Of a stretch of 64,000 nucleotides of DNA, positions 1 through 64,000 are shown one piece after another. A program made the position numbers and the translations under genes. Position 1 is the stretch's first letter; every line of letters starts with the position of its first letter. The notes below the pieces were generated by a model. It did not search any database and was not told the origin of the DNA. It saw only the letters and a list, made by a program, of their open reading frames with translations. The DNA lies in the IMG/VR virus record IMGVR_UViG_3300008261_000001, positions 1-64,000 of that record; one strand, 5' to 3'.

Positions 1-9
1 TTTTGACCT

Positions 10-372
10 CTAAGCCTCCGCTTCTTTTTTGTTCCACGAAGCTCTTATAAAATCCAGAACAGAGTTTCCAATATCCATGTGATGGGCATAGACGCTTTTA
101 TTGATGGGGCAGAGTGGAGCACTCTGCTCGGTGGTGTTGTTCCAATCGTCCTCCCAACCAAATCTGTATCCCTCCAACGACATTTTGAGTAAAAACTTCT
201 TGGGGAACAGATTGTGTGCGAAGGAGATCGTTGTTTGGGAAGGGTCTTGTATATTCCCATGTTCGCGGAAACCACATTCAGCCAACACTCCTAAGAGGAG
301 GTCTCTAGTGGTGATCTCAATTTGACGCGGGAGCATAACACGCCTACCACCCTCTATCTTGGTTAAAGTCAT
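10..372 (-). CDS. Small hypothetical protein, paralog family A
   Basis: LTKIEGGRRV N-terminus, LAECGF core and FIRASW end match 54434..54736 and five other small ORFs. Confidence 0.7.
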   Translation of the reverse strand: MTLTKIEGGRRVMLPRQIEITTRDLLLGVLAECGFREHGNIQDPSQTTISFAHNLFPKKFLLKMSLEGYRFGWEDDWNNTTEQSAPLCPINKSVYAHHMDIGNSVLDFIRASWNKKEAEA

Positions 373-444
373 TTAAGCCTCTGTCTTGCTCGTGTTGCTT
401 AACGCTTTATAGAATATCCTATTTGGAACGCTAGGGAGATCAAC

Positions 445-741
445 ATGAGAGTACTTGAGATACTGAGCTTGTTAGAAATCTGCACGGGGCATGGGCAGTT
501 CGATGTGCCTTGTAACTGGCAGGCTTATCTTCAGTCTATAGGTGAGGTCGTGTGGGTTTCAGCTAGAGAGGTGGAACTATCCGAAAAGGGGTCTGTAGCT
601 GAGTGCTTAAAGCCTTGCGTACTTCACTCTAGGATAGCCCCTTACGCTTTGTTGGATAAGGGTAGTCGCTTAGAGGTAGTCGGCAGACTGAGTGATAGGT
701 ATATAGAGGTTAAGCCCATAGACCTAAAGCTGAGAGACTGA
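445..741 (+). CDS. Hypothetical protein, 98 aa
   Basis: ORF with GGAG upstream; fills the gap; no motif recognised. Confidence 0.5.
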   Translation: MRVLEILSLLEICTGHGQFDVPCNWQAYLQSIGEVVWVSAREVELSEKGSVAECLKPCVLHSRIAPYALLDKGSRLEVVGRLSDRYIEVKPIDLKLRD

Positions 742-785
742 GAGACTGAGGGTATGATTGGATAAGCACAAATGAAAGGTTCGTT

Positions 786-944
786 ATGGAAAAGAAATCT
801 AGGAGAGAGCGTAAGAGGGATAAGCTAGTGCAGAGGTTCAAAGAACTAAAGGATAAGGAGCGTTTGTTGTTGGAGTACCTAGATTATGTAGAAAAGAGCG
901 AGCTATCCTCTCCACCAATCGTCAAAAGCACCGAACTCGATTAG
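786..944 (+). CDS. Possible small charged protein (52 aa, MEKKSRRERKRD...)
   Basis: Read manually, below the ORF-track cutoff; fills the 741-903 gap and overlaps the 3' end of the convergent gene. Confidence 0.35.
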   Translation: MEKKSRRERKRDKLVQRFKELKDKERLLLEYLDYVEKSELSSPPIVKSTELD

Positions 945-1262
945 TTCGTAGATATCGTCTGGGATGTAAGGTACACAATCGTAGGAGAACCACTCTCCGT
1001 GTAGTCTGAAATCCTTGAGTAGTTCGTGTAGATCTCTCTCCCTCCAAGCCCATCCCTTAAAGTAGGCGATAAGGCGGAGTTCTTCTCCATTACCTGTTTG
1101 AAGTTCTCTTATGCGTTTGTGTGGGTTTTTAGCCCGACCTATTTTTATCAGTCCCGTCTTATTTGATTGGATAAAATAAAGGAAATCTGATCCTTTTATT
1201 TCGGTTTGCTTTTGAAGCGTCCAAGCTCTTAACTCTTTTGAGTTTGTGATGGGTTTATCCAT
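903..1262 (-). CDS. T5orf172 / GIY-YIG-like domain protein
   Basis: YFIQ...LIKIG...RIRELQTGN...ERDLH...GEWF signature. Confidence 0.9.
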   Translation of the reverse strand: MDKPITNSKELRAWTLQKQTEIKGSDFLYFIQSNKTGLIKIGRAKNPHKRIRELQTGNGEELRLIAYFKGWAWRERDLHELLKDFRLHGEWFSYDCVPYIPDDIYELIEFGAFDDWWRG

Positions 1263-1278
1263 GTTCGTTTAATGAACC

Positions 1279-2823
1279 TCAAAGTTCATCCACAAGGTCT
1301 TCTAGTGGGTCTTTGTCGGCTTTTTTAGCCTTGCCCGTGGGTGAAGGTTTGGGTTTGGGTGAAGACTGAAACTGTAAGGGCATATCTAAAATACGCCCAT
1401 ATGGCCATACAATCTGAGCTTCGAACTCGTCAAAGGGTGCTTGGTCACGGCTCTTGAGGCATTGATACTTGATACAAGACTTCTCTTTCATCTCGTCACC
1501 GAACCAGTTAGTTATCACCACATCAGCGGAGCGTTCGGCTTCGTTCGCGTAGGATAAGTGGGTGAGGTTGTACGAGCCACCGTTCTTCTCTGCCGCCTTA
1601 TAACCCTCACGGCTTATCTGAAAGAGACAAAGGATAGGTACGCCCTCGCCCTTGTTGAAGCCCAACGCGGTCTTCTTCAAATCACGGATAACTTCGTTGA
1701 GCCTGTCGGTCGTATTGGAAACCCATTTACGAGGGGACAGCAACAGAGCGTGATCGACAACAATCATCTTAACAGGCTCAGTCTGAGCTAGAATCTCTGC
1801 TTTCGTGCGTAGGTTCTCTACGGTGAAGTCGAGGGTATTGGGGTCAGCCACCTCGATACGGATACTTCCATAACGCCCCTCTTTTACGCCTTCGTCTAGG
1901 TCTCTAGTGACCTCTCTCAAGAACGCTTCTTCGTCTGCGTTTAATAAACCCGTCTTTATCCTTTGTGGGTCAACGCCCACATCTGGATTCTGTGTCATTT
2001 GGATACCGAGAGCCATGCGTTTAGCTCTAAACTTGGGGTGCATGGAGTGGTACACATAGATCATGCGTCTGCATTGGTCGTAGTGCATCTCAAGCGAAAA
2101 GTATATGGTGTTCGTGCCACCGTAGACCGCTTGGTTATAGACCCAGTTCATAGCGGTCGTGGACTTCATATGACCTGTGAACGCGGCTAAGATATAAAGC
2201 TCTTTTTTCCTAAAGCCCCCCAAAGCACTATCTATCATGGATAAGCCTGTAATGGGGAGCTTGTCCACCTTTACATCTTTAGATTTCTGATAGGCTTCCC
2301 AAAAGTCTGCACTGTCCGAGAGTGCTTCACCACCTAAGCTACCACCAAAGGTGGGGGTGTTAATCTTTCCAATCTCAGAGACAAGAAAGTTGCTTGCGTC
2401 TCTCGCTCCCTTGAGGAGCTTTTTGCGTTTGCCACCGTCTTCTTTGACTTCGAGTCCGGACTTGGCGATGGACTTAGCCTCTGCCATAGCTGTGGCGAGT
2501 TGGATTTGCCTAGCCTCCTCTACCTTACGCTCCACCTCAAGCATAAAGTCGCCCCTATAGAGGGGAGAGGATGTGCCAAGCTGACTGATCTTGTCCACCT
2601 CGTCAAAGCCTTGATTAGCGGTGAAGTGGTCTATCACCGTCTCTTGGTTTGGAAGGTGACCATGTACCCTTACGAAAGATTGGATAAACTCATAAGCATT
2701 GTTCTCGGCAGGGTCTGAGAACTCATAGATACTGCTACGGAGCGAGCAGTAGCTTTGAAACATGAGTGATGGGTCGTCTCCGACTCTAGGGTCGGGAAGT
2801 ATGCTTCTAAGTATTCTATTCAC
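1279..2823 (-). CDS. dnaB: DnaB-like (SF4) replicative helicase
   Basis: P-loop AAFTGHMKST, IYFSLEM, IVVDH, QISRE, EAERSADVV, KSRD follow DnaB motifs H1-H4. Confidence 0.9.
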   Translation of the reverse strand: MNRILRSILPDPRVGDDPSLMFQSYCSLRSSIYEFSDPAENNAYEFIQSFVRVHGHLPNQETVIDHFTANQGFDEVDKISQLGTSSPLYRGDFMLEVERKVEEARQIQLATAMAEAKSIAKSGLEVKEDGGKRKKLLKGARDASNFLVSEIGKINTPTFGGSLGGEALSDSADFWEAYQKSKDVKVDKLPITGLSMIDSALGGFRKKELYILAAFTGHMKSTTAMNWVYNQAVYGGTNTIYFSLEMHYDQCRRMIYVYHSMHPKFRAKRMALGIQMTQNPDVGVDPQRIKTGLLNADEEAFLREVTRDLDEGVKEGRYGSIRIEVADPNTLDFTVENLRTKAEILAQTEPVKMIVVDHALLLSPRKWVSNTTDRLNEVIRDLKKTALGFNKGEGVPILCLFQISREGYKAAEKNGGSYNLTHLSYANEAERSADVVITNWFGDEMKEKSCIKYQCLKSRDQAPFDEFEAQIVWPYGRILDMPLQFQSSPKPKPSPTGKAKKADKDPLEDLVDEL

Positions 2824-3557
2824 AGCTTGACCCTCTTATGTGCCGAAGCAGGTAAGTTAAATGATGTGGCGGTGGGCTCTATAGATAACGCTTGTGCCGA
2901 TGTGGGTGTTGTAGATAGACGACTATGTGTGTTCACATCGTCAAGGGTTAAGCGTAGACGCTCCCATCCACTTATAGTTTCCTCCACTGCTCGACTCCAT
3001 GACAGATGTCCTTCTTGTAGAGGCTTTGTCGGCTCTTCGACTATCCATGTAGCTCTGTGTAAGTGGTTTCTAAGCTCTAGCGTCTCCACAAGCACCTCAG
3101 ACATGGCGGAGTTTCTCGCCCGCTTTACGCCCAATCGGATAATCAATAAATGTGGGCTCTCGGCTAGATCCTCAAGGGAAGCCACCAAGAGATCCCTCCT
3201 ATAGTCAGGGTCTGCTATATCCGATTGATTTAGATTGGATAACCAAGCAGACATGAGCGTAGCGTCATTAACGACCTTTACGAACTTGCTCGGTTGCCCC
3301 CAATCGGCAAGGCTCGCCCTTAAATGAACCTGTAAGGCGGGCTTCTCGGCATTGATAACCAAGCACTCGTCTATCTTTCCATTTAGGGGGGACTTCTTCT
3401 TCACGGGGACTTTGGATAGATTATCCCATGTGCGTTCGGCTTGGGCTTCCAAAGCCTTCTTAAACACACACTCGCATTGTATAGCACGAGGTATCCCATA
3501 GGCTCCCTCTTCGGTTTGAGTGAAGCCAAATCCGCCGCACTTTTTACAAGAACTCAT
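2820..3557 (-). CDS. DnaC/IstB-like helicase loader, degenerate ATPase, N-terminal Zn finger
   Basis: CKKCGG...CEC; HLLIIRLG...EVLVETLELRN...TWI resembles the DnaC Walker B region; overlaps the helicase gene; start moved to ATG 3557 after AAGGAG. Confidence 0.6.
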   Translation of the reverse strand: MSSCKKCGGFGFTQTEEGAYGIPRAIQCECVFKKALEAQAERTWDNLSKVPVKKKSPLNGKIDECLVINAEKPALQVHLRASLADWGQPSKFVKVVNDATLMSAWLSNLNQSDIADPDYRRDLLVASLEDLAESPHLLIIRLGVKRARNSAMSEVLVETLELRNHLHRATWIVEEPTKPLQEGHLSWSRAVEETISGWERLRLTLDDVNTHSRLSTTPTSAQALSIEPTATSFNLPASAHKRVKL

Positions 3558-3641
3558 TGTGTGTATCTCCTTTGTGAGATAATACCCCACCCTCGCTCAC
3601 AAAGGCTAAAAGGGTGGTCTTAGCCCTCGGAAGGGGTATCC

Positions 3642-5240
3642 TTAAACCCTTATAAAGTCCTTAGCGTCCTCAAGTAGACCATCGAAAATATCGGCAAGCT
3701 CAGAAGACCCAAACTCCACCACAGAGTCCTCAGTACCCTCCTCTTTAAGACGCTTACCCAAAACCGCCTCGATCAATCCCATCTTAGCCTTGAGGGTCTT
3801 CATCACACGCTCGTCTATCGTCTTAGGAGCACACAAGTGATAGCTGTAAACCCTATCGTGGATAGAGCCTATACGGATCATGCGACCCACAATCTGTAAA
3901 TAGTCCCCAGCACTCCAGGGGGTGTCATAAAACACAACGGCTTTGGCAAGCTGTAGGTTCACGCCCTCAGCCGCCGCCATTGTAATCAAACACACGGTCA
4001 CATCGGACTTGGGGTCTTGAAACTGCTGTTGGGACTTTAAGCGTTCTTCTCCCGACTCACCACCTGTGATACGGCAGGTCTTGATGCCCTTCGAGGAAAT
4101 CTCCCCATCGAGTATGTCGATCATAGATCTAAACCTAGAGAAGATGATGACCTTCTCTCCCTCAAGCTCAGTATCCAATAAGTCGAGTAGCGTCTCTAGC
4201 TTGCCTGAGTCGCCCTCTACATCTACAAGGGCAGGGTGATTTACGATTTGTTGGCACACGGTCACAGCGGTGAGCTTTGAGACCTCTCGCTCGGAAAGCT
4301 CACCTGTCTGCTTGTCGGAGTACTCAAGCAGTCCGTTCAATGCCTCTTTGTACTTTTCCTTTTGGATATTGGATAAGTCGCAATCCACAATCTTTGTGGT
4401 GAGGGGAGGGAGTTCTTTGGCAACCTCGTGTTTGGGTCGCCCGATGAAGTAGGGGTCGATTACCTCTCTAAAGGCTTCGATGTCCCTCTTGCGGTGTCCG
4501 ACAACGATTTGGATACGCCTACGAGAGCCAGGTATGGTTTGCTCTCTAGTCACGCAGTATTCACGCATGAACTGCGTCTTGGTCGTAAACAAGTCAGGAA
4601 CGGTGACCTTGTAGATAGCCCAAGCCTCCATGAGCCTGTTCTTGATGATGGTGGCGGATAAAGACCACACACGCTCTGCCGAACCTGCCAAGTGTTTACA
4701 GACTTGATGTACTTGAGCGGTGTCGTTCTTAAAAGCGGTCGCCTCGTCGAAAATCACCACATGACCGACCATAGGCTGTAGTCGTTCAAAGTCTTGAACC
4801 GCAGTCCTATAGCCCATGATGAGAGCCTTTGGACCTGTGGCTTGGGTAAAGGCATCGTAGATCTTCTCACGCTTGGCTTTGGTGCCTAAGACCTTAAAGA
4901 CTTGAACACCAGTCGTAAACCGCTCGAACTCGGTTTCCCATTGACCTACGGCACTCTTAGTGGTGCAAATGATAGCGGGTATCTCTGCTCGCTTGTCCCA
5001 CAAATAGGATAAAGCGGCAATCGTCTGTAGCGTCTTGCCCAAGCCTGTGTCGTCACCAAGTACGAACCTCGGCATAGCGAGTAGGTGGAGTACCCCTTGC
5101 ACTTGATACTGCCTAAGGGTCAGTTCTTGACCTGTAGGGAGATGCGTCCTCAGTATCTTAGATGTAGGGGGTTTAAGGTTATCCTTTGTGCGGATCTCCC
5201 TGAGCTTTTCAATCGTGGCGAGTAGCTTCTTGTCGTCCAT
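3642..5240 (-). CDS. SNF2-family (SF2) helicase/ATPase
   Basis: LGDDTGLGKT, DEAT, LSAT, KVIIFSRF, AAEGVNLQ, QIVGRMIRIG. Confidence 0.95.
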   Translation of the reverse strand: MDDKKLLATIEKLREIRTKDNLKPPTSKILRTHLPTGQELTLRQYQVQGVLHLLAMPRFVLGDDTGLGKTLQTIAALSYLWDKRAEIPAIICTTKSAVGQWETEFERFTTGVQVFKVLGTKAKREKIYDAFTQATGPKALIMGYRTAVQDFERLQPMVGHVVIFDEATAFKNDTAQVHQVCKHLAGSAERVWSLSATIIKNRLMEAWAIYKVTVPDLFTTKTQFMREYCVTREQTIPGSRRRIQIVVGHRKRDIEAFREVIDPYFIGRPKHEVAKELPPLTTKIVDCDLSNIQKEKYKEALNGLLEYSDKQTGELSEREVSKLTAVTVCQQIVNHPALVDVEGDSGKLETLLDLLDTELEGEKVIIFSRFRSMIDILDGEISSKGIKTCRITGGESGEERLKSQQQFQDPKSDVTVCLITMAAAEGVNLQLAKAVVFYDTPWSAGDYLQIVGRMIRIGSIHDRVYSYHLCAPKTIDERVMKTLKAKMGLIEAVLGKRLKEEGTEDSVVEFGSSELADIFDGLLEDAKDFIRV

Positions 5241-5287
5241 GTGTGTTCTCTCCTCTGTAGAAGCGACCCTCCCCTATAGGATTTCGC

Positions 5288-5346
5288 CCTCAAGGAAATA
5301 ACACCCTCAAGGAAATAACACCCTCAAGGAAATAACACCCTCAAGA
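5288..5346. repeat. 17-bp tandem repeat CCCTCAAGGAAATAACA x3.5
   Basis: Exact copies at 5288, 5305 and 5322, partial at 5339. Confidence 0.95.
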
Positions 5347-5779
5347 TGCTGATGTACTCGTAGGAGAACTCTACGCTCGTGGATAGCTGACTAAGTTGAA
5401 CTCGGATAGCGGACATCTCAACACTACCTGCGGACACCCAAAGTTTAGCGTATGCTTTGCTTGCCCATACGGTGTATATCCATTTACACATCTCAGTAAG
5501 GAGTTTCAGTGCGTTTGTTTTCTCAAGGGGAGTTATGTTTTCTGGCATCTTTGGGTTGTAGTAGTTTCCTGCTATTCGACCTAGATACCTTGCCTCTTGT
5601 GTAAATCTGCTAAGGTAGGGGGGGAACTTCCCCTCCATCCAATAGTAGTGAGCTAGAGATATTTCTCTTTCTGTGGCATTGGATTTTTTGGATAAATCCA
5701 AAACCCCTTGAAAAGCCAGAGGTACAAGGGCATTAAAAGACTTTATGACCCTTTGGGTACGCTTTTGGATGATATCCAT
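5324..5779 (-). CDS. Hypothetical protein, 151 aa
   Basis: ORF co-oriented with neighbours; no motif. Confidence 0.65.
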   Translation of the reverse strand: MDIIQKRTQRVIKSFNALVPLAFQGVLDLSKKSNATEREISLAHYYWMEGKFPPYLSRFTQEARYLGRIAGNYYNPKMPENITPLEKTNALKLLTEMCKWIYTVWASKAYAKLWVSAGSVEMSAIRVQLSQLSTSVEFSYEYISILRVLFP

Positions 5780-5784
5780 TGCCG

Positions 5785-6291
5785 TTATCCATTAAGCAGT
5801 TTATTGGATAGTAGGCTATTGAGGCGTAAAACAGATTGCTTAAAGTATATGCGGGACTCTTCTGGTAGCTCAGATAAGAGTTTATCGACTTTTTTCAAAT
5901 CTTGCTTGGCGAGCGTAAAAGCTATTTCTTCATGCCCTAAATCTTTTAGCTCAGAGATAAGGGGTGAGAACACCTCTTTAAATGCCTTATCTATCTTAGC
6001 GTCTGCTATGCGTTGTAGGGAGGCTTTTTTGCTCCGACCAGGAAAGTACTCGGAGGGTTCTTTTTTACAGTGTGGGGAGTTTGGCTCTTTGTACTTGCAG
6101 TAGATGGACCAAGCTACAGGCCAAGATTTCTCGGGCTCGTAACCTTTCTCTTCCTCGAAATACTTTACTTTATCCTCGACATACTTGGGGAGATTCTCTG
6201 CGTTCTTGGTGGGTAAAGAGTGTGTAGAGTATCCACCGTATGCCTTTTCACTAGAGTTAAATGCAGTCTTTCTCTTGTTTGCTTTATTCAT
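5785..6291 (-). CDS. Hypothetical basic protein, possibly virion-associated
   Basis: ORF with GAGG RBS; AT-rich late-like motif upstream. Confidence 0.7.
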   Translation of the reverse strand: MNKANKRKTAFNSSEKAYGGYSTHSLPTKNAENLPKYVEDKVKYFEEEKGYEPEKSWPVAWSIYCKYKEPNSPHCKKEPSEYFPGRSKKASLQRIADAKIDKAFKEVFSPLISELKDLGHEEIAFTLAKQDLKKVDKLLSELPEESRIYFKQSVLRLNSLLSNKLLNG

Positions 6292-6385
6292 GATTACGAC
6301 CCTCTTTTTTAGTTCGTTTATAATATGTACTGCATAAATAGATTATTGAAGCCCCTCTCAGTATATCCCCTAAATGGAGGACATC

Positions 6386-7210
6386 ATGGCGAATAACGAT
6401 CTCAATCCTATTGAGGGTGGACCTCAGGGTTCATCTAGCTTGTACAAATACGGAACAACCCCCAACACTCGAACGGTTGTTTCTCAAAAGGTACGAATGA
6501 TGACTCCTGCGTATGGGGGTCGTGGCTTACTCTATCAGATTGGAGTATGCTCAGAAATAGGAGTAGGCGATACGACCAGAAGCGTGGATAAAGTTAAGGG
6601 TGTGGGTTTCGGTGATCGTATTGCTGAACTTGTACCTGGACCTTCAGAAATCGGAGCACTTAGCTTTACAAGAGCTGTGCTTTACTTATCCAATGGTCAC
6701 CAAGCATTTGGTTATGCAGGTGGTGTGGACGGAGCAGTAAGGAGCCTTCAGCACCACAGATGGCCATTCGACACGGAGCATCAGCTTGTGCTTTCACACC
6801 TTGCTAATGCCGAGCTTGGTGCAGACAGCGACACAGTGCAGGGGCTTAAGGACATTGACTTTTCTGGTCAGAATGTCACTGGTGCCGCCGAGGCTTACGC
6901 TTCTCAGAAGCTCAAGGCTATTCTATCCTATTACGAGGGTTGTTGGATAAACAGCATGGGTGGAATCACTGCGAGTGCAGACTCAGGCATGGTCACACAG
7001 AGCATCTCTGCGGACTTCACCGATCTGCACGATCTGTACAGCACCTATGGCGAGTTCTTACCTACGGGTAATGATCCTACGATTGGTCAGAACGGATCTC
7101 TCCTTTATGTGGGGGGTCGTGGTACAACGGTTACAGCGACTCAAGGGTTCTCTAACCCAGAGGACACCTTTAGTGCCTTAACAGGTGCTACCACACCCGC
7201 TGGTGGGTAA
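6386..7210 (+). CDS. Putative tail tube protein
   Basis: GVGFGDRIAELVPG...LSFTRAVLY resembles large-myovirus tube proteins; first gene upstream of chaperones and tape measure; GGAGG precedes ATG 6386. Confidence 0.65.
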   Translation: MANNDLNPIEGGPQGSSSLYKYGTTPNTRTVVSQKVRMMTPAYGGRGLLYQIGVCSEIGVGDTTRSVDKVKGVGFGDRIAELVPGPSEIGALSFTRAVLYLSNGHQAFGYAGGVDGAVRSLQHHRWPFDTEHQLVLSHLANAELGADSDTVQGLKDIDFSGQNVTGAAEAYASQKLKAILSYYEGCWINSMGGITASADSGMVTQSISADFTDLHDLYSTYGEFLPTGNDPTIGQNGSLLYVGGRGTTVTATQGFSNPEDTFSALTGATTPAGG

Positions 7211-7307
7211 TGGATAGGTGGGGAGGGGTGGGTATAAGGTTGCCGAACCTTGTGGTCTTAGAGCCTCAACTAAACGGATAACATACAACTAGGGGTTAGA
7301 AATCATA

Positions 7308-7853
7308 ATGTTGAACTTGGCACAGCTTAATAAGCTATTGGAGCCATTATCCAATATCGGCAAGGGGGAGAAGATCGTGGATGTGGCGGGGCTTCCTGTC
7401 ACTATCCGAAATCTAACTCCGCTTGAAGAATCAGAAGTCCAAAGGGCGTTGCCCACGATGAGTGAGGGTGAGGGGGCAACGCCTTTGGACTTTGTGGAAA
7501 CTTTTAGAAGGGAGACGCTTGCTAGGAGTATTGTTCAAGTGGGTGACTTGGACTTGAGAGGTCTAGACTATGTAGAAACGGGTGAGACCCTCCCTAATGG
7601 AAAACCCATAAAAGTCTCCAAGACAGAGGCTCTTATTAGGTTGATTTCGTCATGGAGCCGACCTGTTTCTACGAAGCTCTTTGAGCAGTATGGGATACTG
7701 ATCGAAGAGGTGGAAAACAACTTGGATAAAAGCCTGCTCGTATCTCCTACAGATCTGTCGGAAGAGAAGAGAAACCTCGAAGCTCGCCTTGAAGAAATCA
7801 ACAGGCGTATAGAGCTAGAGAAGATGGGCAAGCCTAAGAATGAAGGTCTATGA
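7308..7853 (+). CDS. Putative tail assembly chaperone
   Basis: Position between tube and tape measure; IRNLT, LARSIVQV pattern typical of chaperones. Confidence 0.6.
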   Translation: MLNLAQLNKLLEPLSNIGKGEKIVDVAGLPVTIRNLTPLEESEVQRALPTMSEGEGATPLDFVETFRRETLARSIVQVGDLDLRGLDYVETGETLPNGKPIKVSKTEALIRLISSWSRPVSTKLFEQYGILIEEVENNLDKSLLVSPTDLSEEKRNLEARLEEINRRIELEKMGKPKNEGL

Positions 7854-8892
7854 CAACTTACACCGAGCTATACGGACAGGTGGGGTAGGACTAACTCTTT
7901 CCATTCAAGGGGGTAGGTCTTTTAGTTTTCGTTTACCCTCTGTAGACGATTACGAAAAGAGCAAAGACTTTGGTGGATCTGTCCATGAACAGAACTCTTA
8001 TCTGTTGGCTTCCTCGCTCGTTGAGGTGGGTGGTTTTTCAGTACCCCATAACCTCTTATTGGATAAGATAGAGTTTATCCAAAACCTATCTGTGTCTCTA
8101 CATAGGCGGATGGTTTACGCTTTAAGCCATTACATATCTACGAGCATAGATCACGAGCGGTACTTCGAGGGGTTCTGTTACGAGAATATCTCTCGAAACC
8201 TATGGTTCCAATGGAAACAATCACAACAACTTGGATATCCATTACCGCATAGGGACTATCCATTAACACCACTACAGACAAACTGGGTAGCTTATAATGT
8301 TATGGAGGACGAGCGTGAGCGGATAAACCACTCATGGTCTCACTCTTTTTTTGTCGCGAGTAGCATGAACCCAAAGGGTGTCGAAAAGGTACGACAAAAG
8401 TGGGAGGAGTCTGAGAAAAAAGAGAGGGAGTATAGAGAGAAAGTTAGGGAGGCTTGTCGTAAAGGAGACACCTTAACGGATAAGGCGAGGGATAAGATCC
8501 GTAATGAGAAATCTGTAGAGGACTTACAGAAGGAATATCACGCATGGGTGGCTGGAGAAGAAGACGAACACGACAGACTCGTTAACCAATACAAAAACTG
8601 GGTGCAAGGGCAAATCCAACAAAGGGGCAATGCGGAGCGTCTAGCTCAACACAACGCACAAAAAGACGAGTTATTGCAGGCACTGCAAGCTAGTTCTTCT
8701 ATGAGTTCACCGATAAGAACTCTCTCTGATGATGAAGTCGCTCGTATCTCAGCACAAAAGAACCAAAACCGAGGGGTTATGAATGAGTTATCCGATTACG
8801 ACCGAAAGGTAACTCAAATCTTAAACCCCAAGTTTACAGACGAGCCACCACCATCATTGATGGAACAAATCGCTAACCGCAAGGTCACTTAG
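7840..8892 (+). CDS. Tail-region protein, possible second chaperone
   Basis: Overlaps the previous gene and directly precedes the tape measure; helical, charged C-terminal half. Confidence 0.5.
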   Translation: MKVYDNLHRAIRTGGVGLTLSIQGGRSFSFRLPSVDDYEKSKDFGGSVHEQNSYLLASSLVEVGGFSVPHNLLLDKIEFIQNLSVSLHRRMVYALSHYISTSIDHERYFEGFCYENISRNLWFQWKQSQQLGYPLPHRDYPLTPLQTNWVAYNVMEDERERINHSWSHSFFVASSMNPKGVEKVRQKWEESEKKEREYREKVREACRKGDTLTDKARDKIRNEKSVEDLQKEYHAWVAGEEDEHDRLVNQYKNWVQGQIQQRGNAERLAQHNAQKDELLQALQASSSMSSPIRTLSDDEVARISAQKNQNRGVMNELSDYDRKVTQILNPKFTDEPPPSLMEQIANRKVT

Positions 8893-8902
8893 GGGTAAAT
8901 AA

Positions 8903-11900
8903 ATGGCAAGCCCAATAGCAGACTTTAAAAAGATTATAGAGGATTTTGGACAGCTAGAGGGCAAAGACTACTTTAAAGGCTCTGTACGCTCAGTTAAAGA
9001 ACTCAGCAAGCAAATAGAGTCCGCACGATCCGCCACCACGGAGATGTTTAAAAAGAACCTCGTCTACACCACAACTCAGTTAGACAAGGTCACTCGCTCT
9101 ATCGAGGCTTCTGCTCAAGAGCAAGTTTCCATTATGAGGACGAACTTACAAGCTCTACAAAAAGCCCAAGAGGAACAGAACCAAGCAGAAGTGTCCCGTC
9201 TAGAAGCCGTTATGCGTGAAACACAAGCACGATATGACGCTATGAACAAACAACAAGAGGCGGAGCTTGGTCGAGCCTTACGGTTTTATAAACAAAACGA
9301 GAAAGCGTATGAGGCACAACAAGAACTCTTAAAGTCACGAAAAGAAAAAGTCGAGGAGCTTGGGTACATAGGTGCTAAAGCATCTGCTGGATTGGAGGGG
9401 TTGGAGTCTGCTCTAACTGGATTCACCGAATCTTTGGGCAGTATGGACAACCTAGCCTCCAAATTTAAAGAGGGTGGGTCTGCCTTATCTAAGGGTATTT
9501 TACTGCTTCAAGCCTACACAGCTAAAAAGGCTGAAGCAGGTGGAGGAGAGGGGGGTGTATTCGGAAGTGTATCTAAAGGCTTACTGGGTTTATCCAAAGG
9601 GGTACTCGCCATCACCGCCGTCGTAGGTGGAGCAGTGGCGATATTTAAGGTTATGCAAGGGCTAGAGGAAAAAGTTAAAGGCTTCAATAAAGAACTCATT
9701 AACTCCGTGGGGGTTAATGATCTTCTCTTGGAGGGTACTGAAAACTTGGGGCAATCGCTTGATATGTGGAGAAGGGCGTTCTCGGACGCAGATTACGCCA
9801 ACGAGATGGGAATGACCCTAGACGAACTCAAGAATATCCCAGGGCAGTTAAAGTCCGCTAACCTCATCGTTAAAGACTTTGGTGGTAGCTTATCCAAAAT
9901 GAAGGACTTTATTTATGGGGCTAAGTCCGCGTCTGTATCTTTGGGTGTCTCTTTCGAGTCTGCTCTAGAACGCTCTCAGTACTTTAAAGAGGAGCTAGGC
10001 ATTATCGCTCAGTCAGGTGATATGTTATCCAAGCTCACCGAAGAGTTCGCCAACATAAGGGATATGGCTGTTCAGTCTGGTTACTCCACCGAGGGCTTTT
10101 ATCAAAAGATAAAGGGACTCGTAGATGGAATGGATAACATGAACAACCGCGTTGAAGAAGCAGGTAAGCTCCTTATCAGCTTCACCCGCGTCTTGGGGGC
10201 TAAGGGTGCCAACGCTTTCCTTTCGGCTATGGGGCAAGGACTAGGGGGGGAAGGATACACAGACCTCATTAAACGGCAAATACTCACAGGTAGGAAAAGG
10301 ATAACTCCCATCCTTCAGTCCGAAGCCGAGTATATGCACAAGATGCTCACAAAAGACTATCAAAGCGTCTTACAAAACGACACGGCAAGGGATGCCCTCG
10401 CCAAAGCAGGTCTAGAGCAGTTTGGTACGGATATGGGGAAGGACATGAAATCCCTCCAAAAAATGACCACCGAACAACAAGAAGACTTGGTTAGCTCGTT
10501 GTTAGGGCGTAAAGAAACCGAGGGTCTAGGTAGAGAAATCCAAAAGCTCATTCTTGTTGCTAAGGGGGGTAAAGAAGGGGCAACTAGGACTGACATATCA
10601 TCCGCAGTGGGTGAGGTGGGGGCGGCAGGTAGCATCGCTCTCAAATATGCACAGCTAGAAGCTCACCTAGCAGGTAAATCCATAGACTCCATGAGCGACA
10701 TCCAAAAGCTCGCCCTTGAACAGTTTAGCGGACTATCCAAAGAGCAGATCGAGCAGTTTAGGGTTATCCAACGCAAGATGAGGGGCGACCTCAGATACGC
10801 TAGGGACTTAGCTAAGTCTGGACAACAACTGACCGAGAATCAGATGAGTCAGTTAGAGAAAATGGGGCTAAAGGTCGAAGGAGGGAAGGTTTTATCCAAA
10901 GATACGGGCAGAGAGGTCAAAACAGAGGCGGACTACCTACTCGCTCAACGCGAAGCTCTTGAGTCCATGAAAGAAGCCACAGATGCTTTTACTCAAGAGG
11001 GGCTATTACAAGAGGTTGCGGATAACACCCTTACCTCAGCGGATATGATCAATAACCACTTGGGGGAAATCCTCATGACCATATCTGGCTATGTTAACGG
11101 CATCTTCAACTTTATGGATAAAGCCACCGACTCAGAAGATAAAGTCAAACGAGAAGCCATACTAGGTGAACTCGCCAATGAAATAAGAAGTCTTAATGAG
11201 CAAAACAAAGAGGGTGGTAAAGAGATCCGTGGCATAGAGGCTCAGATGAAGCGTAAGGCTGCCGAACTTGCCAAACAAGGAATATCTACTGACGAAGACG
11301 CGGGCTATCAAGAGCTAGTCCGTCAAAGGGAACAAAAGGTTCAAGAACAAGAGAAGAGAAAAAACAGATCCGAAGTTCTTAAACGGCAGAGACAACTTAC
11401 CCGAAGTGGTGATGTAGACATAAAAGGCAAAACCGCCAGCGAAATAAAGGCTCTTGGGTTATCTACTGCCGCCTCTCAACTAGCTGGTGAGGGGCAAGAA
11501 ATAGGGCTAAGTGCAGAGACACAAGAAAAGGTCAAACAGCTTCAAGAGCTACGCACGATGGGCTTCACAAGCATAGACGAGATGATCCGCTTTGTCTTAT
11601 CCGAGCAAGTAAAAGGAACCCCAAGTAAGAGATACGATGAGGTAGCAGGTTGGCTGTCAAACAAGGGCTACGCGGTGTTCGGTGAGATGAAAGGTGGGGC
11701 AGTTACATCCACAGGTGCGAGGACAACTAAACCCTTCGAAATCGGAGTAAAAGCAGGCGGTGGAGTCTTGGTTAAGGGTGGAGATGTAGTTCATGCTCTA
11801 GAGGGTACTAGGGCTACCGCTCTCACAAAAGAAGGTGAATACGACTTAACAAAGCTCAAGGAGGATAGGGTTAGGGAGGCCCTCAAGCAAGAGGATGAGG

Positions 11901-12619
11901 GGGAGATAGCACTAAGAGCGGTCAGTGCTATCACCGGAGCATTACCTGTAATGGATTTGAGCCCAGAGGCGAAAAGAGAACGAGCTATAAGGCGTGTGGC
12001 AACAGAGGGTGAACTTGTTACTGAGAGGGGGGGTATATCCGAAGAGGCTTTGGGTGAAGCACTTAAAGTACCACCTTCGGATGTCCTAAAAGACGCAAAG
12101 CTCGAAGCCAAAGAGACAACCACTATTAATGCGGAAGTAAGAAAAGCCGAGATTGACACACAACGCGAGGCGGCTAAAAAGATCCGTGAAGACGAAAAGT
12201 CCGCTAAGAAATCTGAGCTTTTGAGTATTTTAAAGCTCGGTGCGGAGGCAAGCGATGTACAAATACAAGATGCTTTGAGGGGTAGGGGTGCAGACGCTAA
12301 CTTGATGGGGCTTGCGGCGGGAGCAGGGTTTTACATAGACCCCACAGAGGTCATAGACGCTCAAGACTTGTATGTGACGAGAAACGGAGTGTTTAGACTC
12401 GACCCTCAAGATTTGCCATCTATGATAGGTGGGGGGATGGCATTTACAAAGCCTGGGGGTGCGGTGGATCAACTCGCTCAAGGGCTAGGTGGGGCTGGGA
12501 TAAACATAGGTACGGTGACTATTCATGTAGATGGTTCTAAGTCTCCTGAGGAGACTGGCAAGGCTGTGGTGGGTGAACTCATAAAGCTCAAGAAGCGTAG
12601 AGAGGGCAAAGCCATATGA
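8903..12619 (+). CDS. Tape measure protein
   Basis: 1238 aa, Ala/Gly/Lys/Glu-rich helical; hydrophobic segment near aa 230-250; canonical position. Confidence 0.8.
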   Translation: MASPIADFKKIIEDFGQLEGKDYFKGSVRSVKELSKQIESARSATTEMFKKNLVYTTTQLDKVTRSIEASAQEQVSIMRTNLQALQKAQEEQNQAEVSRLEAVMRETQARYDAMNKQQEAELGRALRFYKQNEKAYEAQQELLKSRKEKVEELGYIGAKASAGLEGLESALTGFTESLGSMDNLASKFKEGGSALSKGILLLQAYTAKKAEAGGGEGGVFGSVSKGLLGLSKGVLAITAVVGGAVAIFKVMQGLEEKVKGFNKELINSVGVNDLLLEGTENLGQSLDMWRRAFSDADYANEMGMTLDELKNIPGQLKSANLIVKDFGGSLSKMKDFIYGAKSASVSLGVSFESALERSQYFKEELGIIAQSGDMLSKLTEEFANIRDMAVQSGYSTEGFYQKIKGLVDGMDNMNNRVEEAGKLLISFTRVLGAKGANAFLSAMGQGLGGEGYTDLIKRQILTGRKRITPILQSEAEYMHKMLTKDYQSVLQNDTARDALAKAGLEQFGTDMGKDMKSLQKMTTEQQEDLVSSLLGRKETEGLGREIQKLILVAKGGKEGATRTDISSAVGEVGAAGSIALKYAQLEAHLAGKSIDSMSDIQKLALEQFSGLSKEQIEQFRVIQRKMRGDLRYARDLAKSGQQLTENQMSQLEKMGLKVEGGKVLSKDTGREVKTEADYLLAQREALESMKEATDAFTQEGLLQEVADNTLTSADMINNHLGEILMTISGYVNGIFNFMDKATDSEDKVKREAILGELANEIRSLNEQNKEGGKEIRGIEAQMKRKAAELAKQGISTDEDAGYQELVRQREQKVQEQEKRKNRSEVLKRQRQLTRSGDVDIKGKTASEIKALGLSTAASQLAGEGQEIGLSAETQEKVKQLQELRTMGFTSIDEMIRFVLSEQVKGTPSKRYDEVAGWLSNKGYAVFGEMKGGAVTSTGARTTKPFEIGVKAGGGVLVKGGDVVHALEGTRATALTKEGEYDLTKLKEDRVREALKQEDEGEIALRAVSAITGALPVMDLSPEAKRERAIRRVATEGELVTERGGISEEALGEALKVPPSDVLKDAKLEAKETTTINAEVRKAEIDTQREAAKKIREDEKSAKKSELLSILKLGAEASDVQIQDALRGRGADANLMGLAAGAGFYIDPTEVIDAQDLYVTRNGVFRLDPQDLPSMIGGGMAFTKPGGAVDQLAQGLGGAGINIGTVTIHVDGSKSPEETGKAVVGELIKLKKRREGKAI

Positions 12620-13236
12620 CCGCTATGATTAAATCACCTGTAACTCTCCAAAAGGGCGAGGCTGGACTAGGTATCCGTCCTTTTGTGTTCGACATCATTG
12701 CACCTGATGGGGTGACCTCGCTTTTACCCGACAACCTTAAGATGGTGCTCCATGTGAACCCATCTGGACTAGATTTCTCGTACAGCAAAATCGTCAGTAG
12801 AGATCAGACCATGATGGGTTGGGTGGAAAGTTATTTCGGTGATGCTGTGGTGACGGTGAATCTAGAGAACGCAAGTGGTGCGTTCATAAGACCTTACACG
12901 GGCTTGTCTGCGATCACAGGACCTGTAGGTGTAAATGGCACTAGCTTTGGGACAAGTATTGGGGGTACACGCAGAGATACAATCACCTACGATAAGTACT
13001 TGGACAGCCTTGCGTTGTTTCACAATAACGGCTCCATCTATGATGACATGGGCAATGTGGCTCTACAAGGTCGGATAAAGATGAGTTTCGATGGGGGGAC
13101 TTGGTTTGGGTGGTTTCAGAGCTTCAGTGTGACAGAGAACGCAGACAGCCCTTATCAGTTCAAGAGTTCTCTGACCATGCAAGTGGAACGCGAGACACAT
13201 GGCATAAGAACCCAAAATGGATATCTGCCCTCGTAA
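12616..13236 (+). CDS. Putative tail tube initiator / baseplate protein
   Basis: Follows tape measure; LHVNPSGLDFSYSK and WFGWFQSFSVTENAD pattern. Confidence 0.55.
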   Translation: MTAMIKSPVTLQKGEAGLGIRPFVFDIIAPDGVTSLLPDNLKMVLHVNPSGLDFSYSKIVSRDQTMMGWVESYFGDAVVTVNLENASGAFIRPYTGLSAITGPVGVNGTSFGTSIGGTRRDTITYDKYLDSLALFHNNGSIYDDMGNVALQGRIKMSFDGGTWFGWFQSFSVTENADSPYQFKSSLTMQVERETHGIRTQNGYLPS

Positions 13237-13265
13237 AACCCCACCCACATAAGAAGGACGCTTAG

Positions 13266-14228
13266 ATGAAGGCTACTACAGGTACTGCACCCTATGTGGA
13301 TCTCTACACAACGGACGAGTTTATCCTATTTCCGGAGGACAACAATGGAACTATTCCTTTAGATCCGAACAACCAACAACAGCTTCGTTCGTTTTCTCCG
13401 TTTGTGTTATCCGTTACGCCGCCCTCGATTGGAAGGTACAGCACTAATGTGGGTACGAACCGCCCCTTTAGAAATCCAATGGGCATAACAGACAGCCAAA
13501 GGTATTCGATAAACACCAAGCAAGCTCGCCTTATCTCTCCTAATATATCTACGAGGGCGAGTACACCCATATCGAGAGGTGGGGTGGAGCCAAGCGTTCC
13601 GTATTTACAAGCAGGTGTGGTCGATAGAGATGTGGTCATAGACGCTGTGCTTCAACACCAACAGCTAAGGCAACTACCCCCCATTGTCTTCTTAATCAAC
13701 CCCATATCTTTTGCGGTCAACTACACAGATATCCAAAACTACGGAGATCAGTCCAAGTACGGATTTATCTTTTACAGATGGGGCGAGGACTTAACCAAGA
13801 TTTCAGTGACTTGTAAGCTAGGTGCTTTCATCGCTGGTAGGGAGAACCCCAATGAGGGCTTAACGAGTGATGGAAAGATGAGGGGTGTATCTGGACTTCA
13901 GTTTGTCTCTCGGAAAGACTCAGCGGGGTGGAGACAACTCATGGCTATATTGGGTGTGTACCGCAACAGCGTCACTATTGCAGATAGACTCAATCGAAGC
14001 AGGGCATACCACGACATCGGAACACAATCTATCCATTATGATGGGCAACGCTATGTGGGAAGAATGGATAGTTTCAGTTTTGGGATAAACGAGGAAAATC
14101 AGCTTGGTGGGGTGGAGTTTAGTTTTGAGTTTGTGGTGTACGAGCACTACCAAGAGGGCTTTGAGATGAAGACAAGCCTATCCCCCATGTATCCACCAAG
14201 TGCATCTGGATTTGGAGGTGCTTTATGA
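13266..14228 (+). CDS. Putative tail/baseplate protein, distant paralog of 12616..13236
   Basis: FLINPISFAVNYT...WGEDLTKI...YVGRMDSFSFG...FSFEF parallels the preceding gene. Confidence 0.55.
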   Translation: MKATTGTAPYVDLYTTDEFILFPEDNNGTIPLDPNNQQQLRSFSPFVLSVTPPSIGRYSTNVGTNRPFRNPMGITDSQRYSINTKQARLISPNISTRASTPISRGGVEPSVPYLQAGVVDRDVVIDAVLQHQQLRQLPPIVFLINPISFAVNYTDIQNYGDQSKYGFIFYRWGEDLTKISVTCKLGAFIAGRENPNEGLTSDGKMRGVSGLQFVSRKDSAGWRQLMAILGVYRNSVTIADRLNRSRAYHDIGTQSIHYDGQRYVGRMDSFSFGINEENQLGGVEFSFEFVVYEHYQEGFEMKTSLSPMYPPSASGFGGAL

Positions 14229-17200
14229 GAATAGAGAATAGACCCTACGCAGGAAACTGGACCTCCGACATAAAGAACAAGTACAGACGAGTTAGGTCGT
14301 GGACTCCAGATGTTATCGTTCAGTTCAATGGAGACACGGCAATACCTGGCTGTAATGAGTGTAAAAATAGGATAGATTTCCAAGCCTTTATCACGAGCGT
14401 CAGCGTGGGTGCAGGAGTCACAGCGAACTCGAATAGCTGTAGCATATCTGCCGTTATCCCTAGAGCATATGGAGACAGCGTTTTTAAAGATGGTGAGTTT
14501 ATCCTTCAGCCAGGGGTAGAGGTTAATGTTTTCTACAGAGGGTTCTTCAAGACGAGCGAGCTATTGGGTGCAGGAGACACCCTCAATCTTAACGACGAAG
14601 AAGTAGACTTATCCAAAGTCGAGATGAGACCCTACTACCCAGTGTTTCATGGGGTGTTGAGCGGTGTAGATGTGGATTCGACCCTACAAGGGTCTTACAG
14701 CATAAGCATGACTTGTAAGGCGTTATTGGCATTTTGGGAAAACCAACAAGTCAACACCAACGCTGGATTCTTAGCGGCTCAACCTACGGAGTCTAAAGGC
14801 AGTATTCAGCTAACGGGTCATAAATACACCGACATGACCCCGCATCAGATTATTTACGACTTGTATTTGGACTCCGGTGGGTCGGCTCAAGGTACAGGAT
14901 TCGTCTTACAGAAATCGGATAACCTCAAAGCCAAAGCGGTCACTGGTCAGCAGTTCTTTTCACTCGCCCTTAGATATTGGGAAAACCGATTCGAAAATGG
15001 CTTATATGGCTTAAGGATGTACGGAGTCTCAGGTAGGCTTTACTCAGCCACAGAGACGGCTCTCTTATCCGATGTGTCAGTTAAAGGAAAAAAGAACGAG
15101 TTTATCTCGGTCATAAAAGAAGCTCTACAACCTAATGCTCAAGAAAAACCAAGCCTCATGCTCAAACGCTTTATGGAAGCTGGGCTTGTGCAGTATGACG
15201 CTAAGGGGAATGTCCTCAGACTTCCCGACCTTCAGTTCCTTGCTCAAGCCGCCGAGGACGATAGAGGTGGAGGTGTCAATGTAAGGGCGTTAAAGGAGTT
15301 CATCACCGACATAGGGGCATTAGGGCAAGTGAGCCTATTCGAGTCGTCTTTCACCTCTAAGCTGTCTCTCGCTCAAACAGTAGCGGAAAAGTGCGGATAC
15401 GAGTTCTTTCAAGACCTCGATGGGGACTTGGTTTTCAAACCTCCCATGTACAACCTCGACACATCGGATAACCGCGTCTATCGGATACAACGCGAGGACA
15501 TATTGTCGATCAGCTTCGGTGTGACTGAGCCAGAAGCCACATACATCGTGTGTAAAGGTGGACCGTTTAGAAATCTATCGGGCGTGATCGACTCTGGTGA
15601 GTGGGGCGTAAAAGGGACTTATGTGGACTATCACCTTGTGGCTAAGTTCGGTTGGAAAGAACACTCGTTCGACACCACCTTTTACAACACCAAAAGGCAA
15701 GCCTATTATGCCGCTGTCGTGGAGCTAGACCGCATAAACAAAGGCATGAACACCTGTAGCGTGTCCATACCCATGCGACCAGAAATCAAGCCAGGTTATC
15801 CAATATACATAGAGCATATAGACTGTTTCTACTATGTAGAGAGCGTAAGCCACTCGTTCAGCTATGGTTCGAGTGCCACCACCTCTTTAACGCTCACTTG
15901 TAGGCGTAAGAAGTTCATCCCTCCAGGGGACGCGGATGTTGACTACGCTCAAGACCCAGCTCGCTCCGTGGACTTGGGCAGAACCGACCTCCCCAAGAAA
16001 TACATCTACAAGCGAGTCAAGTTATCCAATGACCTCGGTGACTCCTATGAGACTCGTAAGATAGCTGGATTTCCAAATGTTGTTATGGCTCTCGACCCTA
16101 CGAAGATCGACCCAGGGTTCTTGACCTTCTCGATAGATTTCCAAAACATCGGTGGGCTTGGCACTAAAGAGCGAGAAGCCTATCGCAACAATCTCCTCAT
16201 AGAAGCGAAACGCCTTAAAATCCTTGAGATTGGCGATGGCGGTAGCTTGTTTGAAGGTCCGTGGGTGTTAAATCTACCCGATCCAAAAAACCCTAACGGA
16301 GAACCCATCAAAGGAAATCTCAATCTAGACGCTGTGGGTACGACTACGGTGTCTAGGGACAAGAAGGGCATTGTGGTCACTCGTAAGGGAGAGGTACAAA
16401 CAAGAAGGGTATCCAAAAAAGATGGTGTGGTGATAGCGGGAGAGTCTCAGCTTGAGCTTGCCTCAGTTAAGCGTCAACAAGCGAGCCTAAGTGCCGCCAA
16501 GCTCGCCTCTCAAGGTCAAAGGGGTAAGGCTCAGTCCAACGCAGACAGAGAAGAGGCACAACAAGAGTTCGAGCGTACTATCCAATCTTTAAGGGGTAAT
16601 GCGGAGACAGGGTTCACGATAGTGGACTTGCTAACGGCTGTTAAAGAGGCGAGGTATTCAACAAGCGACAATAACTCCATAGAGGCAGGCAGTACTGCCA
16701 ATATCCTTCGTCTGCTTCAAAATAAGAAAGCGTCCTTTGGCCCACAGCTACCTGGCTATTACAGATACTACTCGTCTTCACATCCTGCGTCGGAACACCA
16801 AGCACCTGACATTATGGATGCGAGGGTAGATGATGGACAACCCAAACTCACGCTCACAGAGGGGCGTATAGATGACACCGATGTCAATATGGTCTTCAGC
16901 GAGGGCGGAGGAGACTCGGTGTACTATGGACAAGGACTTATCCAAAGGGGCTTGCTTACACGCACTCAGTATTCGAACGACTTTGGCATAGTGCCGACCA
17001 AAGACATTCTGACCCTTGCCTTTCAAAAGCACGGAACGCTACAGAAAAGGAAAGTCACAACCACGACTGCTAAAGCATCAGGTTGGGGTAATATGGGTGC
17101 TACCTTTTGGAATGGATTATTCTCGGCAATCACAGCGAGTTTTAGCAAAGCTATCCAATCCAAGAAGGGGTCTATAAGTGCTAGGGTATTGGCGGACTCT

Positions 17201-18361
17201 TTCTTTGTGGATAACTGGAGTTCGGCTTTCTTTAATAAAAGCCTCCCCTCCAAAATGTTCATAAAAGCAGGTTCTATCGCTTACGCTGAAACGGATAACA
17301 TAACACTCGCTGAGTTATCTGTTTTGATAAGAAATCTCAGGGGTTCTTTGATAGGGCTTCACAGAGTACAGAAACCTAACTATTACATAGAGAGTTTTGA
17401 TCCAGTGGTGGCATTGAGCGGAACGATGGCGGATTTGAGGACAAGCATAAAGAACGCGGATAGGTTCTTCCCTTCAGCTTCAGTTAGCAAAACAACGGTG
17501 GAGAAGGAAACTTGGTCTAAAGACACCTTCGTGTCCCCCATATTCCCCATCTCAGACGAGAAGGGGTTTGAGGTATTCGGTGCGTATCAATACGGGAGGG
17601 GATTGGATATCTCTAGTGGTGGTTCATTCGATCAGTTATTGGTGCAAGACCCAACGAGGGTGTTCTCTGCTAAAGACCTTCAGTCGTTTGTATTGGAAAA
17701 TAACGGCACAGTGGAGGGCAGTAAGGAGATCCGAGGGAAGTTAATATCTGAGAAGCTCGAGCAGATAGAGCGAGCAGGGCGTTTGGACTTGATAGACGAG
17801 ATAGCTTCATCAAGAGGGCTTAGGCGTGGTGACTTAGTGGGGGATGTTAAAAGTGAGGTATTGAACAAGATTATGACGACCTTAGACGAGCAAGTCATAA
17901 CGAATGTTCCCAAGCGTTTGGGTGAGATAAATCCTCCTTCGAGGGGGGATGCGATGTGTAAGTGCAAGGCACAAAGCACAGACCTAGAACTACTCGCCCT
18001 TGCTTCGGATACTTCAAACTTTGTGAGCGTGGGGTCTGCTATCAAGACGGAAATGGACATTGTGAACAACATAGCAAGTGGGATAGCGAATAAGGGGGTA
18101 GATCACAACACACATCAGTCGGCATTGAGGCATGACTTAGATGGAGCTGGCGGTGAGGGTAGCTTTAAGAGATTGTCGGATGCTTTTGGAAAGCTAGGCG
18201 ATACAGTAGCGGAGGACTATGAGAACCTTGTTGGTGCAATAGACGCAAGCGTAGGTGTATTGGATAACACATTGGATAAGTTGGTAGAGAGGGCGGGGGA
18301 GATAGGGACAACGGATAAAGAACGCATGGACTCAGCCAAGAAGCTGAGAGGAAGGGGCTAA
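14225..18361 (+). CDS. Putative baseplate hub protein with large extensions
   Basis: 1378 aa; YEFFQDLDGDLVFKPPMYN and IPMRPEIKPGYPIYI...YYVESVSHSF resemble hub (gp27/gpD-like) segments. Confidence 0.65.
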   Translation: MRIENRPYAGNWTSDIKNKYRRVRSWTPDVIVQFNGDTAIPGCNECKNRIDFQAFITSVSVGAGVTANSNSCSISAVIPRAYGDSVFKDGEFILQPGVEVNVFYRGFFKTSELLGAGDTLNLNDEEVDLSKVEMRPYYPVFHGVLSGVDVDSTLQGSYSISMTCKALLAFWENQQVNTNAGFLAAQPTESKGSIQLTGHKYTDMTPHQIIYDLYLDSGGSAQGTGFVLQKSDNLKAKAVTGQQFFSLALRYWENRFENGLYGLRMYGVSGRLYSATETALLSDVSVKGKKNEFISVIKEALQPNAQEKPSLMLKRFMEAGLVQYDAKGNVLRLPDLQFLAQAAEDDRGGGVNVRALKEFITDIGALGQVSLFESSFTSKLSLAQTVAEKCGYEFFQDLDGDLVFKPPMYNLDTSDNRVYRIQREDILSISFGVTEPEATYIVCKGGPFRNLSGVIDSGEWGVKGTYVDYHLVAKFGWKEHSFDTTFYNTKRQAYYAAVVELDRINKGMNTCSVSIPMRPEIKPGYPIYIEHIDCFYYVESVSHSFSYGSSATTSLTLTCRRKKFIPPGDADVDYAQDPARSVDLGRTDLPKKYIYKRVKLSNDLGDSYETRKIAGFPNVVMALDPTKIDPGFLTFSIDFQNIGGLGTKEREAYRNNLLIEAKRLKILEIGDGGSLFEGPWVLNLPDPKNPNGEPIKGNLNLDAVGTTTVSRDKKGIVVTRKGEVQTRRVSKKDGVVIAGESQLELASVKRQQASLSAAKLASQGQRGKAQSNADREEAQQEFERTIQSLRGNAETGFTIVDLLTAVKEARYSTSDNNSIEAGSTANILRLLQNKKASFGPQLPGYYRYYSSSHPASEHQAPDIMDARVDDGQPKLTLTEGRIDDTDVNMVFSEGGGDSVYYGQGLIQRGLLTRTQYSNDFGIVPTKDILTLAFQKHGTLQKRKVTTTTAKASGWGNMGATFWNGLFSAITASFSKAIQSKKGSISARVLADSFFVDNWSSAFFNKSLPSKMFIKAGSIAYAETDNITLAELSVLIRNLRGSLIGLHRVQKPNYYIESFDPVVALSGTMADLRTSIKNADRFFPSASVSKTTVEKETWSKDTFVSPIFPISDEKGFEVFGAYQYGRGLDISSGGSFDQLLVQDPTRVFSAKDLQSFVLENNGTVEGSKEIRGKLISEKLEQIERAGRLDLIDEIASSRGLRRGDLVGDVKSEVLNKIMTTLDEQVITNVPKRLGEINPPSRGDAMCKCKAQSTDLELLALASDTSNFVSVGSAIKTEMDIVNNIASGIANKGVDHNTHQSALRHDLDGAGGEGSFKRLSDAFGKLGDTVAEDYENLVGAIDASVGVLDNTLDKLVERAGEIGTTDKERMDSAKKLRGRG

Positions 18362-18366
18362 GGGTT

Positions 18367-20643
18367 ATGACCTCAAGTGACTTAATGAGAGAACGCCTTG
18401 AGTTCGAGAGTAGAAATCAAGGTTGGTCGGCTTTGTCATTGGGCATAGCGATTGTATTGGAAATCCATTGGGAGGAGTTTAGGTGTACCTTACAGATCCT
18501 TCATGGTGCTGGGGCGGATACGACCATGAACGGAGTAGAACTGATGATGCCGTCTATGGGCAACAGGCACTTTTTAGGTGGTATCCCTGAGCGTGGGGAC
18601 AAGTGCGTAGTGGGTTGGTTTGCAACGGAAACCAAAGGAGACTCGTCACAGAAAACGCCTGCGATTTTAGCGTGGTTACCAGCTTCGAGCTACTTGGGGC
18701 ATGAGTGGATACCTGTGCAAGGAATAACGCCCGATGAAGGGCTTATGGGCAATCTAAAAGATCGCCAAAAGATACGCTCGTTTTATCAACGCATACGCCA
18801 CAAGCTCAAGCACTACAACGCGGGCAACATAGGGGCTTCTTCTTCACAAGGGGCTGACCTATTGCTCGATGAGAGTGTTCATTTATCCAATAGACGCTCC
18901 AATGAAATCATCTTAAGGGATCAAGACCAAGCCATCGTGTTTAGGTCTTTACAGCAGTTTCATGCTCTCTCTGGTGCGAGGGTCTATGGGGGCATGGTTC
19001 AACGCGATGCTAGGCTTCTGCCAAAGGAGATGTTCTCGGACGGATTAAAGTGGGACTCGGCAGTACAGCTAGATGAAAATGGAAACCCATTTATCCCCAC
19101 AGAGGAAAACAAGCTAGGTTTTGGAAAACTAGAGCCTCACCCATTGTTCAATAGGGGGGGTGATTCTCATGTAGACCTAGAGGGTGACTTCGTCTTATCC
19201 AATACGCTATTTGAGGCAGATTCACCGAATGGGAGTATTCCGACTGCTATAGACCCTTACAGATTTCTGTACAGGGCAGGTTTAGTTTCGGATAGTTTTG
19301 GGGACACAACGGATAACTACAAGGGTGAAGTTTATGGGGGCAAGTCGATTCTTAGAGTGGGGGACGCTTATGACGAGAACGCTGTTTTAACGGGTAATGC
19401 TTTCACGGAGTACAGAATAGAGGTATCACACACAACCGATGGAACATTACCTGTAACAGAGCAAACTGATGGTTTCGACAGCGACCGCTTGCCCGAGGTT
19501 CGTGGTGGCTCAGACAAAGCTCCATTTATTGAGTGGGTTATTGGAACACCCGTAGGTAATGACCCTTATTCAACGCTAGGACAAGAGTCCTATGGGTTGC
19601 CATTAGTGCCTGAGATAAACGGTGCTATAGGGCTGATTAAAGGGGCTTTACAAGCGACCCCTTTGGTAGACCATGCAGCGACTTTACTCAGAGTGAAGCC
19701 TATAGTTGAGTCGATAGAGGATAGCTTCATTACGCTCACAAAAGGGGGTAAGTTCAAGGCTTACATCTCATCCCCTCAAGCCGACTCGGTTCAAGTTTTA
19801 TCCAAAGGGGGTGTGTCTCTTAATGCCAACCTCGGTGTAGAGGTTAAAGCACCTCGTGTGTCTTTAGATGGGAGTGAGAGAGTCGAGGTATCTGGTGGTG
19901 TTATAAACATATCGGCTAACGGTACAGATATCCAAAATGGGCAAGAGTTTTCTTTGTCTATTTTGGGCAAGAAGCGTGTAAGTATTCAAAGTAGCGTGGC
20001 GGTGGAAATAAAAGCTCCCGTAGTGGATTTCTCCAACGCGGGGGAAATAAGACTAGCAAGTCAGAGTCAGCTATCTTTGAACACCGGAGCGGGTATGGAG
20101 TTATCCGCTCAGTCCATGAAGCAAGTGGCATTGGGTGAGTACAATCTGGTGGTGTCTGGACCAACGAACTTCAACACCCCTCAAGGGGCATCGAGGTCAG
20201 TCACCATAGCTTCGAACCCAGCAAGTGGAAGCGTAGGACCTTCGGATAAGTACACAAATGTGTTTGGTGGTCGTAGTGAAACATACTTGGGGGTGACGAC
20301 CAACACTAAAACTATCCTATCCGGAACAGAAACGAAAACCATAGCTGTTGGCTCCGATACGACTATCGTGGGTACAAACACCCAAGTGATTGACCCTACA
20401 GGTTTCAAGTTCTTAGCCCCTAGCGGTGGCGTTGTTGTACAAGCAGGCTTGGTAGTTTCAGTTAACGCACCATCAGTTGTGGTCACAGGTACAGCAAGTG
20501 TAGTTGTGTCCGCACCATCTATTCTGTTGTCGTCACCAGGTGCTTCTTTTGGTCCTATTGTGTGTGGCTCAGATATACACCCCATACTCGGTGTACCATT
20601 CTCTACCTTCTGCCCACCTAGAGGACAGAACCTCTCTACATAA
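18367..20643 (+). CDS. Putative baseplate central spike (gp5/gpV-like)
   Basis: N-terminal OB-like GGIPERGDKCVVGW; C-terminal Ser/Val/Gly beta-helix-like periodicity; follows the hub. Confidence 0.65.
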   Translation: MTSSDLMRERLEFESRNQGWSALSLGIAIVLEIHWEEFRCTLQILHGAGADTTMNGVELMMPSMGNRHFLGGIPERGDKCVVGWFATETKGDSSQKTPAILAWLPASSYLGHEWIPVQGITPDEGLMGNLKDRQKIRSFYQRIRHKLKHYNAGNIGASSSQGADLLLDESVHLSNRRSNEIILRDQDQAIVFRSLQQFHALSGARVYGGMVQRDARLLPKEMFSDGLKWDSAVQLDENGNPFIPTEENKLGFGKLEPHPLFNRGGDSHVDLEGDFVLSNTLFEADSPNGSIPTAIDPYRFLYRAGLVSDSFGDTTDNYKGEVYGGKSILRVGDAYDENAVLTGNAFTEYRIEVSHTTDGTLPVTEQTDGFDSDRLPEVRGGSDKAPFIEWVIGTPVGNDPYSTLGQESYGLPLVPEINGAIGLIKGALQATPLVDHAATLLRVKPIVESIEDSFITLTKGGKFKAYISSPQADSVQVLSKGGVSLNANLGVEVKAPRVSLDGSERVEVSGGVINISANGTDIQNGQEFSLSILGKKRVSIQSSVAVEIKAPVVDFSNAGEIRLASQSQLSLNTGAGMELSAQSMKQVALGEYNLVVSGPTNFNTPQGASRSVTIASNPASGSVGPSDKYTNVFGGRSETYLGVTTNTKTILSGTETKTIAVGSDTTIVGTNTQVIDPTGFKFLAPSGGVVVQAGLVVSVNAPSVVVTGTASVVVSAPSILLSSPGASFGPIVCGSDIHPILGVPFSTFCPPRGQNLST

Positions 20644-21092
20644 TGGATAACCACATGAGACTTTATTACTTTGCCTACGGTTCAAACCTCAACCAAGAAC
20701 AGATGGCTGATAGGTGTCCCACAGGGAGATTTCATAAGTTCGCGGTGCTCGGTGGATATTCACTTTGCTTTAGGGGGTACAGCCACAAGAGAAACGGAGC
20801 TGTAGCGTCCGTACAGAAAGACGAGAAGTCTTATGTGGAGGGTGTCCTCTACAACATATCCTTAGACGACCTCAAGCTATTGGATAAGTTCGAGGGTTAT
20901 CCAATGTCTTATATGCGTTCGAGCATGGACATCATTACGGATAGTGGCGGACTTGTTAAAGCTCTTGTGTACTTCAAAGAGGATAGCGAGCCTTTGGGGA
21001 TACCCTCGGCTGAGTACTTGGAAATCATCACCAAGTACTACTACCGCTATGGGTTCTCTTTAGAGAACCTAAGGAAATCCTTAACTCTTTAA
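20643..21092 (+). CDS. Gamma-glutamylcyclotransferase (AIG2-like) family protein
   Basis: YFAYGSNL...VEGVLY...LDKFEGYP..Y signature. Confidence 0.92.
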   Translation: MDNHMRLYYFAYGSNLNQEQMADRCPTGRFHKFAVLGGYSLCFRGYSHKRNGAVASVQKDEKSYVEGVLYNISLDDLKLLDKFEGYPMSYMRSSMDIITDSGGLVKALVYFKEDSEPLGIPSAEYLEIITKYYYRYGFSLENLRKSLTL

Positions 21093-21133
21093 TACAACGC
21101 ACTCCTAGAGAAGTATCCAATAAGGAGCAGAAT

Positions 21134-21505
21134 ATGAGAAGGCTATCATCACCAAATGTAGCTAATGCGGAGACCGCTTGGCAGAACAACAGAAGGACTT
21201 TCCTAAAGGACACCATATCGGTTATAGCGGATAGGTTATTAGACGAGGGTGTGGGGTTCATTAAAGATGAAAACCATCGCGTAGGGAGATTGAACGATGA
21301 CAGGCTTCGTATAGCGTTGTACGATGTATTAGATGACAGAGGGGAAGGTTGGAAAGATTATTTATCTTTAGGGCAAGAGGCGTACAATCAGTTTAATGTG
21401 GGTCTTGCGGTTTTCCGTTCAAAGATAGAGAAAAGCAGATTTAGGATAGAGGAAGTGGTATCCCCTACAACGGGAGTTCATGGTTGGAAGATTACTCGCT
21501 TATAG
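21134..21505 (+). CDS. Hypothetical protein, 123 aa
   Basis: AAGGAG RBS; begins MRRLSS like the protein at 45006..45434. Confidence 0.7.
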   Translation: MRRLSSPNVANAETAWQNNRRTFLKDTISVIADRLLDEGVGFIKDENHRVGRLNDDRLRIALYDVLDDRGEGWKDYLSLGQEAYNQFNVGLAVFRSKIEKSRFRIEEVVSPTTGVHGWKITRL

Positions 21506-21517
21506 TTCATTTATAGA

Positions 21518-21565
21518 CCGAGATAGGGATAGGTTGAGAAACCCTTAACCCAACCCCTATCTCGG
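21518..21565 (+). other. Long hairpin upstream of gene (copy 1)
   Basis: CCGAGATAGGG...CCCTATCTCGG 11-bp stem. Confidence 0.8.
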
Positions 21566-21575
21566 AGTAAGTAAG

Positions 21576-21941
21576 ATGAGAACAGCAAGCGAAGTTGTAA
21601 GAAGCCTTGAGCAGAGGATTGCTCGCCTTGAAAGACAATCCAGTATCTTGGGTAAGACCTGTGTGATTGAGAAAATGTATAGGGGAGGCAGAGAAGGTGA
21701 GAGGGGTGAAGCCGTTCTTAATTGTAATGGAGTTAAGCTGTCCATAAAGTTCGACCTTTATGGTTATTCGACGGTGATTGGAAATGACCAACACTTGGAA
21801 AGTACAGGGGCGTTGGGACTCTTAGACAATCTTAAGATGGAGTATGGTGTGCCTAAAATCAAAGAGTTCATCGCTAAATGTATTGCGATAGCAGGTAGAG
21901 AAGGTATGACTCTTGACGAGTGTATCAAAATCGCCCGATAA
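21576..21941 (+). CDS. Hypothetical protein with RTASEV..LE.RIARLE leader
   Basis: N-terminal about 20 aa shared with the next gene; remainder unrelated. Confidence 0.8.
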   Translation: MRTASEVVRSLEQRIARLERQSSILGKTCVIEKMYRGGREGERGEAVLNCNGVKLSIKFDLYGYSTVIGNDQHLESTGALGLLDNLKMEYGVPKIKEFIAKCIAIAGREGMTLDECIKIAR

Positions 21942-21961
21942 ACAGATGCCTTGTTTATTTA

Positions 21962-22017
21962 TACTCCGAGATGGGGGATAGGTTTTAACCCTTAACCCAA
22001 CCCCTATCTCGGAGTAA
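21962..22017 (+). other. Long hairpin upstream of gene (copy 2)
   Basis: TACTCCGAGATGGGGG...CCCCTATCTCGGAGTA, about 16-bp stem; loop nearly identical to copy 1. Confidence 0.8.
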
Positions 22018-22021
22018 TGAC

Positions 22022-22627
22022 ATGAGAAGAACAGCAAGCGAAGTTTTACAGGAGCTTGAGACAAGAGTTGCCCGCCTTGAGAGGAAGGCTTGGAACCCCT
22101 TCAAGAAAAAAGAGGCACCCGTTGCCCCCGTGGAAGAGAAAGGGGCGTGGTCTACAAGCTATCCAGCTTTGGATTTGGGCTACAAAGGTCACACAAAAGA
22201 GGTGGTTCAGATGGGTCTTAATAACCTTGTCTATTCGGGCGATGAGGAAACCGTTGGGGATGTGGTTAAAATACACCTGCGTGATATGCACGGAACCACC
22301 TATGTGGAGGGAGCCTCAGCAGGGGACTACTATCGAAGGAATCTTAATGTGGATATAAAGAAAGTATCCGTAAGGTCTGTTTGGCTAGAAGAAAAGTCTA
22401 GCCGAAAGATAGATCTAGCTGTAGTGTTAGATGTGGTTTACGGTGATGTTTCACACCGAATGATGGATGGCGACACCTGGACGGATAGTCATGGGGGTAA
22501 GGGTACATTAGTGTCCTCCATAGGTGGTGTGATCTATATGTTCGAGGGACACGAATCGGATGACATTGCGATCAAGTATCTGCAAAAAAAGGAAGGCAAT
22601 AAGTACTTCAAGCTCTGGGGTAAGTGA
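22022..22627 (+). CDS. Hypothetical protein with RTASEV..LE.RVARLE leader
   Basis: As for 21576..21941. Confidence 0.8.
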   Translation: MRRTASEVLQELETRVARLERKAWNPFKKKEAPVAPVEEKGAWSTSYPALDLGYKGHTKEVVQMGLNNLVYSGDEETVGDVVKIHLRDMHGTTYVEGASAGDYYRRNLNVDIKKVSVRSVWLEEKSSRKIDLAVVLDVVYGDVSHRMMDGDTWTDSHGGKGTLVSSIGGVIYMFEGHESDDIAIKYLQKKEGNKYFKLWGK

Positions 22628-23362
22628 TTAGAGTCCTAGTTCTTTCTTGATCGCCTTATAAGCCACAACATCAGCTAGGGTGGGGATAACTCCGTCTCTT
22701 GCCTTTAGACCGAGGTCTTTTATTGTGTCCATAGCTTCCTCGTCACCCATTCTGCGGGCGAGGACATACATCTGACGCAGTTCATCTACAGGTAAAGGGC
22801 GAGTCAAGATGGGGTCTACACGCTTAGACCTTGAGGTGGCTTTTTGAGCGTCTAGTAAGTACTGCTCTTGTCCATCCCATAAAACACCACCTTCCTCTAG
22901 GGTGTTTCTCATCTCGACCATACGAGGGTTGCTACCTCCTGCTGGGATAGAGTCAATAACGGCTAACCACTTAGCTTTATAGCCCGCTCGGTCAGCTATC
23001 TTTTCGTAAAATCCTGGATTCTTGTTATACACGCCTATCCAATGCCCTACGCCCTCTTTCCAAGTCTTCCTCCAGTTTGTGGTGCGTTGGAAGTGCTTGC
23101 GGTCTCTATCCTTTGTGTTCAAGTTCGATCCGTCCACAAGGCTAACGAGATTTAGGTTCATGCTCGCTTGCCCATGACCCATGCTCGTACCTGTGGACTT
23201 CTGTGTCGAACTCAGCTTTACACCCACATTATCGGATAGCTGAATATAGTACACGCCAGCAGTACCGACCGCCTTCTTCCATCTAGAGAAGTTAGTGTCT
23301 AGCCAATCCTCTAGGTCTTGTACAGATATGTCCACATAGCTCATGGAGTAAAGGTTCCTCAT
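22628..23362 (-). CDS. Hypothetical protein, 244 aa
   Basis: Long ORF with AAGGGAG RBS, convergent with the previous gene. Confidence 0.8.
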   Translation of the reverse strand: MRNLYSMSYVDISVQDLEDWLDTNFSRWKKAVGTAGVYYIQLSDNVGVKLSSTQKSTGTSMGHGQASMNLNLVSLVDGSNLNTKDRDRKHFQRTTNWRKTWKEGVGHWIGVYNKNPGFYEKIADRAGYKAKWLAVIDSIPAGGSNPRMVEMRNTLEEGGVLWDGQEQYLLDAQKATSRSKRVDPILTRPLPVDELRQMYVLARRMGDEEAMDTIKDLGLKARDGVIPTLADVVAYKAIKKELGL

Positions 23363-23418
23363 TTGCGTCTCCCTTAAGGTTAGTCGCCTTAAGGAAGGAC
23401 ATAAAAGACTTATTGTTG

Positions 23419-23631
23419 TTACTTATCCGAGACTTTGTATGAGGCGATTACCTTGTCTTGGTCTTCGTCATACACATCTATTTGGTTATAGTTAGGCTCA
23501 AGAGAGCCGAAAAGAAAACCACTGCGAGTGACGAGTTCTATTTCACCGTCCAAGTACACATCACACTTGCGTTGTAGCTCCATCAAGCCCTTTAAGAACT
23601 GATTAAGGTTTTCTTTCATCTCTGCGTTCAT
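23419..23631 (-). CDS. Small hypothetical protein
   Basis: Start moved to ATG 23631 (MNAEMKENL). Confidence 0.6.
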   Translation of the reverse strand: MNAEMKENLNQFLKGLMELQRKCDVYLDGEIELVTRSGFLFGSLEPNYNQIDVYDEDQDKVIASYKVSDK

Positions 23632-23645
23632 CTGTCTTCTCTTGG

Positions 23646-23966
23646 TTATGTGGGGTGGTTGTTTTCGTACCAAAGCCTACGAGCTTCGGTTAGAACATCT
23701 TCCATCGAGTCGAGCAAATACTCGACATCGTAAGTGATGTGTACATTACCATAATCAAGTCGAAAAGAAGTTTCCTTGAAATGGATAGACCCTTGCTCAC
23801 CGAGGAGCAAGAAGGAGAGTTGGTTTATCTGAGGGTTGTAATCAACCTCCATTTCGGTTAAAAACTCCTCCCAGTATGTTTGGATTTCATCCGAGTTCTG
23901 GGCGTAGACCAAAAGGTCAACATCGACATGGGTCTCCGCCCCTATCTTATGAGTGAACACCCTCAA
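23646..23966 (-). CDS. Small hypothetical protein, possibly a distant family A member
   Basis: GAAGGAGG RBS; ends EARRLW. Confidence 0.65.
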   Translation of the reverse strand: MRVFTHKIGAETHVDVDLLVYAQNSDEIQTYWEEFLTEMEVDYNPQINQLSFLLLGEQGSIHFKETSFRLDYGNVHITYDVEYLLDSMEDVLTEARRLWYENNHPT

Positions 23967-24186
23967 CCTCCTTCAGCATAAGAGTGAGGTAGATTTTCCC
24001 CAAGTCCTGATCGAGGAACACAACCTGCCAGTCCTCTACCTTAGAGGCGATCTCAAGGCATAACTCATCACCCTTAATGACCCACACCATGTCAGTGGGC
24101 AGAAAATCCGATGAATATGTGTCATAGTCATAAGGGTCGGGCTTGCCACCACCCAAGAACTTACTGAAAACTGAAAGGTGAACCAT
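23947..24186 (-). CDS. Small hypothetical protein
   Basis: AGGAGG before ATG 24186; directly downstream of a promoter cassette. Confidence 0.7.
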   Translation of the reverse strand: MVHLSVFSKFLGGGKPDPYDYDTYSSDFLPTDMVWVIKGDELCLEIASKVEDWQVVFLDQDLGKIYLTLMLKEVEGVHS

Positions 24187-24223
24187 CTGAGCCTCCTGTG
24201 CTGTGTTTGGTTTCCACCCCCCT

Positions 24224-24252
24224 CTAATAAGAGCGACCCACACTTGGGATAA
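24224..24252 (-). promoter_or_regulatory. Promoter-like cassette TTATCC-N17-TATTAG
   Basis: Conserved boxes with 17-nt spacer; points into ORF 24186. Confidence 0.75.
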
Positions 24253-24394
24253 TAATAAATGAATAAAATAGATCTGTGTTTACTGATGGGGAGCTTTTAC
24301 ACGCTCCTATTAACAAATGGAAACCCAAACAAGACACCTGTGTTTCTTGCTGTGACAAGTACCTTGTTTTTCTTCACTTGGTTGTTCGGTGAGC

Positions 24395-25339
24395 TTATCC
24401 AATAGCCGTGTACTTCTCTTCTCCTGTGGGTGCATCGTCCACGAGGGACTTGTAGTAAGAGTCTTTTGTTGTTAAACGGGGCTTAGAGAAATCTGGTGCT
24501 GTGGGCGTGTCTTCTAAGGGGAAGTAGAAGTTCAAGTCGATATTCGAGACTATCTTGGATAAGTGGTTCTCAGGTAGAGCCTCTGTAGGGTCGTAGTCTG
24601 GGTAATACAGTGTTACGCCTTGTATGGCTGTCTTGAGTATCTCGTCACGCTCTAGGAGCAGTTGCTCCCTCAAGTCGCACAGCTTGAGGATCCTCCCTTC
24701 CAAGTTATTCCTCAGTTGAGAGATTTCTTGGGTTATCCATTTTCTAGCCTCTGTGGTGATGTTTCCAATCTCGTCTGCTCTGGGGTAGATGTTTTGGTTA
24801 TTCCCACCGAGCTTGCGGGCAGGGTATCTCCAAAGGGGAAGCCAACCTGCGGTTTCAACCCCTTTAAAGTCCTCTTCTTTCTGTGGGAGTTGTGCCACCA
24901 CGCCTCCATAGGGCTGAGAGGGATTCAAGATGGTTTGATCTTCAAGCACGACAGAGCCGTTGGGTATATCCAATAGCTCATAGGAGTCTGGCTGTAAGAA
25001 CATGGATATATCGAAGGGGTTTCCACCTTGAGCGATGTAAGCCATAATGAGCTTCCCCAACGACGACGAGGCATCTACCTCTAGTCCTATGCGTCTTTCG
25101 GTGACTTGTAAGAACTGAGGGCTGATGTCCCAAGCACCTGAATCACGAGCTTGTTTGATGGCATCAGGTATCTGAGCCTCGTTGGGCTTGTGATAAAGCA
25201 CCTTTACATTTCCGATATTGGATAACTCCGAGTTAATAACCCTTATGCGTGAGTCCACATTTTTGCGTTGGAGTAGGGCAAATCTTCTGAACTCCAACCA
25301 TGCCCCCCTACGAAACATACAGTTCCAACCGAAGCTCAT
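24395..25339 (-). CDS. Hypothetical protein, probable virion component
   Basis: 314 aa; last gene of a tightly coupled leftward operon. Confidence 0.7.
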   Translation of the reverse strand: MSFGWNCMFRRGAWLEFRRFALLQRKNVDSRIRVINSELSNIGNVKVLYHKPNEAQIPDAIKQARDSGAWDISPQFLQVTERRIGLEVDASSSLGKLIMAYIAQGGNPFDISMFLQPDSYELLDIPNGSVVLEDQTILNPSQPYGGVVAQLPQKEEDFKGVETAGWLPLWRYPARKLGGNNQNIYPRADEIGNITTEARKWITQEISQLRNNLEGRILKLCDLREQLLLERDEILKTAIQGVTLYYPDYDPTEALPENHLSKIVSNIDLNFYFPLEDTPTAPDFSKPRLTTKDSYYKSLVDDAPTGEEKYTAIG

Positions 25340-27753
25340 TATTCACCTCCTATGATGGCGATAAAGAAATCTACGAGTAGAGAGGGCAATCCACCGAGTA
25401 CGATCATTCCACCTGCTCCATAACCCCCCACGATGTTGGGCTTGTTTTTAGCGGATAAGAAGGCGTTCGTAGCGTCTGTTGTTCCATTACCTGTGAAGGG
25501 CAACACATAAAGACCCGCAGGAAACCTAAAAGACAAAATCGCATCTAGCACAGCCTTAATCCTCGACAAAATCCTCTGAATCTCAGCTATCCTATTTTTG
25601 ATCTGAGCGATGTACTTTTTGATGGTCTCCACAATGCCAGCTAGTCCTGCCGATAAAGCACTCGCGTAATCGTTAAGATCATCGAGTACATCTATTACAC
25701 CTGACAGCCCTACAAAATCCCCCAACCTAAGGTTCAACCATTGACCCACAGGCTTTTCCTTAGGCACCACAATGGATAGAACAGCCAAAGCACTCTCACA
25801 CAATGGAGCTACACCTTGAGTTTGTGCTACCGCCCTCGCATAAAATTGCGTAGGGGTGATTGGGTTTCTCACGAACTCTCTGAGGGTGCCGTTGGAGCAG
25901 TAAACAATAGGGGCTGACTCCAAACCCCTTATATCTGTTACTTTTACGACAGCTTTGTTAGGGGGTGCTAAATCTACGGATAAAGCACCCACTGTCTGTT
26001 CGGTCGTTCTTTCTACAATCGGTACACCCAAAACAACTTGGTTTTGGAGATTGCTCTCTAGTTCCCCCACATAACTCGTGTTGTTGTCCTTGTAGAACTG
26101 CTCTAGACCGCTCTTTCTCCCTATGCCATCGGCTGTAGAACCACTCGTCAGTGCATTGGACATAAAGCTATAAAATGGGATGTGATCTTTATTTTTATTG
26201 TTGAGGGCATCTATGTGTGCTTTTATTCCGACCAACAAGCTATCGGATGGGGATGCTGGTACTAACTCCCCTATTGCTCTGTCTATCGCGTCTTTTAAGG
26301 ATTTGGTCGTCTGTATTTTATTATCATTGGATAGTAGCCCCACACTGAAAAACTTTGCAATTTGTCGAGCTTGGTACTCACTCGTCTGCAAACCTAAGAA
26401 ATCTCTAGCCTCCTTTTTATCCAATCTACAAAGCACAAAAAGGCTCAGAGCTTCTCGTAAGGCACTTACATAGAGGAGCTTTGTATCGCTGTCTACCTTT
26501 GGGATAGAAACAGAGTTTGAGGGGAGGCTTAGGTTGTTCGGTGTAATGTTTATGCGTTTAACAGGCTTCAAGTCTGCTTTAAGAAGCCTAGTCGCACATT
26601 TTCCGTCATAAGCGTTGTCTCCCTCTAAATCTCTCAAGTCTGCTTCTAGAAGTGTGGTTTCTGTACAACTCCTAACGGATACCACATACCCACCGTCACC
26701 CTCTGTGGGTAAAGCCTCAAAAGGAATGTCTATGGCGTAAGAGGTTGGACCAAATAACTGCCCTAGTACGCTCTGTGGCTGTATGAAGTATGTCCTATGT
26801 GTCTGATGATAAGTATCTAAGCTATCGGTTATGTTTCCGTCTTGATCCCTTAAATAAACCTTATTGACCCCACTGCCAACAGGAATATCTAATATGCCTA
26901 ATAGATCAGAGGAGGCATCCAATCTGACATCGGCAGGGTCTTGTAAGACACCCTCGTAAAGCTCCGTAGGGCTTGAGGTTGACGAGGTCTGAGCTACCTT
27001 AAAATGGATAGTTTGTTTCTTGGTGGTGGTTTTCACGGAAACGATGAATAAGGGAGGGGGGCTTGCTACGCCTGTTAGATTAACGGATGGGTACTCCCAA
27101 GTGAGGCGAATGCCTGAGGGTTTATTGTCGAGGTCTATGGAGGCTGGATTAAGCTCTGTATGTGCGACTCCGAACTTTTGGTAATACTTTGCGTTTACAC
27201 TAGATGGAGCCCTTAAAGAGTTCTGTTGTGGAGAGACACCGAATAAACCGAACAAGTCGGTCAAGGTTTTGATAAGCCTATTTATGCCTGATGTGTCGGC
27301 ACCCCCAAAAAATGCCAACCCAAACACGCTCGTGTTGGAAGAGAAATCTGGTCTCGATAAGTCTTTTCTATCCAATAGCTTTTGGGAGGTTCGAGTTTCG
27401 AACGCTGGGTAACCTCCCCTCAGCCCCAAAAGGGGGTCTGAGAACAAATCATAGTCCCAAGTGAAATATATACCCGCTGACTTTAAGTCCCTTATCAACC
27501 CCTCCAATAACGCTATAAGAGCGTCTATGGCTAGTTTGATGGGCTGACTTATGTCTATAAGCAAAGAGGACACAAAGTCCAATATGCTCTCTAAAATACC
27601 CAGACCTGTATTTATGAGTGTAAAGGCAGGGTCGGTGGTCTGCTTGACTTGATCTAAGAAGTCATAGACCGAGTTTTCTTTAGGGACTTGTACACCCCCC
27701 CATTGGTTAATCGTTGGTGGGGCTGAAAAATCAGTGGGTTTAGGGTCTGCCAC
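25339..27753 (-). CDS. Hypothetical protein, 804 aa, probable virion/baseplate component
   Basis: Long coupled ORF with a central beta-rich region; function inferred from context only. Confidence 0.7.
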   Translation of the reverse strand: MADPKPTDFSAPPTINQWGGVQVPKENSVYDFLDQVKQTTDPAFTLINTGLGILESILDFVSSLLIDISQPIKLAIDALIALLEGLIRDLKSAGIYFTWDYDLFSDPLLGLRGGYPAFETRTSQKLLDRKDLSRPDFSSNTSVFGLAFFGGADTSGINRLIKTLTDLFGLFGVSPQQNSLRAPSSVNAKYYQKFGVAHTELNPASIDLDNKPSGIRLTWEYPSVNLTGVASPPPLFIVSVKTTTKKQTIHFKVAQTSSTSSPTELYEGVLQDPADVRLDASSDLLGILDIPVGSGVNKVYLRDQDGNITDSLDTYHQTHRTYFIQPQSVLGQLFGPTSYAIDIPFEALPTEGDGGYVVSVRSCTETTLLEADLRDLEGDNAYDGKCATRLLKADLKPVKRINITPNNLSLPSNSVSIPKVDSDTKLLYVSALREALSLFVLCRLDKKEARDFLGLQTSEYQARQIAKFFSVGLLSNDNKIQTTKSLKDAIDRAIGELVPASPSDSLLVGIKAHIDALNNKNKDHIPFYSFMSNALTSGSTADGIGRKSGLEQFYKDNNTSYVGELESNLQNQVVLGVPIVERTTEQTVGALSVDLAPPNKAVVKVTDIRGLESAPIVYCSNGTLREFVRNPITPTQFYARAVAQTQGVAPLCESALAVLSIVVPKEKPVGQWLNLRLGDFVGLSGVIDVLDDLNDYASALSAGLAGIVETIKKYIAQIKNRIAEIQRILSRIKAVLDAILSFRFPAGLYVLPFTGNGTTDATNAFLSAKNKPNIVGGYGAGGMIVLGGLPSLLVDFFIAIIGGE

Positions 27754-27955
27754 GATTGTCTCCCTTTCGCCTGCTCTGTTGCACTTGAGCCTTTAAGAGT
27801 TCTTGCTCTAAATGGGTTAGCTTCGATTGCTCTTTCAACAACTCCCCCTCAAAGTGCTTCTGTAGCTCCTCCAAATACGACACCATCTGCGATAAAGGGT
27901 TAACCCCATCCGCAGATGGCTTTATATCCTCTGTCTTTTTCCAATCGTTAGCCAT
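27740..27955 (-). CDS. Small coiled-coil protein
   Basis: GGGAG RBS before ATG 27955; heptad-like Leu/Glu/Gln. Confidence 0.65.
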   Translation of the reverse strand: MANDWKKTEDIKPSADGVNPLSQMVSYLEELQKHFEGELLKEQSKLTHLEQELLKAQVQQSRRKGDNRGRP

Positions 27956-28000
27956 GTGAATCACTCCCCTCTTTGTCTTAGGTGTTGGGTGTTAAATAAC

Positions 28001-31000
28001 CTAGCGGTTCGTCAGACTCTTTAGTGCAAATAGATCAGGCTTCGGATAAACCGAGCTTTCCATTTTAGCCAAAGTCCCTTGAGTCCGATGTGTCCTCGTT
28101 TTAATCCAAGCCATTCGTGACTCCCTCGCCTGTAAAACACCCAACCCATCATCCAAGTCACTCGGCAAACCTGAGCCCAACTCCCCATAACCCTCCGTTA
28201 TTAAAACAGAGTCCTCTATCACAACACGCCTGTCCAAGACACTTAAACAGGTGTTTGTGTTCACAAAAGGCTTTGAGCTTGTTAAGCCCTTAATGTTGTC
28301 CAACAACAACTCATTAGACGGATGTGTAGGATCCCCCTCACCCACAAGGCTCATGTAATCGTCTGCCTCATAGTCTGCCCAACTGACCATGTCCGTAGGA
28401 AACGACATAAACCTACGCACACGCTCAGACCAAGATAGTGTCCTCTCCCGATAAAATAAGAAGTCTTCAGCTACGCTCTGCACCAACCCATTTTTCATCC
28501 GAACTATCCGATACGAGAAGGGATGTACGCTATCGGTAGTCGTCGAATAAGTGCCTCCCTCCACCCCTGAGGTCACCCTTAAGGGATTTCCTAAATCTCC
28601 ACCAACACTAGGCAAGAGGTTGTAGGTGGACTTATCCTTAGTCCCTACACTACCGCTTACTATGAGGTAATCAAGTCCAACCTCTAGAACACGATACGAA
28701 CCTCTGTTGTCGTCCAACTCATGTGGCTCACCCTCTATGTACCCAACCTCACCTAGCTTGCCCTGATCCCCACGCGGTGGATACCCATACTCTACAGGTG
28801 AACTATCCAATAACGCCCCTTGTGGATCTATCACAAGGTAATCACCCACAAGGACACCAAGATCTAAGAAGTCTGCATTGGTATCCACGAGCTTACCCTC
28901 TAGAGGAACGGATATGCCCTCTTGTGCAGGAGACTCGTAAAGCACCTCAAACCCCTGTGAGAAGTACTCATCAAACGACTGCAACTGAGGAATAAGCCCA
29001 CCCACCCTTGTCTTAATCCTAAAGCTGTAAGCCTCCGCGATAGATGAACCCCTTACCCAACTACAAGTCAACTCCCCATCCACAACCCCCACAACCCTCA
29101 AGTACAACGCCTCTGTTCCGTCCTCCTTGTGGATAAACACATGGTCTCCCATCTGCACCACATTAGAGAAGTTTCCAATTTGGGTATCCGTCCCATCGGT
29201 GTCTTCTTCAATCAGATAGTTCACTTGCTTGGGAGTTAGGACATACACGCCCTCGCCCTCGTCTGTAAGATTTAACACCAAGCCCTCTCTCCCCTCATAA
29301 ACATAACGCAAAGAGGAGACACCCTCAACCACACCCTTTAGGACATCGGTGAACCTACGAGGTCTCCTAGCCACCAACTGCACCCTCTCTGTGAAATCCC
29401 ATGCGGGTAAATCCGATAGGGTGTAATCTATGGGGCTTCTTACATTACTACTGCCGTCTCCAAATACACTCTTGGTTGAATAGTCTCTCACCAACAGCGG
29501 AAAAGACTTATCCAAGTATATTCCACCTAAGACCGTCACGCTCATGGATAATACATCTAGGGGCAATAAGAACCCCTCCCCATAAGAGTTAACATCGGTG
29601 ACTTCACCTAAAGAACCCCACTCTATTCCGTAAACGACTCCGTCTGTACCCCTAAGAGCCGTAAGAGATGACGAGGTATCCCCTCCACCAGCTACACCAA
29701 GTGTAAACTGAATACTTCCACTTAAAGTACAAGGAGCTTCGCTAGGCACAAGGGAGGTCTTAACAAGGTCGAACTTAGCCCTTGTCCCACCTGTAATCAC
29801 TTGCCCATACGCCTCACCCAATATGTCGCTCAGTTCACTGAAGTCCACGACCGTCCCATCTAAATACGCCACGGAGCCATCTACAAAACTAAAGCTCGTC
29901 TCTGTCCTTGAGGCATAAGATATCCGTAGGGCTGATCGACCATAGACGGAGTCGTACACACCCAAAGTCGTAGACATGGGTCTAGATGAAACCCCCACTG
30001 AGTCTAAAATAACAATCAAGTCCCCAACAGAACCAAAGAAAGAGGACAACTCGGTGTTGTCTGTACTCAGTGTGGCTGAGATACCCAATACGCTTAAACC
30101 TGTCACCTTAGGGAATGAAATAACAACAGACTGACTCTGTGTCACAATCTCTCTAATCTCTTCGTCTGCGACACCCTCCGTGTAAAACTCCACTCGGTGA
30201 AGTCCAGAGTTATGCCCAGAGCTAACAACTAAGAAATCTCCCTTCAGAATATTATCCGCAGGTAAAGAGAGATTATGGATAACACCAGATAGGTTATCCG
30301 TAGAGCCCCCACTCAACACCAAGCCCATGTCCCCCTCACCGACATAGATAACACCTTGTTCGTTGACCTCCGACCCTACCATAATGGATAAACCGACCCC
30401 ACTCAAAGCAACCGAGTTTTCACCGCTTGAGCGATATCCGTAGATTAATAACCCATCGGATAAGATTTCTTTAATCTCAAAGGCTGAACCCCCATTTATG
30501 ACGGACGAGTTATTCACATCGGAAGATACGATGTGAGTACCACCCCCACCACCTACGGACTCATAAACAAGAAAACCGCTGTCCAAAACCTCAACCGAGG
30601 ACGAGTAGCTACCTTGTACCTCATAAGAGTCAAATAATGGATAACTCTCCCTAATAGAGACACGATCCGATGGGATATAAGCCGATGGGGATTGGGCTGT
30701 ATAGCCCAAGTGGAAATCCATAAACCAAGCCGAACCCACACCTGTGTAGATGGTCGTACCGCTTGTGGTGGTTAAGCCACCCAAGCCCCCCCAAAATGAG
30801 GAAGCTCTGAATAACCAAGTCTCACCCGTAAAGGCAGGAGCAGGTGGGACATTGGGATTATCTATGGGTGAGTCCACGATGGTGAGCGTGTTGCCCACAT
30901 AGGTGAAGGAAGTCATGTTGTCTGGTGAGTACGCCACATAACCAAAGCCAAACCTTTGGAAACTCACCGTCCAATCTGTCACGCCCCTTGTAAAAGTAAA

Positions 31001-34000
31001 CCGACCATATCGGATTAACCCTCCGTTCAAGTACACATCTAGCCGTATCTCGTTACCTGTGCTACCCTCGCCCGCAAGGTAGTCGAAATAAAGGAAATAA
31101 TCTCTGTACTTGGTGTTGGAAAACACGAGTTCTACAGTCGATACATCGTACTTGCCAGAGCTAGGGATACCCTCGCTCAAGGTCTCCGTTACGCTCACAC
31201 CGACCGCGTCATCGGATAAGTGATAAACGAGAGCGTTATTGACTCTGTAAGAGAGAGAACCACCCGAGTTCGAGGCGGAGAACCTCGGTGGCATGATTTC
31301 AGTTCCGTTTATCCAACCCAACTCCAGAAGCCTGTCCTCGAACACCATGAGGTCTGATTGTCTAGGTGTTTGTACACACTCACCAATCGCTGTGGCTACA
31401 GAGTAGTCATATGTTGTGACAAGGACACCATCCACGCCCTCTACGCCATCGTCCCTAACCTCATCTGGATAAACATATTCAAGGCTCCCATTGTTGTCTG
31501 CTTGTGCTGTAAGTCTCTCTAAATAGGGAGGAACCGTGACGAGAATATCCTTTTCTGTTAAGGGCTTCTTAAAGGGTATAGACTCGTCTCCGTCGTCGTT
31601 TACACCCAATCCCATGAGTGCTGGATACACATAAGGTTCCAAGCTAGTGTTTCCAAAAGTAACCGACCCCTCAAGAGCCGTGTGTGCCGAGGGGACATTT
31701 TGACCTAAGATTTCTTTAATAGGATAGTTAGGGTCAGACCCACTTGGCAAGGTTATGTCGAATATCTCACCCTCTGCCGACCTTAGTCCCACATCGACAC
31801 CCACACGATAAACACTGCTGTCTCCTTCTTCGTCCAAATCGAGGGCAAAGCTCTGAACAATCGTGTCTCCCCTCTTGGGGGCAAAAGCTGAACCAAAGGC
31901 TGTTATTAAGCTACCCTCCAAGACCACCACACACCCATTTACGATTTCTTTAATCCTCGCGTTCCGAGGTTCTCCAGTTAATGAAAACACAGAGTCATAG
32001 GCATACTCCCCCTCGTTCAATACGGGAGAGAAGCCAACACCATCAACACCCAACTGTAGCTTATCCCCCACACGCAACCCATTAAATACCCTTTCTAAAT
32101 TCCCCACCACCACATCGGATAAATCCCCACCCTCAGATAAGAACCTATCTGTTATTGGATAACCAGTAAGTGGGTCTATGGGAAACTCACTCAGTGGGAC
32201 AGCGGATAAGATGAGGCTAGGTCTTCCTACAGAGCTAGGAGCATATTCACTAAACCCATTAGGCGAATACGACACAACTCTGAACCTTGCTCCCCTCTTA
32301 GAGAGAGTTAAGCTGGATATGTTTTTTAATGAACCGAAAGCTGGGTTTTCTACGAGTGCTATGACATCCGTAAAAGTGCTCTCAAAGTCCCTAAAAAAGA
32401 ACAACTCCCCACCGCCTCGATAAGTCATCATCTTAGCCGACTGCGGATACAGCCTCGACTCTACACTCGGTTTCCACAAGGGCGAATAAATGGGAGCGTA
32501 CTCATACTTAATGAATGGATAACCCACACCCATGTCATAAGACATACGCTTTTCATAAGAAACCAAAGCGTAGTCGTCTATCTCGTTCTCTATGAGATTC
32601 CTCTGTGTAGATTTCTTCTTCTTAAAGTCCAAGACGCTCGATACACCCTCTGCATCTATCAAGTATCTTGGATAAATCTCCCTTGTGATGGGGTCTTCTA
32701 ATCCCGCACCACACCACTTGTCTCCCCTCAAAAGCTCGAACTTAAACAACCCATCCGCATCACCCACGACCTTGCCCGTTGTACTTGAGACAAGCTCGTC
32801 CACTGGCTTAATAAAACCATCGTATCTCTTTATCCAATTTCTAGCCACCACATCAGAGGCGAGAAGATCAAAATATCCAATAGACCTCCCTCGCTGAGTG
32901 TTTTCTGTCCGAGTTATCTTCGCCCCAAATCCCCTCTTGTCACTCACCTTGAGACTATCCAATAACTCTCTCTCTACCTCGCCTTCATAGGTTTGTTCAG
33001 CGACTGTTCTGAAGTAAAACACATCTGGGGCATACACCATGCACTTAGCGTAAATCTTCTTGCCCGTGTGCTCAGTCGGAACTCTCCTTTCCGTAAAACT
33101 TAACTCGTACTTCGGATACTCCACCTCGCCTGTGGCTAAAACCCTCTCACTGACCACCCCTTGTGCCGTATGCTTTAAGTAATAACTCTCACCCACAGAT
33201 ACGCCCAAACCACCCAACAAGTTTAACACATCCGAACTCAGAGCGTAGTCAACCCCCTCTACAAGCTCATAACCCAAACCCTCCGACTCCACATAACGGA
33301 TAAGAGTATAGCCCTTATCCGTTAAAACCTTGCTCGATAAAGCTAAAGATTTATCCCCCACTTTAAGCACAGCCCTCATCGACACCAATAACTCACTCAC
33401 ATTGTGTTCTGCCGTTTGCCCCCTCACTCCTAAAATAGTCACCCCATTAATCAAAGACACCGAAAGTACCTCGTAAGCAATACCTGCCAACATCAATAAA
33501 CCACCCACCTTAAATAAATCCCTCAAGTCACCCTCTACAGAAATCTCCCCACCACCCAAACGGCTCTTACAAACAACCCCACTTACGCTCTTGAAAACAT
33601 AACCAGATGCCCTCAAGACACTCACATCACTCGACTTTATCCCATACCTCGCAGGAGGATACACGGATAAGTTTCCATTAGAACCGACCGCAGTCACCCT
33701 AAAGATATGTCCAGATAGATTTAACAAATCATCTACAGCCACTAAACCACTCGGTATCCAACTCGAAATCGTACTGCTACCAATACTTATCTCTAAGTCC
33801 TCAACCTCTTTTATTCCAGTAGATACCCTAACCGAATACTCCCCACCCATAGACCTCGTCACATAATAACTAACACGCACATCCCCCACCGCGTTCACAT
33901 AAATAATCCTGTCACTCGTTATGCTCGCACCAGATGTGACAATAGATGCCCCGTCATACAAAGTAAATAAATCACTATCCAAGACCACCCCTCGCTCCAA

Positions 34001-36697
34001 CCCCCCATAACTGTAAACTCCGCTCTCCAATAAAACCGCACTCTCCTCCCTAACTAAAAATAAAACACCCTCCAAGACACGCTCGCTCTCCGTAAAAGGA
34101 ATATAAGACACCTCAACACCCACACCAGACTCTAAAGGAGACTCAAAAGATATAGCACCAGTGCTAACCTCATATCTCACACGCCCCCTGTCCAATAACT
34201 CCATCAACTCTAAAGCAACACCCTCACCAAATGGACTCGATAAGTCGTCCAATGACGCACTCACCTCCGCCCTGTCCGTTAAAACATCTCTCGGAACCCC
34301 CTTGTAATAACACACACCCACCCAACTGCTATCCAATACCCCATCGCTCTCAAAATATATCCGTCCACTCACCGAGTCCCTCGTAAAACCATAACCATCT
34401 ACAATAACACCCTCCTCATAGGTGACACCATCAACCTCTAATCTGTAATAACCATCTCGCCTCTGAATATCCGATATGTAAAAATCACCCAATAACTCCC
34501 TCTTTAAAATCACTAAGGGATAATAAACCGAACCCCCAACCTCCCTCAAATATAAACTAGATGTAGGATGCACATTGGATAAATCCATACCCCAATTGCG
34601 AATAATGTACACCTCACAACTACGCCTCTCACTGTAAAGCCTCTCCCAACACTCCCCCAACACTAAATCAGAACCACCCACACCCCCACCCTCATGCTCC
34701 TCCCATATGTTAGAGGATTCATCTATCCTATCCATACTCGATAAAACCCCATCCCCTGAGATAACACGCCTCCATAAAACCACCCCAGATGTTATCTGCC
34801 TAACAAAGTTCCCCTCCGCCTTATCCAAATCCTCTAAACGACCACTACCCACCACATTAAGCCAACCCCTCAGAAATCTTAAACGCCCCCCCAACCCATA
34901 CAAAACATCAAAATCTACACCCTCACTCAAAACCTCACCACCTATAGACAAACCACCCACCAACGACAAAACTCCACCACTCGTCTCTAAACCATCCAAT
35001 ACCCCACGCACATAACCACTACGAGAAACAACACCCAACCATGTAATCGAGTTATCCATATCCAAACCATACTCAATGTCCTCCCCCTTCGTTAAATAAC
35101 CACCACCCTCCACCCTAAAGTGCCTGCTACCCGTTGCGTCCGCCCCACCCCTAAATAAAGACACCTCACCCAAACCACTCAGCAGACTTAAAGATAAACC
35201 CCCACCACCGACCACACCCACCTCCTCGTCATCATAACTTACATAACCACCCACACTAAGTGAACCCACACTTAAAAAGACACCACCCGCCCAACGCTCA
35301 TGTGGCACTAAACCCAACTTATCCAAATCCCCAGACACAGACTCCCCTAAGACCCTTATGTGTCCATAACGATCCACATCCACTAAACCCTCCCCCCCTA
35401 CAAGATCCCCCCCTACCCACGACACCAAATCCCCATCAACTAAAATACTCCCACTGCCCGATAAAGGCTTGCTCGATACCATACCCAAACCCACCCTGTC
35501 CATACCCACTAACCCCGTGCCGTACTTGGCCCCCGTTAAATCCACTCGCCCCCCTGTGTACACCCTCCCAAAGTCCCCTGAGCCCAACGATACATACGCC
35601 ACACCCACCTTACGCTTCTTAAACTCAGGTACATCCTCTACATACTCACACAATAAAACATCCCCACTCAATAACCTCACATACGAACCCAATAAATAAC
35701 CCCTAAAGAAACCACGCCTCACCCCCTCACCCAATCCGTCCTTCTCCCACTCCCAACCACTCACCCCAAATGAACCCTCCCCTATTACCCCACTTTCCAA
35801 CTCACTCTCCGACTCCATAAACACACGATCACTACATAACGCTAACCCCTCATACACCAACTCGTAATCCCCCGACCAATACACACGCCCAGCCTCCCTA
35901 TCAAACTCAAAATCAGTCAAGAAATCCCCCACACCACCCACTCGCCTCAATAATGGAAACTCATTCAAACGAGGACAAGGAGATAAATAATCTCCTGACC
36001 TTAACGCACTACCGCCCACTAAAGATCCCCTGATTAAGATTATCCCCAAACCCCTGTCCTCGTCACTCAACGAACCCCACCTTAACTCACTACCCTCACT
36101 ATCCATTAACCCATATGAAGAAGATAAATCACCACCCCCAACAAGAATGTCCTCACCCACTGTTAGCCTCTTCGAACCCACCACCAACTCGTCACCTAAC
36201 CTCAAACCCACTAACCCCCCATCACCCACTACACCAAATGACTCCCCACGACCCCCACCCAATAACTTCCATGTCGAACCCTCCCACTTAAAACGCTCCC
36301 TCACACCATCGTTTGCCGTCCACCAATAACTCACCCCCTCCAAATATACCAACCCATCCGGCTCACCCCCCTCTGATTCTGCTACTCCTAAACCACTATC
36401 CAATACCTCTAAACTCTCCCCCCCACGAGTCGCTGATCTTATCCTATTCCCACCAAGCTCCACACCCCCATACCAAATACCACCCCCTACAGATACCCAA
36501 CTGATCTCCCTCGATACATCACCCACTGCACCATCCCCCGCAGATATCCATAAGACTTCCCCCTCCCCCCTTATAGCCTCATAGTCATAACCCAATAAAT
36601 CCACCCCTCCCCTCACAATACGACTGCCCAAACCCGTCAGCGTGTTGTTCCCATCCCCAGACCTTACATCTAGCCTCAGTAATGTTAATGTACTCAT
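28001..36697 (-). CDS. Giant protein (2898 aa), probable baseplate/tail-associated structural protein
   Basis: Uninterrupted 8.7-kb ORF; recurring L.EG(V/E)D(Y/F/I) motifs; function inferred. Confidence 0.75.
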   Translation of the reverse strand: MSTLTLLRLDVRSGDGNNTLTGLGSRIVRGGVDLLGYDYEAIRGEGEVLWISAGDGAVGDVSREISWVSVGGGIWYGGVELGGNRIRSATRGGESLEVLDSGLGVAESEGGEPDGLVYLEGVSYWWTANDGVRERFKWEGSTWKLLGGGRGESFGVVGDGGLVGLRLGDELVVGSKRLTVGEDILVGGGDLSSSYGLMDSEGSELRWGSLSDEDRGLGIILIRGSLVGGSALRSGDYLSPCPRLNEFPLLRRVGGVGDFLTDFEFDREAGRVYWSGDYELVYEGLALCSDRVFMESESELESGVIGEGSFGVSGWEWEKDGLGEGVRRGFFRGYLLGSYVRLLSGDVLLCEYVEDVPEFKKRKVGVAYVSLGSGDFGRVYTGGRVDLTGAKYGTGLVGMDRVGLGMVSSKPLSGSGSILVDGDLVSWVGGDLVGGEGLVDVDRYGHIRVLGESVSGDLDKLGLVPHERWAGGVFLSVGSLSVGGYVSYDDEEVGVVGGGGLSLSLLSGLGEVSLFRGGADATGSRHFRVEGGGYLTKGEDIEYGLDMDNSITWLGVVSRSGYVRGVLDGLETSGGVLSLVGGLSIGGEVLSEGVDFDVLYGLGGRLRFLRGWLNVVGSGRLEDLDKAEGNFVRQITSGVVLWRRVISGDGVLSSMDRIDESSNIWEEHEGGGVGGSDLVLGECWERLYSERRSCEVYIIRNWGMDLSNVHPTSSLYLREVGGSVYYPLVILKRELLGDFYISDIQRRDGYYRLEVDGVTYEEGVIVDGYGFTRDSVSGRIYFESDGVLDSSWVGVCYYKGVPRDVLTDRAEVSASLDDLSSPFGEGVALELMELLDRGRVRYEVSTGAISFESPLESGVGVEVSYIPFTESERVLEGVLFLVREESAVLLESGVYSYGGLERGVVLDSDLFTLYDGASIVTSGASITSDRIIYVNAVGDVRVSYYVTRSMGGEYSVRVSTGIKEVEDLEISIGSSTISSWIPSGLVAVDDLLNLSGHIFRVTAVGSNGNLSVYPPARYGIKSSDVSVLRASGYVFKSVSGVVCKSRLGGGEISVEGDLRDLFKVGGLLMLAGIAYEVLSVSLINGVTILGVRGQTAEHNVSELLVSMRAVLKVGDKSLALSSKVLTDKGYTLIRYVESEGLGYELVEGVDYALSSDVLNLLGGLGVSVGESYYLKHTAQGVVSERVLATGEVEYPKYELSFTERRVPTEHTGKKIYAKCMVYAPDVFYFRTVAEQTYEGEVERELLDSLKVSDKRGFGAKITRTENTQRGRSIGYFDLLASDVVARNWIKRYDGFIKPVDELVSSTTGKVVGDADGLFKFELLRGDKWCGAGLEDPITREIYPRYLIDAEGVSSVLDFKKKKSTQRNLIENEIDDYALVSYEKRMSYDMGVGYPFIKYEYAPIYSPLWKPSVESRLYPQSAKMMTYRGGGELFFFRDFESTFTDVIALVENPAFGSLKNISSLTLSKRGARFRVVSYSPNGFSEYAPSSVGRPSLILSAVPLSEFPIDPLTGYPITDRFLSEGGDLSDVVVGNLERVFNGLRVGDKLQLGVDGVGFSPVLNEGEYAYDSVFSLTGEPRNARIKEIVNGCVVVLEGSLITAFGSAFAPKRGDTIVQSFALDLDEEGDSSVYRVGVDVGLRSAEGEIFDITLPSGSDPNYPIKEILGQNVPSAHTALEGSVTFGNTSLEPYVYPALMGLGVNDDGDESIPFKKPLTEKDILVTVPPYLERLTAQADNNGSLEYVYPDEVRDDGVEGVDGVLVTTYDYSVATAIGECVQTPRQSDLMVFEDRLLELGWINGTEIMPPRFSASNSGGSLSYRVNNALVYHLSDDAVGVSVTETLSEGIPSSGKYDVSTVELVFSNTKYRDYFLYFDYLAGEGSTGNEIRLDVYLNGGLIRYGRFTFTRGVTDWTVSFQRFGFGYVAYSPDNMTSFTYVGNTLTIVDSPIDNPNVPPAPAFTGETWLFRASSFWGGLGGLTTTSGTTIYTGVGSAWFMDFHLGYTAQSPSAYIPSDRVSIRESYPLFDSYEVQGSYSSSVEVLDSGFLVYESVGGGGGTHIVSSDVNNSSVINGGSAFEIKEILSDGLLIYGYRSSGENSVALSGVGLSIMVGSEVNEQGVIYVGEGDMGLVLSGGSTDNLSGVIHNLSLPADNILKGDFLVVSSGHNSGLHRVEFYTEGVADEEIREIVTQSQSVVISFPKVTGLSVLGISATLSTDNTELSSFFGSVGDLIVILDSVGVSSRPMSTTLGVYDSVYGRSALRISYASRTETSFSFVDGSVAYLDGTVVDFSELSDILGEAYGQVITGGTRAKFDLVKTSLVPSEAPCTLSGSIQFTLGVAGGGDTSSSLTALRGTDGVVYGIEWGSLGEVTDVNSYGEGFLLPLDVLSMSVTVLGGIYLDKSFPLLVRDYSTKSVFGDGSSNVRSPIDYTLSDLPAWDFTERVQLVARRPRRFTDVLKGVVEGVSSLRYVYEGREGLVLNLTDEGEGVYVLTPKQVNYLIEEDTDGTDTQIGNFSNVVQMGDHVFIHKEDGTEALYLRVVGVVDGELTCSWVRGSSIAEAYSFRIKTRVGGLIPQLQSFDEYFSQGFEVLYESPAQEGISVPLEGKLVDTNADFLDLGVLVGDYLVIDPQGALLDSSPVEYGYPPRGDQGKLGEVGYIEGEPHELDDNRGSYRVLEVGLDYLIVSGSVGTKDKSTYNLLPSVGGDLGNPLRVTSGVEGGTYSTTTDSVHPFSYRIVRMKNGLVQSVAEDFLFYRERTLSWSERVRRFMSFPTDMVSWADYEADDYMSLVGEGDPTHPSNELLLDNIKGLTSSKPFVNTNTCLSVLDRRVVIEDSVLITEGYGELGSGLPSDLDDGLGVLQARESRMAWIKTRTHRTQGTLAKMESSVYPKPDLFALKSLTNR

Positions 36698-36753
36698 CTC
36701 TGTCTACACCCCTCATGTTAAAGTCTAAGATTATAATACCCTAACCTATCCCA

Positions 36754-37326
36754 CTATCCCACTATCCTTAATGGCATAGGCACACTCACAGGCACTATAG
36801 AAGGAACACCACTCAACGCCCCTACTGCCACACCACCACCAAAATAACCCGTTAAACCCAAACCCAATCCCTCCGCTAACTGATCCACAAAACCACCCAC
36901 CAAACCCACTCCCCTCAACCCCAACCTTAAATCATCCGCAAGACGACCCCCAAATACCACACCAACACCTGTAAATGTACCCACCACTGGATAAGGCAAC
37001 CCATAAGAACCCACCGTAAACACCGCCCCCCTCAAACCCAACTCCACACCCAACGCTAACTGACCCACCGATACACCCACCAAACCCACTCCCCTCAAAC
37101 CACTCTCCAATACCCCCACAGGACTCGACGATAAACTGAATGTACCCATAGGTACTCCACTACCTCCCACACCCAAACCCACACATAACACCTGCCCCCT
37201 CAATAAACCCAACCTCAAACCCTCCTCTATACCCGTACTTATACGCAACCACTCCCCACCCACTAAACCAACCCCAACTCCAGCATTATATACCAACCCC
37301 CCCAATACACCCCTCATTAAACTCAT
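36754..37326 (-). CDS. Gly/Val/Leu-rich hypothetical protein
   Basis: 190-aa ORF with GAGGGG RBS, first gene of the leftward operon; extreme composition bias. Confidence 0.65.
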   Translation of the reverse strand: MSLMRGVLGGLVYNAGVGVGLVGGEWLRISTGIEEGLRLGLLRGQVLCVGLGVGGSGVPMGTFSLSSSPVGVLESGLRGVGLVGVSVGQLALGVELGLRGAVFTVGSYGLPYPVVGTFTGVGVVFGGRLADDLRLGLRGVGLVGGFVDQLAEGLGLGLTGYFGGGVAVGALSGVPSIVPVSVPMPLRIVG

Positions 37327-37397
37327 GTCGCACCCCCTCCTCTACATATGTTGTTATCCATCCTATCTGCACTAAATACACACATAAACAAATAACA

Positions 37398-37735
37398 CCA
37401 TATACCCCTATAAGCATACACCCATATACACCCATATACCCCTATAAGCATATGCGACCATATACCCCTACTTCGACCACATACCCTATAAGCATATATG
37501 ACCACACCCCCAACCGCAGAAGACTCACCCAACCACGACCCCATCACCTATCACCGTACTCCGACTAAGCATATATGACCCTATGTGCTTATGTGAATAT
37601 ATGACCCTATGTGCTTATATGACCATATGTGCTTATATGACCATATGTGCTTATATGACCATATGTGCTTATATAAGACCCCATTTTTAACATTTAATAT
37701 TTAACATATTTTAACATTTAACATTCAACAAAAGT
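37398..37735. repeat. Iteron-like repeats plus AT-rich tract (origin-like island 1)
   Basis: CCATATACCCCTATAAGCATA-like x3-4 (37398-37503); 18-bp ATATGACCATATGTGCTT x4 (about 37600-37671); TTTAACA-rich AT tract 37684-37735. Confidence 0.85.
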
Positions 37736-37769
37736 TAATACACATAGATGGATACTTTCTGTTTATGGT

Positions 37770-37817
37770 GGTGAACACACGAATACCGCTCGTAGAAGCT
37801 GTATCGGTGTGTTCACC
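37770..37817. other. Inverted repeat / hairpin
   Basis: GGTGAACACAC...GTGTGTTCACC arms. Confidence 0.8.
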
Positions 37818-37872
37818 CTCCAGAAGACAAACCTGCATCCAAAATGCGACTGAAAAAACAAAAACGGATTAA

Positions 37873-37926
37873 AACCCACCCCCCACACCTACTAAAAGCA
37901 ACAAGGTAGGTGTGGGGGGGTGGGTT
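37873..37926. terminator. Strong hairpin, possible terminator of the leftward gene 37968..38204
   Basis: AACCCACCCCCCACACCTAC...GTAGGTGTGGGGGGGTGGGTT stem; short T-run follows on the minus strand. Confidence 0.6.
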
Positions 37927-37967
37927 CTCTCTAGGGGGTCTCTCACACCCCCACCTATCTCGCTCTC

Positions 37968-38204
37968 TTAGCCGATGACCACATAGTCTGCGTTAATCTT
38001 GTCCATGTGGTTGAGGATGTCGTTGTTCTCGTTGCGGTAGTAGCCTGTGTAGTAGTTTCCCATCTCCCACTCCACCACGAGCTTCTGACCGAGGATGTTT
38101 TCGAGGTCAGCGTAAGCGTTGTCGGTGAGGGTGAAGTAGATGGTGGTGGTGTTGGGCTGGCGGTAGATGACTGAGGTCTCTGCGTGGAGCTTGTTCTTTA
38201 ACAA
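37968..38204 (-). CDS. Small hypothetical protein
   Basis: TTG start after AAGGA; downstream of the cassette at 38277. Confidence 0.7.
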   Translation of the reverse strand: MLKNKLHAETSVIYRQPNTTTIYFTLTDNAYADLENILGQKLVVEWEMGNYYTGYYRNENNDILNHMDKINADYVVIG

Positions 38205-38276
38205 GGCTGTTGTCCTTAGGCGAGTGGGTTAGGCGAGTGGGTTAGGTTAGGTTGTTGTCTCTCTCGCTCTGCCCCA

Positions 38277-38306
38277 CTAATAGACGAGCTTTGGGACTTG
38301 GGATAA
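38277..38306 (-). promoter_or_regulatory. Promoter-like cassette (18-nt spacer)
   Basis: TTATCC-N18-TATTAG; divergent pair with 38348. Confidence 0.75.
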
Positions 38307-38347
38307 CAAAATGGAAAGTTTTTTCACCGAAGATTTTTCTCGAAAGA

Positions 38348-38376
38348 TTATCCCAAATTGGAAAGTCCTTTATTAG
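38348..38376 (+). promoter_or_regulatory. Promoter-like cassette
   Basis: TTATCC-N17-TATTAG. Confidence 0.75.
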
Positions 38377-38462
38377 TGGGGGACAGCCTAGAGAGCGAGA
38401 AGCACAGATACCAACCCACACAGATACCAACCCACACCCCTTCATACGGAGGCATGATAGAT

Positions 38463-38696
38463 ATGTACAAGGTAGTTAAGATTCACAGGTACAACGCTCC
38501 CCTCAGCGGATTTTCTCACAACACAGTTTCTCAACATAAGAAGAGGGATCTGGCGGAAAAAGTCTTGGATAAGTGTAAGGCTTCCGACCCCACAGGTGAG
38601 TACGCCATCTACACATACACCTCCAGATCTACAGAGCGGAGGAGTACAGAGTGTGGTCTACAGATGCTCAACAACATCTTAAATGGAAACTTCTAA
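38463..38696 (+). CDS. Small hypothetical protein
   Basis: GGAGG upstream of ATG 38463. Confidence 0.65.
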   Translation: MYKVVKIHRYNAPLSGFSHNTVSQHKKRDLAEKVLDKCKASDPTGEYAIYTYTSRSTERRSTECGLQMLNNILNGNF

Positions 38697-38740
38697 GAGG
38701 GTAGGGCGGACAGCCCCCCAAGCGATCCGCCTCAAGGGAG

Positions 38741-38770
38741 AGCCTATACCCCATAGTGAGGGTATAGGCT
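38741..38770. terminator. Hairpin AGCCTATACC...GGTATAGGCT (related copy at 39691-39717)
   Basis: Perfect 10-bp stem after a gene end; no clear U-tract. Confidence 0.45.
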
Positions 38771-38804
38771 AAATAATGGATAAAACAGACAAGGGATTTT
38801 AAGA

Positions 38805-39194
38805 ATGATGTACGCAGGTGATTTGAGTTTTGTTCTCAGCTACAAGAACTTCAACGCTCTCATTGCTCAGGGTGAGGGTCATGTGACCTTTACCAACGAG
38901 AAGGGCGAGAGGGTGAGGGTGTTCCATGCACAAGTGGAGAGGGGTGTGTATTGGGACATGGAGACGAACCACACGGTGGCTTGTCAGTCTGGGTGGATGG
39001 GGGCGATTGCCCTAGCTGACACGGATGTGGAGTTCATGGAGGCGGTCAAGGGGGGGATGGTGGACGGCTCAAGTAAACTAGAGAGGTGTCAGCTAGAGAA
39101 TGGGTACTTGAGCTTGGACGCGGTGGAGTTTGATCTCACACAGATGGCGGACGAGGAGGATCCCTTGTGGGAGACGCTAGAGCTAGATCACTAA
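38805..39194 (+). CDS. Hypothetical protein, 129 aa
   Basis: ORF with AAGGGA upstream. Confidence 0.7.
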   Translation: MMYAGDLSFVLSYKNFNALIAQGEGHVTFTNEKGERVRVFHAQVERGVYWDMETNHTVACQSGWMGAIALADTDVEFMEAVKGGMVDGSSKLERCQLENGYLSLDAVEFDLTQMADEEDPLWETLELDH

Positions 39195-39233
39195 AGGCTA
39201 GGGGGGCTAGGGCGGATAAAGTTTTCCATTTTG

Positions 39234-39262
39234 TTATCCCAAGTCCAAAGCTCGTCTATTAG
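39234..39262 (+). promoter_or_regulatory. Promoter-like cassette
   Basis: TTATCC-N17-TATTAG; near-identical inverted copy of the 38277 cassette. Confidence 0.75.
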
Positions 39263-39297
39263 GGGGGGCAACCGATAGACTAGGAGCTACAGACAGT

Positions 39298-39648
39298 ATG
39301 GACATCATCACTCTCAAGGATAACATGGACACCACCTCAGCTCTGAGCCCCATCTTCACCGCCCTCAACGCCTTCGCAGAGGCTCTGAACGCCTCAGCCA
39401 CTCCTTCCTATGACGCTAATGCCCGTTTCTTCGGCATCGACACCGAGGTGGAGGAGGGTGAGTTGGTTCACCTCCTCCCCTCGTGGGGGGATCTGACGGA
39501 GGAGGAGATTCTCACCGCCCTCAAGACCCTTCAGCTTCATGGGGTCAAGGCAACCTACACACCTACGGTGTACAAGTCCCGCCTTCGCAACGGGGAGTTG
39601 AGGAAGGTGTCTTCTCGACCTGCACAGATTACGATCCTCAAGCCCTAA
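39298..39648 (+). CDS. Small hypothetical protein, probable paralog of 49709..50026
   Basis: LKTLQLHGVKATYTPTVYK vs LKTINSFEGVGADFMPATYK. Confidence 0.7.
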   Translation: MDIITLKDNMDTTSALSPIFTALNAFAEALNASATPSYDANARFFGIDTEVEEGELVHLLPSWGDLTEEEILTALKTLQLHGVKATYTPTVYKSRLRNGELRKVSSRPAQITILKP

Positions 39649-39814
39649 GAGCTTGGCGGAGCGTTTATCGCCCCCATTGAGCCACTTTAGAGCCTAACCC
39701 TAGTGGGGGTATAGGCTAACGGAGAAAAGACGCTCTAGGGGGCATTAAAGCACGGATAGAGGTGGTTGAGTAGGCACATATCCTATAAGTGTCTTGTAAG
39801 GAGGTACAGACAGA

Positions 39815-40189
39815 ATGGATGAGCGTTCGAATAGGATAAGCACTTTGTTTGGTGACTTGGGTGTTCTTTCTACAGCGTTAGAGAAGACATTCCCTTACAG
39901 GTGCAGGGTGTGTGATGGTCGTGGGGGGGAGGTGACTTGGGTAGATTGTGAGCCTGTGGTGAAGGCGTGTACGAGTTGTTATTACAACGAGCTTGATCCT
40001 CTGAACATAAATCTCAGGATGATCTTTAAGGGTTATTTGCCGACTTATGGGTGGTGGTCTTGGATAAGTCCTACAGCAGGGTTCGACTTACTGGACGCGG
40101 AGGGTACAGATAGGGTGGATTTACTGACAGACGAGATAGACCGTCTGAGGGCGGAGTTTAATGGGCTTATCGTGATATTGGATAACTAA
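39815..40189 (+). CDS. Zn-finger protein (CxxCxGxGG...CxxC), paralog family B
   Basis: CRVCDGRGG, CTSC, LDPLNINL, ISPTAGFDLLD. Confidence 0.8.
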   Translation: MDERSNRISTLFGDLGVLSTALEKTFPYRCRVCDGRGGEVTWVDCEPVVKACTSCYYNELDPLNINLRMIFKGYLPTYGWWSWISPTAGFDLLDAEGTDRVDLLTDEIDRLRAEFNGLIVILDN

Positions 40190-40231
40190 CTCGTGATATT
40201 GGATAACTAACTCGTGATATTGGATAACTAA
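40171..40231. repeat. 21-bp tandem repeat CGTGATATTGGATAACTAACT x~3
   Basis: Exact copies at 40171, 40192 and 40213; each holds TTGGATAA. Confidence 0.95.
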
Positions 40232-40240
40232 GGAGAAAAG

Positions 40241-40654
40241 ATGAAGCACAAGTACATATCGGAGAGCTTGGTGGCGTTGGAGGGGCATCTCAACGCTCTT
40301 GTGGACGAGCATGAGGTGTTGGGGGTAACCCCCCACTCGGAAATGGACATAGGTGGTAAGACCTTTGTGGTGTTTAGGGTACACCTGGAGGGTAGGAACA
40401 CTTACGAGGGGATAGACTACAAGTCCCCTACAGAGGGTTGGCTTGTAGCTGCGGAGATCCCCTTAGAGGACAAACATCAGCTATTTATCGAGGATGTATT
40501 GTTCGACATCATCTTGAACAACGCTTGGGCTGTAGACCCTAAGGTAGCCATCTCGAACTTTATCCAATACAAGGGTAGTTCAGTTGTGGAGGTCAATCGG
40601 AGCAATGGGATCTTGAAGCTGTGGGGCGAGCTAAGGGGGAGGATCAAGCGTTAG
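40241..40654 (+). CDS. Hypothetical protein, 137 aa
   Basis: AAGGAG RBS. Confidence 0.75.
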   Translation: MKHKYISESLVALEGHLNALVDEHEVLGVTPHSEMDIGGKTFVVFRVHLEGRNTYEGIDYKSPTEGWLVAAEIPLEDKHQLFIEDVLFDIILNNAWAVDPKVAISNFIQYKGSSVVEVNRSNGILKLWGELRGRIKR

Positions 40655-40669
40655 GTTTTTTAAAAACCC

Positions 40670-40698
40670 TTATCCCAAGTTGTGTGTGGGCTTATTAG
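40670..40698 (+). promoter_or_regulatory. Promoter-like cassette
   Basis: TTATCC-N17-TATTAG. Confidence 0.75.
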
Positions 40699-40743
40699 TA
40701 GGTGGACAGCTAGAGAGACCACCCACACACAAGGATATAGCCC

Positions 40744-40935
40744 ATGACTTGGGGTAAGATCATCGACCGCATGAAGAACGACATCGACACGCTCAAGACC
40801 GCCCTCGCCTCCGCAACCGCAGAGGGTAAGGACACCACGGAGCTTGTCAGCCTTCTCAAGAAGGCGGAGAAGGATCTCAGAGAGCTTTACGAGTACGAGC
40901 TTGAGGGACCTGAGTTCGACGACCACGATCTGTAA
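40744..40935 (+). CDS. Small acidic coiled-coil protein
   Basis: Downstream of cassette; AAGGA RBS. Confidence 0.7.
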   Translation: MTWGKIIDRMKNDIDTLKTALASATAEGKDTTELVSLLKKAEKDLRELYEYELEGPEFDDHDL

Positions 40936-40942
40936 TGGATAA

Positions 40943-41776
40943 GTGGGGATAGTGGATAAGTCAATAAACAAACACTTACGAGAGGTTTTAGAGATGAAGT
41001 ATGATCTAAAGAGATTTAAGAACCTTTATGAGATGGGGGCGACACGCTCCTCCCTTGAGGCTGAGTTTAAGGTGTTGCCTATCACTATTGATAGGCGGAT
41101 ACTTGCTTTGGGGTTGAAGCCCCGTGGGGTTGATTTTCTCAAGGGCAGGGTGGGGCGGTTAAAGGAGCTTTTAGGGGCTGGGTATCACCTACAGACCATC
41201 TCTAAGGAGTTGATGGTGCCTTTGTCTTCTCTAACCTTCTTCATGAAGGAAGAGGGGTTAGAGAAGACAAAGAGGGTCACAGAGGCTCGTAGGGCTAGGG
41301 TAGCCCAAGCGGTGGAGTTGAGGGGGAAGAATATGACCTTGAGGGATATTGGGTCAGTTATGGGTATGACGATGGAGGGGGTTCGTCTGTTATTGCTCGA
41401 TGGTGGTATGAGCGGACGGATAGGTTGTCATAAGGAGGGAGTGAGGAAGAAGAGGGAGCAGTTTATTAAGAGGTATAAAATGGATTTGTGGGAGGGTTTG
41501 GCTTATGGAAAGACGCTCACGCAGATAGCGAAGGAGCTTGGTCTTTCGCGGAGTCAGATCACTAAGCTCTCAAAAGAGGTGGGTGGTTCTGAGATGATGG
41601 ATATAGCGAAGGAGTTGAAGTTTGAGTATCTCAGTAAGCTCTATCAAGAGGGATTATCGGTTCAACAGATAGCGGATATGTACGAAATGAACGCTATGGG
41701 CTTGTATGTGTTTCTAAGGCGGAGGGGTAATAAGTTTAGGAAAGCTGGTGGGCGTAGGGGGAAGCGGACTCAGTAA
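40943..41776 (+). CDS. Multi-HTH DNA-binding protein with a sigma-70 region-4-like HTH
   Basis: TLRDIGSVMGMTMEGVR, TLTQIAKELGLSRSQI, SVQQIADMY, HLQTISKEL. Confidence 0.75.
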   Translation: MGIVDKSINKHLREVLEMKYDLKRFKNLYEMGATRSSLEAEFKVLPITIDRRILALGLKPRGVDFLKGRVGRLKELLGAGYHLQTISKELMVPLSSLTFFMKEEGLEKTKRVTEARRARVAQAVELRGKNMTLRDIGSVMGMTMEGVRLLLLDGGMSGRIGCHKEGVRKKREQFIKRYKMDLWEGLAYGKTLTQIAKELGLSRSQITKLSKEVGGSEMMDIAKELKFEYLSKLYQEGLSVQQIADMYEMNAMGLYVFLRRRGNKFRKAGGRRGKRTQ

Positions 41777-42081
41777 ACGGTGTCCTCGTCCTCGTCCTCG
41801 TAAATGGATAAATCAGGAGGGTTCTGTACCTCATAACGGTATGGACTCTTCTTGCTCATTTCCTCAAGTACAATCATGACCGCTTCGACATTGGTCATTT
41901 GCTTAGGTCCCATAGTGTACTCGGTGGTGGTAGATAAGCACTTAGCGATTTGATTGTAGATGTAGTCACTTCCCTCGTAGCTTGTCTGTACAGCACCGAG
42001 GGGGTAGTCCACCTCATAGGTAAAGCTCATTGTGAGCGAGAGGGGGTAGAGGGTGACATTGATGATTGTGGTGTTTGTCAT
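41770..42081 (-). CDS. Small hypothetical protein
   Basis: AAGGA before ATG 42081. Confidence 0.65.
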   Translation of the reverse strand: MTNTTIINVTLYPLSLTMSFTYEVDYPLGAVQTSYEGSDYIYNQIAKCLSTTTEYTMGPKQMTNVEAVMIVLEEMSKKSPYRYEVQNPPDLSIYEDEDEDTVY

Positions 42082-42092
42082 GGTGTTGTCCT

Positions 42093-44321
42093 TCATTTAA
42101 CGAGTCCATTACGGATATTATAGGCGAAGAGGAAGTACTCAGGGTTCTTTTTAGCAAGGGAGGCGAGTGCTTCCCTGCTTTGGAACGCCTCCATCGTGAC
42201 GGTAACGATTTCGGAAGCAGTATCTCCAGGGTAGAGCTTACCAGCATAGTTGCTTGGTGGGTTCTTCATGTCCAAAGAGTACTCTCCCGACGCACTACAA
42301 GCTCTTACCGTCTTTTTTGGATCGTTGACTTGGTTGCAGTAGAAAGCAGTACCGTAGTGTCTAATCTCTGGGCAGTAGTACTCAAGAGAGTGCATAACTT
42401 CATGTATAGCGACATCTGTACCGCAGTCGTACCCTACTTGGAGGGTTGCACTTTGATTCCTGTAGTTGTTTCGTGCGTGTGCCCGTCCTCTTTGAAGAAC
42501 CCAAATGATTTTCTTCAAGTTGAAGGACGGATACTGCTTACAGATTTGAAGTGCGAATAAGCCTGCTGTAAGGAGCTTACTGATTTTAGAGCCCTCGTTA
42601 GATTCCCAGAGTTCTCTTGCCCTATCTGTCACTTGGGGTAGCCCCCCAAAGAAAGGGTTTCTGTAAGTGTCCTCTAGGTCTTGGTCAGACTTCACCAAGT
42701 GTAGATCCACACCTAGTTTTTTGTACTCCTCGAAGATGTCTAGAGGTATTGGAAAGTCGTCTAGGGACTGCCCATCTAAGAGGGCGAGGTGGGGGTTGTT
42801 TGAGGAGGGTTTGATGTATTCTAAGCTCTTTTTATCTAGCTTTCTTTTTTCTATGGCAACCCCCCACGGCTGAGAATTATAAAACTCTAGAACCTCATCT
42901 ATGCTTTGAGGGGGTGTAAAATCGCTGTTAAACCTAAACCCTCCCTCTTTTGAGGACTTATGGAAAAGTTCAACGAAGCCCACATCCTCCAATATCTCTA
43001 TGTAGGCATCCTTTTGTCCAGGGTTTCGGTGAATGAAACTGAAGAACTCTTCATACCAACCCACAATCGTGTCTCTAGGAGGTTGGTACGCGGGCAGTCT
43101 ACCAGGCTTGTTCGGGTGGTTTCTGATTTTAAGGATAAGATCCGCATACTCTTTTAGATGAGAGTCAAAGTCCACCAACTTAAAAAATGGGACTCTATGG
43201 ATTGAGTCTCCCACGATGTAGAAGTAGTTCGCTTGCTGAATGAGTCTCATCTTTGTGGCAGGTTCTAGCCCGTCAAGGATTACCTTTTCGGCTTCCGTGA
43301 TAGGAGCCTCAGTAGTTGACTTCCCATATAAAGGACTTCCAAAGCGTATATTGAAGGGTGCGGATTGTTGATCCACGAGTGGTTTTAGTTGAGAGAACGA
43401 TTTTCTACTCCTACCAAGTTGGGTTTTAAATATGTCGATGAGATAACCATACGCCTGATAGAGTTGTTCGTTGTCCGATTGGATAACGCTCTCTTCCGTC
43501 TTGGACTCAAGCAAAGGGACGAACTTACGATACGCCTCGTTCATGATTGCGTTGTACTTTCGAGTCGCTTCTTTCTTATCCATGCCCAACAACCTTCTGC
43601 GTAGGTGGTCGTGGGTCGAATCATAACCGAACCTCGCCCCATCCATGTCTTCTTCTTTGAGGATAAGCCCTTGATACACACGAGAGGACTCGTCCACCAA
43701 GTCGCTCGGATTAACCTCTTCTACGACCACCTCCTTATCCACATCTACGATAACGGGAGGGGGTACATCTAGGGGCAAGGCTTGGGCATAACCGCCCACC
43801 TCAAACATCTTCTTAATGAGCAAGTTCGTGAGGCGATCTTCACGAATCTTTAACTCAAGATCTATGTCTATTATCTCTTCCGCGTGTCCATCTCTCCAAG
43901 ATAGGATAAATAACGAGATGGGTGCAGGATTGGATAAGTAAGTGCCACCCTTTATGGAAAAATCGGTCTTCTGCATATCGGGCTTCAGCTTGAGAAGATC
44001 CTGTAGAAATCTATCCATTTTATTGGGACTGGACTCTATTGCTTTGACTTGACCACCGACCCAACCGAGAGCTTCCACCTCATAGAAGCCACCGACCTTT
44101 TTCCATCTAGGGTCATTGGTGGGTGCTTGTACGAAATAGAAGTCGTACTCTTTTCCAATCTTGGTGCTTTTGACCCTCCACTTCTCCCACGACAGAGACA
44201 TTTCTCTAGTGAGGAAGTTTTCCAATGTGCGGGGGTTGAACACCTTAAGGCGTTTTCTACCTGCTTCTAGGAGGCGGGCGATCATGGCTTTCTTAGCGTA
44301 GGTGTGGTGCTTGTAGTTCAT
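42093..44321 (-). CDS. 742-aa protein with C-terminal zincin-like HExxH domain
   Basis: AIHEVMHSLEY...YAGKLY...SEIVTVTME. Confidence 0.65.
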   Translation of the reverse strand: MNYKHHTYAKKAMIARLLEAGRKRLKVFNPRTLENFLTREMSLSWEKWRVKSTKIGKEYDFYFVQAPTNDPRWKKVGGFYEVEALGWVGGQVKAIESSPNKMDRFLQDLLKLKPDMQKTDFSIKGGTYLSNPAPISLFILSWRDGHAEEIIDIDLELKIREDRLTNLLIKKMFEVGGYAQALPLDVPPPVIVDVDKEVVVEEVNPSDLVDESSRVYQGLILKEEDMDGARFGYDSTHDHLRRRLLGMDKKEATRKYNAIMNEAYRKFVPLLESKTEESVIQSDNEQLYQAYGYLIDIFKTQLGRSRKSFSQLKPLVDQQSAPFNIRFGSPLYGKSTTEAPITEAEKVILDGLEPATKMRLIQQANYFYIVGDSIHRVPFFKLVDFDSHLKEYADLILKIRNHPNKPGRLPAYQPPRDTIVGWYEEFFSFIHRNPGQKDAYIEILEDVGFVELFHKSSKEGGFRFNSDFTPPQSIDEVLEFYNSQPWGVAIEKRKLDKKSLEYIKPSSNNPHLALLDGQSLDDFPIPLDIFEEYKKLGVDLHLVKSDQDLEDTYRNPFFGGLPQVTDRARELWESNEGSKISKLLTAGLFALQICKQYPSFNLKKIIWVLQRGRAHARNNYRNQSATLQVGYDCGTDVAIHEVMHSLEYYCPEIRHYGTAFYCNQVNDPKKTVRACSASGEYSLDMKNPPSNYAGKLYPGDTASEIVTVTMEAFQSREALASLAKKNPEYFLFAYNIRNGLVK

Positions 44322-44324
44322 GGC

Positions 44325-44645
44325 TTATTTCCTGCTGAGGTAGAGGTTGAGGTTATCCTCAAGGACTTCTTTGAGTTCGCTTGCACTCGCTCTCACCTTG
44401 AGGGGTAACCCCTTTTGAGTTTCGGTGAAGGTGAGGACAAAGGCACCGCCTGCCCACTTAATCTCGACCTCGTTGGGGTATCCATTATTGATTGGAAAGT
44501 AGAGCTTGACGCTGTTGGTGGACTTTTCGACTCGCTTTAGCCCTGTGGTTTGAGTGACTTGTTTAAGCCCCCCCAACAAGGAAAAGACGCTGTCCATGTA
44601 GCCCCCACCGCTCGCCACTTTATTCCATAGTCGTGCGTTATCCAT
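44325..44645 (-). CDS. Small hypothetical protein
   Basis: GAGGAG RBS; coupled to the next gene. Confidence 0.7.
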   Translation of the reverse strand: MDNARLWNKVASGGGYMDSVFSLLGGLKQVTQTTGLKRVEKSTNSVKLYFPINNGYPNEVEIKWAGGAFVLTFTETQKGLPLKVRASASELKEVLEDNLNLYLSRK

Positions 44646-44752
44646 TTTAGAGTACTCCTCGTTTGTATGAGCAAGTACGGGGCACTATAAAAGCAATACA
44701 AGATGTCTAGAGTAAAAACCAAGAGCTTGTTCGTATAGCCACCAACTTGAGA

Positions 44753-44998
44753 CTAATGAGAAATAATCTGATAGCCCCGTGTTAAGTCGATTACTTTAGG
44801 CATATTGGATAACTTGGTCTTTGACTCTACCCACAAGCTGAAGAGGGTGTTCACTCGGTCTTTTAGATACTCTTTGTAGGGGGAGGGGCATCCCTCATCT
44901 TCAAGACACTCTATGTACTTCTTGGTGAGAGTATCCAATAACCGCTCGTGAGCTTGTAGATCTATCTCTAATAGCTCTATCCGAGTGAACTTATCCAT
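44753..44998 (-). CDS. Small hypothetical protein
   Basis: Co-oriented ORF. Confidence 0.6.
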   Translation of the reverse strand: MDKFTRIELLEIDLQAHERLLDTLTKKYIECLEDEGCPSPYKEYLKDRVNTLFSLWVESKTKLSNMPKVIDLTRGYQIISH

Positions 44999-45005
44999 TT
45001 AGGGA

Positions 45006-45434
45006 TTACCGCCTACGAGCTTCGAGACGAGCGATGCGGGTTTCGAGACTTCTGAGTACATCAGAGGCTGATCTTCTGCTACCCATACCGTGGGTGTTAT
45101 AGAGGCTACGCTCGTGTTCCGCATCGGATGCCCCTTCTGCCCAATCTTGATAAGAGCTAATGCTCTCGTTTAGCTCTGAGATGGCACTTGCGGATAAGGG
45201 GCTCATAGCGAGTATGTCTAATGCCTCACTGAAGTCCCCTGAGGTGAGGGCTTCGTTGAGGGACTCTAAACCACGCTGTCCAAAGACAGACCTTCTTTGT
45301 GTGGGGGACATCTCAAGCCAAATACCATGTAGTGTTGAGAAACACGCTTTCGCCTCTGCCGTGGGGCGACCACTCACCGCCGCATGGTTTAACGCTGAAC
45401 AACCAAGATAGTCTCTAGATGATAATCTTCTCAT
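45006..45434 (-). CDS. Hypothetical protein with C-terminal RSASDVLRSLETRIARLE motif
   Basis: GGAG before ATG 45434 (MRRLSS); motif shared with the N-termini of 21576 and 22022. Confidence 0.75.
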   Translation of the reverse strand: MRRLSSRDYLGCSALNHAAVSGRPTAEAKACFSTLHGIWLEMSPTQRRSVFGQRGLESLNEALTSGDFSEALDILAMSPLSASAISELNESISSYQDWAEGASDAEHERSLYNTHGMGSRRSASDVLRSLETRIARLEARRR

Positions 45435-45498
45435 GATTTCTCCATGTGTGTGTGTACTGAGCAAGAAAGAACAACACATGGGAAACCCTATAAACAAA

Positions 45499-46107
45499 CT
45501 ATTGAGGGATAACCGACCAATCCAAAATGTACTCGATGAGGGTAGTTAAGAAGTCTTTCCTATCTGCCTCGTAGTCGATGTAGTGAGCGTGTTCCCATAG
45601 GTCTATGGTCAATAACGGCACATGACCCCTCATCATGGGTGTGTTCTGATTGAGCGTTGTGTACACCCTCAAGGTGTTCGTGTGTGGGACTAAAACAAGC
45701 CACACCCAACCCGAGCCAAAATGACTCGTACCCTCTTGGATAAGTTTATCCTTTAACTGCTCGTATCCACCGAAGGTGTTGGACACCGCAGTTTGAAACC
45801 AAAGGGGCGTGTCTATGTAAGACCCAGGGCTTGGGGACAAACACCTCCAATAGAAGTCGTGATTCCACACCCCTCCCCCAAAGTCTATCACCGACTGCTT
45901 TAACTCCAAAGGTATCCAATGTGGATTGGATAACACCTCATAGAGACCACCTAGACGGTCGAGGAGTGTGGGGTCTCCCTTTAGGGCTTTGTTGAGCTTG
46001 TCTACATACCCTTTATGGTGAGTCCCATGATGGAGTCTCATAGCTTTCTCAGATAGTACAGGCTCTAGGGCATCGTATGCGTAGGGCAAGGGCTTCAGCT
46101 TAATCAT
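45499..46107 (-). CDS. sod: Fe/Mn superoxide dismutase
   Basis: LPYAYDALEP, HHGTHHKGY, NHDFYW, FGSGWVWL, DLWEHAHY with all four metal ligands. Confidence 0.97.
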   Translation of the reverse strand: MIKLKPLPYAYDALEPVLSEKAMRLHHGTHHKGYVDKLNKALKGDPTLLDRLGGLYEVLSNPHWIPLELKQSVIDFGGGVWNHDFYWRCLSPSPGSYIDTPLWFQTAVSNTFGGYEQLKDKLIQEGTSHFGSGWVWLVLVPHTNTLRVYTTLNQNTPMMRGHVPLLTIDLWEHAHYIDYEADRKDFLTTLIEYILDWSVIPQ

Positions 46108-46117
46108 GGGCTTCTTC

Positions 46118-46327
46118 TTACTCTTGGGAGTTATCCAATAAGACAGACAGCCTATAAGAGATTAAACGACACTCCGCATCTATGTCCTCCAGTCGTTTCT
46201 CTAACGCCTCACGCTCCTCGTGATGCCTACCCAACATCTGCTCGATCTTTATCCAATCCTTCAGGAGAGATTCCCTCAGACGGAACAAAGCTGAGTGTTT
46301 AATCCTTAGCTGCTCTAAGTTATCCAT
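46118..46327 (-). CDS. Small coiled-coil protein
   Basis: Co-oriented ORF. Confidence 0.6.
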   Translation of the reverse strand: MDNLEQLRIKHSALFRLRESLLKDWIKIEQMLGRHHEEREALEKRLEDIDAECRLISYRLSVLLDNSQE

Positions 46328-46383
46328 TTTTTATAAGCCCATATAAACAAGAGGGGTTGTGTAGGATACGACCTACACAACCC

Positions 46384-46566
46384 CTACTTTTGATTAAAGA
46401 TTTTCAAGAGTGTCGAGAGGGTTTGCTCTTGTGGGAGGAGGATACGCTTACCATCTTCGAACACCAATAAGATCAAGGACTCAGACCGCTTTATTTCCCT
46501 TATGTGGGGGAGTTTGCTTCTAAGTCTGTTATCCGAGACCACTTTTAGGGGTAGTTCATCCAACAT
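46384..46566 (-). CDS. Small hypothetical protein (60 aa)
   Basis: ATG 46566 overlaps the stop of the upstream gene. Confidence 0.5.
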   Translation of the reverse strand: MLDELPLKVVSDNRLRSKLPHIREIKRSESLILLVFEDGKRILLPQEQTLSTLLKIFNQK

Positions 46567-47674
46567 ACTTCGAGTGCCACACCGAGAGTGGGCAGTTGTC
46601 GTGGTCAGAACAACGGTTCTTGAACCCAGCGTACTCGTCTGAGTGGTTGCACTTCTCCTTGCAGTACACAAGGCACTTCACCACCCAACGACCCGTCTCG
46701 TCCAAACCACCCTCCCAAATCTTCTTCTGCTTCTCGCTCTCGAACTCCACAGCGGGCTTGGACAAGTCCACAATAACATAGTCCTTCTTAGCTGATGTGG
46801 TGATGATGAGGCGGTCAGCCTCTTTGTTCACCAAGTAGTTGCCCATTCCACCGTTCTTGAGCTTGATGGAGCAGGGGTTCAAGTCGAGCTTATTGAGATC
46901 GAGGGGTGCTTCTTCCTCCTCAGCCACCTCTACACCATCGTCAAATAGGGAGTCCAACACCGACTCGTCGATAGGCTCTATAGCCTCCTCATGGATAGGC
47001 TCAGGGATAACTTCCACAGCCTCAGCAATAACCTCAGGGATAATCTGAGCAGTAACCTCAGGGGTAGCCTCTACAGGCTCAGGGATAACCTCGGGGATAG
47101 CCTCAGGGATAGCCTCCACAGCCTCATGGATAACCTCGCTTCTCCACTCACGACCACGAGCGTCTACACCCACTCGCTCAAGGGTGATGGGGTCGATGTA
47201 AACCTCCACCTCACCATCGAGCATAGGGGCGAGGTCGATGACCTCATCTACCTCTACCTCTGTCTCAGAAGCTACCTCTGTCTCTACCTCGGGAGCTATC
47301 TGAGCAGGTACAATCTGCACCGTCTTCATGGTATGGGGGAGGAGCTTGACCTTAGGGGTCTTAGCTGTAGGGATCTTAGCTGTAGGGGCTTGCCACTCCC
47401 TATTGAGAGCTACCCGCTTATAAGCGGACTTAATCAAAGACCCCATCTTTATGTGGTCGTCCACCGCACGATTGAAGTCGAAGTAGATGGGGTTGTTATT
47501 TGGAGCTTTAGGATCGCTCCCATAGTCCATCTCGTCCTTACCCTCGCTACGAGCAAAAGCGATTCGAGCGTCTGCGATGAGACAATCCCCTCCGAGGGAG
47601 TCAACGATGTCCCTCATAGCGTTTCTCATACGGGAGCGGATTGAGTTAGGGTCACGAGGTCCACGAGGTGCCAT
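46556..47674 (-). CDS. 372-aa protein with acidic Glu/Pro/Ile repeat linker and Cys/His-rich C-terminus
   Basis: EAIPEAIPEVIPEP repeats; CLVYCKEKCNH...CSDHDNC; AAAGGA RBS. Confidence 0.8.
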   Translation of the reverse strand: MAPRGPRDPNSIRSRMRNAMRDIVDSLGGDCLIADARIAFARSEGKDEMDYGSDPKAPNNNPIYFDFNRAVDDHIKMGSLIKSAYKRVALNREWQAPTAKIPTAKTPKVKLLPHTMKTVQIVPAQIAPEVETEVASETEVEVDEVIDLAPMLDGEVEVYIDPITLERVGVDARGREWRSEVIHEAVEAIPEAIPEVIPEPVEATPEVTAQIIPEVIAEAVEVIPEPIHEEAIEPIDESVLDSLFDDGVEVAEEEEAPLDLNKLDLNPCSIKLKNGGMGNYLVNKEADRLIITTSAKKDYVIVDLSKPAVEFESEKQKKIWEGGLDETGRWVVKCLVYCKEKCNHSDEYAGFKNRCSDHDNCPLSVWHSKYVG

Positions 47675-47762
47675 AGGTCTTATCCTTTTCGTTTAATGGT
47701 TCGGTTAATCTCAGCGTCTGTATCTATCTAATATAGGATAACCTTTAGCGGTTATTTTCCAA

Positions 47763-47975
47763 TCAGCGGTTATTATTCCAATCAGCTATTCGCTTTCTCA
47801 CCTTCTCCACCTCCTCGATACCCTCCTCCTTGAGCGAGGCGAAGCGTGTTGAGCGTGAGCCGAAGCTAAAATCGGATACCTCGTCCTCCTCGCGGTCGGG
47901 GATAAACCCCAGCTCGTCCGCTAGGTGGTAAAGGTTCTTTCCGAACATCCCAAGTTCCGTGATGTGTACTGCCAT
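47763..47975 (-). CDS. Small hypothetical protein
   Basis: AAGGAG RBS. Confidence 0.65.
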   Translation of the reverse strand: MAVHITELGMFGKNLYHLADELGFIPDREEDEVSDFSFGSRSTRFASLKEEGIEEVEKVRKRIADWNNNR

Positions 47976-48000
47976 TGTCTCTCTCCTTCGTGAGTTAAGT

Positions 48001-48066
48001 GAGCTTAGGGGCTAAGTGAGCTTAGGGGCTAAGTGAGCTTAGGGGGCTAAGTGAGATTAGGGGCTA
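48001..48066. repeat. 17-bp tandem repeat GAGCTTAGGGGCTAAGT x~4
   Basis: Units at 48001, 48018, 48035 and 48053. Confidence 0.95.
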
Positions 48067-48078
48067 CCCCCCACTCTC

Positions 48079-48480
48079 TCACCCCTCCCACTCGGGATCC
48101 TCTGAGGGGTCGTACATATTGTGGCTCTCATAGGAGTGCCACATATCGTTCACAGCCTTCGTGACAGCTTCGTCCGACTCCATCATGACATCCACGAGGA
48201 GGTCACGAGGGCGGTTGGGGTCGAGGAGGTTCACACCCACCTCACGGCTCACACCGTTGGGACCGAGGGGGAGGTTCGTGTTGAGGGGGTCAAGACCCTT
48301 CTCTGTGCAAGCGAAGCACACATCGGTGCCAGTAGGGGCGGTCTTGCCGAGGTTCAAAAGCTCATGCCCCTTGCCACCGCAGTTGGTGCAGGCGTGGGGG
48401 TAGTGCCTCTCCATGAGGTCAGCGATGAGGTCGGGGTTGTTGCGGTCGAGGTTCTTGAGGTCGAGGTTCTTGAAGCTCAT
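48079..48480 (-). CDS. Zn-finger protein, paralog family B
   Basis: CTNCGGKG...CFAC...LDPLNTNL...LLDPNRP; AGGAG before ATG 48480. Confidence 0.8.
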   Translation of the reverse strand: MSFKNLDLKNLDRNNPDLIADLMERHYPHACTNCGGKGHELLNLGKTAPTGTDVCFACTEKGLDPLNTNLPLGPNGVSREVGVNLLDPNRPRDLLVDVMMESDEAVTKAVNDMWHSYESHNMYDPSEDPEWEG

Positions 48481-48535
48481 TGGATAACTCCTTAGTCTGT
48501 TGTGGTCTGTTGTGGTTCGTTCTGTCGCTACCCCT

Positions 48536-48564
48536 CTAATAAGGGGCTTTTGAGCTTGGGATAA
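48536..48564 (-). promoter_or_regulatory. Promoter-like cassette
   Basis: TTATCC-N17-TATTAG. Confidence 0.75.
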
Positions 48565-48605
48565 AAATCGGGGAAGTTTTTTGAGGGGTCTCTCACCCCT
48601 CACTA

Positions 48606-48809
48606 TCAGTTAAGGCTCTTGAAGCAGAAGGTGGCCATGTCGGTTGTGGGGTATGTAATGACATACCACCCCTGTGCGTTGAGAGCCTCCTTAGCCTTCT
48701 TGACCAAAGCGGGGGTCATGTTCTTCACAATCGCCTCTCTCTCGCTGACGAACTTCGCCTCGTTGGTGGGGAGGGCCTGCTTGAGGATCTTGATGATTCC
48801 GTAATCCAT
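48606..48809 (-). CDS. Small hypothetical protein
   Basis: AAGGAG RBS; degenerate cassette upstream (CATTAG at 48854). Confidence 0.7.
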   Translation of the reverse strand: MDYGIIKILKQALPTNEAKFVSEREAIVKNMTPALVKKAKEALNAQGWYVITYPTTDMATFCFKSLN

Positions 48810-48887
48810 GTGTAACTCCTTAGTAGGTTGTTCTGTCTCACGCTGTCCCCCTACTAATGAGGGGTGTTCTCTCTCGTCTAGGGGTTT

Positions 48888-49121
48888 TTACATCCCAGTG
48901 ATGAGCCACTCTCTGTCTTCCACAGAGAGGAAGGGGAGAGCCTTTTGGATAAGCTCCCCTGCACACCACACCTCAAGCCCCTTATGGAGCTTGTCCGCAT
49001 CCACACCCATCAGAGTTCGGGTCTCCCCATTAGGGGTAAAGGGACAACTACGAGTGATGGTGGTGCCGTTGAGGTTGAGGGTGATGGTGCCGAGAGGTCT
49101 CTTGTTCTTGAGCGTAAGCAT
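48888..49121 (-). CDS. Small hypothetical protein
   Basis: AAGGA RBS; LSVEDREWLITG end. Confidence 0.7.
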   Translation of the reverse strand: MLTLKNKRPLGTITLNLNGTTITRSCPFTPNGETRTLMGVDADKLHKGLEVWCAGELIQKALPFLSVEDREWLITGM

Positions 49122-49177
49122 CTTATTGTCCTTGTCTTGTGGTGGGGCTAGAGAGGGGGGCTAGAGTGAGGGCTAGT

Positions 49178-49471
49178 CTAGCCTATCTTCGTCCACTCGA
49201 TGGTCTTGGGTGTCTCGATAGACTCAAGACCGTCATACTCCTTGATGCGGTAGCGGTTCCCCGCTACCGAGGCAACGGACAACCTTGCGAAAGGACCCCA
49301 CGAAGCCCGCCCCATTTCCTCCACGACCGCTACAAGGTCAGCGTCATGGCGGGAGATGGAGAAGGGGTCGATGTCGTCCATGTTAACTCCCTTACGGGTG
49401 GCGAGGGCGGTGAGGGCGAGGTCGCTGAGATCGAAGCCGCCGTAGCAGATGTTGATGACAACCTTTTTCAT
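49178..49471 (-). CDS. Conserved-looking small phage protein (KVVINxCYGGF type)
   Basis: KKVVINICYGGFDLS...RHDADLV...IKEYDGLESI; AAGGAG RBS. Confidence 0.75.
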   Translation of the reverse strand: MKKVVINICYGGFDLSDLALTALATRKGVNMDDIDPFSISRHDADLVAVVEEMGRASWGPFARLSVASVAGNRYRIKEYDGLESIETPKTIEWTKIG

Positions 49472-49522
49472 AACGAAGCTCCTTGTTGGAGGCGGGGGGG
49501 GGATTCTCGTTCGGTTGCCCCA

Positions 49523-49551
49523 CTAATAAAGGGTCTTAGAGCTTGGGATAA
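49523..49551 (-). promoter_or_regulatory. Promoter-like cassette
   Basis: TTATCC-N17-TATTAG; divergent pair with 49626. Confidence 0.75.
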
Positions 49552-49625
49552 AAAATTAGGAAACTTTTTCTCCTCACCACTGACCCCTCCATAATGGAGG
49601 GGGGTATGAAAAACTTTCCATTTTC

Positions 49626-49654
49626 TTATCCCAAGTGTGGGGGACGATTATTAG
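49626..49654 (+). promoter_or_regulatory. Promoter-like cassette
   Basis: TTATCC-N17-TATTAG. Confidence 0.75.
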
Positions 49655-49708
49655 TGGGTGACAGCGATAGACAGAACAACCTAGAGCCTACAGAAAGGGC
49701 TTAGAGAC

Positions 49709-50026
49709 ATGATCATCTACAGCAACAGCAACCCGCTCTTTGAGCAGGTGAAGGACGCCCTCGACACCGTCCTCCTTCACGACTTGGACGAGGGGGTGTA
49801 CTTTAACTCCTTCTCTACATCAGTCGAGAAGGATAACCGAGAGGTCTACCTCACCCTCTCCTACGAGCCCAACATCGAGCAGATCCACCTTATCCTCAAG
49901 ACCATCAACAGCTTCGAGGGTGTGGGGGCAGATTTTATGCCCGCCACCTATAAGCTCACTTTGGTGCGAGGATTTGTATCCCCCACTTGGCTCACCTCAC
50001 CCACGATTCGGCTTTACATGAAGTAA
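49709..50026 (+). CDS. Small hypothetical protein, probable paralog of 39298..39648
   Basis: Shared LKT...GV.A...P..YK segment. Confidence 0.7.
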   Translation: MIIYSNSNPLFEQVKDALDTVLLHDLDEGVYFNSFSTSVEKDNREVYLTLSYEPNIEQIHLILKTINSFEGVGADFMPATYKLTLVRGFVSPTWLTSPTIRLYMK

Positions 50027-50088
50027 GCACCCCCTAAGCACCCCCTAGCACTAAGCTCCCACCTAGCCCCTAAGCTCCATATCCGCCT

Positions 50089-50589
50089 CTAGCGTGAGTC
50101 GCCACTACCCTTGATGACACCGCGTGAGGATCTATCCAATAGCTTCTCGATGTTCTTCTCAGCCACTTCGGATAAGCTCACATCTAGCTCGTCCGCTATA
50201 CGAGCTATGTACCAGAGAACATCACCCACCTCGGATAAGAAATCTTTCTTCCACTCCGTAGAAAGGTCAAAGGCGGACTGATCACGGATAACCTTCTTGA
50301 TCTTACCTGCGACTTCACCTGCTTCGGAAGCAAGACCCAAAGCTAAATAAGTGATGGCTTGGTCTTTTGGATAGATAGCTGTAAGCCTCGTGGACTCTTG
50401 ATACTCGTTAAGGCGGGCGTTGTAACACACAACTGCCCCCTTATCCTCTAGGTACTTATCAATAATCTTGTCGTTTTCCTCTTGAGAGCGTCCAGGTAAC
50501 CCAAATAGACGGTTCATGTCCCCACGGGTGACTATAATAGGAAGCTCTATGCCCCCTACACGCTCTATGTACTCGTATCTCTTCTGCAT
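50089..50589 (-). CDS. mazG: MazG-like nucleotide pyrophosphohydrolase
   Basis: LGLASEAGEVAGKIKK...EVGDVLWY...NIEKL; AGGAG before ATG 50589. Confidence 0.93.
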   Translation of the reverse strand: MQKRYEYIERVGGIELPIIVTRGDMNRLFGLPGRSQEENDKIIDKYLEDKGAVVCYNARLNEYQESTRLTAIYPKDQAITYLALGLASEAGEVAGKIKKVIRDQSAFDLSTEWKKDFLSEVGDVLWYIARIADELDVSLSEVAEKNIEKLLDRSSRGVIKGSGDSR

Positions 50590-50643
50590 AGACAAACTCC
50601 TTCTGTAAGTCTGTGTCTGTGTTCCTTGTAAAGAAGCATACCT

Positions 50644-50952
50644 TCAATAACTGAGCATACCCATTATCCCATTGATTACACCTCCTATAACAAACGCTAA
50701 CTTCAGCTTATCCAATGTCTTCACCTCCCCAACAAGCTCTTTAAAAATGGGGTTCTCCTTCACCAACTCCGCCACAACATCGTTCACTTCCTCTTGGGTC
50801 ACTAGAACCTCTTCGGTTAGTGCCTTATCCGCAAATAAGGCGTTGGACTGCACAAGTAGGTGTACCACCTGCGATGTCTTACGAATACACAACACATGGG
50901 TCACAACAGCACCCATGCTGAACAATAAAAACAAACCGATGCTCGGTGTCAT
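50644..50952 (-). CDS. Small membrane protein
   Basis: Hydrophobic N- and C-terminal segments. Confidence 0.65.
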   Translation of the reverse strand: MTPSIGLFLLFSMGAVVTHVLCIRKTSQVVHLLVQSNALFADKALTEEVLVTQEEVNDVVAELVKENPIFKELVGEVKTLDKLKLAFVIGGVINGIMGMLSY

Positions 50953-50968
50953 ATCCTATTTTTCCTTT

Positions 50969-51038
50969 GGGTTAGGGCTAGTGGGGGTTAGGGCTAGTGG
51001 GGGTTAGAGCTAGTGGGGGTTAGGGCTAGTGGGGCTAG
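50969..51038. repeat. 16-bp tandem repeat GGGTTAGGGCTAGTGG x4
   Basis: Units at 50969, 50985, 51001 and 51017. Confidence 0.95.
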
Positions 51039-51261
51039 TCGTCAACACAACACGATGGCTTTTTGTTAAATGAGATAAAAACTTTGAGGTTAGTTCTCCC
51101 CATACAAGGTAGTTCACGAAGGCACCCGCTGTGTCGTTGAAATCAACCTTACAGCCCACCACTACTGCGAGCTTCATTAGAGAAGCCTCGGTTTCTTTGT
51201 CTTGTGGGAAGATGACCTCTACAGCCTCTTTGCTTTTTATAAGAACCATCATAGACACCAT
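51010..51261 (-). CDS. Small hypothetical protein, paralog of 54816..55082
   Basis: EAVEVI...GCKVDF...YLVW...KFL...SH matches DALEVV...GCKLEY...YLVY...KFI...SH. Confidence 0.7.
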   Translation of the reverse strand: MVSMMVLIKSKEAVEVIFPQDKETEASLMKLAVVVGCKVDFNDTAGAFVNYLVWGELTSKFLSHLTKSHRVVLTTSPTSPNPH

Positions 51262-51287
51262 GTGTTATTCCCCCATAAGGACTTTGA

Positions 51288-51599
51288 ATGAAGAACACCA
51301 TCTTGCTAGATGGAAAACGAGTGTGGAACTTCGACCCCCAATGGGTCGAAACTCTATCTGTCGAAGTGCTTTATTACTTGGTCTCTGAGACCCTCGGTGA
51401 ACTAGGCTTTGAACGGCTAAATAAATGTGTGTACTACAAGGACGGCATAACTATCTTCTGTGACTCAGAGAAGAAGACCTATGAGGTCGATATAACCATC
51501 AACGGCAAGATGATCACCTCTCACAGCTTCATGCACTTATGGGAGTCTATCCGTACACATTGGATAGTCACCCATCGACTTAGAGAACCCTCCGCTTAG
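51288..51599 (+). CDS. Small protein, paralog family A
   Basis: DGKRVW, LGELGF, LWESIRTHW. Confidence 0.75.
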   Translation: MKNTILLDGKRVWNFDPQWVETLSVEVLYYLVSETLGELGFERLNKCVYYKDGITIFCDSEKKTYEVDITINGKMITSHSFMHLWESIRTHWIVTHRLREPSA

Positions 51600-51958
51600 A
51601 TAGAACCCTCCTCAGCCTCTTCGTAGAGGCTATCGAGCAACTCCACCGCCTCATTAATCTGATCTATAAGGAGCGTCTTTGGGCGGTCTGGGTCGAGGAG
51701 GTCAAAACCCGCTGTGGGGCTGATGTACCCCTCTCCGTCAGGGGTCATCTTGAGATTGATGTTCAAGGGGTCATAGCCCTTGTCATAGCAGTCCGCACAG
51801 GTGTGGATGTCCACACAAGCTGGCTCGTAATGCGTCTGAGAGAGGTGGCGGATCTCACCGCCACGACCGTTACAAGTAAGGCATCTGTGGATGTAAGCGT
51901 CTGCGTGAGCGAGCTTGAGGTTCTTGATGGTGTTCTTGGTGGTCTCGATGGGGGTCAT
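51596..51958 (-). CDS. Zn-finger protein, paralog family B
   Basis: CLTCNGRGG, CADC, YDPLNINL, ISPTAGFDLLD. Confidence 0.8.
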   Translation of the reverse strand: MTPIETTKNTIKNLKLAHADAYIHRCLTCNGRGGEIRHLSQTHYEPACVDIHTCADCYDKGYDPLNINLKMTPDGEGYISPTAGFDLLDPDRPKTLLIDQINEAVELLDSLYEEAEEGSI

Positions 51959-51997
51959 GTGCGTCTCCTAGTGTGTCTCTATCTTGGTTGCCCCTCC

Positions 51998-52026
51998 CTA
52001 ATAGCCGAGCTTCGGACTTGGGATAA
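51998..52026 (-). promoter_or_regulatory. Promoter-like cassette
   Basis: TTATCC-N17-TATTAG; extended identity to the 38277 and 39234 copies. Confidence 0.75.
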
Positions 52027-52071
52027 CAAAATGGAAAGTTTTTTTGGAGTTAGAGAAATCTAGACACCACC

Positions 52072-52181
52072 ACCTAGATTTCTACCTAGATTTCTACCCC
52101 CCACCCACCTCCCACCTCTGCCCTCTCCCTTAACCTCTGCCCTCTCCCTTAACCTCTGCCCCCTCCCCCCCACCTCTGCCC
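52072..52181. repeat. C-rich intergenic repeats (ACCTAGATTTCT x2; ACCTCTGCCCTCTCCCTTA x2+)
   Basis: Direct repeats read from sequence. Confidence 0.85.
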
Positions 52182-52418
52182 TTAGTAGGGGAGGGACTGC
52201 CACCCCTTACCCACCTTCACCACATTTCCCACGAGGCCACGGAAGTGGGGGTTAGCGGGGAGTCCGAGGGGCAAGCCGTCCTCGTTGGCGAGGGTGGTGA
52301 TGCCTTTGACCTTCTCCACAATCTGCACATCGCCACCCACGGCTCTCTGAAGGTCGGTGAAGCTGTTAACCTCGATGTCGAGGATGTCTCCGTTGGTCTT
52401 GAACACTTGTGCCTTCAT
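52182..52418 (-). CDS. DUF3846-like small phage protein
   Basis: DLQRAVGGDVQIV...NEDGL..GLPAN...LVGNVV. Confidence 0.7.
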   Translation of the reverse strand: MKAQVFKTNGDILDIEVNSFTDLQRAVGGDVQIVEKVKGITTLANEDGLPLGLPANPHFRGLVGNVVKVGKGWQSLPY

Positions 52419-52467
52419 GGGCAATCTCCGTATGTGTTGGTTGGGTGTCTCTCTCGCTGTCCCCCTA

Positions 52468-52496
52468 CTAATAAGGGGGATTGGGACTTGGGATAA
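52468..52496 (-). promoter_or_regulatory. Promoter-like cassette
   Basis: TTATCC-N17-TATTAG. Confidence 0.75.
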
Positions 52497-52555
52497 TCTT
52501 TTGAGAATATTTTTTTGGGGGGGTGTAGAAATCTTGCCCTAGAAATCTAGCCCAA

Positions 52556-52876
52556 CTAGCTAGACCGCGTACCTTGCTTGCGTCTGGGGATGCCCAATAG
52601 CTTCATGTGTTTCCACACCGTACACACACTGCAACCTAGTGAGTCAGCTATATATTGGATAGTTCTACCTTCCTCTACATACAGCTTATTGAGAACCACT
52701 ATCCAATCCACATCATAGGTTCTATCCTTTACGCCTATGCCGAGCTTCTTTTTGGCGTAGCTGATAGAAGAGAACCCATACTTCGCCTCGACCTCTACAT
52801 TGGTCATACCACTATTCAGATCAGCTATGAACTCGTCTAGCTGAGAGGGTTCTAAGAACCTCGGTTTATAGCTCAT
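52556..52876 (-). CDS. Small two-HTH DNA-binding protein
   Basis: MTNVEVEAKYG; LYVEEGRTIQYIADSLGCSVCTVWKHM. Confidence 0.75.
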   Translation of the reverse strand: MSYKPRFLEPSQLDEFIADLNSGMTNVEVEAKYGFSSISYAKKKLGIGVKDRTYDVDWIVVLNKLYVEEGRTIQYIADSLGCSVCTVWKHMKLLGIPRRKQGTRSS

Positions 52877-52907
52877 GTTTAGCACCCATTTCTTAAATAC
52901 GGAAAGT

Positions 52908-52936
52908 TTATCCCAACCCTCAGAACCCCTTATTAG
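52908..52936 (+). promoter_or_regulatory. Promoter-like cassette
   Basis: TTATCC-N17-TATTAG. Confidence 0.75.
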
Positions 52937-52972
52937 TAGGGGGCAGAGCCCCACCTAAGCAAGGAGAACCCT

Positions 52973-53284
52973 ATGAACAGCTTCAACAGCAACAGCTTTG
53001 TTACCATCAGCACCATCCTCACCAATAACAACACGCAGGACGACACCCTCTTGATGGTGAAGGAGTGGGCGGAGCTTATGCTCCTCCTCACGGGAGAGTG
53101 TCCTAACTATACGCCCACCCTCACCCATCTCCCCACCGCCTATGTGGAGGTGGGGAAGTTGCTCGATGAGCAACAAGCCCATCAGCTTGCCTTGTGGAAG
53201 GAGGAGGAGGCTTCTAATAAGGAAGCCTTGTGGCTTGAGGAGGTGGAGAACCGCCTAGAAGCTGGCGAGCGTGTGAGCTTCTAA
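52973..53284 (+). CDS. Small hypothetical protein
   Basis: AAGGAG RBS after cassette. Confidence 0.7.
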   Translation: MNSFNSNSFVTISTILTNNNTQDDTLLMVKEWAELMLLLTGECPNYTPTLTHLPTAYVEVGKLLDEQQAHQLALWKEEEASNKEALWLEEVENRLEAGERVSF

Positions 53285-53319
53285 CCCAACCCCATTCACA
53301 ACACAAGAAAGGTAGACAC

Positions 53320-53634
53320 ATGGCGATATACAGCTTCTTGACCGAAGAAGGAAAGAGGGAGTGGACAGCCCACGCCACCTCATGCTTTTGGTTCGACAAC
53401 ACGGAGGACGGAAAGAGGGCGAATCTAGAGCTTGCCTTCAACGCTCTGATAGAGGCTGGGTTCAACGCCCAAAATGGTCTATTGGTTAAGGGGGGTATGT
53501 CCATCAAGCTGTCCGACTATGGGCTACAAATAAATACGGCTGGTGGTACGGCAGGTAGAAAGCTGAACATTTCCACCATGTGGAAGGACATAAGGGATGC
53601 TTGGGACTTATTGATGCCTCCCCCTAAGGGTTAG
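53320..53634 (+). CDS. Small protein, paralog family A
   Basis: EGKREW, LIEAGF, MWKDIRDAW. Confidence 0.75.
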   Translation: MAIYSFLTEEGKREWTAHATSCFWFDNTEDGKRANLELAFNALIEAGFNAQNGLLVKGGMSIKLSDYGLQINTAGGTAGRKLNISTMWKDIRDAWDLLMPPPKG

Positions 53635-53695
53635 GGGGGTTAAGGGCTAGAGGGTAAGGGGCTAGTGGGTAAGGGGCTAGAGGGTAAGGCTAGAG
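53628..53695. repeat. About 15-bp G-rich tandem repeat GGGTAAGGGGCTAG(A/T) x~4
   Basis: Between convergent stop codons. Confidence 0.9.
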
Positions 53696-54366
53696 ATGAA
53701 GGCGTTCATCTGAGAGACTGCATCTTCGGATAACAGATACTCCCTAGCATAGACGCTATCGCTCTGATCTTGTCGATTGGATAAATCATCTCCGACTTCG
53801 CTTTTAAGGTTGGAGGTCTTTTGCCAAACAAACCGAGAGTCCACCGAGGTCTCAAAGCCTATCCAAGAGAACATCTCTAGTAGGTGAGAAGAGACTTGTT
53901 GAGCATGAGCGTTATGCCCAGAGACGATTACACCGCACTTCTTTCCGTCTAAGGGGTTTTGTTCTCCATAGACGGATTTCCTATTCTCTAGGGTGTTGAG
54001 TCGCTCGATGATTTTTTGCAGTAGTGCCGAGTGGGATCCCCAACGAACGCTTGTGGAGAACAACACCGCGTCCGCCCAAGCGATGCCGTCATAAATAACG
54101 GGCATTTCATCTACTCCCCCATAAGCCTTTGGGTTTTCAGCGGAGAGCTTATGAGCCCAACAGCGATATTGACCTGCATCGAACGAAGCACAGTTGAACT
54201 TTCCGTCCGCATAACAGCTTAGGTTATCCACAATGTGGAGGTCGTTTGCGTTGATGTATCTTATCTCATGCCCTAGAGCTTTAAGCTCTTGTAAGGCGTA
54301 GGACAAGAAAGCACGGCTAGTAGATTTCTTAGCGTGTGTGGTCGTACTGATAGCTAGGATGTTCAT
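53677..54366 (-). CDS. Flavodoxin-fold NAD(P)H-dependent FMN reductase / iron-sulfur flavoprotein-like
   Basis: ILAISTT, Cys cluster CY...C...CW, DEMPVIY...ADAVLFSTSVRWGSHSALLQKIIERL, GKKCGVIVSG. Confidence 0.88.
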   Translation of the reverse strand: MNILAISTTTHAKKSTSRAFLSYALQELKALGHEIRYINANDLHIVDNLSCYADGKFNCASFDAGQYRCWAHKLSAENPKAYGGVDEMPVIYDGIAWADAVLFSTSVRWGSHSALLQKIIERLNTLENRKSVYGEQNPLDGKKCGVIVSGHNAHAQQVSSHLLEMFSWIGFETSVDSRFVWQKTSNLKSEVGDDLSNRQDQSDSVYAREYLLSEDAVSQMNAFISSLTL

Positions 54367-54433
54367 GTGAAGCTCTCTAGGTGGGGGGGTTCTCTATACT
54401 TAGGCTATACTAGCACGAAATGGAAATCCCTAT

Positions 54434-54736
54434 ATGAGATTAACCAAGATAGACAACGGCAAGAGGGTGTGGGACTTGGATAATCCTGAGGTCAACCCTA
54501 GCTCGTGGACGGAAGATAAAAGGAAAGTTCTGTTAGCCACCGCCTTGACCATAGAGCTTGGGTTTCAGTTCCACCCACCCACCAACACCTTCAGCAAGGG
54601 TAGCCTACACCTAGTTGTAGATCTGAAAGACGACACCTTCTCATGTTTGGTAGTCGTTCGTGGTGTATGGTGTCACACAGACGACTTTGAGAGCATATGG
54701 GATGTCATCCGAGAACATTGGGTGCAGTACGCTTAG
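54434..54736 (+). CDS. Small protein, paralog family A
   Basis: NGKRVW, IELGF, IWDVIREHW. Confidence 0.75.
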   Translation: MRLTKIDNGKRVWDLDNPEVNPSSWTEDKRKVLLATALTIELGFQFHPPTNTFSKGSLHLVVDLKDDTFSCLVVVRGVWCHTDDFESIWDVIREHWVQYA

Positions 54737-54739
54737 TTT

Positions 54740-54768
54740 TTATCCCAAGTCCGAAATCAGCTTATTAG
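54740..54768 (+). promoter_or_regulatory. Promoter-like cassette
   Basis: TTATCC-N17-TATTAG. Confidence 0.75.
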
Positions 54769-54815
54769 GGGGGTGTTAGAGAGAGAGACACAACCCCACA
54801 GCTAAGGAGCTAACG

Positions 54816-55082
54816 ATGTTTCAAGCCCTACCCGACACAGCTATGATTTACCTCAATGGCGACGCTCTGGAGGTGGTTATCCTCCACAGCAAGACCTCCC
54901 ACGCAGTCCTCAAGGCGGCGGCTGATCACTCTGGGTGTAAGCTGGAGTACACGGGACTCCATAATGGAGAGGGGGGGAGCTTCGACCCCTACCTTGTGTA
55001 CCACCCCACGGAGGGGCGGAAGGGTGTGGAGAAGTTCATCAAGGAGCTTCCCCCTAGCCATGTGGTGATTGTTTACCGCTAA
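54816..55082 (+). CDS. Small hypothetical protein, paralog of 51010..51261
   Basis: AAGGAG RBS; shared motifs. Confidence 0.75.
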   Translation: MFQALPDTAMIYLNGDALEVVILHSKTSHAVLKAAADHSGCKLEYTGLHNGEGGSFDPYLVYHPTEGRKGVEKFIKELPPSHVVIVYR

Positions 55083-55269
55083 CCCTCCTCATAGGTGGAG
55101 GGGACTAGGTACTCGTTATTATCATTTATCCAATTTAGAGTACCGAGGAAGGATTGGATAAGTCCTACTGATTAATGCTATGAGATTTCTCTACTGAGAG
55201 AGTCCAGAACTGAGAGAGTCCTCTAGTCCAACATAAATAGGGTGTTGTAGGTTGACCCTATAATCCTAT

Positions 55270-56553
55270 CTAGGAGGGGATCTTCACACCTAGACGATAG
55301 TATCTATTCTGAAGTGATAGGGGGCGTATGCCGAACCTCTTGGCTAGGGGGATTAAGTCTTTCTTTCTGGTGTTCTCGTCTACTAGGGACAGAAACTCTT
55401 CCCTAGTCATGTTTTGATACTCTTGTGTACCTCTGTTGGTGAGAGACTTCCACATCTTCTTACGGAGGAGTTTAATGTAGAGGGACATGGGCTTTATCCC
55501 CATACCCTCGGCTACATTTTTAAGAGACTCCATAGAGTCTATGTCCTTGATAACCTCGTTTAGCTTCTCATTGTCGTGTTTAATCTTCTCTTTCTTCCAC
55601 CCCTTATTTCGAGCTATAGTCCTCAAAATCCCTTCGCTCACCAACCACTCCTCTGAAAGCTCTTCGAAGGTCTTACCCCCCAATAATGCCTCGATGATCT
55701 TATCCCCATAAATATCCTCGGCCTGCTCCAACAGCTTAGGCTTAACCTTACGCTTGAGATTGGAGATCTTACCCCCTAAACCTTGCTTAACGAGGGACAG
55801 TCGCACTCCCTCCCGTGTTAAACCCACTTGGTCTCCAATCTCTTGCAAGGTCTGACCCTCTGCCCTCAGCATTGCAATCTGCTTGTCCACTGGACTTATG
55901 TTCACTCGGGACTTCAAGGTCAAATCGTTTGCCTTTAATACCCTCTGCAACCTTTGATAGTTATACCCCATTAAATCCGCTAACTCCCCCCTCCTCATCC
56001 CTTGCTCTATACCACCCTTGATCTTATCCAATTCTTCTCCACTAAGGATATAACCCTTTGCCTTGACGGTTAAACCCTTATTATCCATATAACGCCTCAC
56101 CGACCAAGCCGACCTCCCCACAACCTTAGACAACTCATGATACCCAAGCCCATCAGCTATGCCCTTATCCAATAACTTCCTCTCGGACACGGAAAACTTG
56201 TCCACATCCATAGAGAACTTATCCAACAAGCTCTTTATCCTCGGATAAGAGCAACCCATATGCACCATCAGCTCCGTAGTGTCCTTACCCTCGTCTATAC
56301 CCGCTTGAAGACGAGTCCTCACCGCATTCTCCCCACCCATAGCCGCAATCCACCTCGTTAAAGAAGCATGAGATAACGACTTCATTAAAGAAGGATTCAA
56401 CTTAAGATCCAACTCCCTCAGCCATATGTAAAAAGTCGAGACCGACACCCCCAACTCCGTAGCACACTCCGCAACAGATAAACCACGAGCGATAACCTGA
56501 GCTATCTTTGCCTTGTTCGGCACTATACGCTTCCTGCCCATATGCTCTCTCAC
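55270..56553 (-). CDS. Multi-HTH DNA-binding protein (about 7-8 HTH-like units) with a sigma-70 region-4-like HTH
   Basis: SVAECATELGVSVST, GYHELSKVVGRS, RRGELADLMG, TLQEIGDQVGLTREGVR, TFEELSEEW, SLKNVAEGMG; paralog of 40943..41776. Confidence 0.8.
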   Translation of the reverse strand: MREHMGRKRIVPNKAKIAQVIARGLSVAECATELGVSVSTFYIWLRELDLKLNPSLMKSLSHASLTRWIAAMGGENAVRTRLQAGIDEGKDTTELMVHMGCSYPRIKSLLDKFSMDVDKFSVSERKLLDKGIADGLGYHELSKVVGRSAWSVRRYMDNKGLTVKAKGYILSGEELDKIKGGIEQGMRRGELADLMGYNYQRLQRVLKANDLTLKSRVNISPVDKQIAMLRAEGQTLQEIGDQVGLTREGVRLSLVKQGLGGKISNLKRKVKPKLLEQAEDIYGDKIIEALLGGKTFEELSEEWLVSEGILRTIARNKGWKKEKIKHDNEKLNEVIKDIDSMESLKNVAEGMGIKPMSLYIKLLRKKMWKSLTNRGTQEYQNMTREEFLSLVDENTRKKDLIPLAKRFGIRPLSLQNRYYRLGVKIPS

Positions 56554-56629
56554 TCTCTCCCCCCAACATTAGGGGGGTTCTAGGTGTCCTTTTTTACTTA
56601 TACAAAACCTCTCGGTCTTGTCAAAAAAC

Positions 56630-57433
56630 TTAGTGATCGTTAGCTTCGATTCCGGTCTTGGACTTAAGGAGCTTCTCAAGGTGTGAAACCACCTTGAGGG
56701 CTACCTCCTCGCCATCTGCCGCTGAAACTCCGTTGGGCAGATCTGTGCCGTCTAGTCCAAGACCGATGCCCACGAGCTTGATGCCCTCAGCTTGAGCTTG
56801 TAGGCGTAGGCTCTCTAAATATCTCTTGGTGTTACACTGACCATCGGTCAGGAAGAAGGCTATCTTATGCGTTGCATCTATCTGTCGAGCGAGGTCGAGG
56901 GCGGCCTCGGCATAACAGATCAAGTCCGTCCCACCTGTCGGATGACTATCCTTCATTTTCTTGAAGTGGTCGGGAGACCACTTCTCATGTGGCCACTTCG
57001 CCACGGCTACGATGGGAGAGTTAGCCGAGCTTGCACCTGTGGGTGCGTTGAAGTGGTACTCGTAAAAGCACCCAGCCACTGCCGTTTTAACACCTATCCT
57101 CTGACACCCATCTGCGAGGGCATCTATGAGGAGACAACACTCGTTCCACCACTTGGTGGTTTTACCTGTAGCTGTCTGTTGGGTGTAGTTCATGGAGTCT
57201 GACATATCGACCACGAAGCTAAACCCAGCGGACACCTCGGGAGAGGAAAAGATCCGCTCATAGCGGTCTTTGTTAACATAACCCGCGTTCACCGCCACCA
57301 CGCTCCGCGTGAGAGCGGAGCGGTTCAGACGGACACCGATGGGGCGGAGCCCTACGGCTTGGTTTGCCACCTCTAGCTGACGACGAATCTTGTTCAAACC
57401 ACCTTGTATGGACGACTTAATCTTCTGAGTCAT
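56630..57433 (-). CDS. von Willebrand factor A (MIDAS) domain protein
   Basis: FVVDMSDSM, PTGGT, FFLTDG; GAGGAG before ATG 57433. Confidence 0.9.
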   Translation of the reverse strand: MTQKIKSSIQGGLNKIRRQLEVANQAVGLRPIGVRLNRSALTRSVVAVNAGYVNKDRYERIFSSPEVSAGFSFVVDMSDSMNYTQQTATGKTTKWWNECCLLIDALADGCQRIGVKTAVAGCFYEYHFNAPTGASSANSPIVAVAKWPHEKWSPDHFKKMKDSHPTGGTDLICYAEAALDLARQIDATHKIAFFLTDGQCNTKRYLESLRLQAQAEGIKLVGIGLGLDGTDLPNGVSAADGEEVALKVVSHLEKLLKSKTGIEANDH

Positions 57434-57468
57434 TTTATCTCCTCTGTGTGTTGGCTCTGTCACACCCT

Positions 57469-57497
57469 ATAATGAGGAGATTTTCAACTTGGGATAA
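57469..57497 (-). promoter_or_regulatory. Promoter-like cassette (CATTAT variant)
   Basis: TTATCC-N17-CATTAT between the zincin-like and vWA genes. Confidence 0.65.
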
Positions 57498-57503
57498 CTT
57501 TTC

Positions 57504-58712
57504 TTACCTTTTTGAACCCCCCTTGCTGGGCTTGAACATAGAGCGATATATGGGCTTATGTCCATTCGGCACATAGAGGGCGTGATCGAGGTTCTTTGTG
57601 TTTTTCTCTACATCCTGTTGCATAGCCGACGAGGGGTCTAGAGCCTTACCCTCCCCCTTTAAGATTTTCTCCAAGTCCTCCAACTTGATGCCCTTTTTGC
57701 CCCCTACACGGCTCTTCTCGTCTGAGGGGTCTACCTCAGACGAGTCTCCATCTGCGGAGCCTTCACCACCCTCTGAGGGGTCTCCCTTACCCTTACCCTT
57801 ACCCTCTGAGGGATCTCCCTCTCCAGGCTCCCCCTCCCCCTTGCCCTTCGCCTCAAGGCCCTCACCATCCTCCAACTTCTCCTTTAAGAGATCGTGGAGC
57901 TTATTGATGATTTGGATAGCGACCACGAGGGGAAGATGTGCGGTCTCCTCCCACCGCGTATGGGTGGGCTTGAGGGTCTTCCATACGGGCTTTAAGGTCT
58001 CCACAAGCAGTCGAGCCTCCTCACAATACTCCTCATAGACCTTGAGGGCTTTCTCGTTCCTCCACCCCTTACCACTATCCCTCAGAGCCATCATAAAGTC
58101 TGAGGGGACACCTTGACCACGAACATCCGCCTCAAGTCCAAACACCCAATCTTGAACACTATAGAAGCGTCCCTCGGTGTCGGGATACAATAGAGCCATC
58201 CCTGGCTCAAGCCTCATATCTGCTGTGACATTCGCCCACTTTTTCATGTTCGCTTCCCCATAGGGGACAGACTGATCAAGGTGTGGAACAATCTTACTCT
58301 CGAACTCCTTGAAGGTGGGAAAGGGCATCGATGCCCTATCACAGATGCCATGTCCCGCCTCGTGGACACCACCCCCCACCCCCGCTGAGGCAGTGATGGT
58401 GCTGGCAGAAGAAGCAGAGGGAGAGGGCAGATAAAGCGTGACCCCTACGGGAGCGTTGGTGTACTGATTGTTTGCCTCGTGATAGATGGCGTCCAACCAC
58501 CGCCCCCTATTTGCATTTATCCGAAGACCCTCGACCCACTCAGAGGAGAGGGCGTTGGCGAAGCTCAACCACGGAAACTTAGCAGATATGCCGAAGGTGT
58601 TGCCCGCACGGACGACTTTTACATCTCCCACATCGGTGGGGAAAAATGCGGTCAAGCCCTTAAAGGCTCCCTCGCAGAACTTCAAGGGGTCTTTGGTGTA
58701 GTCAATGCTCAT
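57504..58712 (-). CDS. Zincin-like (HExxH) protein with Gly/Glu linker, resembling the N-terminal half of MoxR-partner vWA proteins
   Basis: VHEAGH; N..ADMRLE; GEGEPGEGDPSEG linker; between AAA+ and vWA genes. Confidence 0.7.
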   Translation of the reverse strand: MSIDYTKDPLKFCEGAFKGLTAFFPTDVGDVKVVRAGNTFGISAKFPWLSFANALSSEWVEGLRINANRGRWLDAIYHEANNQYTNAPVGVTLYLPSPSASSASTITASAGVGGGVHEAGHGICDRASMPFPTFKEFESKIVPHLDQSVPYGEANMKKWANVTADMRLEPGMALLYPDTEGRFYSVQDWVFGLEADVRGQGVPSDFMMALRDSGKGWRNEKALKVYEEYCEEARLLVETLKPVWKTLKPTHTRWEETAHLPLVVAIQIINKLHDLLKEKLEDGEGLEAKGKGEGEPGEGDPSEGKGKGKGDPSEGGEGSADGDSSEVDPSDEKSRVGGKKGIKLEDLEKILKGEGKALDPSSAMQQDVEKNTKNLDHALYVPNGHKPIYRSMFKPSKGGSKR

Positions 58713-58755
58713 GTGAGCCTCCTCGTGTGTGTTGGGCGTTAGTTCCGCCTCACCC

Positions 58756-58783
58756 CTAATAAGCTCCCCCAGAGCTTGGGATA
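58756..58783 (-). promoter_or_regulatory. Promoter-like cassette (16-nt spacer)
   Basis: Divergent pair with 58859. Confidence 0.7.
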
Positions 58784-58858
58784 ATCTTTTTCAAAAAAAG
58801 ACACCCACCCCCCCTCGTCTGTCCGCGTATGTATAAGCCACAAAAAAACCGAAAAAGA

Positions 58859-58887
58859 TTATCCCAACCCAGAAACTCCCTTATTAG
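58859..58887 (+). promoter_or_regulatory. Promoter-like cassette
   Basis: TTATCC-N17-TATTAG. Confidence 0.75.
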
Positions 58888-58931
58888 TGGGTCACAGCGA
58901 CAGAACCAACACACTCCGAAAGGACTCAAAT

Positions 58932-60059
58932 ATGCGGAAGCCCGCCTCCATCACCAAGCTCTTCACCACCACCTTCAACGGCATCACCCGCCCTCGCTCC
59001 CCCCTCACCGAGATCGAGATCTTGAACGCTGGGTTCGACCCAGCCAACCGCCCTGACGGGTATGTCGAGGGTGAGGATTGGATGGTGGATCTTTCCATTG
59101 TGCTCCCCCTCGGACACACCATCGTGCAGGGTCCAGCAGGTAACGGCAAGGACATCTTCGCCCTCGCCTACGCTCACGCTCACAACCTCCCCCTCAAGGC
59201 TTTCGCCTTCAAAGAGGGGGCAAACCCCCTCGATTGGATTAAGAGGGCAGAGCTTGAGGCAACCCCTCAAGGTGGCACTAAGACCTCTTATGTAGAGGGA
59301 GACCTCGTCAAAGCCTGCAAAGGGGTCACCATCAAGAGGGACTTCACCACCATGTCCTCTGACCTCCGCTCGGCTGTCAAAGCAGACATGGAGAAGCAAG
59401 AGTGGACGGTCACGGATAAGAACGGAATATTCACCATCACCGTCCCCGCACTTATCCTGTTCTCAGACTATGATCGTGCTACGCCCGACCAAGTAGAGGT
59501 TCTTCGCCAAGCCCTAGAGCTTGGGAAGGAGAGGCTCGCTGACCCCATCAGCGGAGAGCTGTTCCCCATCGCAAAGGGGACACGCTTTATCTTCACCGCC
59601 AACAGCGGTGCTGATGGTGATGGGGGTCGTGGCATGATCACACGCCCAAAGGACGCCTCTATCCTAAACCGTTGTCAGGGCATCTACGCCCCCCCTCCCT
59701 CAGCCAAGTTCGAGAGGAAGGTCGTTCAAGCCTCGTACCCATCTCTCACAGAGGAGGAGGTCAAGCTCCTTGTGGATTGCAATAGGGCTATCCGCAAGGT
59801 GGCGGAGGAGCAAGCTATGGGCATCGAGGTCTCTCTCCGCACAGCCCTCGCTTGGGCTAAGGCAACCCTCCGCTATAAAGAGGTTATGCCTAACCTCGAC
59901 TTCAAGAAGGCTATGAAGAAGAGCTTCGTTATCGTAAAGGGACACCTCAGCGAGGCTCACAACCACCAAGCTCTAGAGGGAGCTATTGACCCCCTCCTCC
60001 GCTCCGATGTTGTAGATAGCACCACCACAAACCCTAATGTATGCCCTATTGATATGTAA
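58932..60059 (+). CDS. MoxR/CbbQ/NorQ-type AAA+ ATPase
   Basis: QGPAGNGKD, ILFSDYDRA, FIFTANS, SILNRC; AAGGA before ATG 58932. Confidence 0.88.
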   Translation: MRKPASITKLFTTTFNGITRPRSPLTEIEILNAGFDPANRPDGYVEGEDWMVDLSIVLPLGHTIVQGPAGNGKDIFALAYAHAHNLPLKAFAFKEGANPLDWIKRAELEATPQGGTKTSYVEGDLVKACKGVTIKRDFTTMSSDLRSAVKADMEKQEWTVTDKNGIFTITVPALILFSDYDRATPDQVEVLRQALELGKERLADPISGELFPIAKGTRFIFTANSGADGDGGRGMITRPKDASILNRCQGIYAPPPSAKFERKVVQASYPSLTEEEVKLLVDCNRAIRKVAEEQAMGIEVSLRTALAWAKATLRYKEVMPNLDFKKAMKKSFVIVKGHLSEAHNHQALEGAIDPLLRSDVVDSTTTNPNVCPIDM

Positions 60060-60171
60060 GGGGTAGGTGGAGTAGGGGTAGGGGTCAAAGTCGCTTAAAA
60101 TAGCCCTTTAAACGCTTATAGCGTAAATACGATAAGAAGCTGATTCTCTAGTTTAAAACTTTTAATAAAAG

Positions 60172-60200
60172 TTATCCCAAGTTCCAAACCCACTTATTAG
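60172..60200 (+). promoter_or_regulatory. Promoter-like cassette
   Basis: TTATCC-N17-TATTAG. Confidence 0.75.
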
Positions 60201-60252
60201 TGGGGGAGGCAGAGACAGAACGAGACAACACACTCCGCAGGAGCAGTAGTTT

Positions 60253-61041
60253 ATGGCAAAAGTCAACCACCACATCGCCAGCATCGCCAACATCATCAGC
60301 ACCCTGGTTCAGAACCACGGCTCTCTCAGAGCTCCCGAGGGGCGGAAGCTCGTGCTTGAGACTCTAGGGGTCGAGGAGACCGCCTTCGGTCACTACGCCA
60401 ACGGCAACCCTAAGTTCCCCAACCTTGTCTCGTCCGCTGTGGCGAGCTTGAGGGACGAGGGCAAGATCACCACAAACGGATGGACTTGGACTTGGGGCGG
60501 AACCCCCACCACCAGCATCAGCACCCTCCCTATCAGCACCCCTGTGGCAATGGTCATAGCTCAAGACGAAGATCCCTCCACCGACGAGGACGACGACGAC
60601 CTCTTCTCCTCTATGGAAGAGGAGGTGGACTCGTCTTTCCTATATGACCTTACAGACGAGGCTACCCTCGCCGCCCTTGTAGCCTCTACAGAGTGCTTTG
60701 GAAAGTTCACAGAAAGGGACTCAGCTTGTACCTCTTGTCCCCTTAAAGGGGTCTGTAAGGAAAAGGTACGCCTCTTGAAAGAGGCACGGAAAGATCAGAG
60801 GGCTGAGAGGGCTGCTACAGAGCAGTTAGCTTCCAGCTTAGGACTCGACACCAAAGCTGTTAAGGGGAGTATCCCCAAGTCCGCACAGATTCAACAGGCA
60901 TACAAAATCTACTGCCAACACCCAGTAAACTGTGCCTCTACAGGCACTATTATAGACACAGGTGAAGAAGCCTTAGCTGTCCCCTCTTGGGGAATCATCA
61001 CCCTCAAGGTGTTCGAGATCATTAAAGCCCTCAACCCCTAA
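60253..61041 (+). CDS. Protein with winged-helix-like N-terminus, acidic linker and Cys clusters
   Basis: FPNLVSSAVASLRDEGKI resembles Mrr-N-like wHTH; CFG...CTSCP...C. Confidence 0.6.
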   Translation: MAKVNHHIASIANIISTLVQNHGSLRAPEGRKLVLETLGVEETAFGHYANGNPKFPNLVSSAVASLRDEGKITTNGWTWTWGGTPTTSISTLPISTPVAMVIAQDEDPSTDEDDDDLFSSMEEEVDSSFLYDLTDEATLAALVASTECFGKFTERDSACTSCPLKGVCKEKVRLLKEARKDQRAERAATEQLASSLGLDTKAVKGSIPKSAQIQQAYKIYCQHPVNCASTGTIIDTGEEALAVPSWGIITLKVFEIIKALNP

Positions 61042-61058
61042 ACAAGGATAAAAGAAAA

Positions 61059-61694
61059 ATGGACAAGACGATTATTCAGTACGCTCAAGCTGTCCACCGC
61101 TCCATTCATGGAGCACCCCTCCCCACCTTTAAGGGATTGTTCAACCCCTTCGATGATATTAACCCCAACACCCTTAAAGAACTTGTAGACAACGCACCCC
61201 TCGAAGCTATCGAGGCAGAGTTCGAAGCGAAACTAAACGAGGATTGGGATCTTAAACTCAAAAATAAACTCCCCCTCTCAAATATGCCCGTTAGAGTCAC
61301 CAAAGGCAATAAAGACATGAGAGGTATAGACGGTTGGGTCGTCCATGACCAACAGCGGGCTGACGACCCCGACCGTAAAGCTATGTTCGTCTACGACTTT
61401 AAAAACTCCAAAGGTGGTTGGGTCGCTGACCACGCTGTTAAAATCCGCACCCCCAAATGGAACGAATGGGAAACCGAGGTGCAAACCTACATCACTCAAT
61501 GTGAGAGTATCTCCCACCTCTTTACGAGAGGAAAGCGTGTTAGACATAAAACCACAGGCGAAATCGGTCTCGTACTCTTCGACTGCTCCCTCAACCCAAA
61601 CTGGAACGGAAACGGATTCCACCAATGTAAAGTCGAATGGCAACCAACCTACTCCACCTACTACATCTCACCCCTACTCCTCGATATCATCTAA
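61059..61694 (+). CDS. Hypothetical protein, possibly two SH3/KOW-like modules
   Basis: VRVTKG..GIDGWV and GKRVRHKTTGEIGLV. Confidence 0.65.
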   Translation: MDKTIIQYAQAVHRSIHGAPLPTFKGLFNPFDDINPNTLKELVDNAPLEAIEAEFEAKLNEDWDLKLKNKLPLSNMPVRVTKGNKDMRGIDGWVVHDQQRADDPDRKAMFVYDFKNSKGGWVADHAVKIRTPKWNEWETEVQTYITQCESISHLFTRGKRVRHKTTGEIGLVLFDCSLNPNWNGNGFHQCKVEWQPTYSTYYISPLLLDII

Positions 61695-62007
61695 ACAGGA
61701 CTCGCCCTATAAGGGAAGATACATAGGGTCTATCAGTGGGGGTGTATAAGGGGACACATAGGGGTAAGGGATAAGGGGACACACACCCTACGAGAACTAC
61801 ATCCCCCCCCTACCCACCTAGAAATCTAAACCCACCAAGTTCAAAACTATCCAATATCCGAGAAATATCCAATATTGAAGTTCTGTAGACACCAGAAACC
61901 TGTAGAATCGCGTCAATAAGTGGACTTAGGCACCCCCCTAGCCCAATTTGGCATATTAACTACGCACTGAAAATGCAAACCCAAATTTGAAACCATAGTT
62001 AAACCGC

Positions 62008-62110
62008 CCTTACCCTTACCCTCCATATAGATCTACCTTATCCCTTATCCTCCATATAGACCCATATCCCTTATCCGCATATAGACCCTTACCCTTATCC
62101 CATATAGACC
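62008..62110. repeat. Four degenerate 23-28-bp repeats CC(C)TTA(T/C)CC...CATATAGA (origin-like island 2)
   Basis: Read directly; inside a 650-bp non-coding gap at a C-to-G strand switch. Confidence 0.85.
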
Positions 62111-62310
62111 GTCTTACATATGAGGATTCATCTTGCTCCTTATATACGGCTGATTGGGGTGAGTGGTTTAGTTCGAAAAGGGGTTAGGATTCTGTTAAAT
62201 TTTTCAAAATGGAAACTTGGAAAAGTGGTCCTAAAAATAGTTTTGGGTAAATTTTTTTGGGTTGATTTTGAAACCCCCTATTCTGCTTGAGTGTTTATAT
62301 GTGGGCGTAG

Positions 62311-62348
62311 GGTGTATTGGGCATAAGGTGTATTGGGCATAAGGTGTA
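62311..62348. repeat. 16-bp repeat GGTGTATTGGGCATAA x2.4
   Basis: Exact copies at 62311 and 62327. Confidence 0.9.
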
Positions 62349-62352
62349 GTAT

Positions 62353-62784
62353 ATGAGAGCAAAGACGACAAAGAACAGTGGGGGGGAGAGGGTGTGGGAG
62401 GGTTGGGTATTGGATAAGTCTATATTGCTGTCGGGGGTGTTTGATTATGATTTAGCGTTGGGTTTGTATGAGGACATAGTGTGTGGTTTGGAGGAGTCTA
62501 ATTTAAAGTTGAGGGGTAGTGGAGGTGGGGACAAGTACAAGATAAGGGAGTTTGTGGTGGGTAGTAGGGTTGTGAGGCAGGAGAGTTTGGAGTTATCGAT
62601 GAGGATTTACTTAGTGCGGTCGAGTTTATTTGGTGGTGCTATATGTTATGACATAATGGTGGTGGGAGAGTTTGAGGATGAGGGTATGTTATCGGTATCG
62701 GGTAAGAGGTTAGATTTGCCGATGGTGGAGGACTCTATATGGGTGGACATAAGGGTATGTTGGAGGAGTTTGGGAGGTGAGTAG
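62353..62784 (+). CDS. Small protein, paralog family A
   Basis: GGERVW, IWVDIRVCW. Confidence 0.7.
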   Translation: MRAKTTKNSGGERVWEGWVLDKSILLSGVFDYDLALGLYEDIVCGLEESNLKLRGSGGGDKYKIREFVVGSRVVRQESLELSMRIYLVRSSLFGGAICYDIMVVGEFEDEGMLSVSGKRLDLPMVEDSIWVDIRVCWRSLGGE

Positions 62785-63139
62785 TTGGGAGGTGACTAAG
62801 ATGAACGAGGTAGGGGAGAGGGTATGGAGGGAGGAGTGGGTGTGGGTTTTTGTAAGTTCTCATTTTACGGTAGAGAAGAGGGAGTATGTATTACACCGAG
62901 GGTTGAGGGAGGCTGGGTTTGAGTTATTTTCGCCTGTGGGGGGATTTATTTACGAGTTGGGTGTGTTAGTGGGTGGGGAGCCGAGGTATATAAGGGTGTG
63001 TGGTCTTGAGTCGGATGGTGGACTTGAGATAGGGATATACAATAAGTGGGATTTATTAGTTCGTGGTGAGTTAAGTGGGGGGGAGTGGGGGCTTTTATGG
63101 GAGCGTATAAGGGGGTTATGGGTGAGTAGTTTTGTATAA
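62777..63139 (+). CDS. Small protein, paralog family A
   Basis: VGERVW, LREAGF, LWERIRGLW. Confidence 0.75.
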   Translation: MSSWEVTKMNEVGERVWREEWVWVFVSSHFTVEKREYVLHRGLREAGFELFSPVGGFIYELGVLVGGEPRYIRVCGLESDGGLEIGIYNKWDLLVRGELSGGEWGLLWERIRGLWVSSFV

Positions 63140-63163
63140 GGGGCTTGGTAAGGAGGTTAGAGC

Positions 63164-63535
63164 ATGAGAAATGTTACGGAGAGAGACTTAGAGACTGGGA
63201 AGCGTAGGTGGAAAAGTGAAGTTTGTTATTTATTGGATGAGGGTGCGTTTATTTTAGTGTTGGATGTGTTGCACGAGGGTTTATTGGAGTCAGGTTTTAA
63301 GAAGTTAAATGTGGGTGGTTTTGAGTATGAGTTAGTGACAGCGGATGGGGAGTATTGGATAAGGTTGAGTTTGAAAGAGAATTCTTTGTTGGAGGTGAGT
63401 TTGTATAACAAGTGGGACATATTGGGTCGGGTGGAGTTGGAGAGAAAAGATTGGATAAGTTTATGGGAGCGTATAAGGGATTTGTGGGAGTGGGTATTGA
63501 GGTTTGCGGCGAATAAGTATCCGAACAATAAATGA
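63164..63535 (+). CDS. Small protein, paralog family A
   Basis: TGKRRW, LLESGF, LWERIRDLW; shares YNKWD.L.R.EL with the previous gene. Confidence 0.75.
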   Translation: MRNVTERDLETGKRRWKSEVCYLLDEGAFILVLDVLHEGLLESGFKKLNVGGFEYELVTADGEYWIRLSLKENSLLEVSLYNKWDILGRVELERKDWISLWERIRDLWEWVLRFAANKYPNNK

Positions 63536-63542
63536 TCGGGGT

Positions 63543-64000
63543 TTAGGCTAGTTCAGCGAGGGATTTTTGGATAGAGGCGATAACGCCTTTGGTTTCGACC
63601 TTGTAGATAAGTTCGAGGGTCTCTGGGTCATTGGCGTAGAGTTCTACTGCCTTTTTAGCTCTCTTAGCCCAGTGGATATTCATATCCCATTCGACACCGC
63701 CTTCGAGGGTGACGATCTTGGATTGATCAGTACCTGTTGCTACAGCACCTGTGGCGGGGGTGGATTCGATAGCTTGTAGGGTTTGTAGGTCTTCGTTAGG
63801 GGTGGGGTTGTTCTCTTCTTCTAGGGGTGTGGCATCGTTTTGGTCTTCGATGACGGTCACTTTAAAGGAAGAGCGTGTGCCTTCTAGTTCTTCGAGTTTG
63901 GAGAGTTCGCGGTCTATAGCGGAGGCATCGGTGAGGATGGTCTTTTGCTTAGAGGCGGTCTTCAGTGCGGGTGTGATGGACTTAGAGGCTTGTGCTTCAG
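63543..64000 (-). CDS. Hypothetical protein, 5' end outside the window
   Basis: Frame stays open from 63860 to the window edge (EAQASKSITPALKTASKQK...). Confidence 0.75.
   Translation of the reverse strand, partial: EAQASKSITPALKTASKQKTILTDASAIDRELSKLEELEGTRSSFKVTVIEDQNDATPLEEENNPTPNEDLQTLQAIESTPATGAVATGTDQSKIVTLEGGVEWDMNIHWAKRAKKAVELYANDPETLELIYKVETKGVIASIQKSLAELA

What the first reader, a model, noticed from the sequence alone, without database searches (positions are those of the whole stretch)
37323..37960. Origin-like island 1 at a sharp C-rich to G-rich switch
Seen: about 640 bp without a credible gene, holding two classes of direct repeats (about 21-bp CCATATACCCCTATAAGCATA; 18-bp ATATGACCATATGTGCTT x4), an AT-rich TTTAACA-repeat tract (37684-37735) and two long hairpins. 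The plus strand is C-rich to the left and G-rich to the right (39001-39060: 28 G, 10 C). Established: iterons plus an AT-rich unwinding element at a skew inversion is the standard origin signature. Inference: a replication origin.
Basis: partly seen in the sequence, partly recalled or inferred. Interest (0 to 1): 0.7.

Follow-up and report, generated by a model that had tools for sequence, protein, structure and literature searches.

The report
Repeat-rich control region, not proven origin
A 640-bp gene-free stretch of a 290-kb freshwater jumbo phage does hold origin-like repeats and the most easily melted DNA in the genome, but it is most likely the expanded promoter and operator region of a giant-protein operon, and the strand-composition switch beside it belongs to that operon, not to replication.

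Summary
The 37,327-37,967 stretch has no credible gene. It holds an 18-nt tandem array found nowhere else in the genome, a second repeat class with the same core in the opposite orientation, the least stable 50- and 80-bp windows of the whole 290-kb genome, and two strong hairpins. Independent metagenomes carry it, with two array units fewer in some.

The origin inference is weak. The skew switch is the 5' edge of a 4.4-kb block whose coding strand has only about 9% C. That block covers the 190-aa gene and the first 3.6 kb of a 2,898-aa gene. Relatives keep it whatever lies upstream.

With gene orientation corrected and such blocks excluded, there is no replichore-type inversion here. The global cumulative skew minimum is at 62,147. 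Relatives have a plain promoter region at the matching place. About 20 other intergenic tandem arrays exist, mostly just upstream of genes. I found no initiator gene and no DnaA box.

Best reading (0.5): upstream-gene terminator, conserved hairpin, AT tract, amplified promoter/operator units, then a roughly 235-nt leader.

Rivals: a transcription-primed (R-loop) origin (0.2) and an iteron origin (0.12).

The parts
28001..36697 (-). Giant gene (2,898 aa), second gene of the operon that starts at the island. Its first 3.6 kb are C-depleted.
   Evidence: ORF. Homologues of 2,871-3,063 aa in freshwater metagenome contigs at 35-65% identity. The N-terminal 900 aa are conserved at 62% and 49% identity. 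GC skew falls from 0.67-0.70 to 0.07-0.29 along the gene.
33100..37560 (-). C-depleted block. The coding (minus) strand is 8.8% C, 39.6% G, 32% T. C at four-fold sites is 3.4%.
   Evidence: The same block occurs in L003, L002, L010, L011 and L012, and is absent in L013 and L009.
36754..37326 (-). First gene of the operon: 190 aa, rich in Gly, Val and Leu. GC3 skew 0.98. GAGGAGG ribosome-binding site upstream.
   Evidence: 57% identical to the 189-aa gene of L003. Genes of 182-198 aa sit at the same place in L002, L010, L011, L012 and the P0006 contig.
37327..37560 (-). Inferred 5' leader of about 235 nt, still C-depleted on the minus strand. It holds the class-1 repeats.
   Evidence: Composition break at about 37,560. 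No transcript data exist.
37398..37500 (.). Class-1 repeats: CCATATACCCCTATAAGCATA, 2 exact copies plus about 2 degenerate ones.
37566..37625 (-). Two overlapping sigma-70-like promoter matches inside the array: TGGTCA-18-TATATT and TTCACA-18-TATGCT. The second would start transcription at about 37,560, where C depletion begins.
   Evidence: consensus match only, 2 found against 3.9 expected in shuffles.
37570..37680 (.). Class-2 array: 18-nt unit TATGTGCTTATATGACCA, 4.7 copies plus 2 degenerate units. Each unit holds the palindrome CATATG.
   Evidence: Two units are missing in runs X2 and X4. L003 has an 18-nt x 2.3 array with the shared core ATATGGT at the matching place.
37684..37735 (.). 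AT-rich tract (87% A+T), built from TGTTAAA/TTTAACA units.
   Evidence: Least stable 50- and 80-bp window of the 290-kb genome. TRF period 7.
37770..37817 (-). Hairpin 2: 21-nt arms, apex GCUUCUACGAGC, no T-run.
   Evidence: L003 has a hairpin with the same apex (GCUUCUGCGAGCGG) on a different, still paired lower stem, followed by TATCCAT as here. Sequence similarity alone is about 2.5 sd above shuffles.
37845..37926 (-). Hairpin 1 plus a U-rich tail on the minus strand. Inferred intrinsic terminator of the upstream 78-aa gene.
   Evidence: Minus-strand reading. -41.1 kcal/mol, z -6.5. The stem is kept while the loop is inverted in runs X3-X5. The simple terminator scan missed it because the loop is 13 nt.
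37968..38204 (-). 78-aa gene that ends just before the island. It has ordinary composition.
   Evidence: No family found.
38276..38377 (.). Divergent pair of the promoter-like motif TATCCCAA-N13-TTATTAGT. This is where transcription actually diverges, 300 bp to the right of the island.
   Evidence: at least 13 intergenic copies in the genome, most lying 10-72 nt before the nearest downstream start codon. The module recurs at 12 or more places.

Best explanation
The island is the intergenic control region of a conserved operon: a 190-aa gene, the 2,898-aa giant gene and three further genes, all on the minus strand.

Read in the direction of that operon it holds, in order:
1. the intrinsic terminator of the upstream 78-aa gene (hairpin 1 plus U-run);
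2. a conserved hairpin with a fixed apex, followed by TATCCAT;
3. an AT-rich tract made by tandem duplication of a 7-mer;
4. an array of tandemly amplified 18-nt units that carry -35/-10-like hexamers and CATATG dyads, which I read as promoter and/or operator copies;
5. a leader of about 235 nt with the inverted class-1 copies;
6. the ribosome-binding site and start codon.

The repeats are lineage-specific expansions of a short ancestral cis element. They still vary in copy number in nature.

The 'C-rich to G-rich switch' is the upstream edge of a block in which the sense strand of this operon almost lacks C. It belongs to the operon, not to a replication fork.

Shown: the anatomy, the uniqueness of the array, the terminator-like geometry, conservation of the block and of the operon, and the lack of a replichore signal.

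Inferred: that the units are promoters or operators, the transcription start near 37,560, and which protein binds. The two multi-HTH proteins encoded at 40943-41776 and 55270-56553 are candidates only.
For: Position. The island lies between two minus-strand genes, not at the point where transcription diverges, which is at 38,276-38,377.

Terminator geometry.

Composition break at 37,560, immediately downstream of a sigma-70-like match at the gene-proximal end of the array.

Relatives.
- L002, L010 and L012 have only a 215-500-nt promoter region at the orthologous place, with a conserved TAGAATGTACTAAG and a hairpin.
- L003 has a hairpin-2 homologue and an 18-nt x 2.3 array sharing ATATGGT.
- L011 has a single ATGGTAGGTT.

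Genome habit. At least 16 of 23 intergenic tandem arrays lie 5-160 nt upstream of a start codon, for example 62302-62348 (5 nt before the ATG), 40170-40231 (10 nt) and 38216-38246 (12 nt).

Copy-number polymorphism.

Skew. The block occurs in six phages whatever lies upstream. Orientation-corrected skew shows no inversion at the island. The global cumulative minimum is at 62,147.
Against: No transcript data: no RNA run was listed that holds the locus.

The host is unknown, so sigma-70-type matches are weak. The scan found fewer matches than in shuffles.

An ordinary promoter region does not need the genome's single most meltable 50 bp next to its best iteron-like array. That pairing is what origins look like.

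The extreme C depletion downstream is not explained by ordinary transcription.

Similarity of the upstream regions between this phage and L003 is modest, about 2.5 sd above shuffles.

Gene calls outside the window are my own crude ORF calls.
Confidence: 0.5

Rival explanations
1. Transcription-primed (R-loop) origin, working like T4 oriF/oriG, the T7 primary origin or ColE1. A promoter in the island fires leftward. The very G-rich, C-poor RNA stays hybridised to the template. The AT tract helps opening, and the RNA primes leftward leading-strand synthesis. The displaced minus strand is single-stranded for long periods, which is why C is purged from it over 4.4 kb.
For: The genome's least stable DNA lies in the island.

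Immediately downstream on the transcribed side, GC skew is 0.5-0.7 and declines with distance. C at four-fold sites is 2-5% in four phages. High GC skew downstream of a promoter is the known sequence correlate of R-loops.

The block is conserved across the family, which an initiation zone would be.

A second island (61,695-62,352) precedes a second such block (62,353-63,535, skew 0.74) and holds the global cumulative skew minimum.

T4 origins are defined as a promoter plus an A+T-rich unwinding element with persistent R-loops (PMC3016281).
Against: In T4 the unwinding element lies downstream of the promoter. Here the AT tract lies upstream of the only promoter-like matches.

L002, L010 and L012 have the block but no AT tract or array.

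In those relatives the 5' leader itself is not C-poor.

Four-fold sites show C replaced mainly by G. That is not the C-to-T, A-to-G pattern of plain deamination, so exposure as single strand is inferred, not shown.

An RNA-level reason is equally open: an mRNA without C cannot form G-C pairs.

No coverage or R-loop data exist.
Confidence: 0.2
2. Iteron-type origin, working like ori-lambda or iteron plasmids. An initiator binds the 18-nt repeats, melts the adjacent AT tract and loads the DnaB-like helicase.
For: 4.7 near-identical 18-nt direct repeats, unique in the genome, lie directly beside the most meltable 50 bp, with a palindrome next to it.

Iteron number also varies between related lambdoid phages, 4 against 6 (PMC7466680).

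The phage encodes a DnaB-like helicase at 1279-2823.
Against: No initiator family in the ten flanking ORFs or in other window ORFs. Lambda's origin lies inside its initiator gene.

No perfect or one-mismatch DnaA box.

No replichore-type skew inversion, and the global minimum lies elsewhere.

The architecture is absent at the orthologous site of relatives.

About 20 comparable arrays exist elsewhere, and a second origin-like region at 133.2-135.0 kb sits beside a RecD2-like helicase.

The units abut at an 18-nt period (about 1.7 helical turns) rather than the roughly 22-nt in-phase spacing I recall for plasmid iterons (own knowledge).
Confidence: 0.12
3. Recombination or rearrangement hotspot, or a packaging site, rather than a control element. 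The repeats and hairpins would mark an inversion endpoint or a site cut during packaging.
For: In L002 and in the P0006 contig, a block of three genes (386-248-213 aa) lies co-oriented just upstream of the giant operon. Here its homologues lie at 58.9-61.7 kb on the other strand. One inversion with ends in island 1 and island 2 restores that order.

L003 has yet other neighbours.

The terminator loop is inverted in some populations.

One contig of X5 starts at 37,709 joined to adapter sequence.
Against: No long inverted homology between islands 1 and 2; only 9-16-nt motif matches.

No recombinase core domain was found. There are only HTH matches.

The adapter junction is a single contig. A similar one occurs at 25,293 inside a gene, so it is probably a library artefact.

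The depth step lies at 38.25-38.4 kb, not in the island.
Confidence: 0.08

Closest known systems
ori-lambda and iteron origins of lambdoid phages and plasmids
   Same: A run of 4-6 direct repeats of about 18-19 bp lies directly beside an AT-rich tract. Copy number differs between related phages (PMC7466680). There is a palindrome nearby (own knowledge for lambda).
   Different: No initiator gene contains or adjoins it. The units are contiguous at an 18-nt period. Relatives lack the architecture at the same place. There is no skew support.
[quoted passage not shown]
   Same: An AT-rich, easily melted element lies next to promoter-like sequence. The non-template strand downstream bears a strong strand-specific composition mark (PMC3016281, for the T4 definition).
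   Different: The order of promoter-like matches and AT tract is reversed relative to T4. The skewed zone is 4.4 kb of coding sequence, not about 100 bp. Nothing has been shown experimentally.
Tandemly repeated promoter or operator regions with AT-rich upstream elements in bacteria and phages
   Same: It lies between a terminator and the first gene of an operon. The repeated units carry -35/-10-like hexamers and dyads. There is AT-rich DNA upstream. Copy number is polymorphic.
   Different: The region is unusually long at 640 bp. It has two inverted classes of one core motif and is followed by a transcription unit almost devoid of C on the sense strand.
R-loop-prone, GC-skewed promoter-proximal regions (CpG-island promoters, switch regions) and the C-poor displaced strand of vertebrate mitochondrial DNA
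   Same: The strand asymmetry is of comparable size, starts at a promoter-like site and decays with distance.
   Different: It occurs in a phage, inside conserved coding sequence. C is replaced mainly by G at four-fold sites.

Membership tests
Iteron-type replication origin (lambda or plasmid type) | Three or more direct repeats of about 17-22 bp | tested here: met
   18 nt x 4.7 at 95% match, unique in the genome.
Iteron-type replication origin (lambda or plasmid type) | Adjacent AT-rich unwinding element | tested here: met
   37683-37733 is the least stable 50-bp window of 290 kb.
Iteron-type replication origin (lambda or plasmid type) | Cognate initiator gene containing or adjoining the repeats | tested here: not met
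   Pfam, PHROGs and NCBIfam give no Rep, O or DnaA-like family for the flanking ORFs. Most of those ORFs have no family at all, so a novel initiator cannot be excluded.
Iteron-type replication origin (lambda or plasmid type) | Initiator binds the repeats and the region replicates autonomously | not testable with these tools
   Needs footprinting and a minireplicon test.
Origin marked by replication-linked skew inversion | Orientation-independent skew changes sign at the site, and the cumulative minimum lies there | tested here: not met
   r = +0.053 on the left and -0.005 on the right. Global minimum at 62,147, local minimum at 38,090. The switch is gene-linked in six phages.
T4 oriF/oriG-type transcription-primed origin | Promoter with an A+T-rich unwinding element downstream of it | tested here: inconclusive
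   An AT tract is present. The only promoter-like matches lie downstream of it on the transcribed strand. The host and phage promoter rules are unknown.
T4 oriF/oriG-type transcription-primed origin | Persistent R-loop that primes leading-strand synthesis | not testable with these tools
   There is only the indirect mark of a C-depleted non-template strand.
Intrinsic terminator (hairpin 1) | G+C-rich stem followed by a U-run, directly after a stop codon on the same strand | tested here: met
   Stem of 21 nt, -41.1 kcal/mol. Tail UUUUAAUCCGUUUUUGUUUUUU. It starts 41 nt after the stop codon of the 78-aa gene.
Promoter or operator region of an operon | Transcription start inside the region, directed into the operon | not testable with these tools
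   No RNA run holds the locus. Only consensus matches and the composition break at 37,560 are available.
Promoter or operator region of an operon | The same relative position serves as the promoter region in relatives | tested here: met
   A conserved promoter-like block lies upstream of the 18x-aa gene in L002, L010 and L012. Shared elements occur in L003.
Known RNA family | Match to an Rfam model at gathering score | tested here: not met
   Only sub-threshold microRNA-type hairpin hits.

The most novel reading that the evidence does not exclude
A family of freshwater jumbo phages starts replication, or at least keeps a long-lived three-stranded structure, at the promoter of its giant-protein operon. 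A C-free, G-rich transcript stays hybridised for kilobases, and the displaced coding strand has been purged of cytosine down to 2-5% at silent sites. Island 1, and island 2 with its own C-free block, would then be R-loop initiation zones, and the iteron-like arrays would be the loading or regulatory sites.
Probability: 0.2. Interest if true: 0.8.

Novelty: new variant of a known kind. Interest (0 to 1): 0.5.

Why it matters
No origin has been located in this family of uncultured freshwater phages, and here sequence signatures alone would have misled. The case shows that a sharp skew switch can be a gene-linked feature rather than a fork signature.

The more unusual thing lies next to the island: 4.4 kb of conserved coding sequence with about 9% C on the sense strand and about 3% at four-fold sites. 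It is kept across phages whose giant proteins are only 35-38% identical. Whatever enforces it is not a described property of phage genes as far as I could find. Candidates are single-strand exposure in R-loops, a C-specific nuclease or deaminase, or a need for structure-free mRNA. If the cause is an R-loop used for priming, the origin question for this family becomes directly testable.

Tried and rejected
- Rfam scan of 36,500-38,700 at E <= 1: only chance microRNA-like hairpin hits.
- Phage GenBank records: no DNA match to 36-40 kb.
- IMG/VR: no relatives found with the giant protein's C-terminal part or the 78-aa protein.
- Exact 17-mer of the iteron in IMG/VR: two single, unrelated matches, taken as chance.
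- RNA runs: none was listed that holds the locus, so no transcription start or transcript evidence.
- ORF 37323-37547 as a gene: rejected. It is repeat-derived and frameshifted in natural variants.
- DnaA boxes: none in the island.
- Long homology between islands 1, 2 and 3, or terminal inverted repeats of a mobile element: none.
- Long-range pairing of class-1 with class-2 repeats: weak and not in the centroid fold. The array alone gives z -2.3.
- The abundant word TTATCCAATA as a polar, origin-pointing signal: no strand polarity along the genome.
- Pure deamination as the cause of the block: not supported at four-fold sites, where C is replaced mainly by G.
- Avoidance of the MazF site ACA: rejected, 42 observed against 15 expected.
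- Contig-depth comparison across the island: a 1.4-1.8x step exists but lies at 38.25-38.4 kb, in the repeated promoter module. It rests on assembler word depths and on populations with mosaic variants, so I did not use it.
- Distant complete relative LR745208.1: its giant gene has no skew block, so it is uninformative for the island.
- PDB sequence search with the 742-aa neighbour: nothing.
- Contig ends: no overlap, so topology and termini are unknown.

Full report
**Context.** The window is the first 64 kb of a single 290,179-bp contig: 47% G+C, 13 tRNA genes, a DnaB-like helicase, an SNF2 helicase and a family-A DNA polymerase. Near-identical DNA occurs in about 20 lake and other freshwater metagenome runs from many studies. 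The closest GenBank phage is an uncultured 485-kb phage, with 42% identity in the helicase. It is therefore an uncultured freshwater jumbo phage with an unknown host. Gene positions outside the listed ORFs come from my own simple ORF caller.

Between the start codon of a 190-aa gene (37,326, minus strand) and the stop codon of a 78-aa gene (37,968, minus strand) there is no credible gene. The one ORF, 37323-37547, is made of repeat sequence and is frameshifted in natural variants.

- *Class-2 array.* The 18-nt array at 37,590-37,674 has 4.7 copies at 95% match. Two further degenerate units extend it to 37,570. It is the best short-period tandem repeat of the whole genome, and its unit occurs nowhere else.
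- *Class-1 repeats* (37,398-37,500). These carry the same core, TATAAGCA(C)ATAT, in the opposite orientation.
- *Half-sites.* The island holds 20 CATAT(A/G) half-sites per 300 bp, against a genome mean of 0.22.
- *AT tract.* It is the least stable 50-bp and 80-bp window in 290 kb.
- *Hairpins.* Both fold far better than shuffles, with z of about -6.5.
- *Independent support.* Contigs of independent runs span the island. Two runs lack exactly two array units, so the array is real and polymorphic, not an assembly artefact.

**Anatomy in the direction of the flanking genes (minus strand).**

1. The 78-aa gene is driven by a copy of a promoter-like motif, TATCCCAA-N13-TTATTAGT. The motif occurs at 13 or more intergenic sites, most 10-72 nt before the nearest downstream start codon. 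Its divergent partner lies 70 bp away. Transcription therefore diverges at 38,276-38,377, not inside the island.
2. The 78-aa gene ends at 37,968. It is followed by hairpin 1 and a U-rich tail, an intrinsic-terminator geometry. In three runs the loop is inverted while the stem is kept.
3. Hairpin 2 comes next and has no U-run. The closest relative with DNA, L003 (giant protein 62-65% identical), has at the matching place a hairpin with the same apex (GCUUCU-R-CGAGCGG) on a different but still paired lower stem. It is followed by TATCCAT, as here. By sequence alone this similarity is only about 2.5 sd above shuffles.
4. Then come the AT tract, the array, a spacer, the class-1 copies, a GAGGAGG ribosome-binding site and the start codon.

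**The skew switch is a property of the operon.**

*Composition of the block.* The plus strand is C-rich on the left because the minus (coding) strand of 33,100-37,560 has 8.8% C and 39.6% G. GC skew is 0.67-0.70 over the first 1.8 kb of the giant gene and falls to 0.07-0.29 beyond 3.6 kb. It is seen at all three codon positions, and GC3 skew in the 190-aa gene is 0.98.

*The region still codes for protein.* The N-terminal 900 residues are 62% and 49% identical to two relatives.

*The block recurs in relatives.* It begins at the 18x-aa gene in L003, L002, L010, L011 and L012. Four of these have co-oriented upstream genes of ordinary composition. It is absent in the more distant L013 and LR745208.1.

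*Common denominator.* C at four-fold sites is 2-5%, against 16-26% elsewhere, and it is replaced mostly by G. This is not a plain deamination pattern.

*A second block.* Another block (62,353-63,535, skew 0.74, three small genes, two of them paralogues) follows a second repeat-rich island.

**Replication-type skew.** I removed the blocks and corrected for gene orientation.

| Region | Plus-strand component r | 95% interval |
|---|---|---|
| 0-28 kb | +0.053 | 0.032 to 0.077 |
| 37.9-62 kb | -0.005 | -0.067 to +0.060 |
| 63.5-90 kb | +0.12 (GC3: +0.28) | 0.076 to 0.161 (GC3: 0.171 to 0.346) |

A bidirectional origin at 37.6 kb predicts a negative value on the left and a positive one on the right. 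The global cumulative minimum is at 62,147. At the island there is only a local minimum, at 38,090.

**Comparative evidence on the island itself.**

- *Plain promoter region in three relatives.* L002, L010 and L012 have, upstream of the 18x-aa gene, a 215-500-nt region with the upstream gene's terminator, a conserved TAGAATGTACTAAG (-10-like) and a hairpin. They have no array and no AT tract.
- *Shorter arrays or single copies in others.* L003 has an 18-nt x 2.3 array (ATGAGATATGGTAGGTTC) 20-60 nt before the start codon, sharing ATATGGT with this phage's unit. L011 has a single ATGGTAGGTT.
- *A likely expansion.* The AT tract looks like an expansion of a TGTTAAA unit beside a TTGTTTTAT-like element present in L003 and L010.
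- *What this suggests.* The island is a lineage-specific expansion of an ordinary control region.
- *Genome habit.* At least 16 of 23 intergenic tandem arrays lie 5-160 nt upstream of a start codon.
- *Promoter-like matches.* The gene-proximal, degenerate end of the array gives sigma-70-like matches whose predicted start, about 37,560, is where C depletion begins. This is a consensus match in a phage of unknown host, so it is a lead and not a finding.

**What speaks for an origin all the same.** The unique best array lies next to the genome's most meltable DNA and a palindrome. That is the ori-lambda layout (PMC7466680). An AT-rich unwinding element beside a promoter defines the R-loop-primed T4 origins (PMC3016281). 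The C-purged non-template strand would fit a long-lived R-loop or D-loop.

Against this, several things are missing or point the other way:

- No initiator family was found in the neighbouring ORFs.
- There is no DnaA box.
- The relatives lack the architecture.
- A third origin-like region, with the second least stable DNA and several arrays, lies at 133.2-135.0 kb beside a RecD2-like helicase.
- The order of AT tract and promoter-like matches is the reverse of T4's.

**Rearrangement.** In L002, and by gene sizes in the P0006 contig, homologues of 58,887-61,694 lie co-oriented 3 kb upstream of the giant operon. Here they are on the other strand, 22 kb away. A single inversion with ends in islands 1 and 2 restores that order. 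The two islands share only short motifs.

**Depth.** Contig word depth is 1.4-1.8 times higher to the right of 38.4 kb than at 22.5-28.4 kb in four runs. The step lies at the repeated promoter module, where alternative junctions also occur, and not in the island. It rests on assembler depths only. I draw nothing from it.

| Reading | Confidence |
|---|---|
| Expanded control region of the giant-gene operon | 0.5 |
| R-loop-type origin | 0.2 |
| Iteron-type origin | 0.12 |
| Recombination or packaging site | 0.08 |

The remainder is unassigned. The unusual item is the conserved C-free block beside the island.

Noticed in passing
window 61695-63535: Second repeat-rich island. It has a 29-nt x 4 array at 62007-62110, G-rich inverted copies at 61705-61785, a 16-nt x 2.9 array 5 nt before the ATG, and an AT-rich stretch. 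Three small genes follow with sense-strand GC skew 0.74. The global cumulative skew minimum (62,147) and the only orientation-corrected skew step lie here. It is the second densest place for CATAT(A/G).
   Followed up: partly
window 33100-37560 (minus strand); L003 3800-9500; L002 8001-11000; L010, L011, L012 from position 5500: Conserved block of coding sequence almost free of C on the sense strand (about 9% C overall, 2-5% at four-fold sites, replaced mainly by G). It decays over 1.5-5 kb from the operon start. The cause is unknown.
   Followed up: partly
genome 133247-134963 (outside the window; locus L007 1750-3460): Largest non-coding region of the genome, with five different tandem arrays, stretches nearly free of G on one strand, and the second least stable DNA. 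It lies between a minus-strand gene and a RecD2-like helicase gene, near a UvrD-like helicase and a ribonucleotide reductase.
   Followed up: partly
window 38276-38305 (-), 38349-38377 (+), 40671, 49522, 49627, 52467, 52909, 58860, 60173; genome 128446, 164689, 166267, 278531: Promoter-like motif TATCCCAA-N13-TTATTAGT. Most copies lie 10-72 nt before the nearest downstream start codon, and they are concentrated at 38-62 kb. The surrounding 50-90-bp module is repeated at 12 or more places, and metagenome contigs show alternative junctions at it (38324, 39223, 39268).
   Followed up: partly
whole genome: The word TTATCCAATA/TATTGGATAA occurs 77 times as an exact 10-mer. Its core (A/T)TGGATA occurs 693 times, ten times the expectation. 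It is on both strands equally, mostly inside genes, with a frame preference but no polarity along the genome. It resembles the first seven bases of a DnaA box.
   Followed up: partly
whole genome; e.g. window 5287-5345, 38216-38246, 40170-40231, 47996-48066, 62302-62348: Short tandem arrays (12-29 nt, 2-4 copies, each with its own sequence) sit 5-160 nt upstream of many start codons. This is an unusual genome-wide habit.
   Followed up: partly
window 37893-37905: The 13-nt loop of the terminator hairpin is replaced by its reverse complement in runs X3, X4 and X5, while the stem is kept. This is a hairpin loop inversion segregating in nature.
   Followed up: no
window 37.5-62 kb against L002 1703-8004: Gene order differs from relatives by an inversion of about 24.5 kb whose ends fall in islands 1 and 2. 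L003 has yet other genes upstream of the operon, including pentapeptide-repeat proteins.
   Followed up: partly
window 40943-41776 (+) and 55270-56553 (-): Two proteins with several helix-turn-helix domains. They have sub-threshold similarity to the CRISPR repeat-binding protein Cbp1 and to IS630 or resolvase HTH domains. They are candidate binders of tandem DNA repeats.
   Followed up: no
genome 183147-233344 (tRNA genes): The 13 phage tRNAs (12 anticodon species) read mostly codons without C (GGR, GUR, UUR, AGR, GAR, AAR). They can read 53.6% of codons in the C-depleted blocks, against 42.9% elsewhere.
   Followed up: partly
window 36000-37700: Public assemblies of four runs break into 150-550-nt contigs with lower depth across the C-depleted region. 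The contig of the closest relative (L001) ends inside the 190-aa gene. This composition seems hard to sequence or assemble.
   Followed up: no
window 37709 (run X5): One contig begins at 37,709, inside the AT tract, joined to Illumina adapter sequence. A similar junction occurs at 25,293 inside a gene, so it is probably a library artefact rather than a DNA end.
   Followed up: no
genome 128841-131516: The ribonucleotide reductase large subunit has a LAGLIDADG domain inserted in the barrel, which suggests an intein or homing endonuclease.
   Followed up: no
window 45499-46107 and 53677-54366: Fe/Mn superoxide dismutase and an FMN reductase-like gene lie in the variable 38-62-kb segment. They look like auxiliary metabolic genes.
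   Followed up: no
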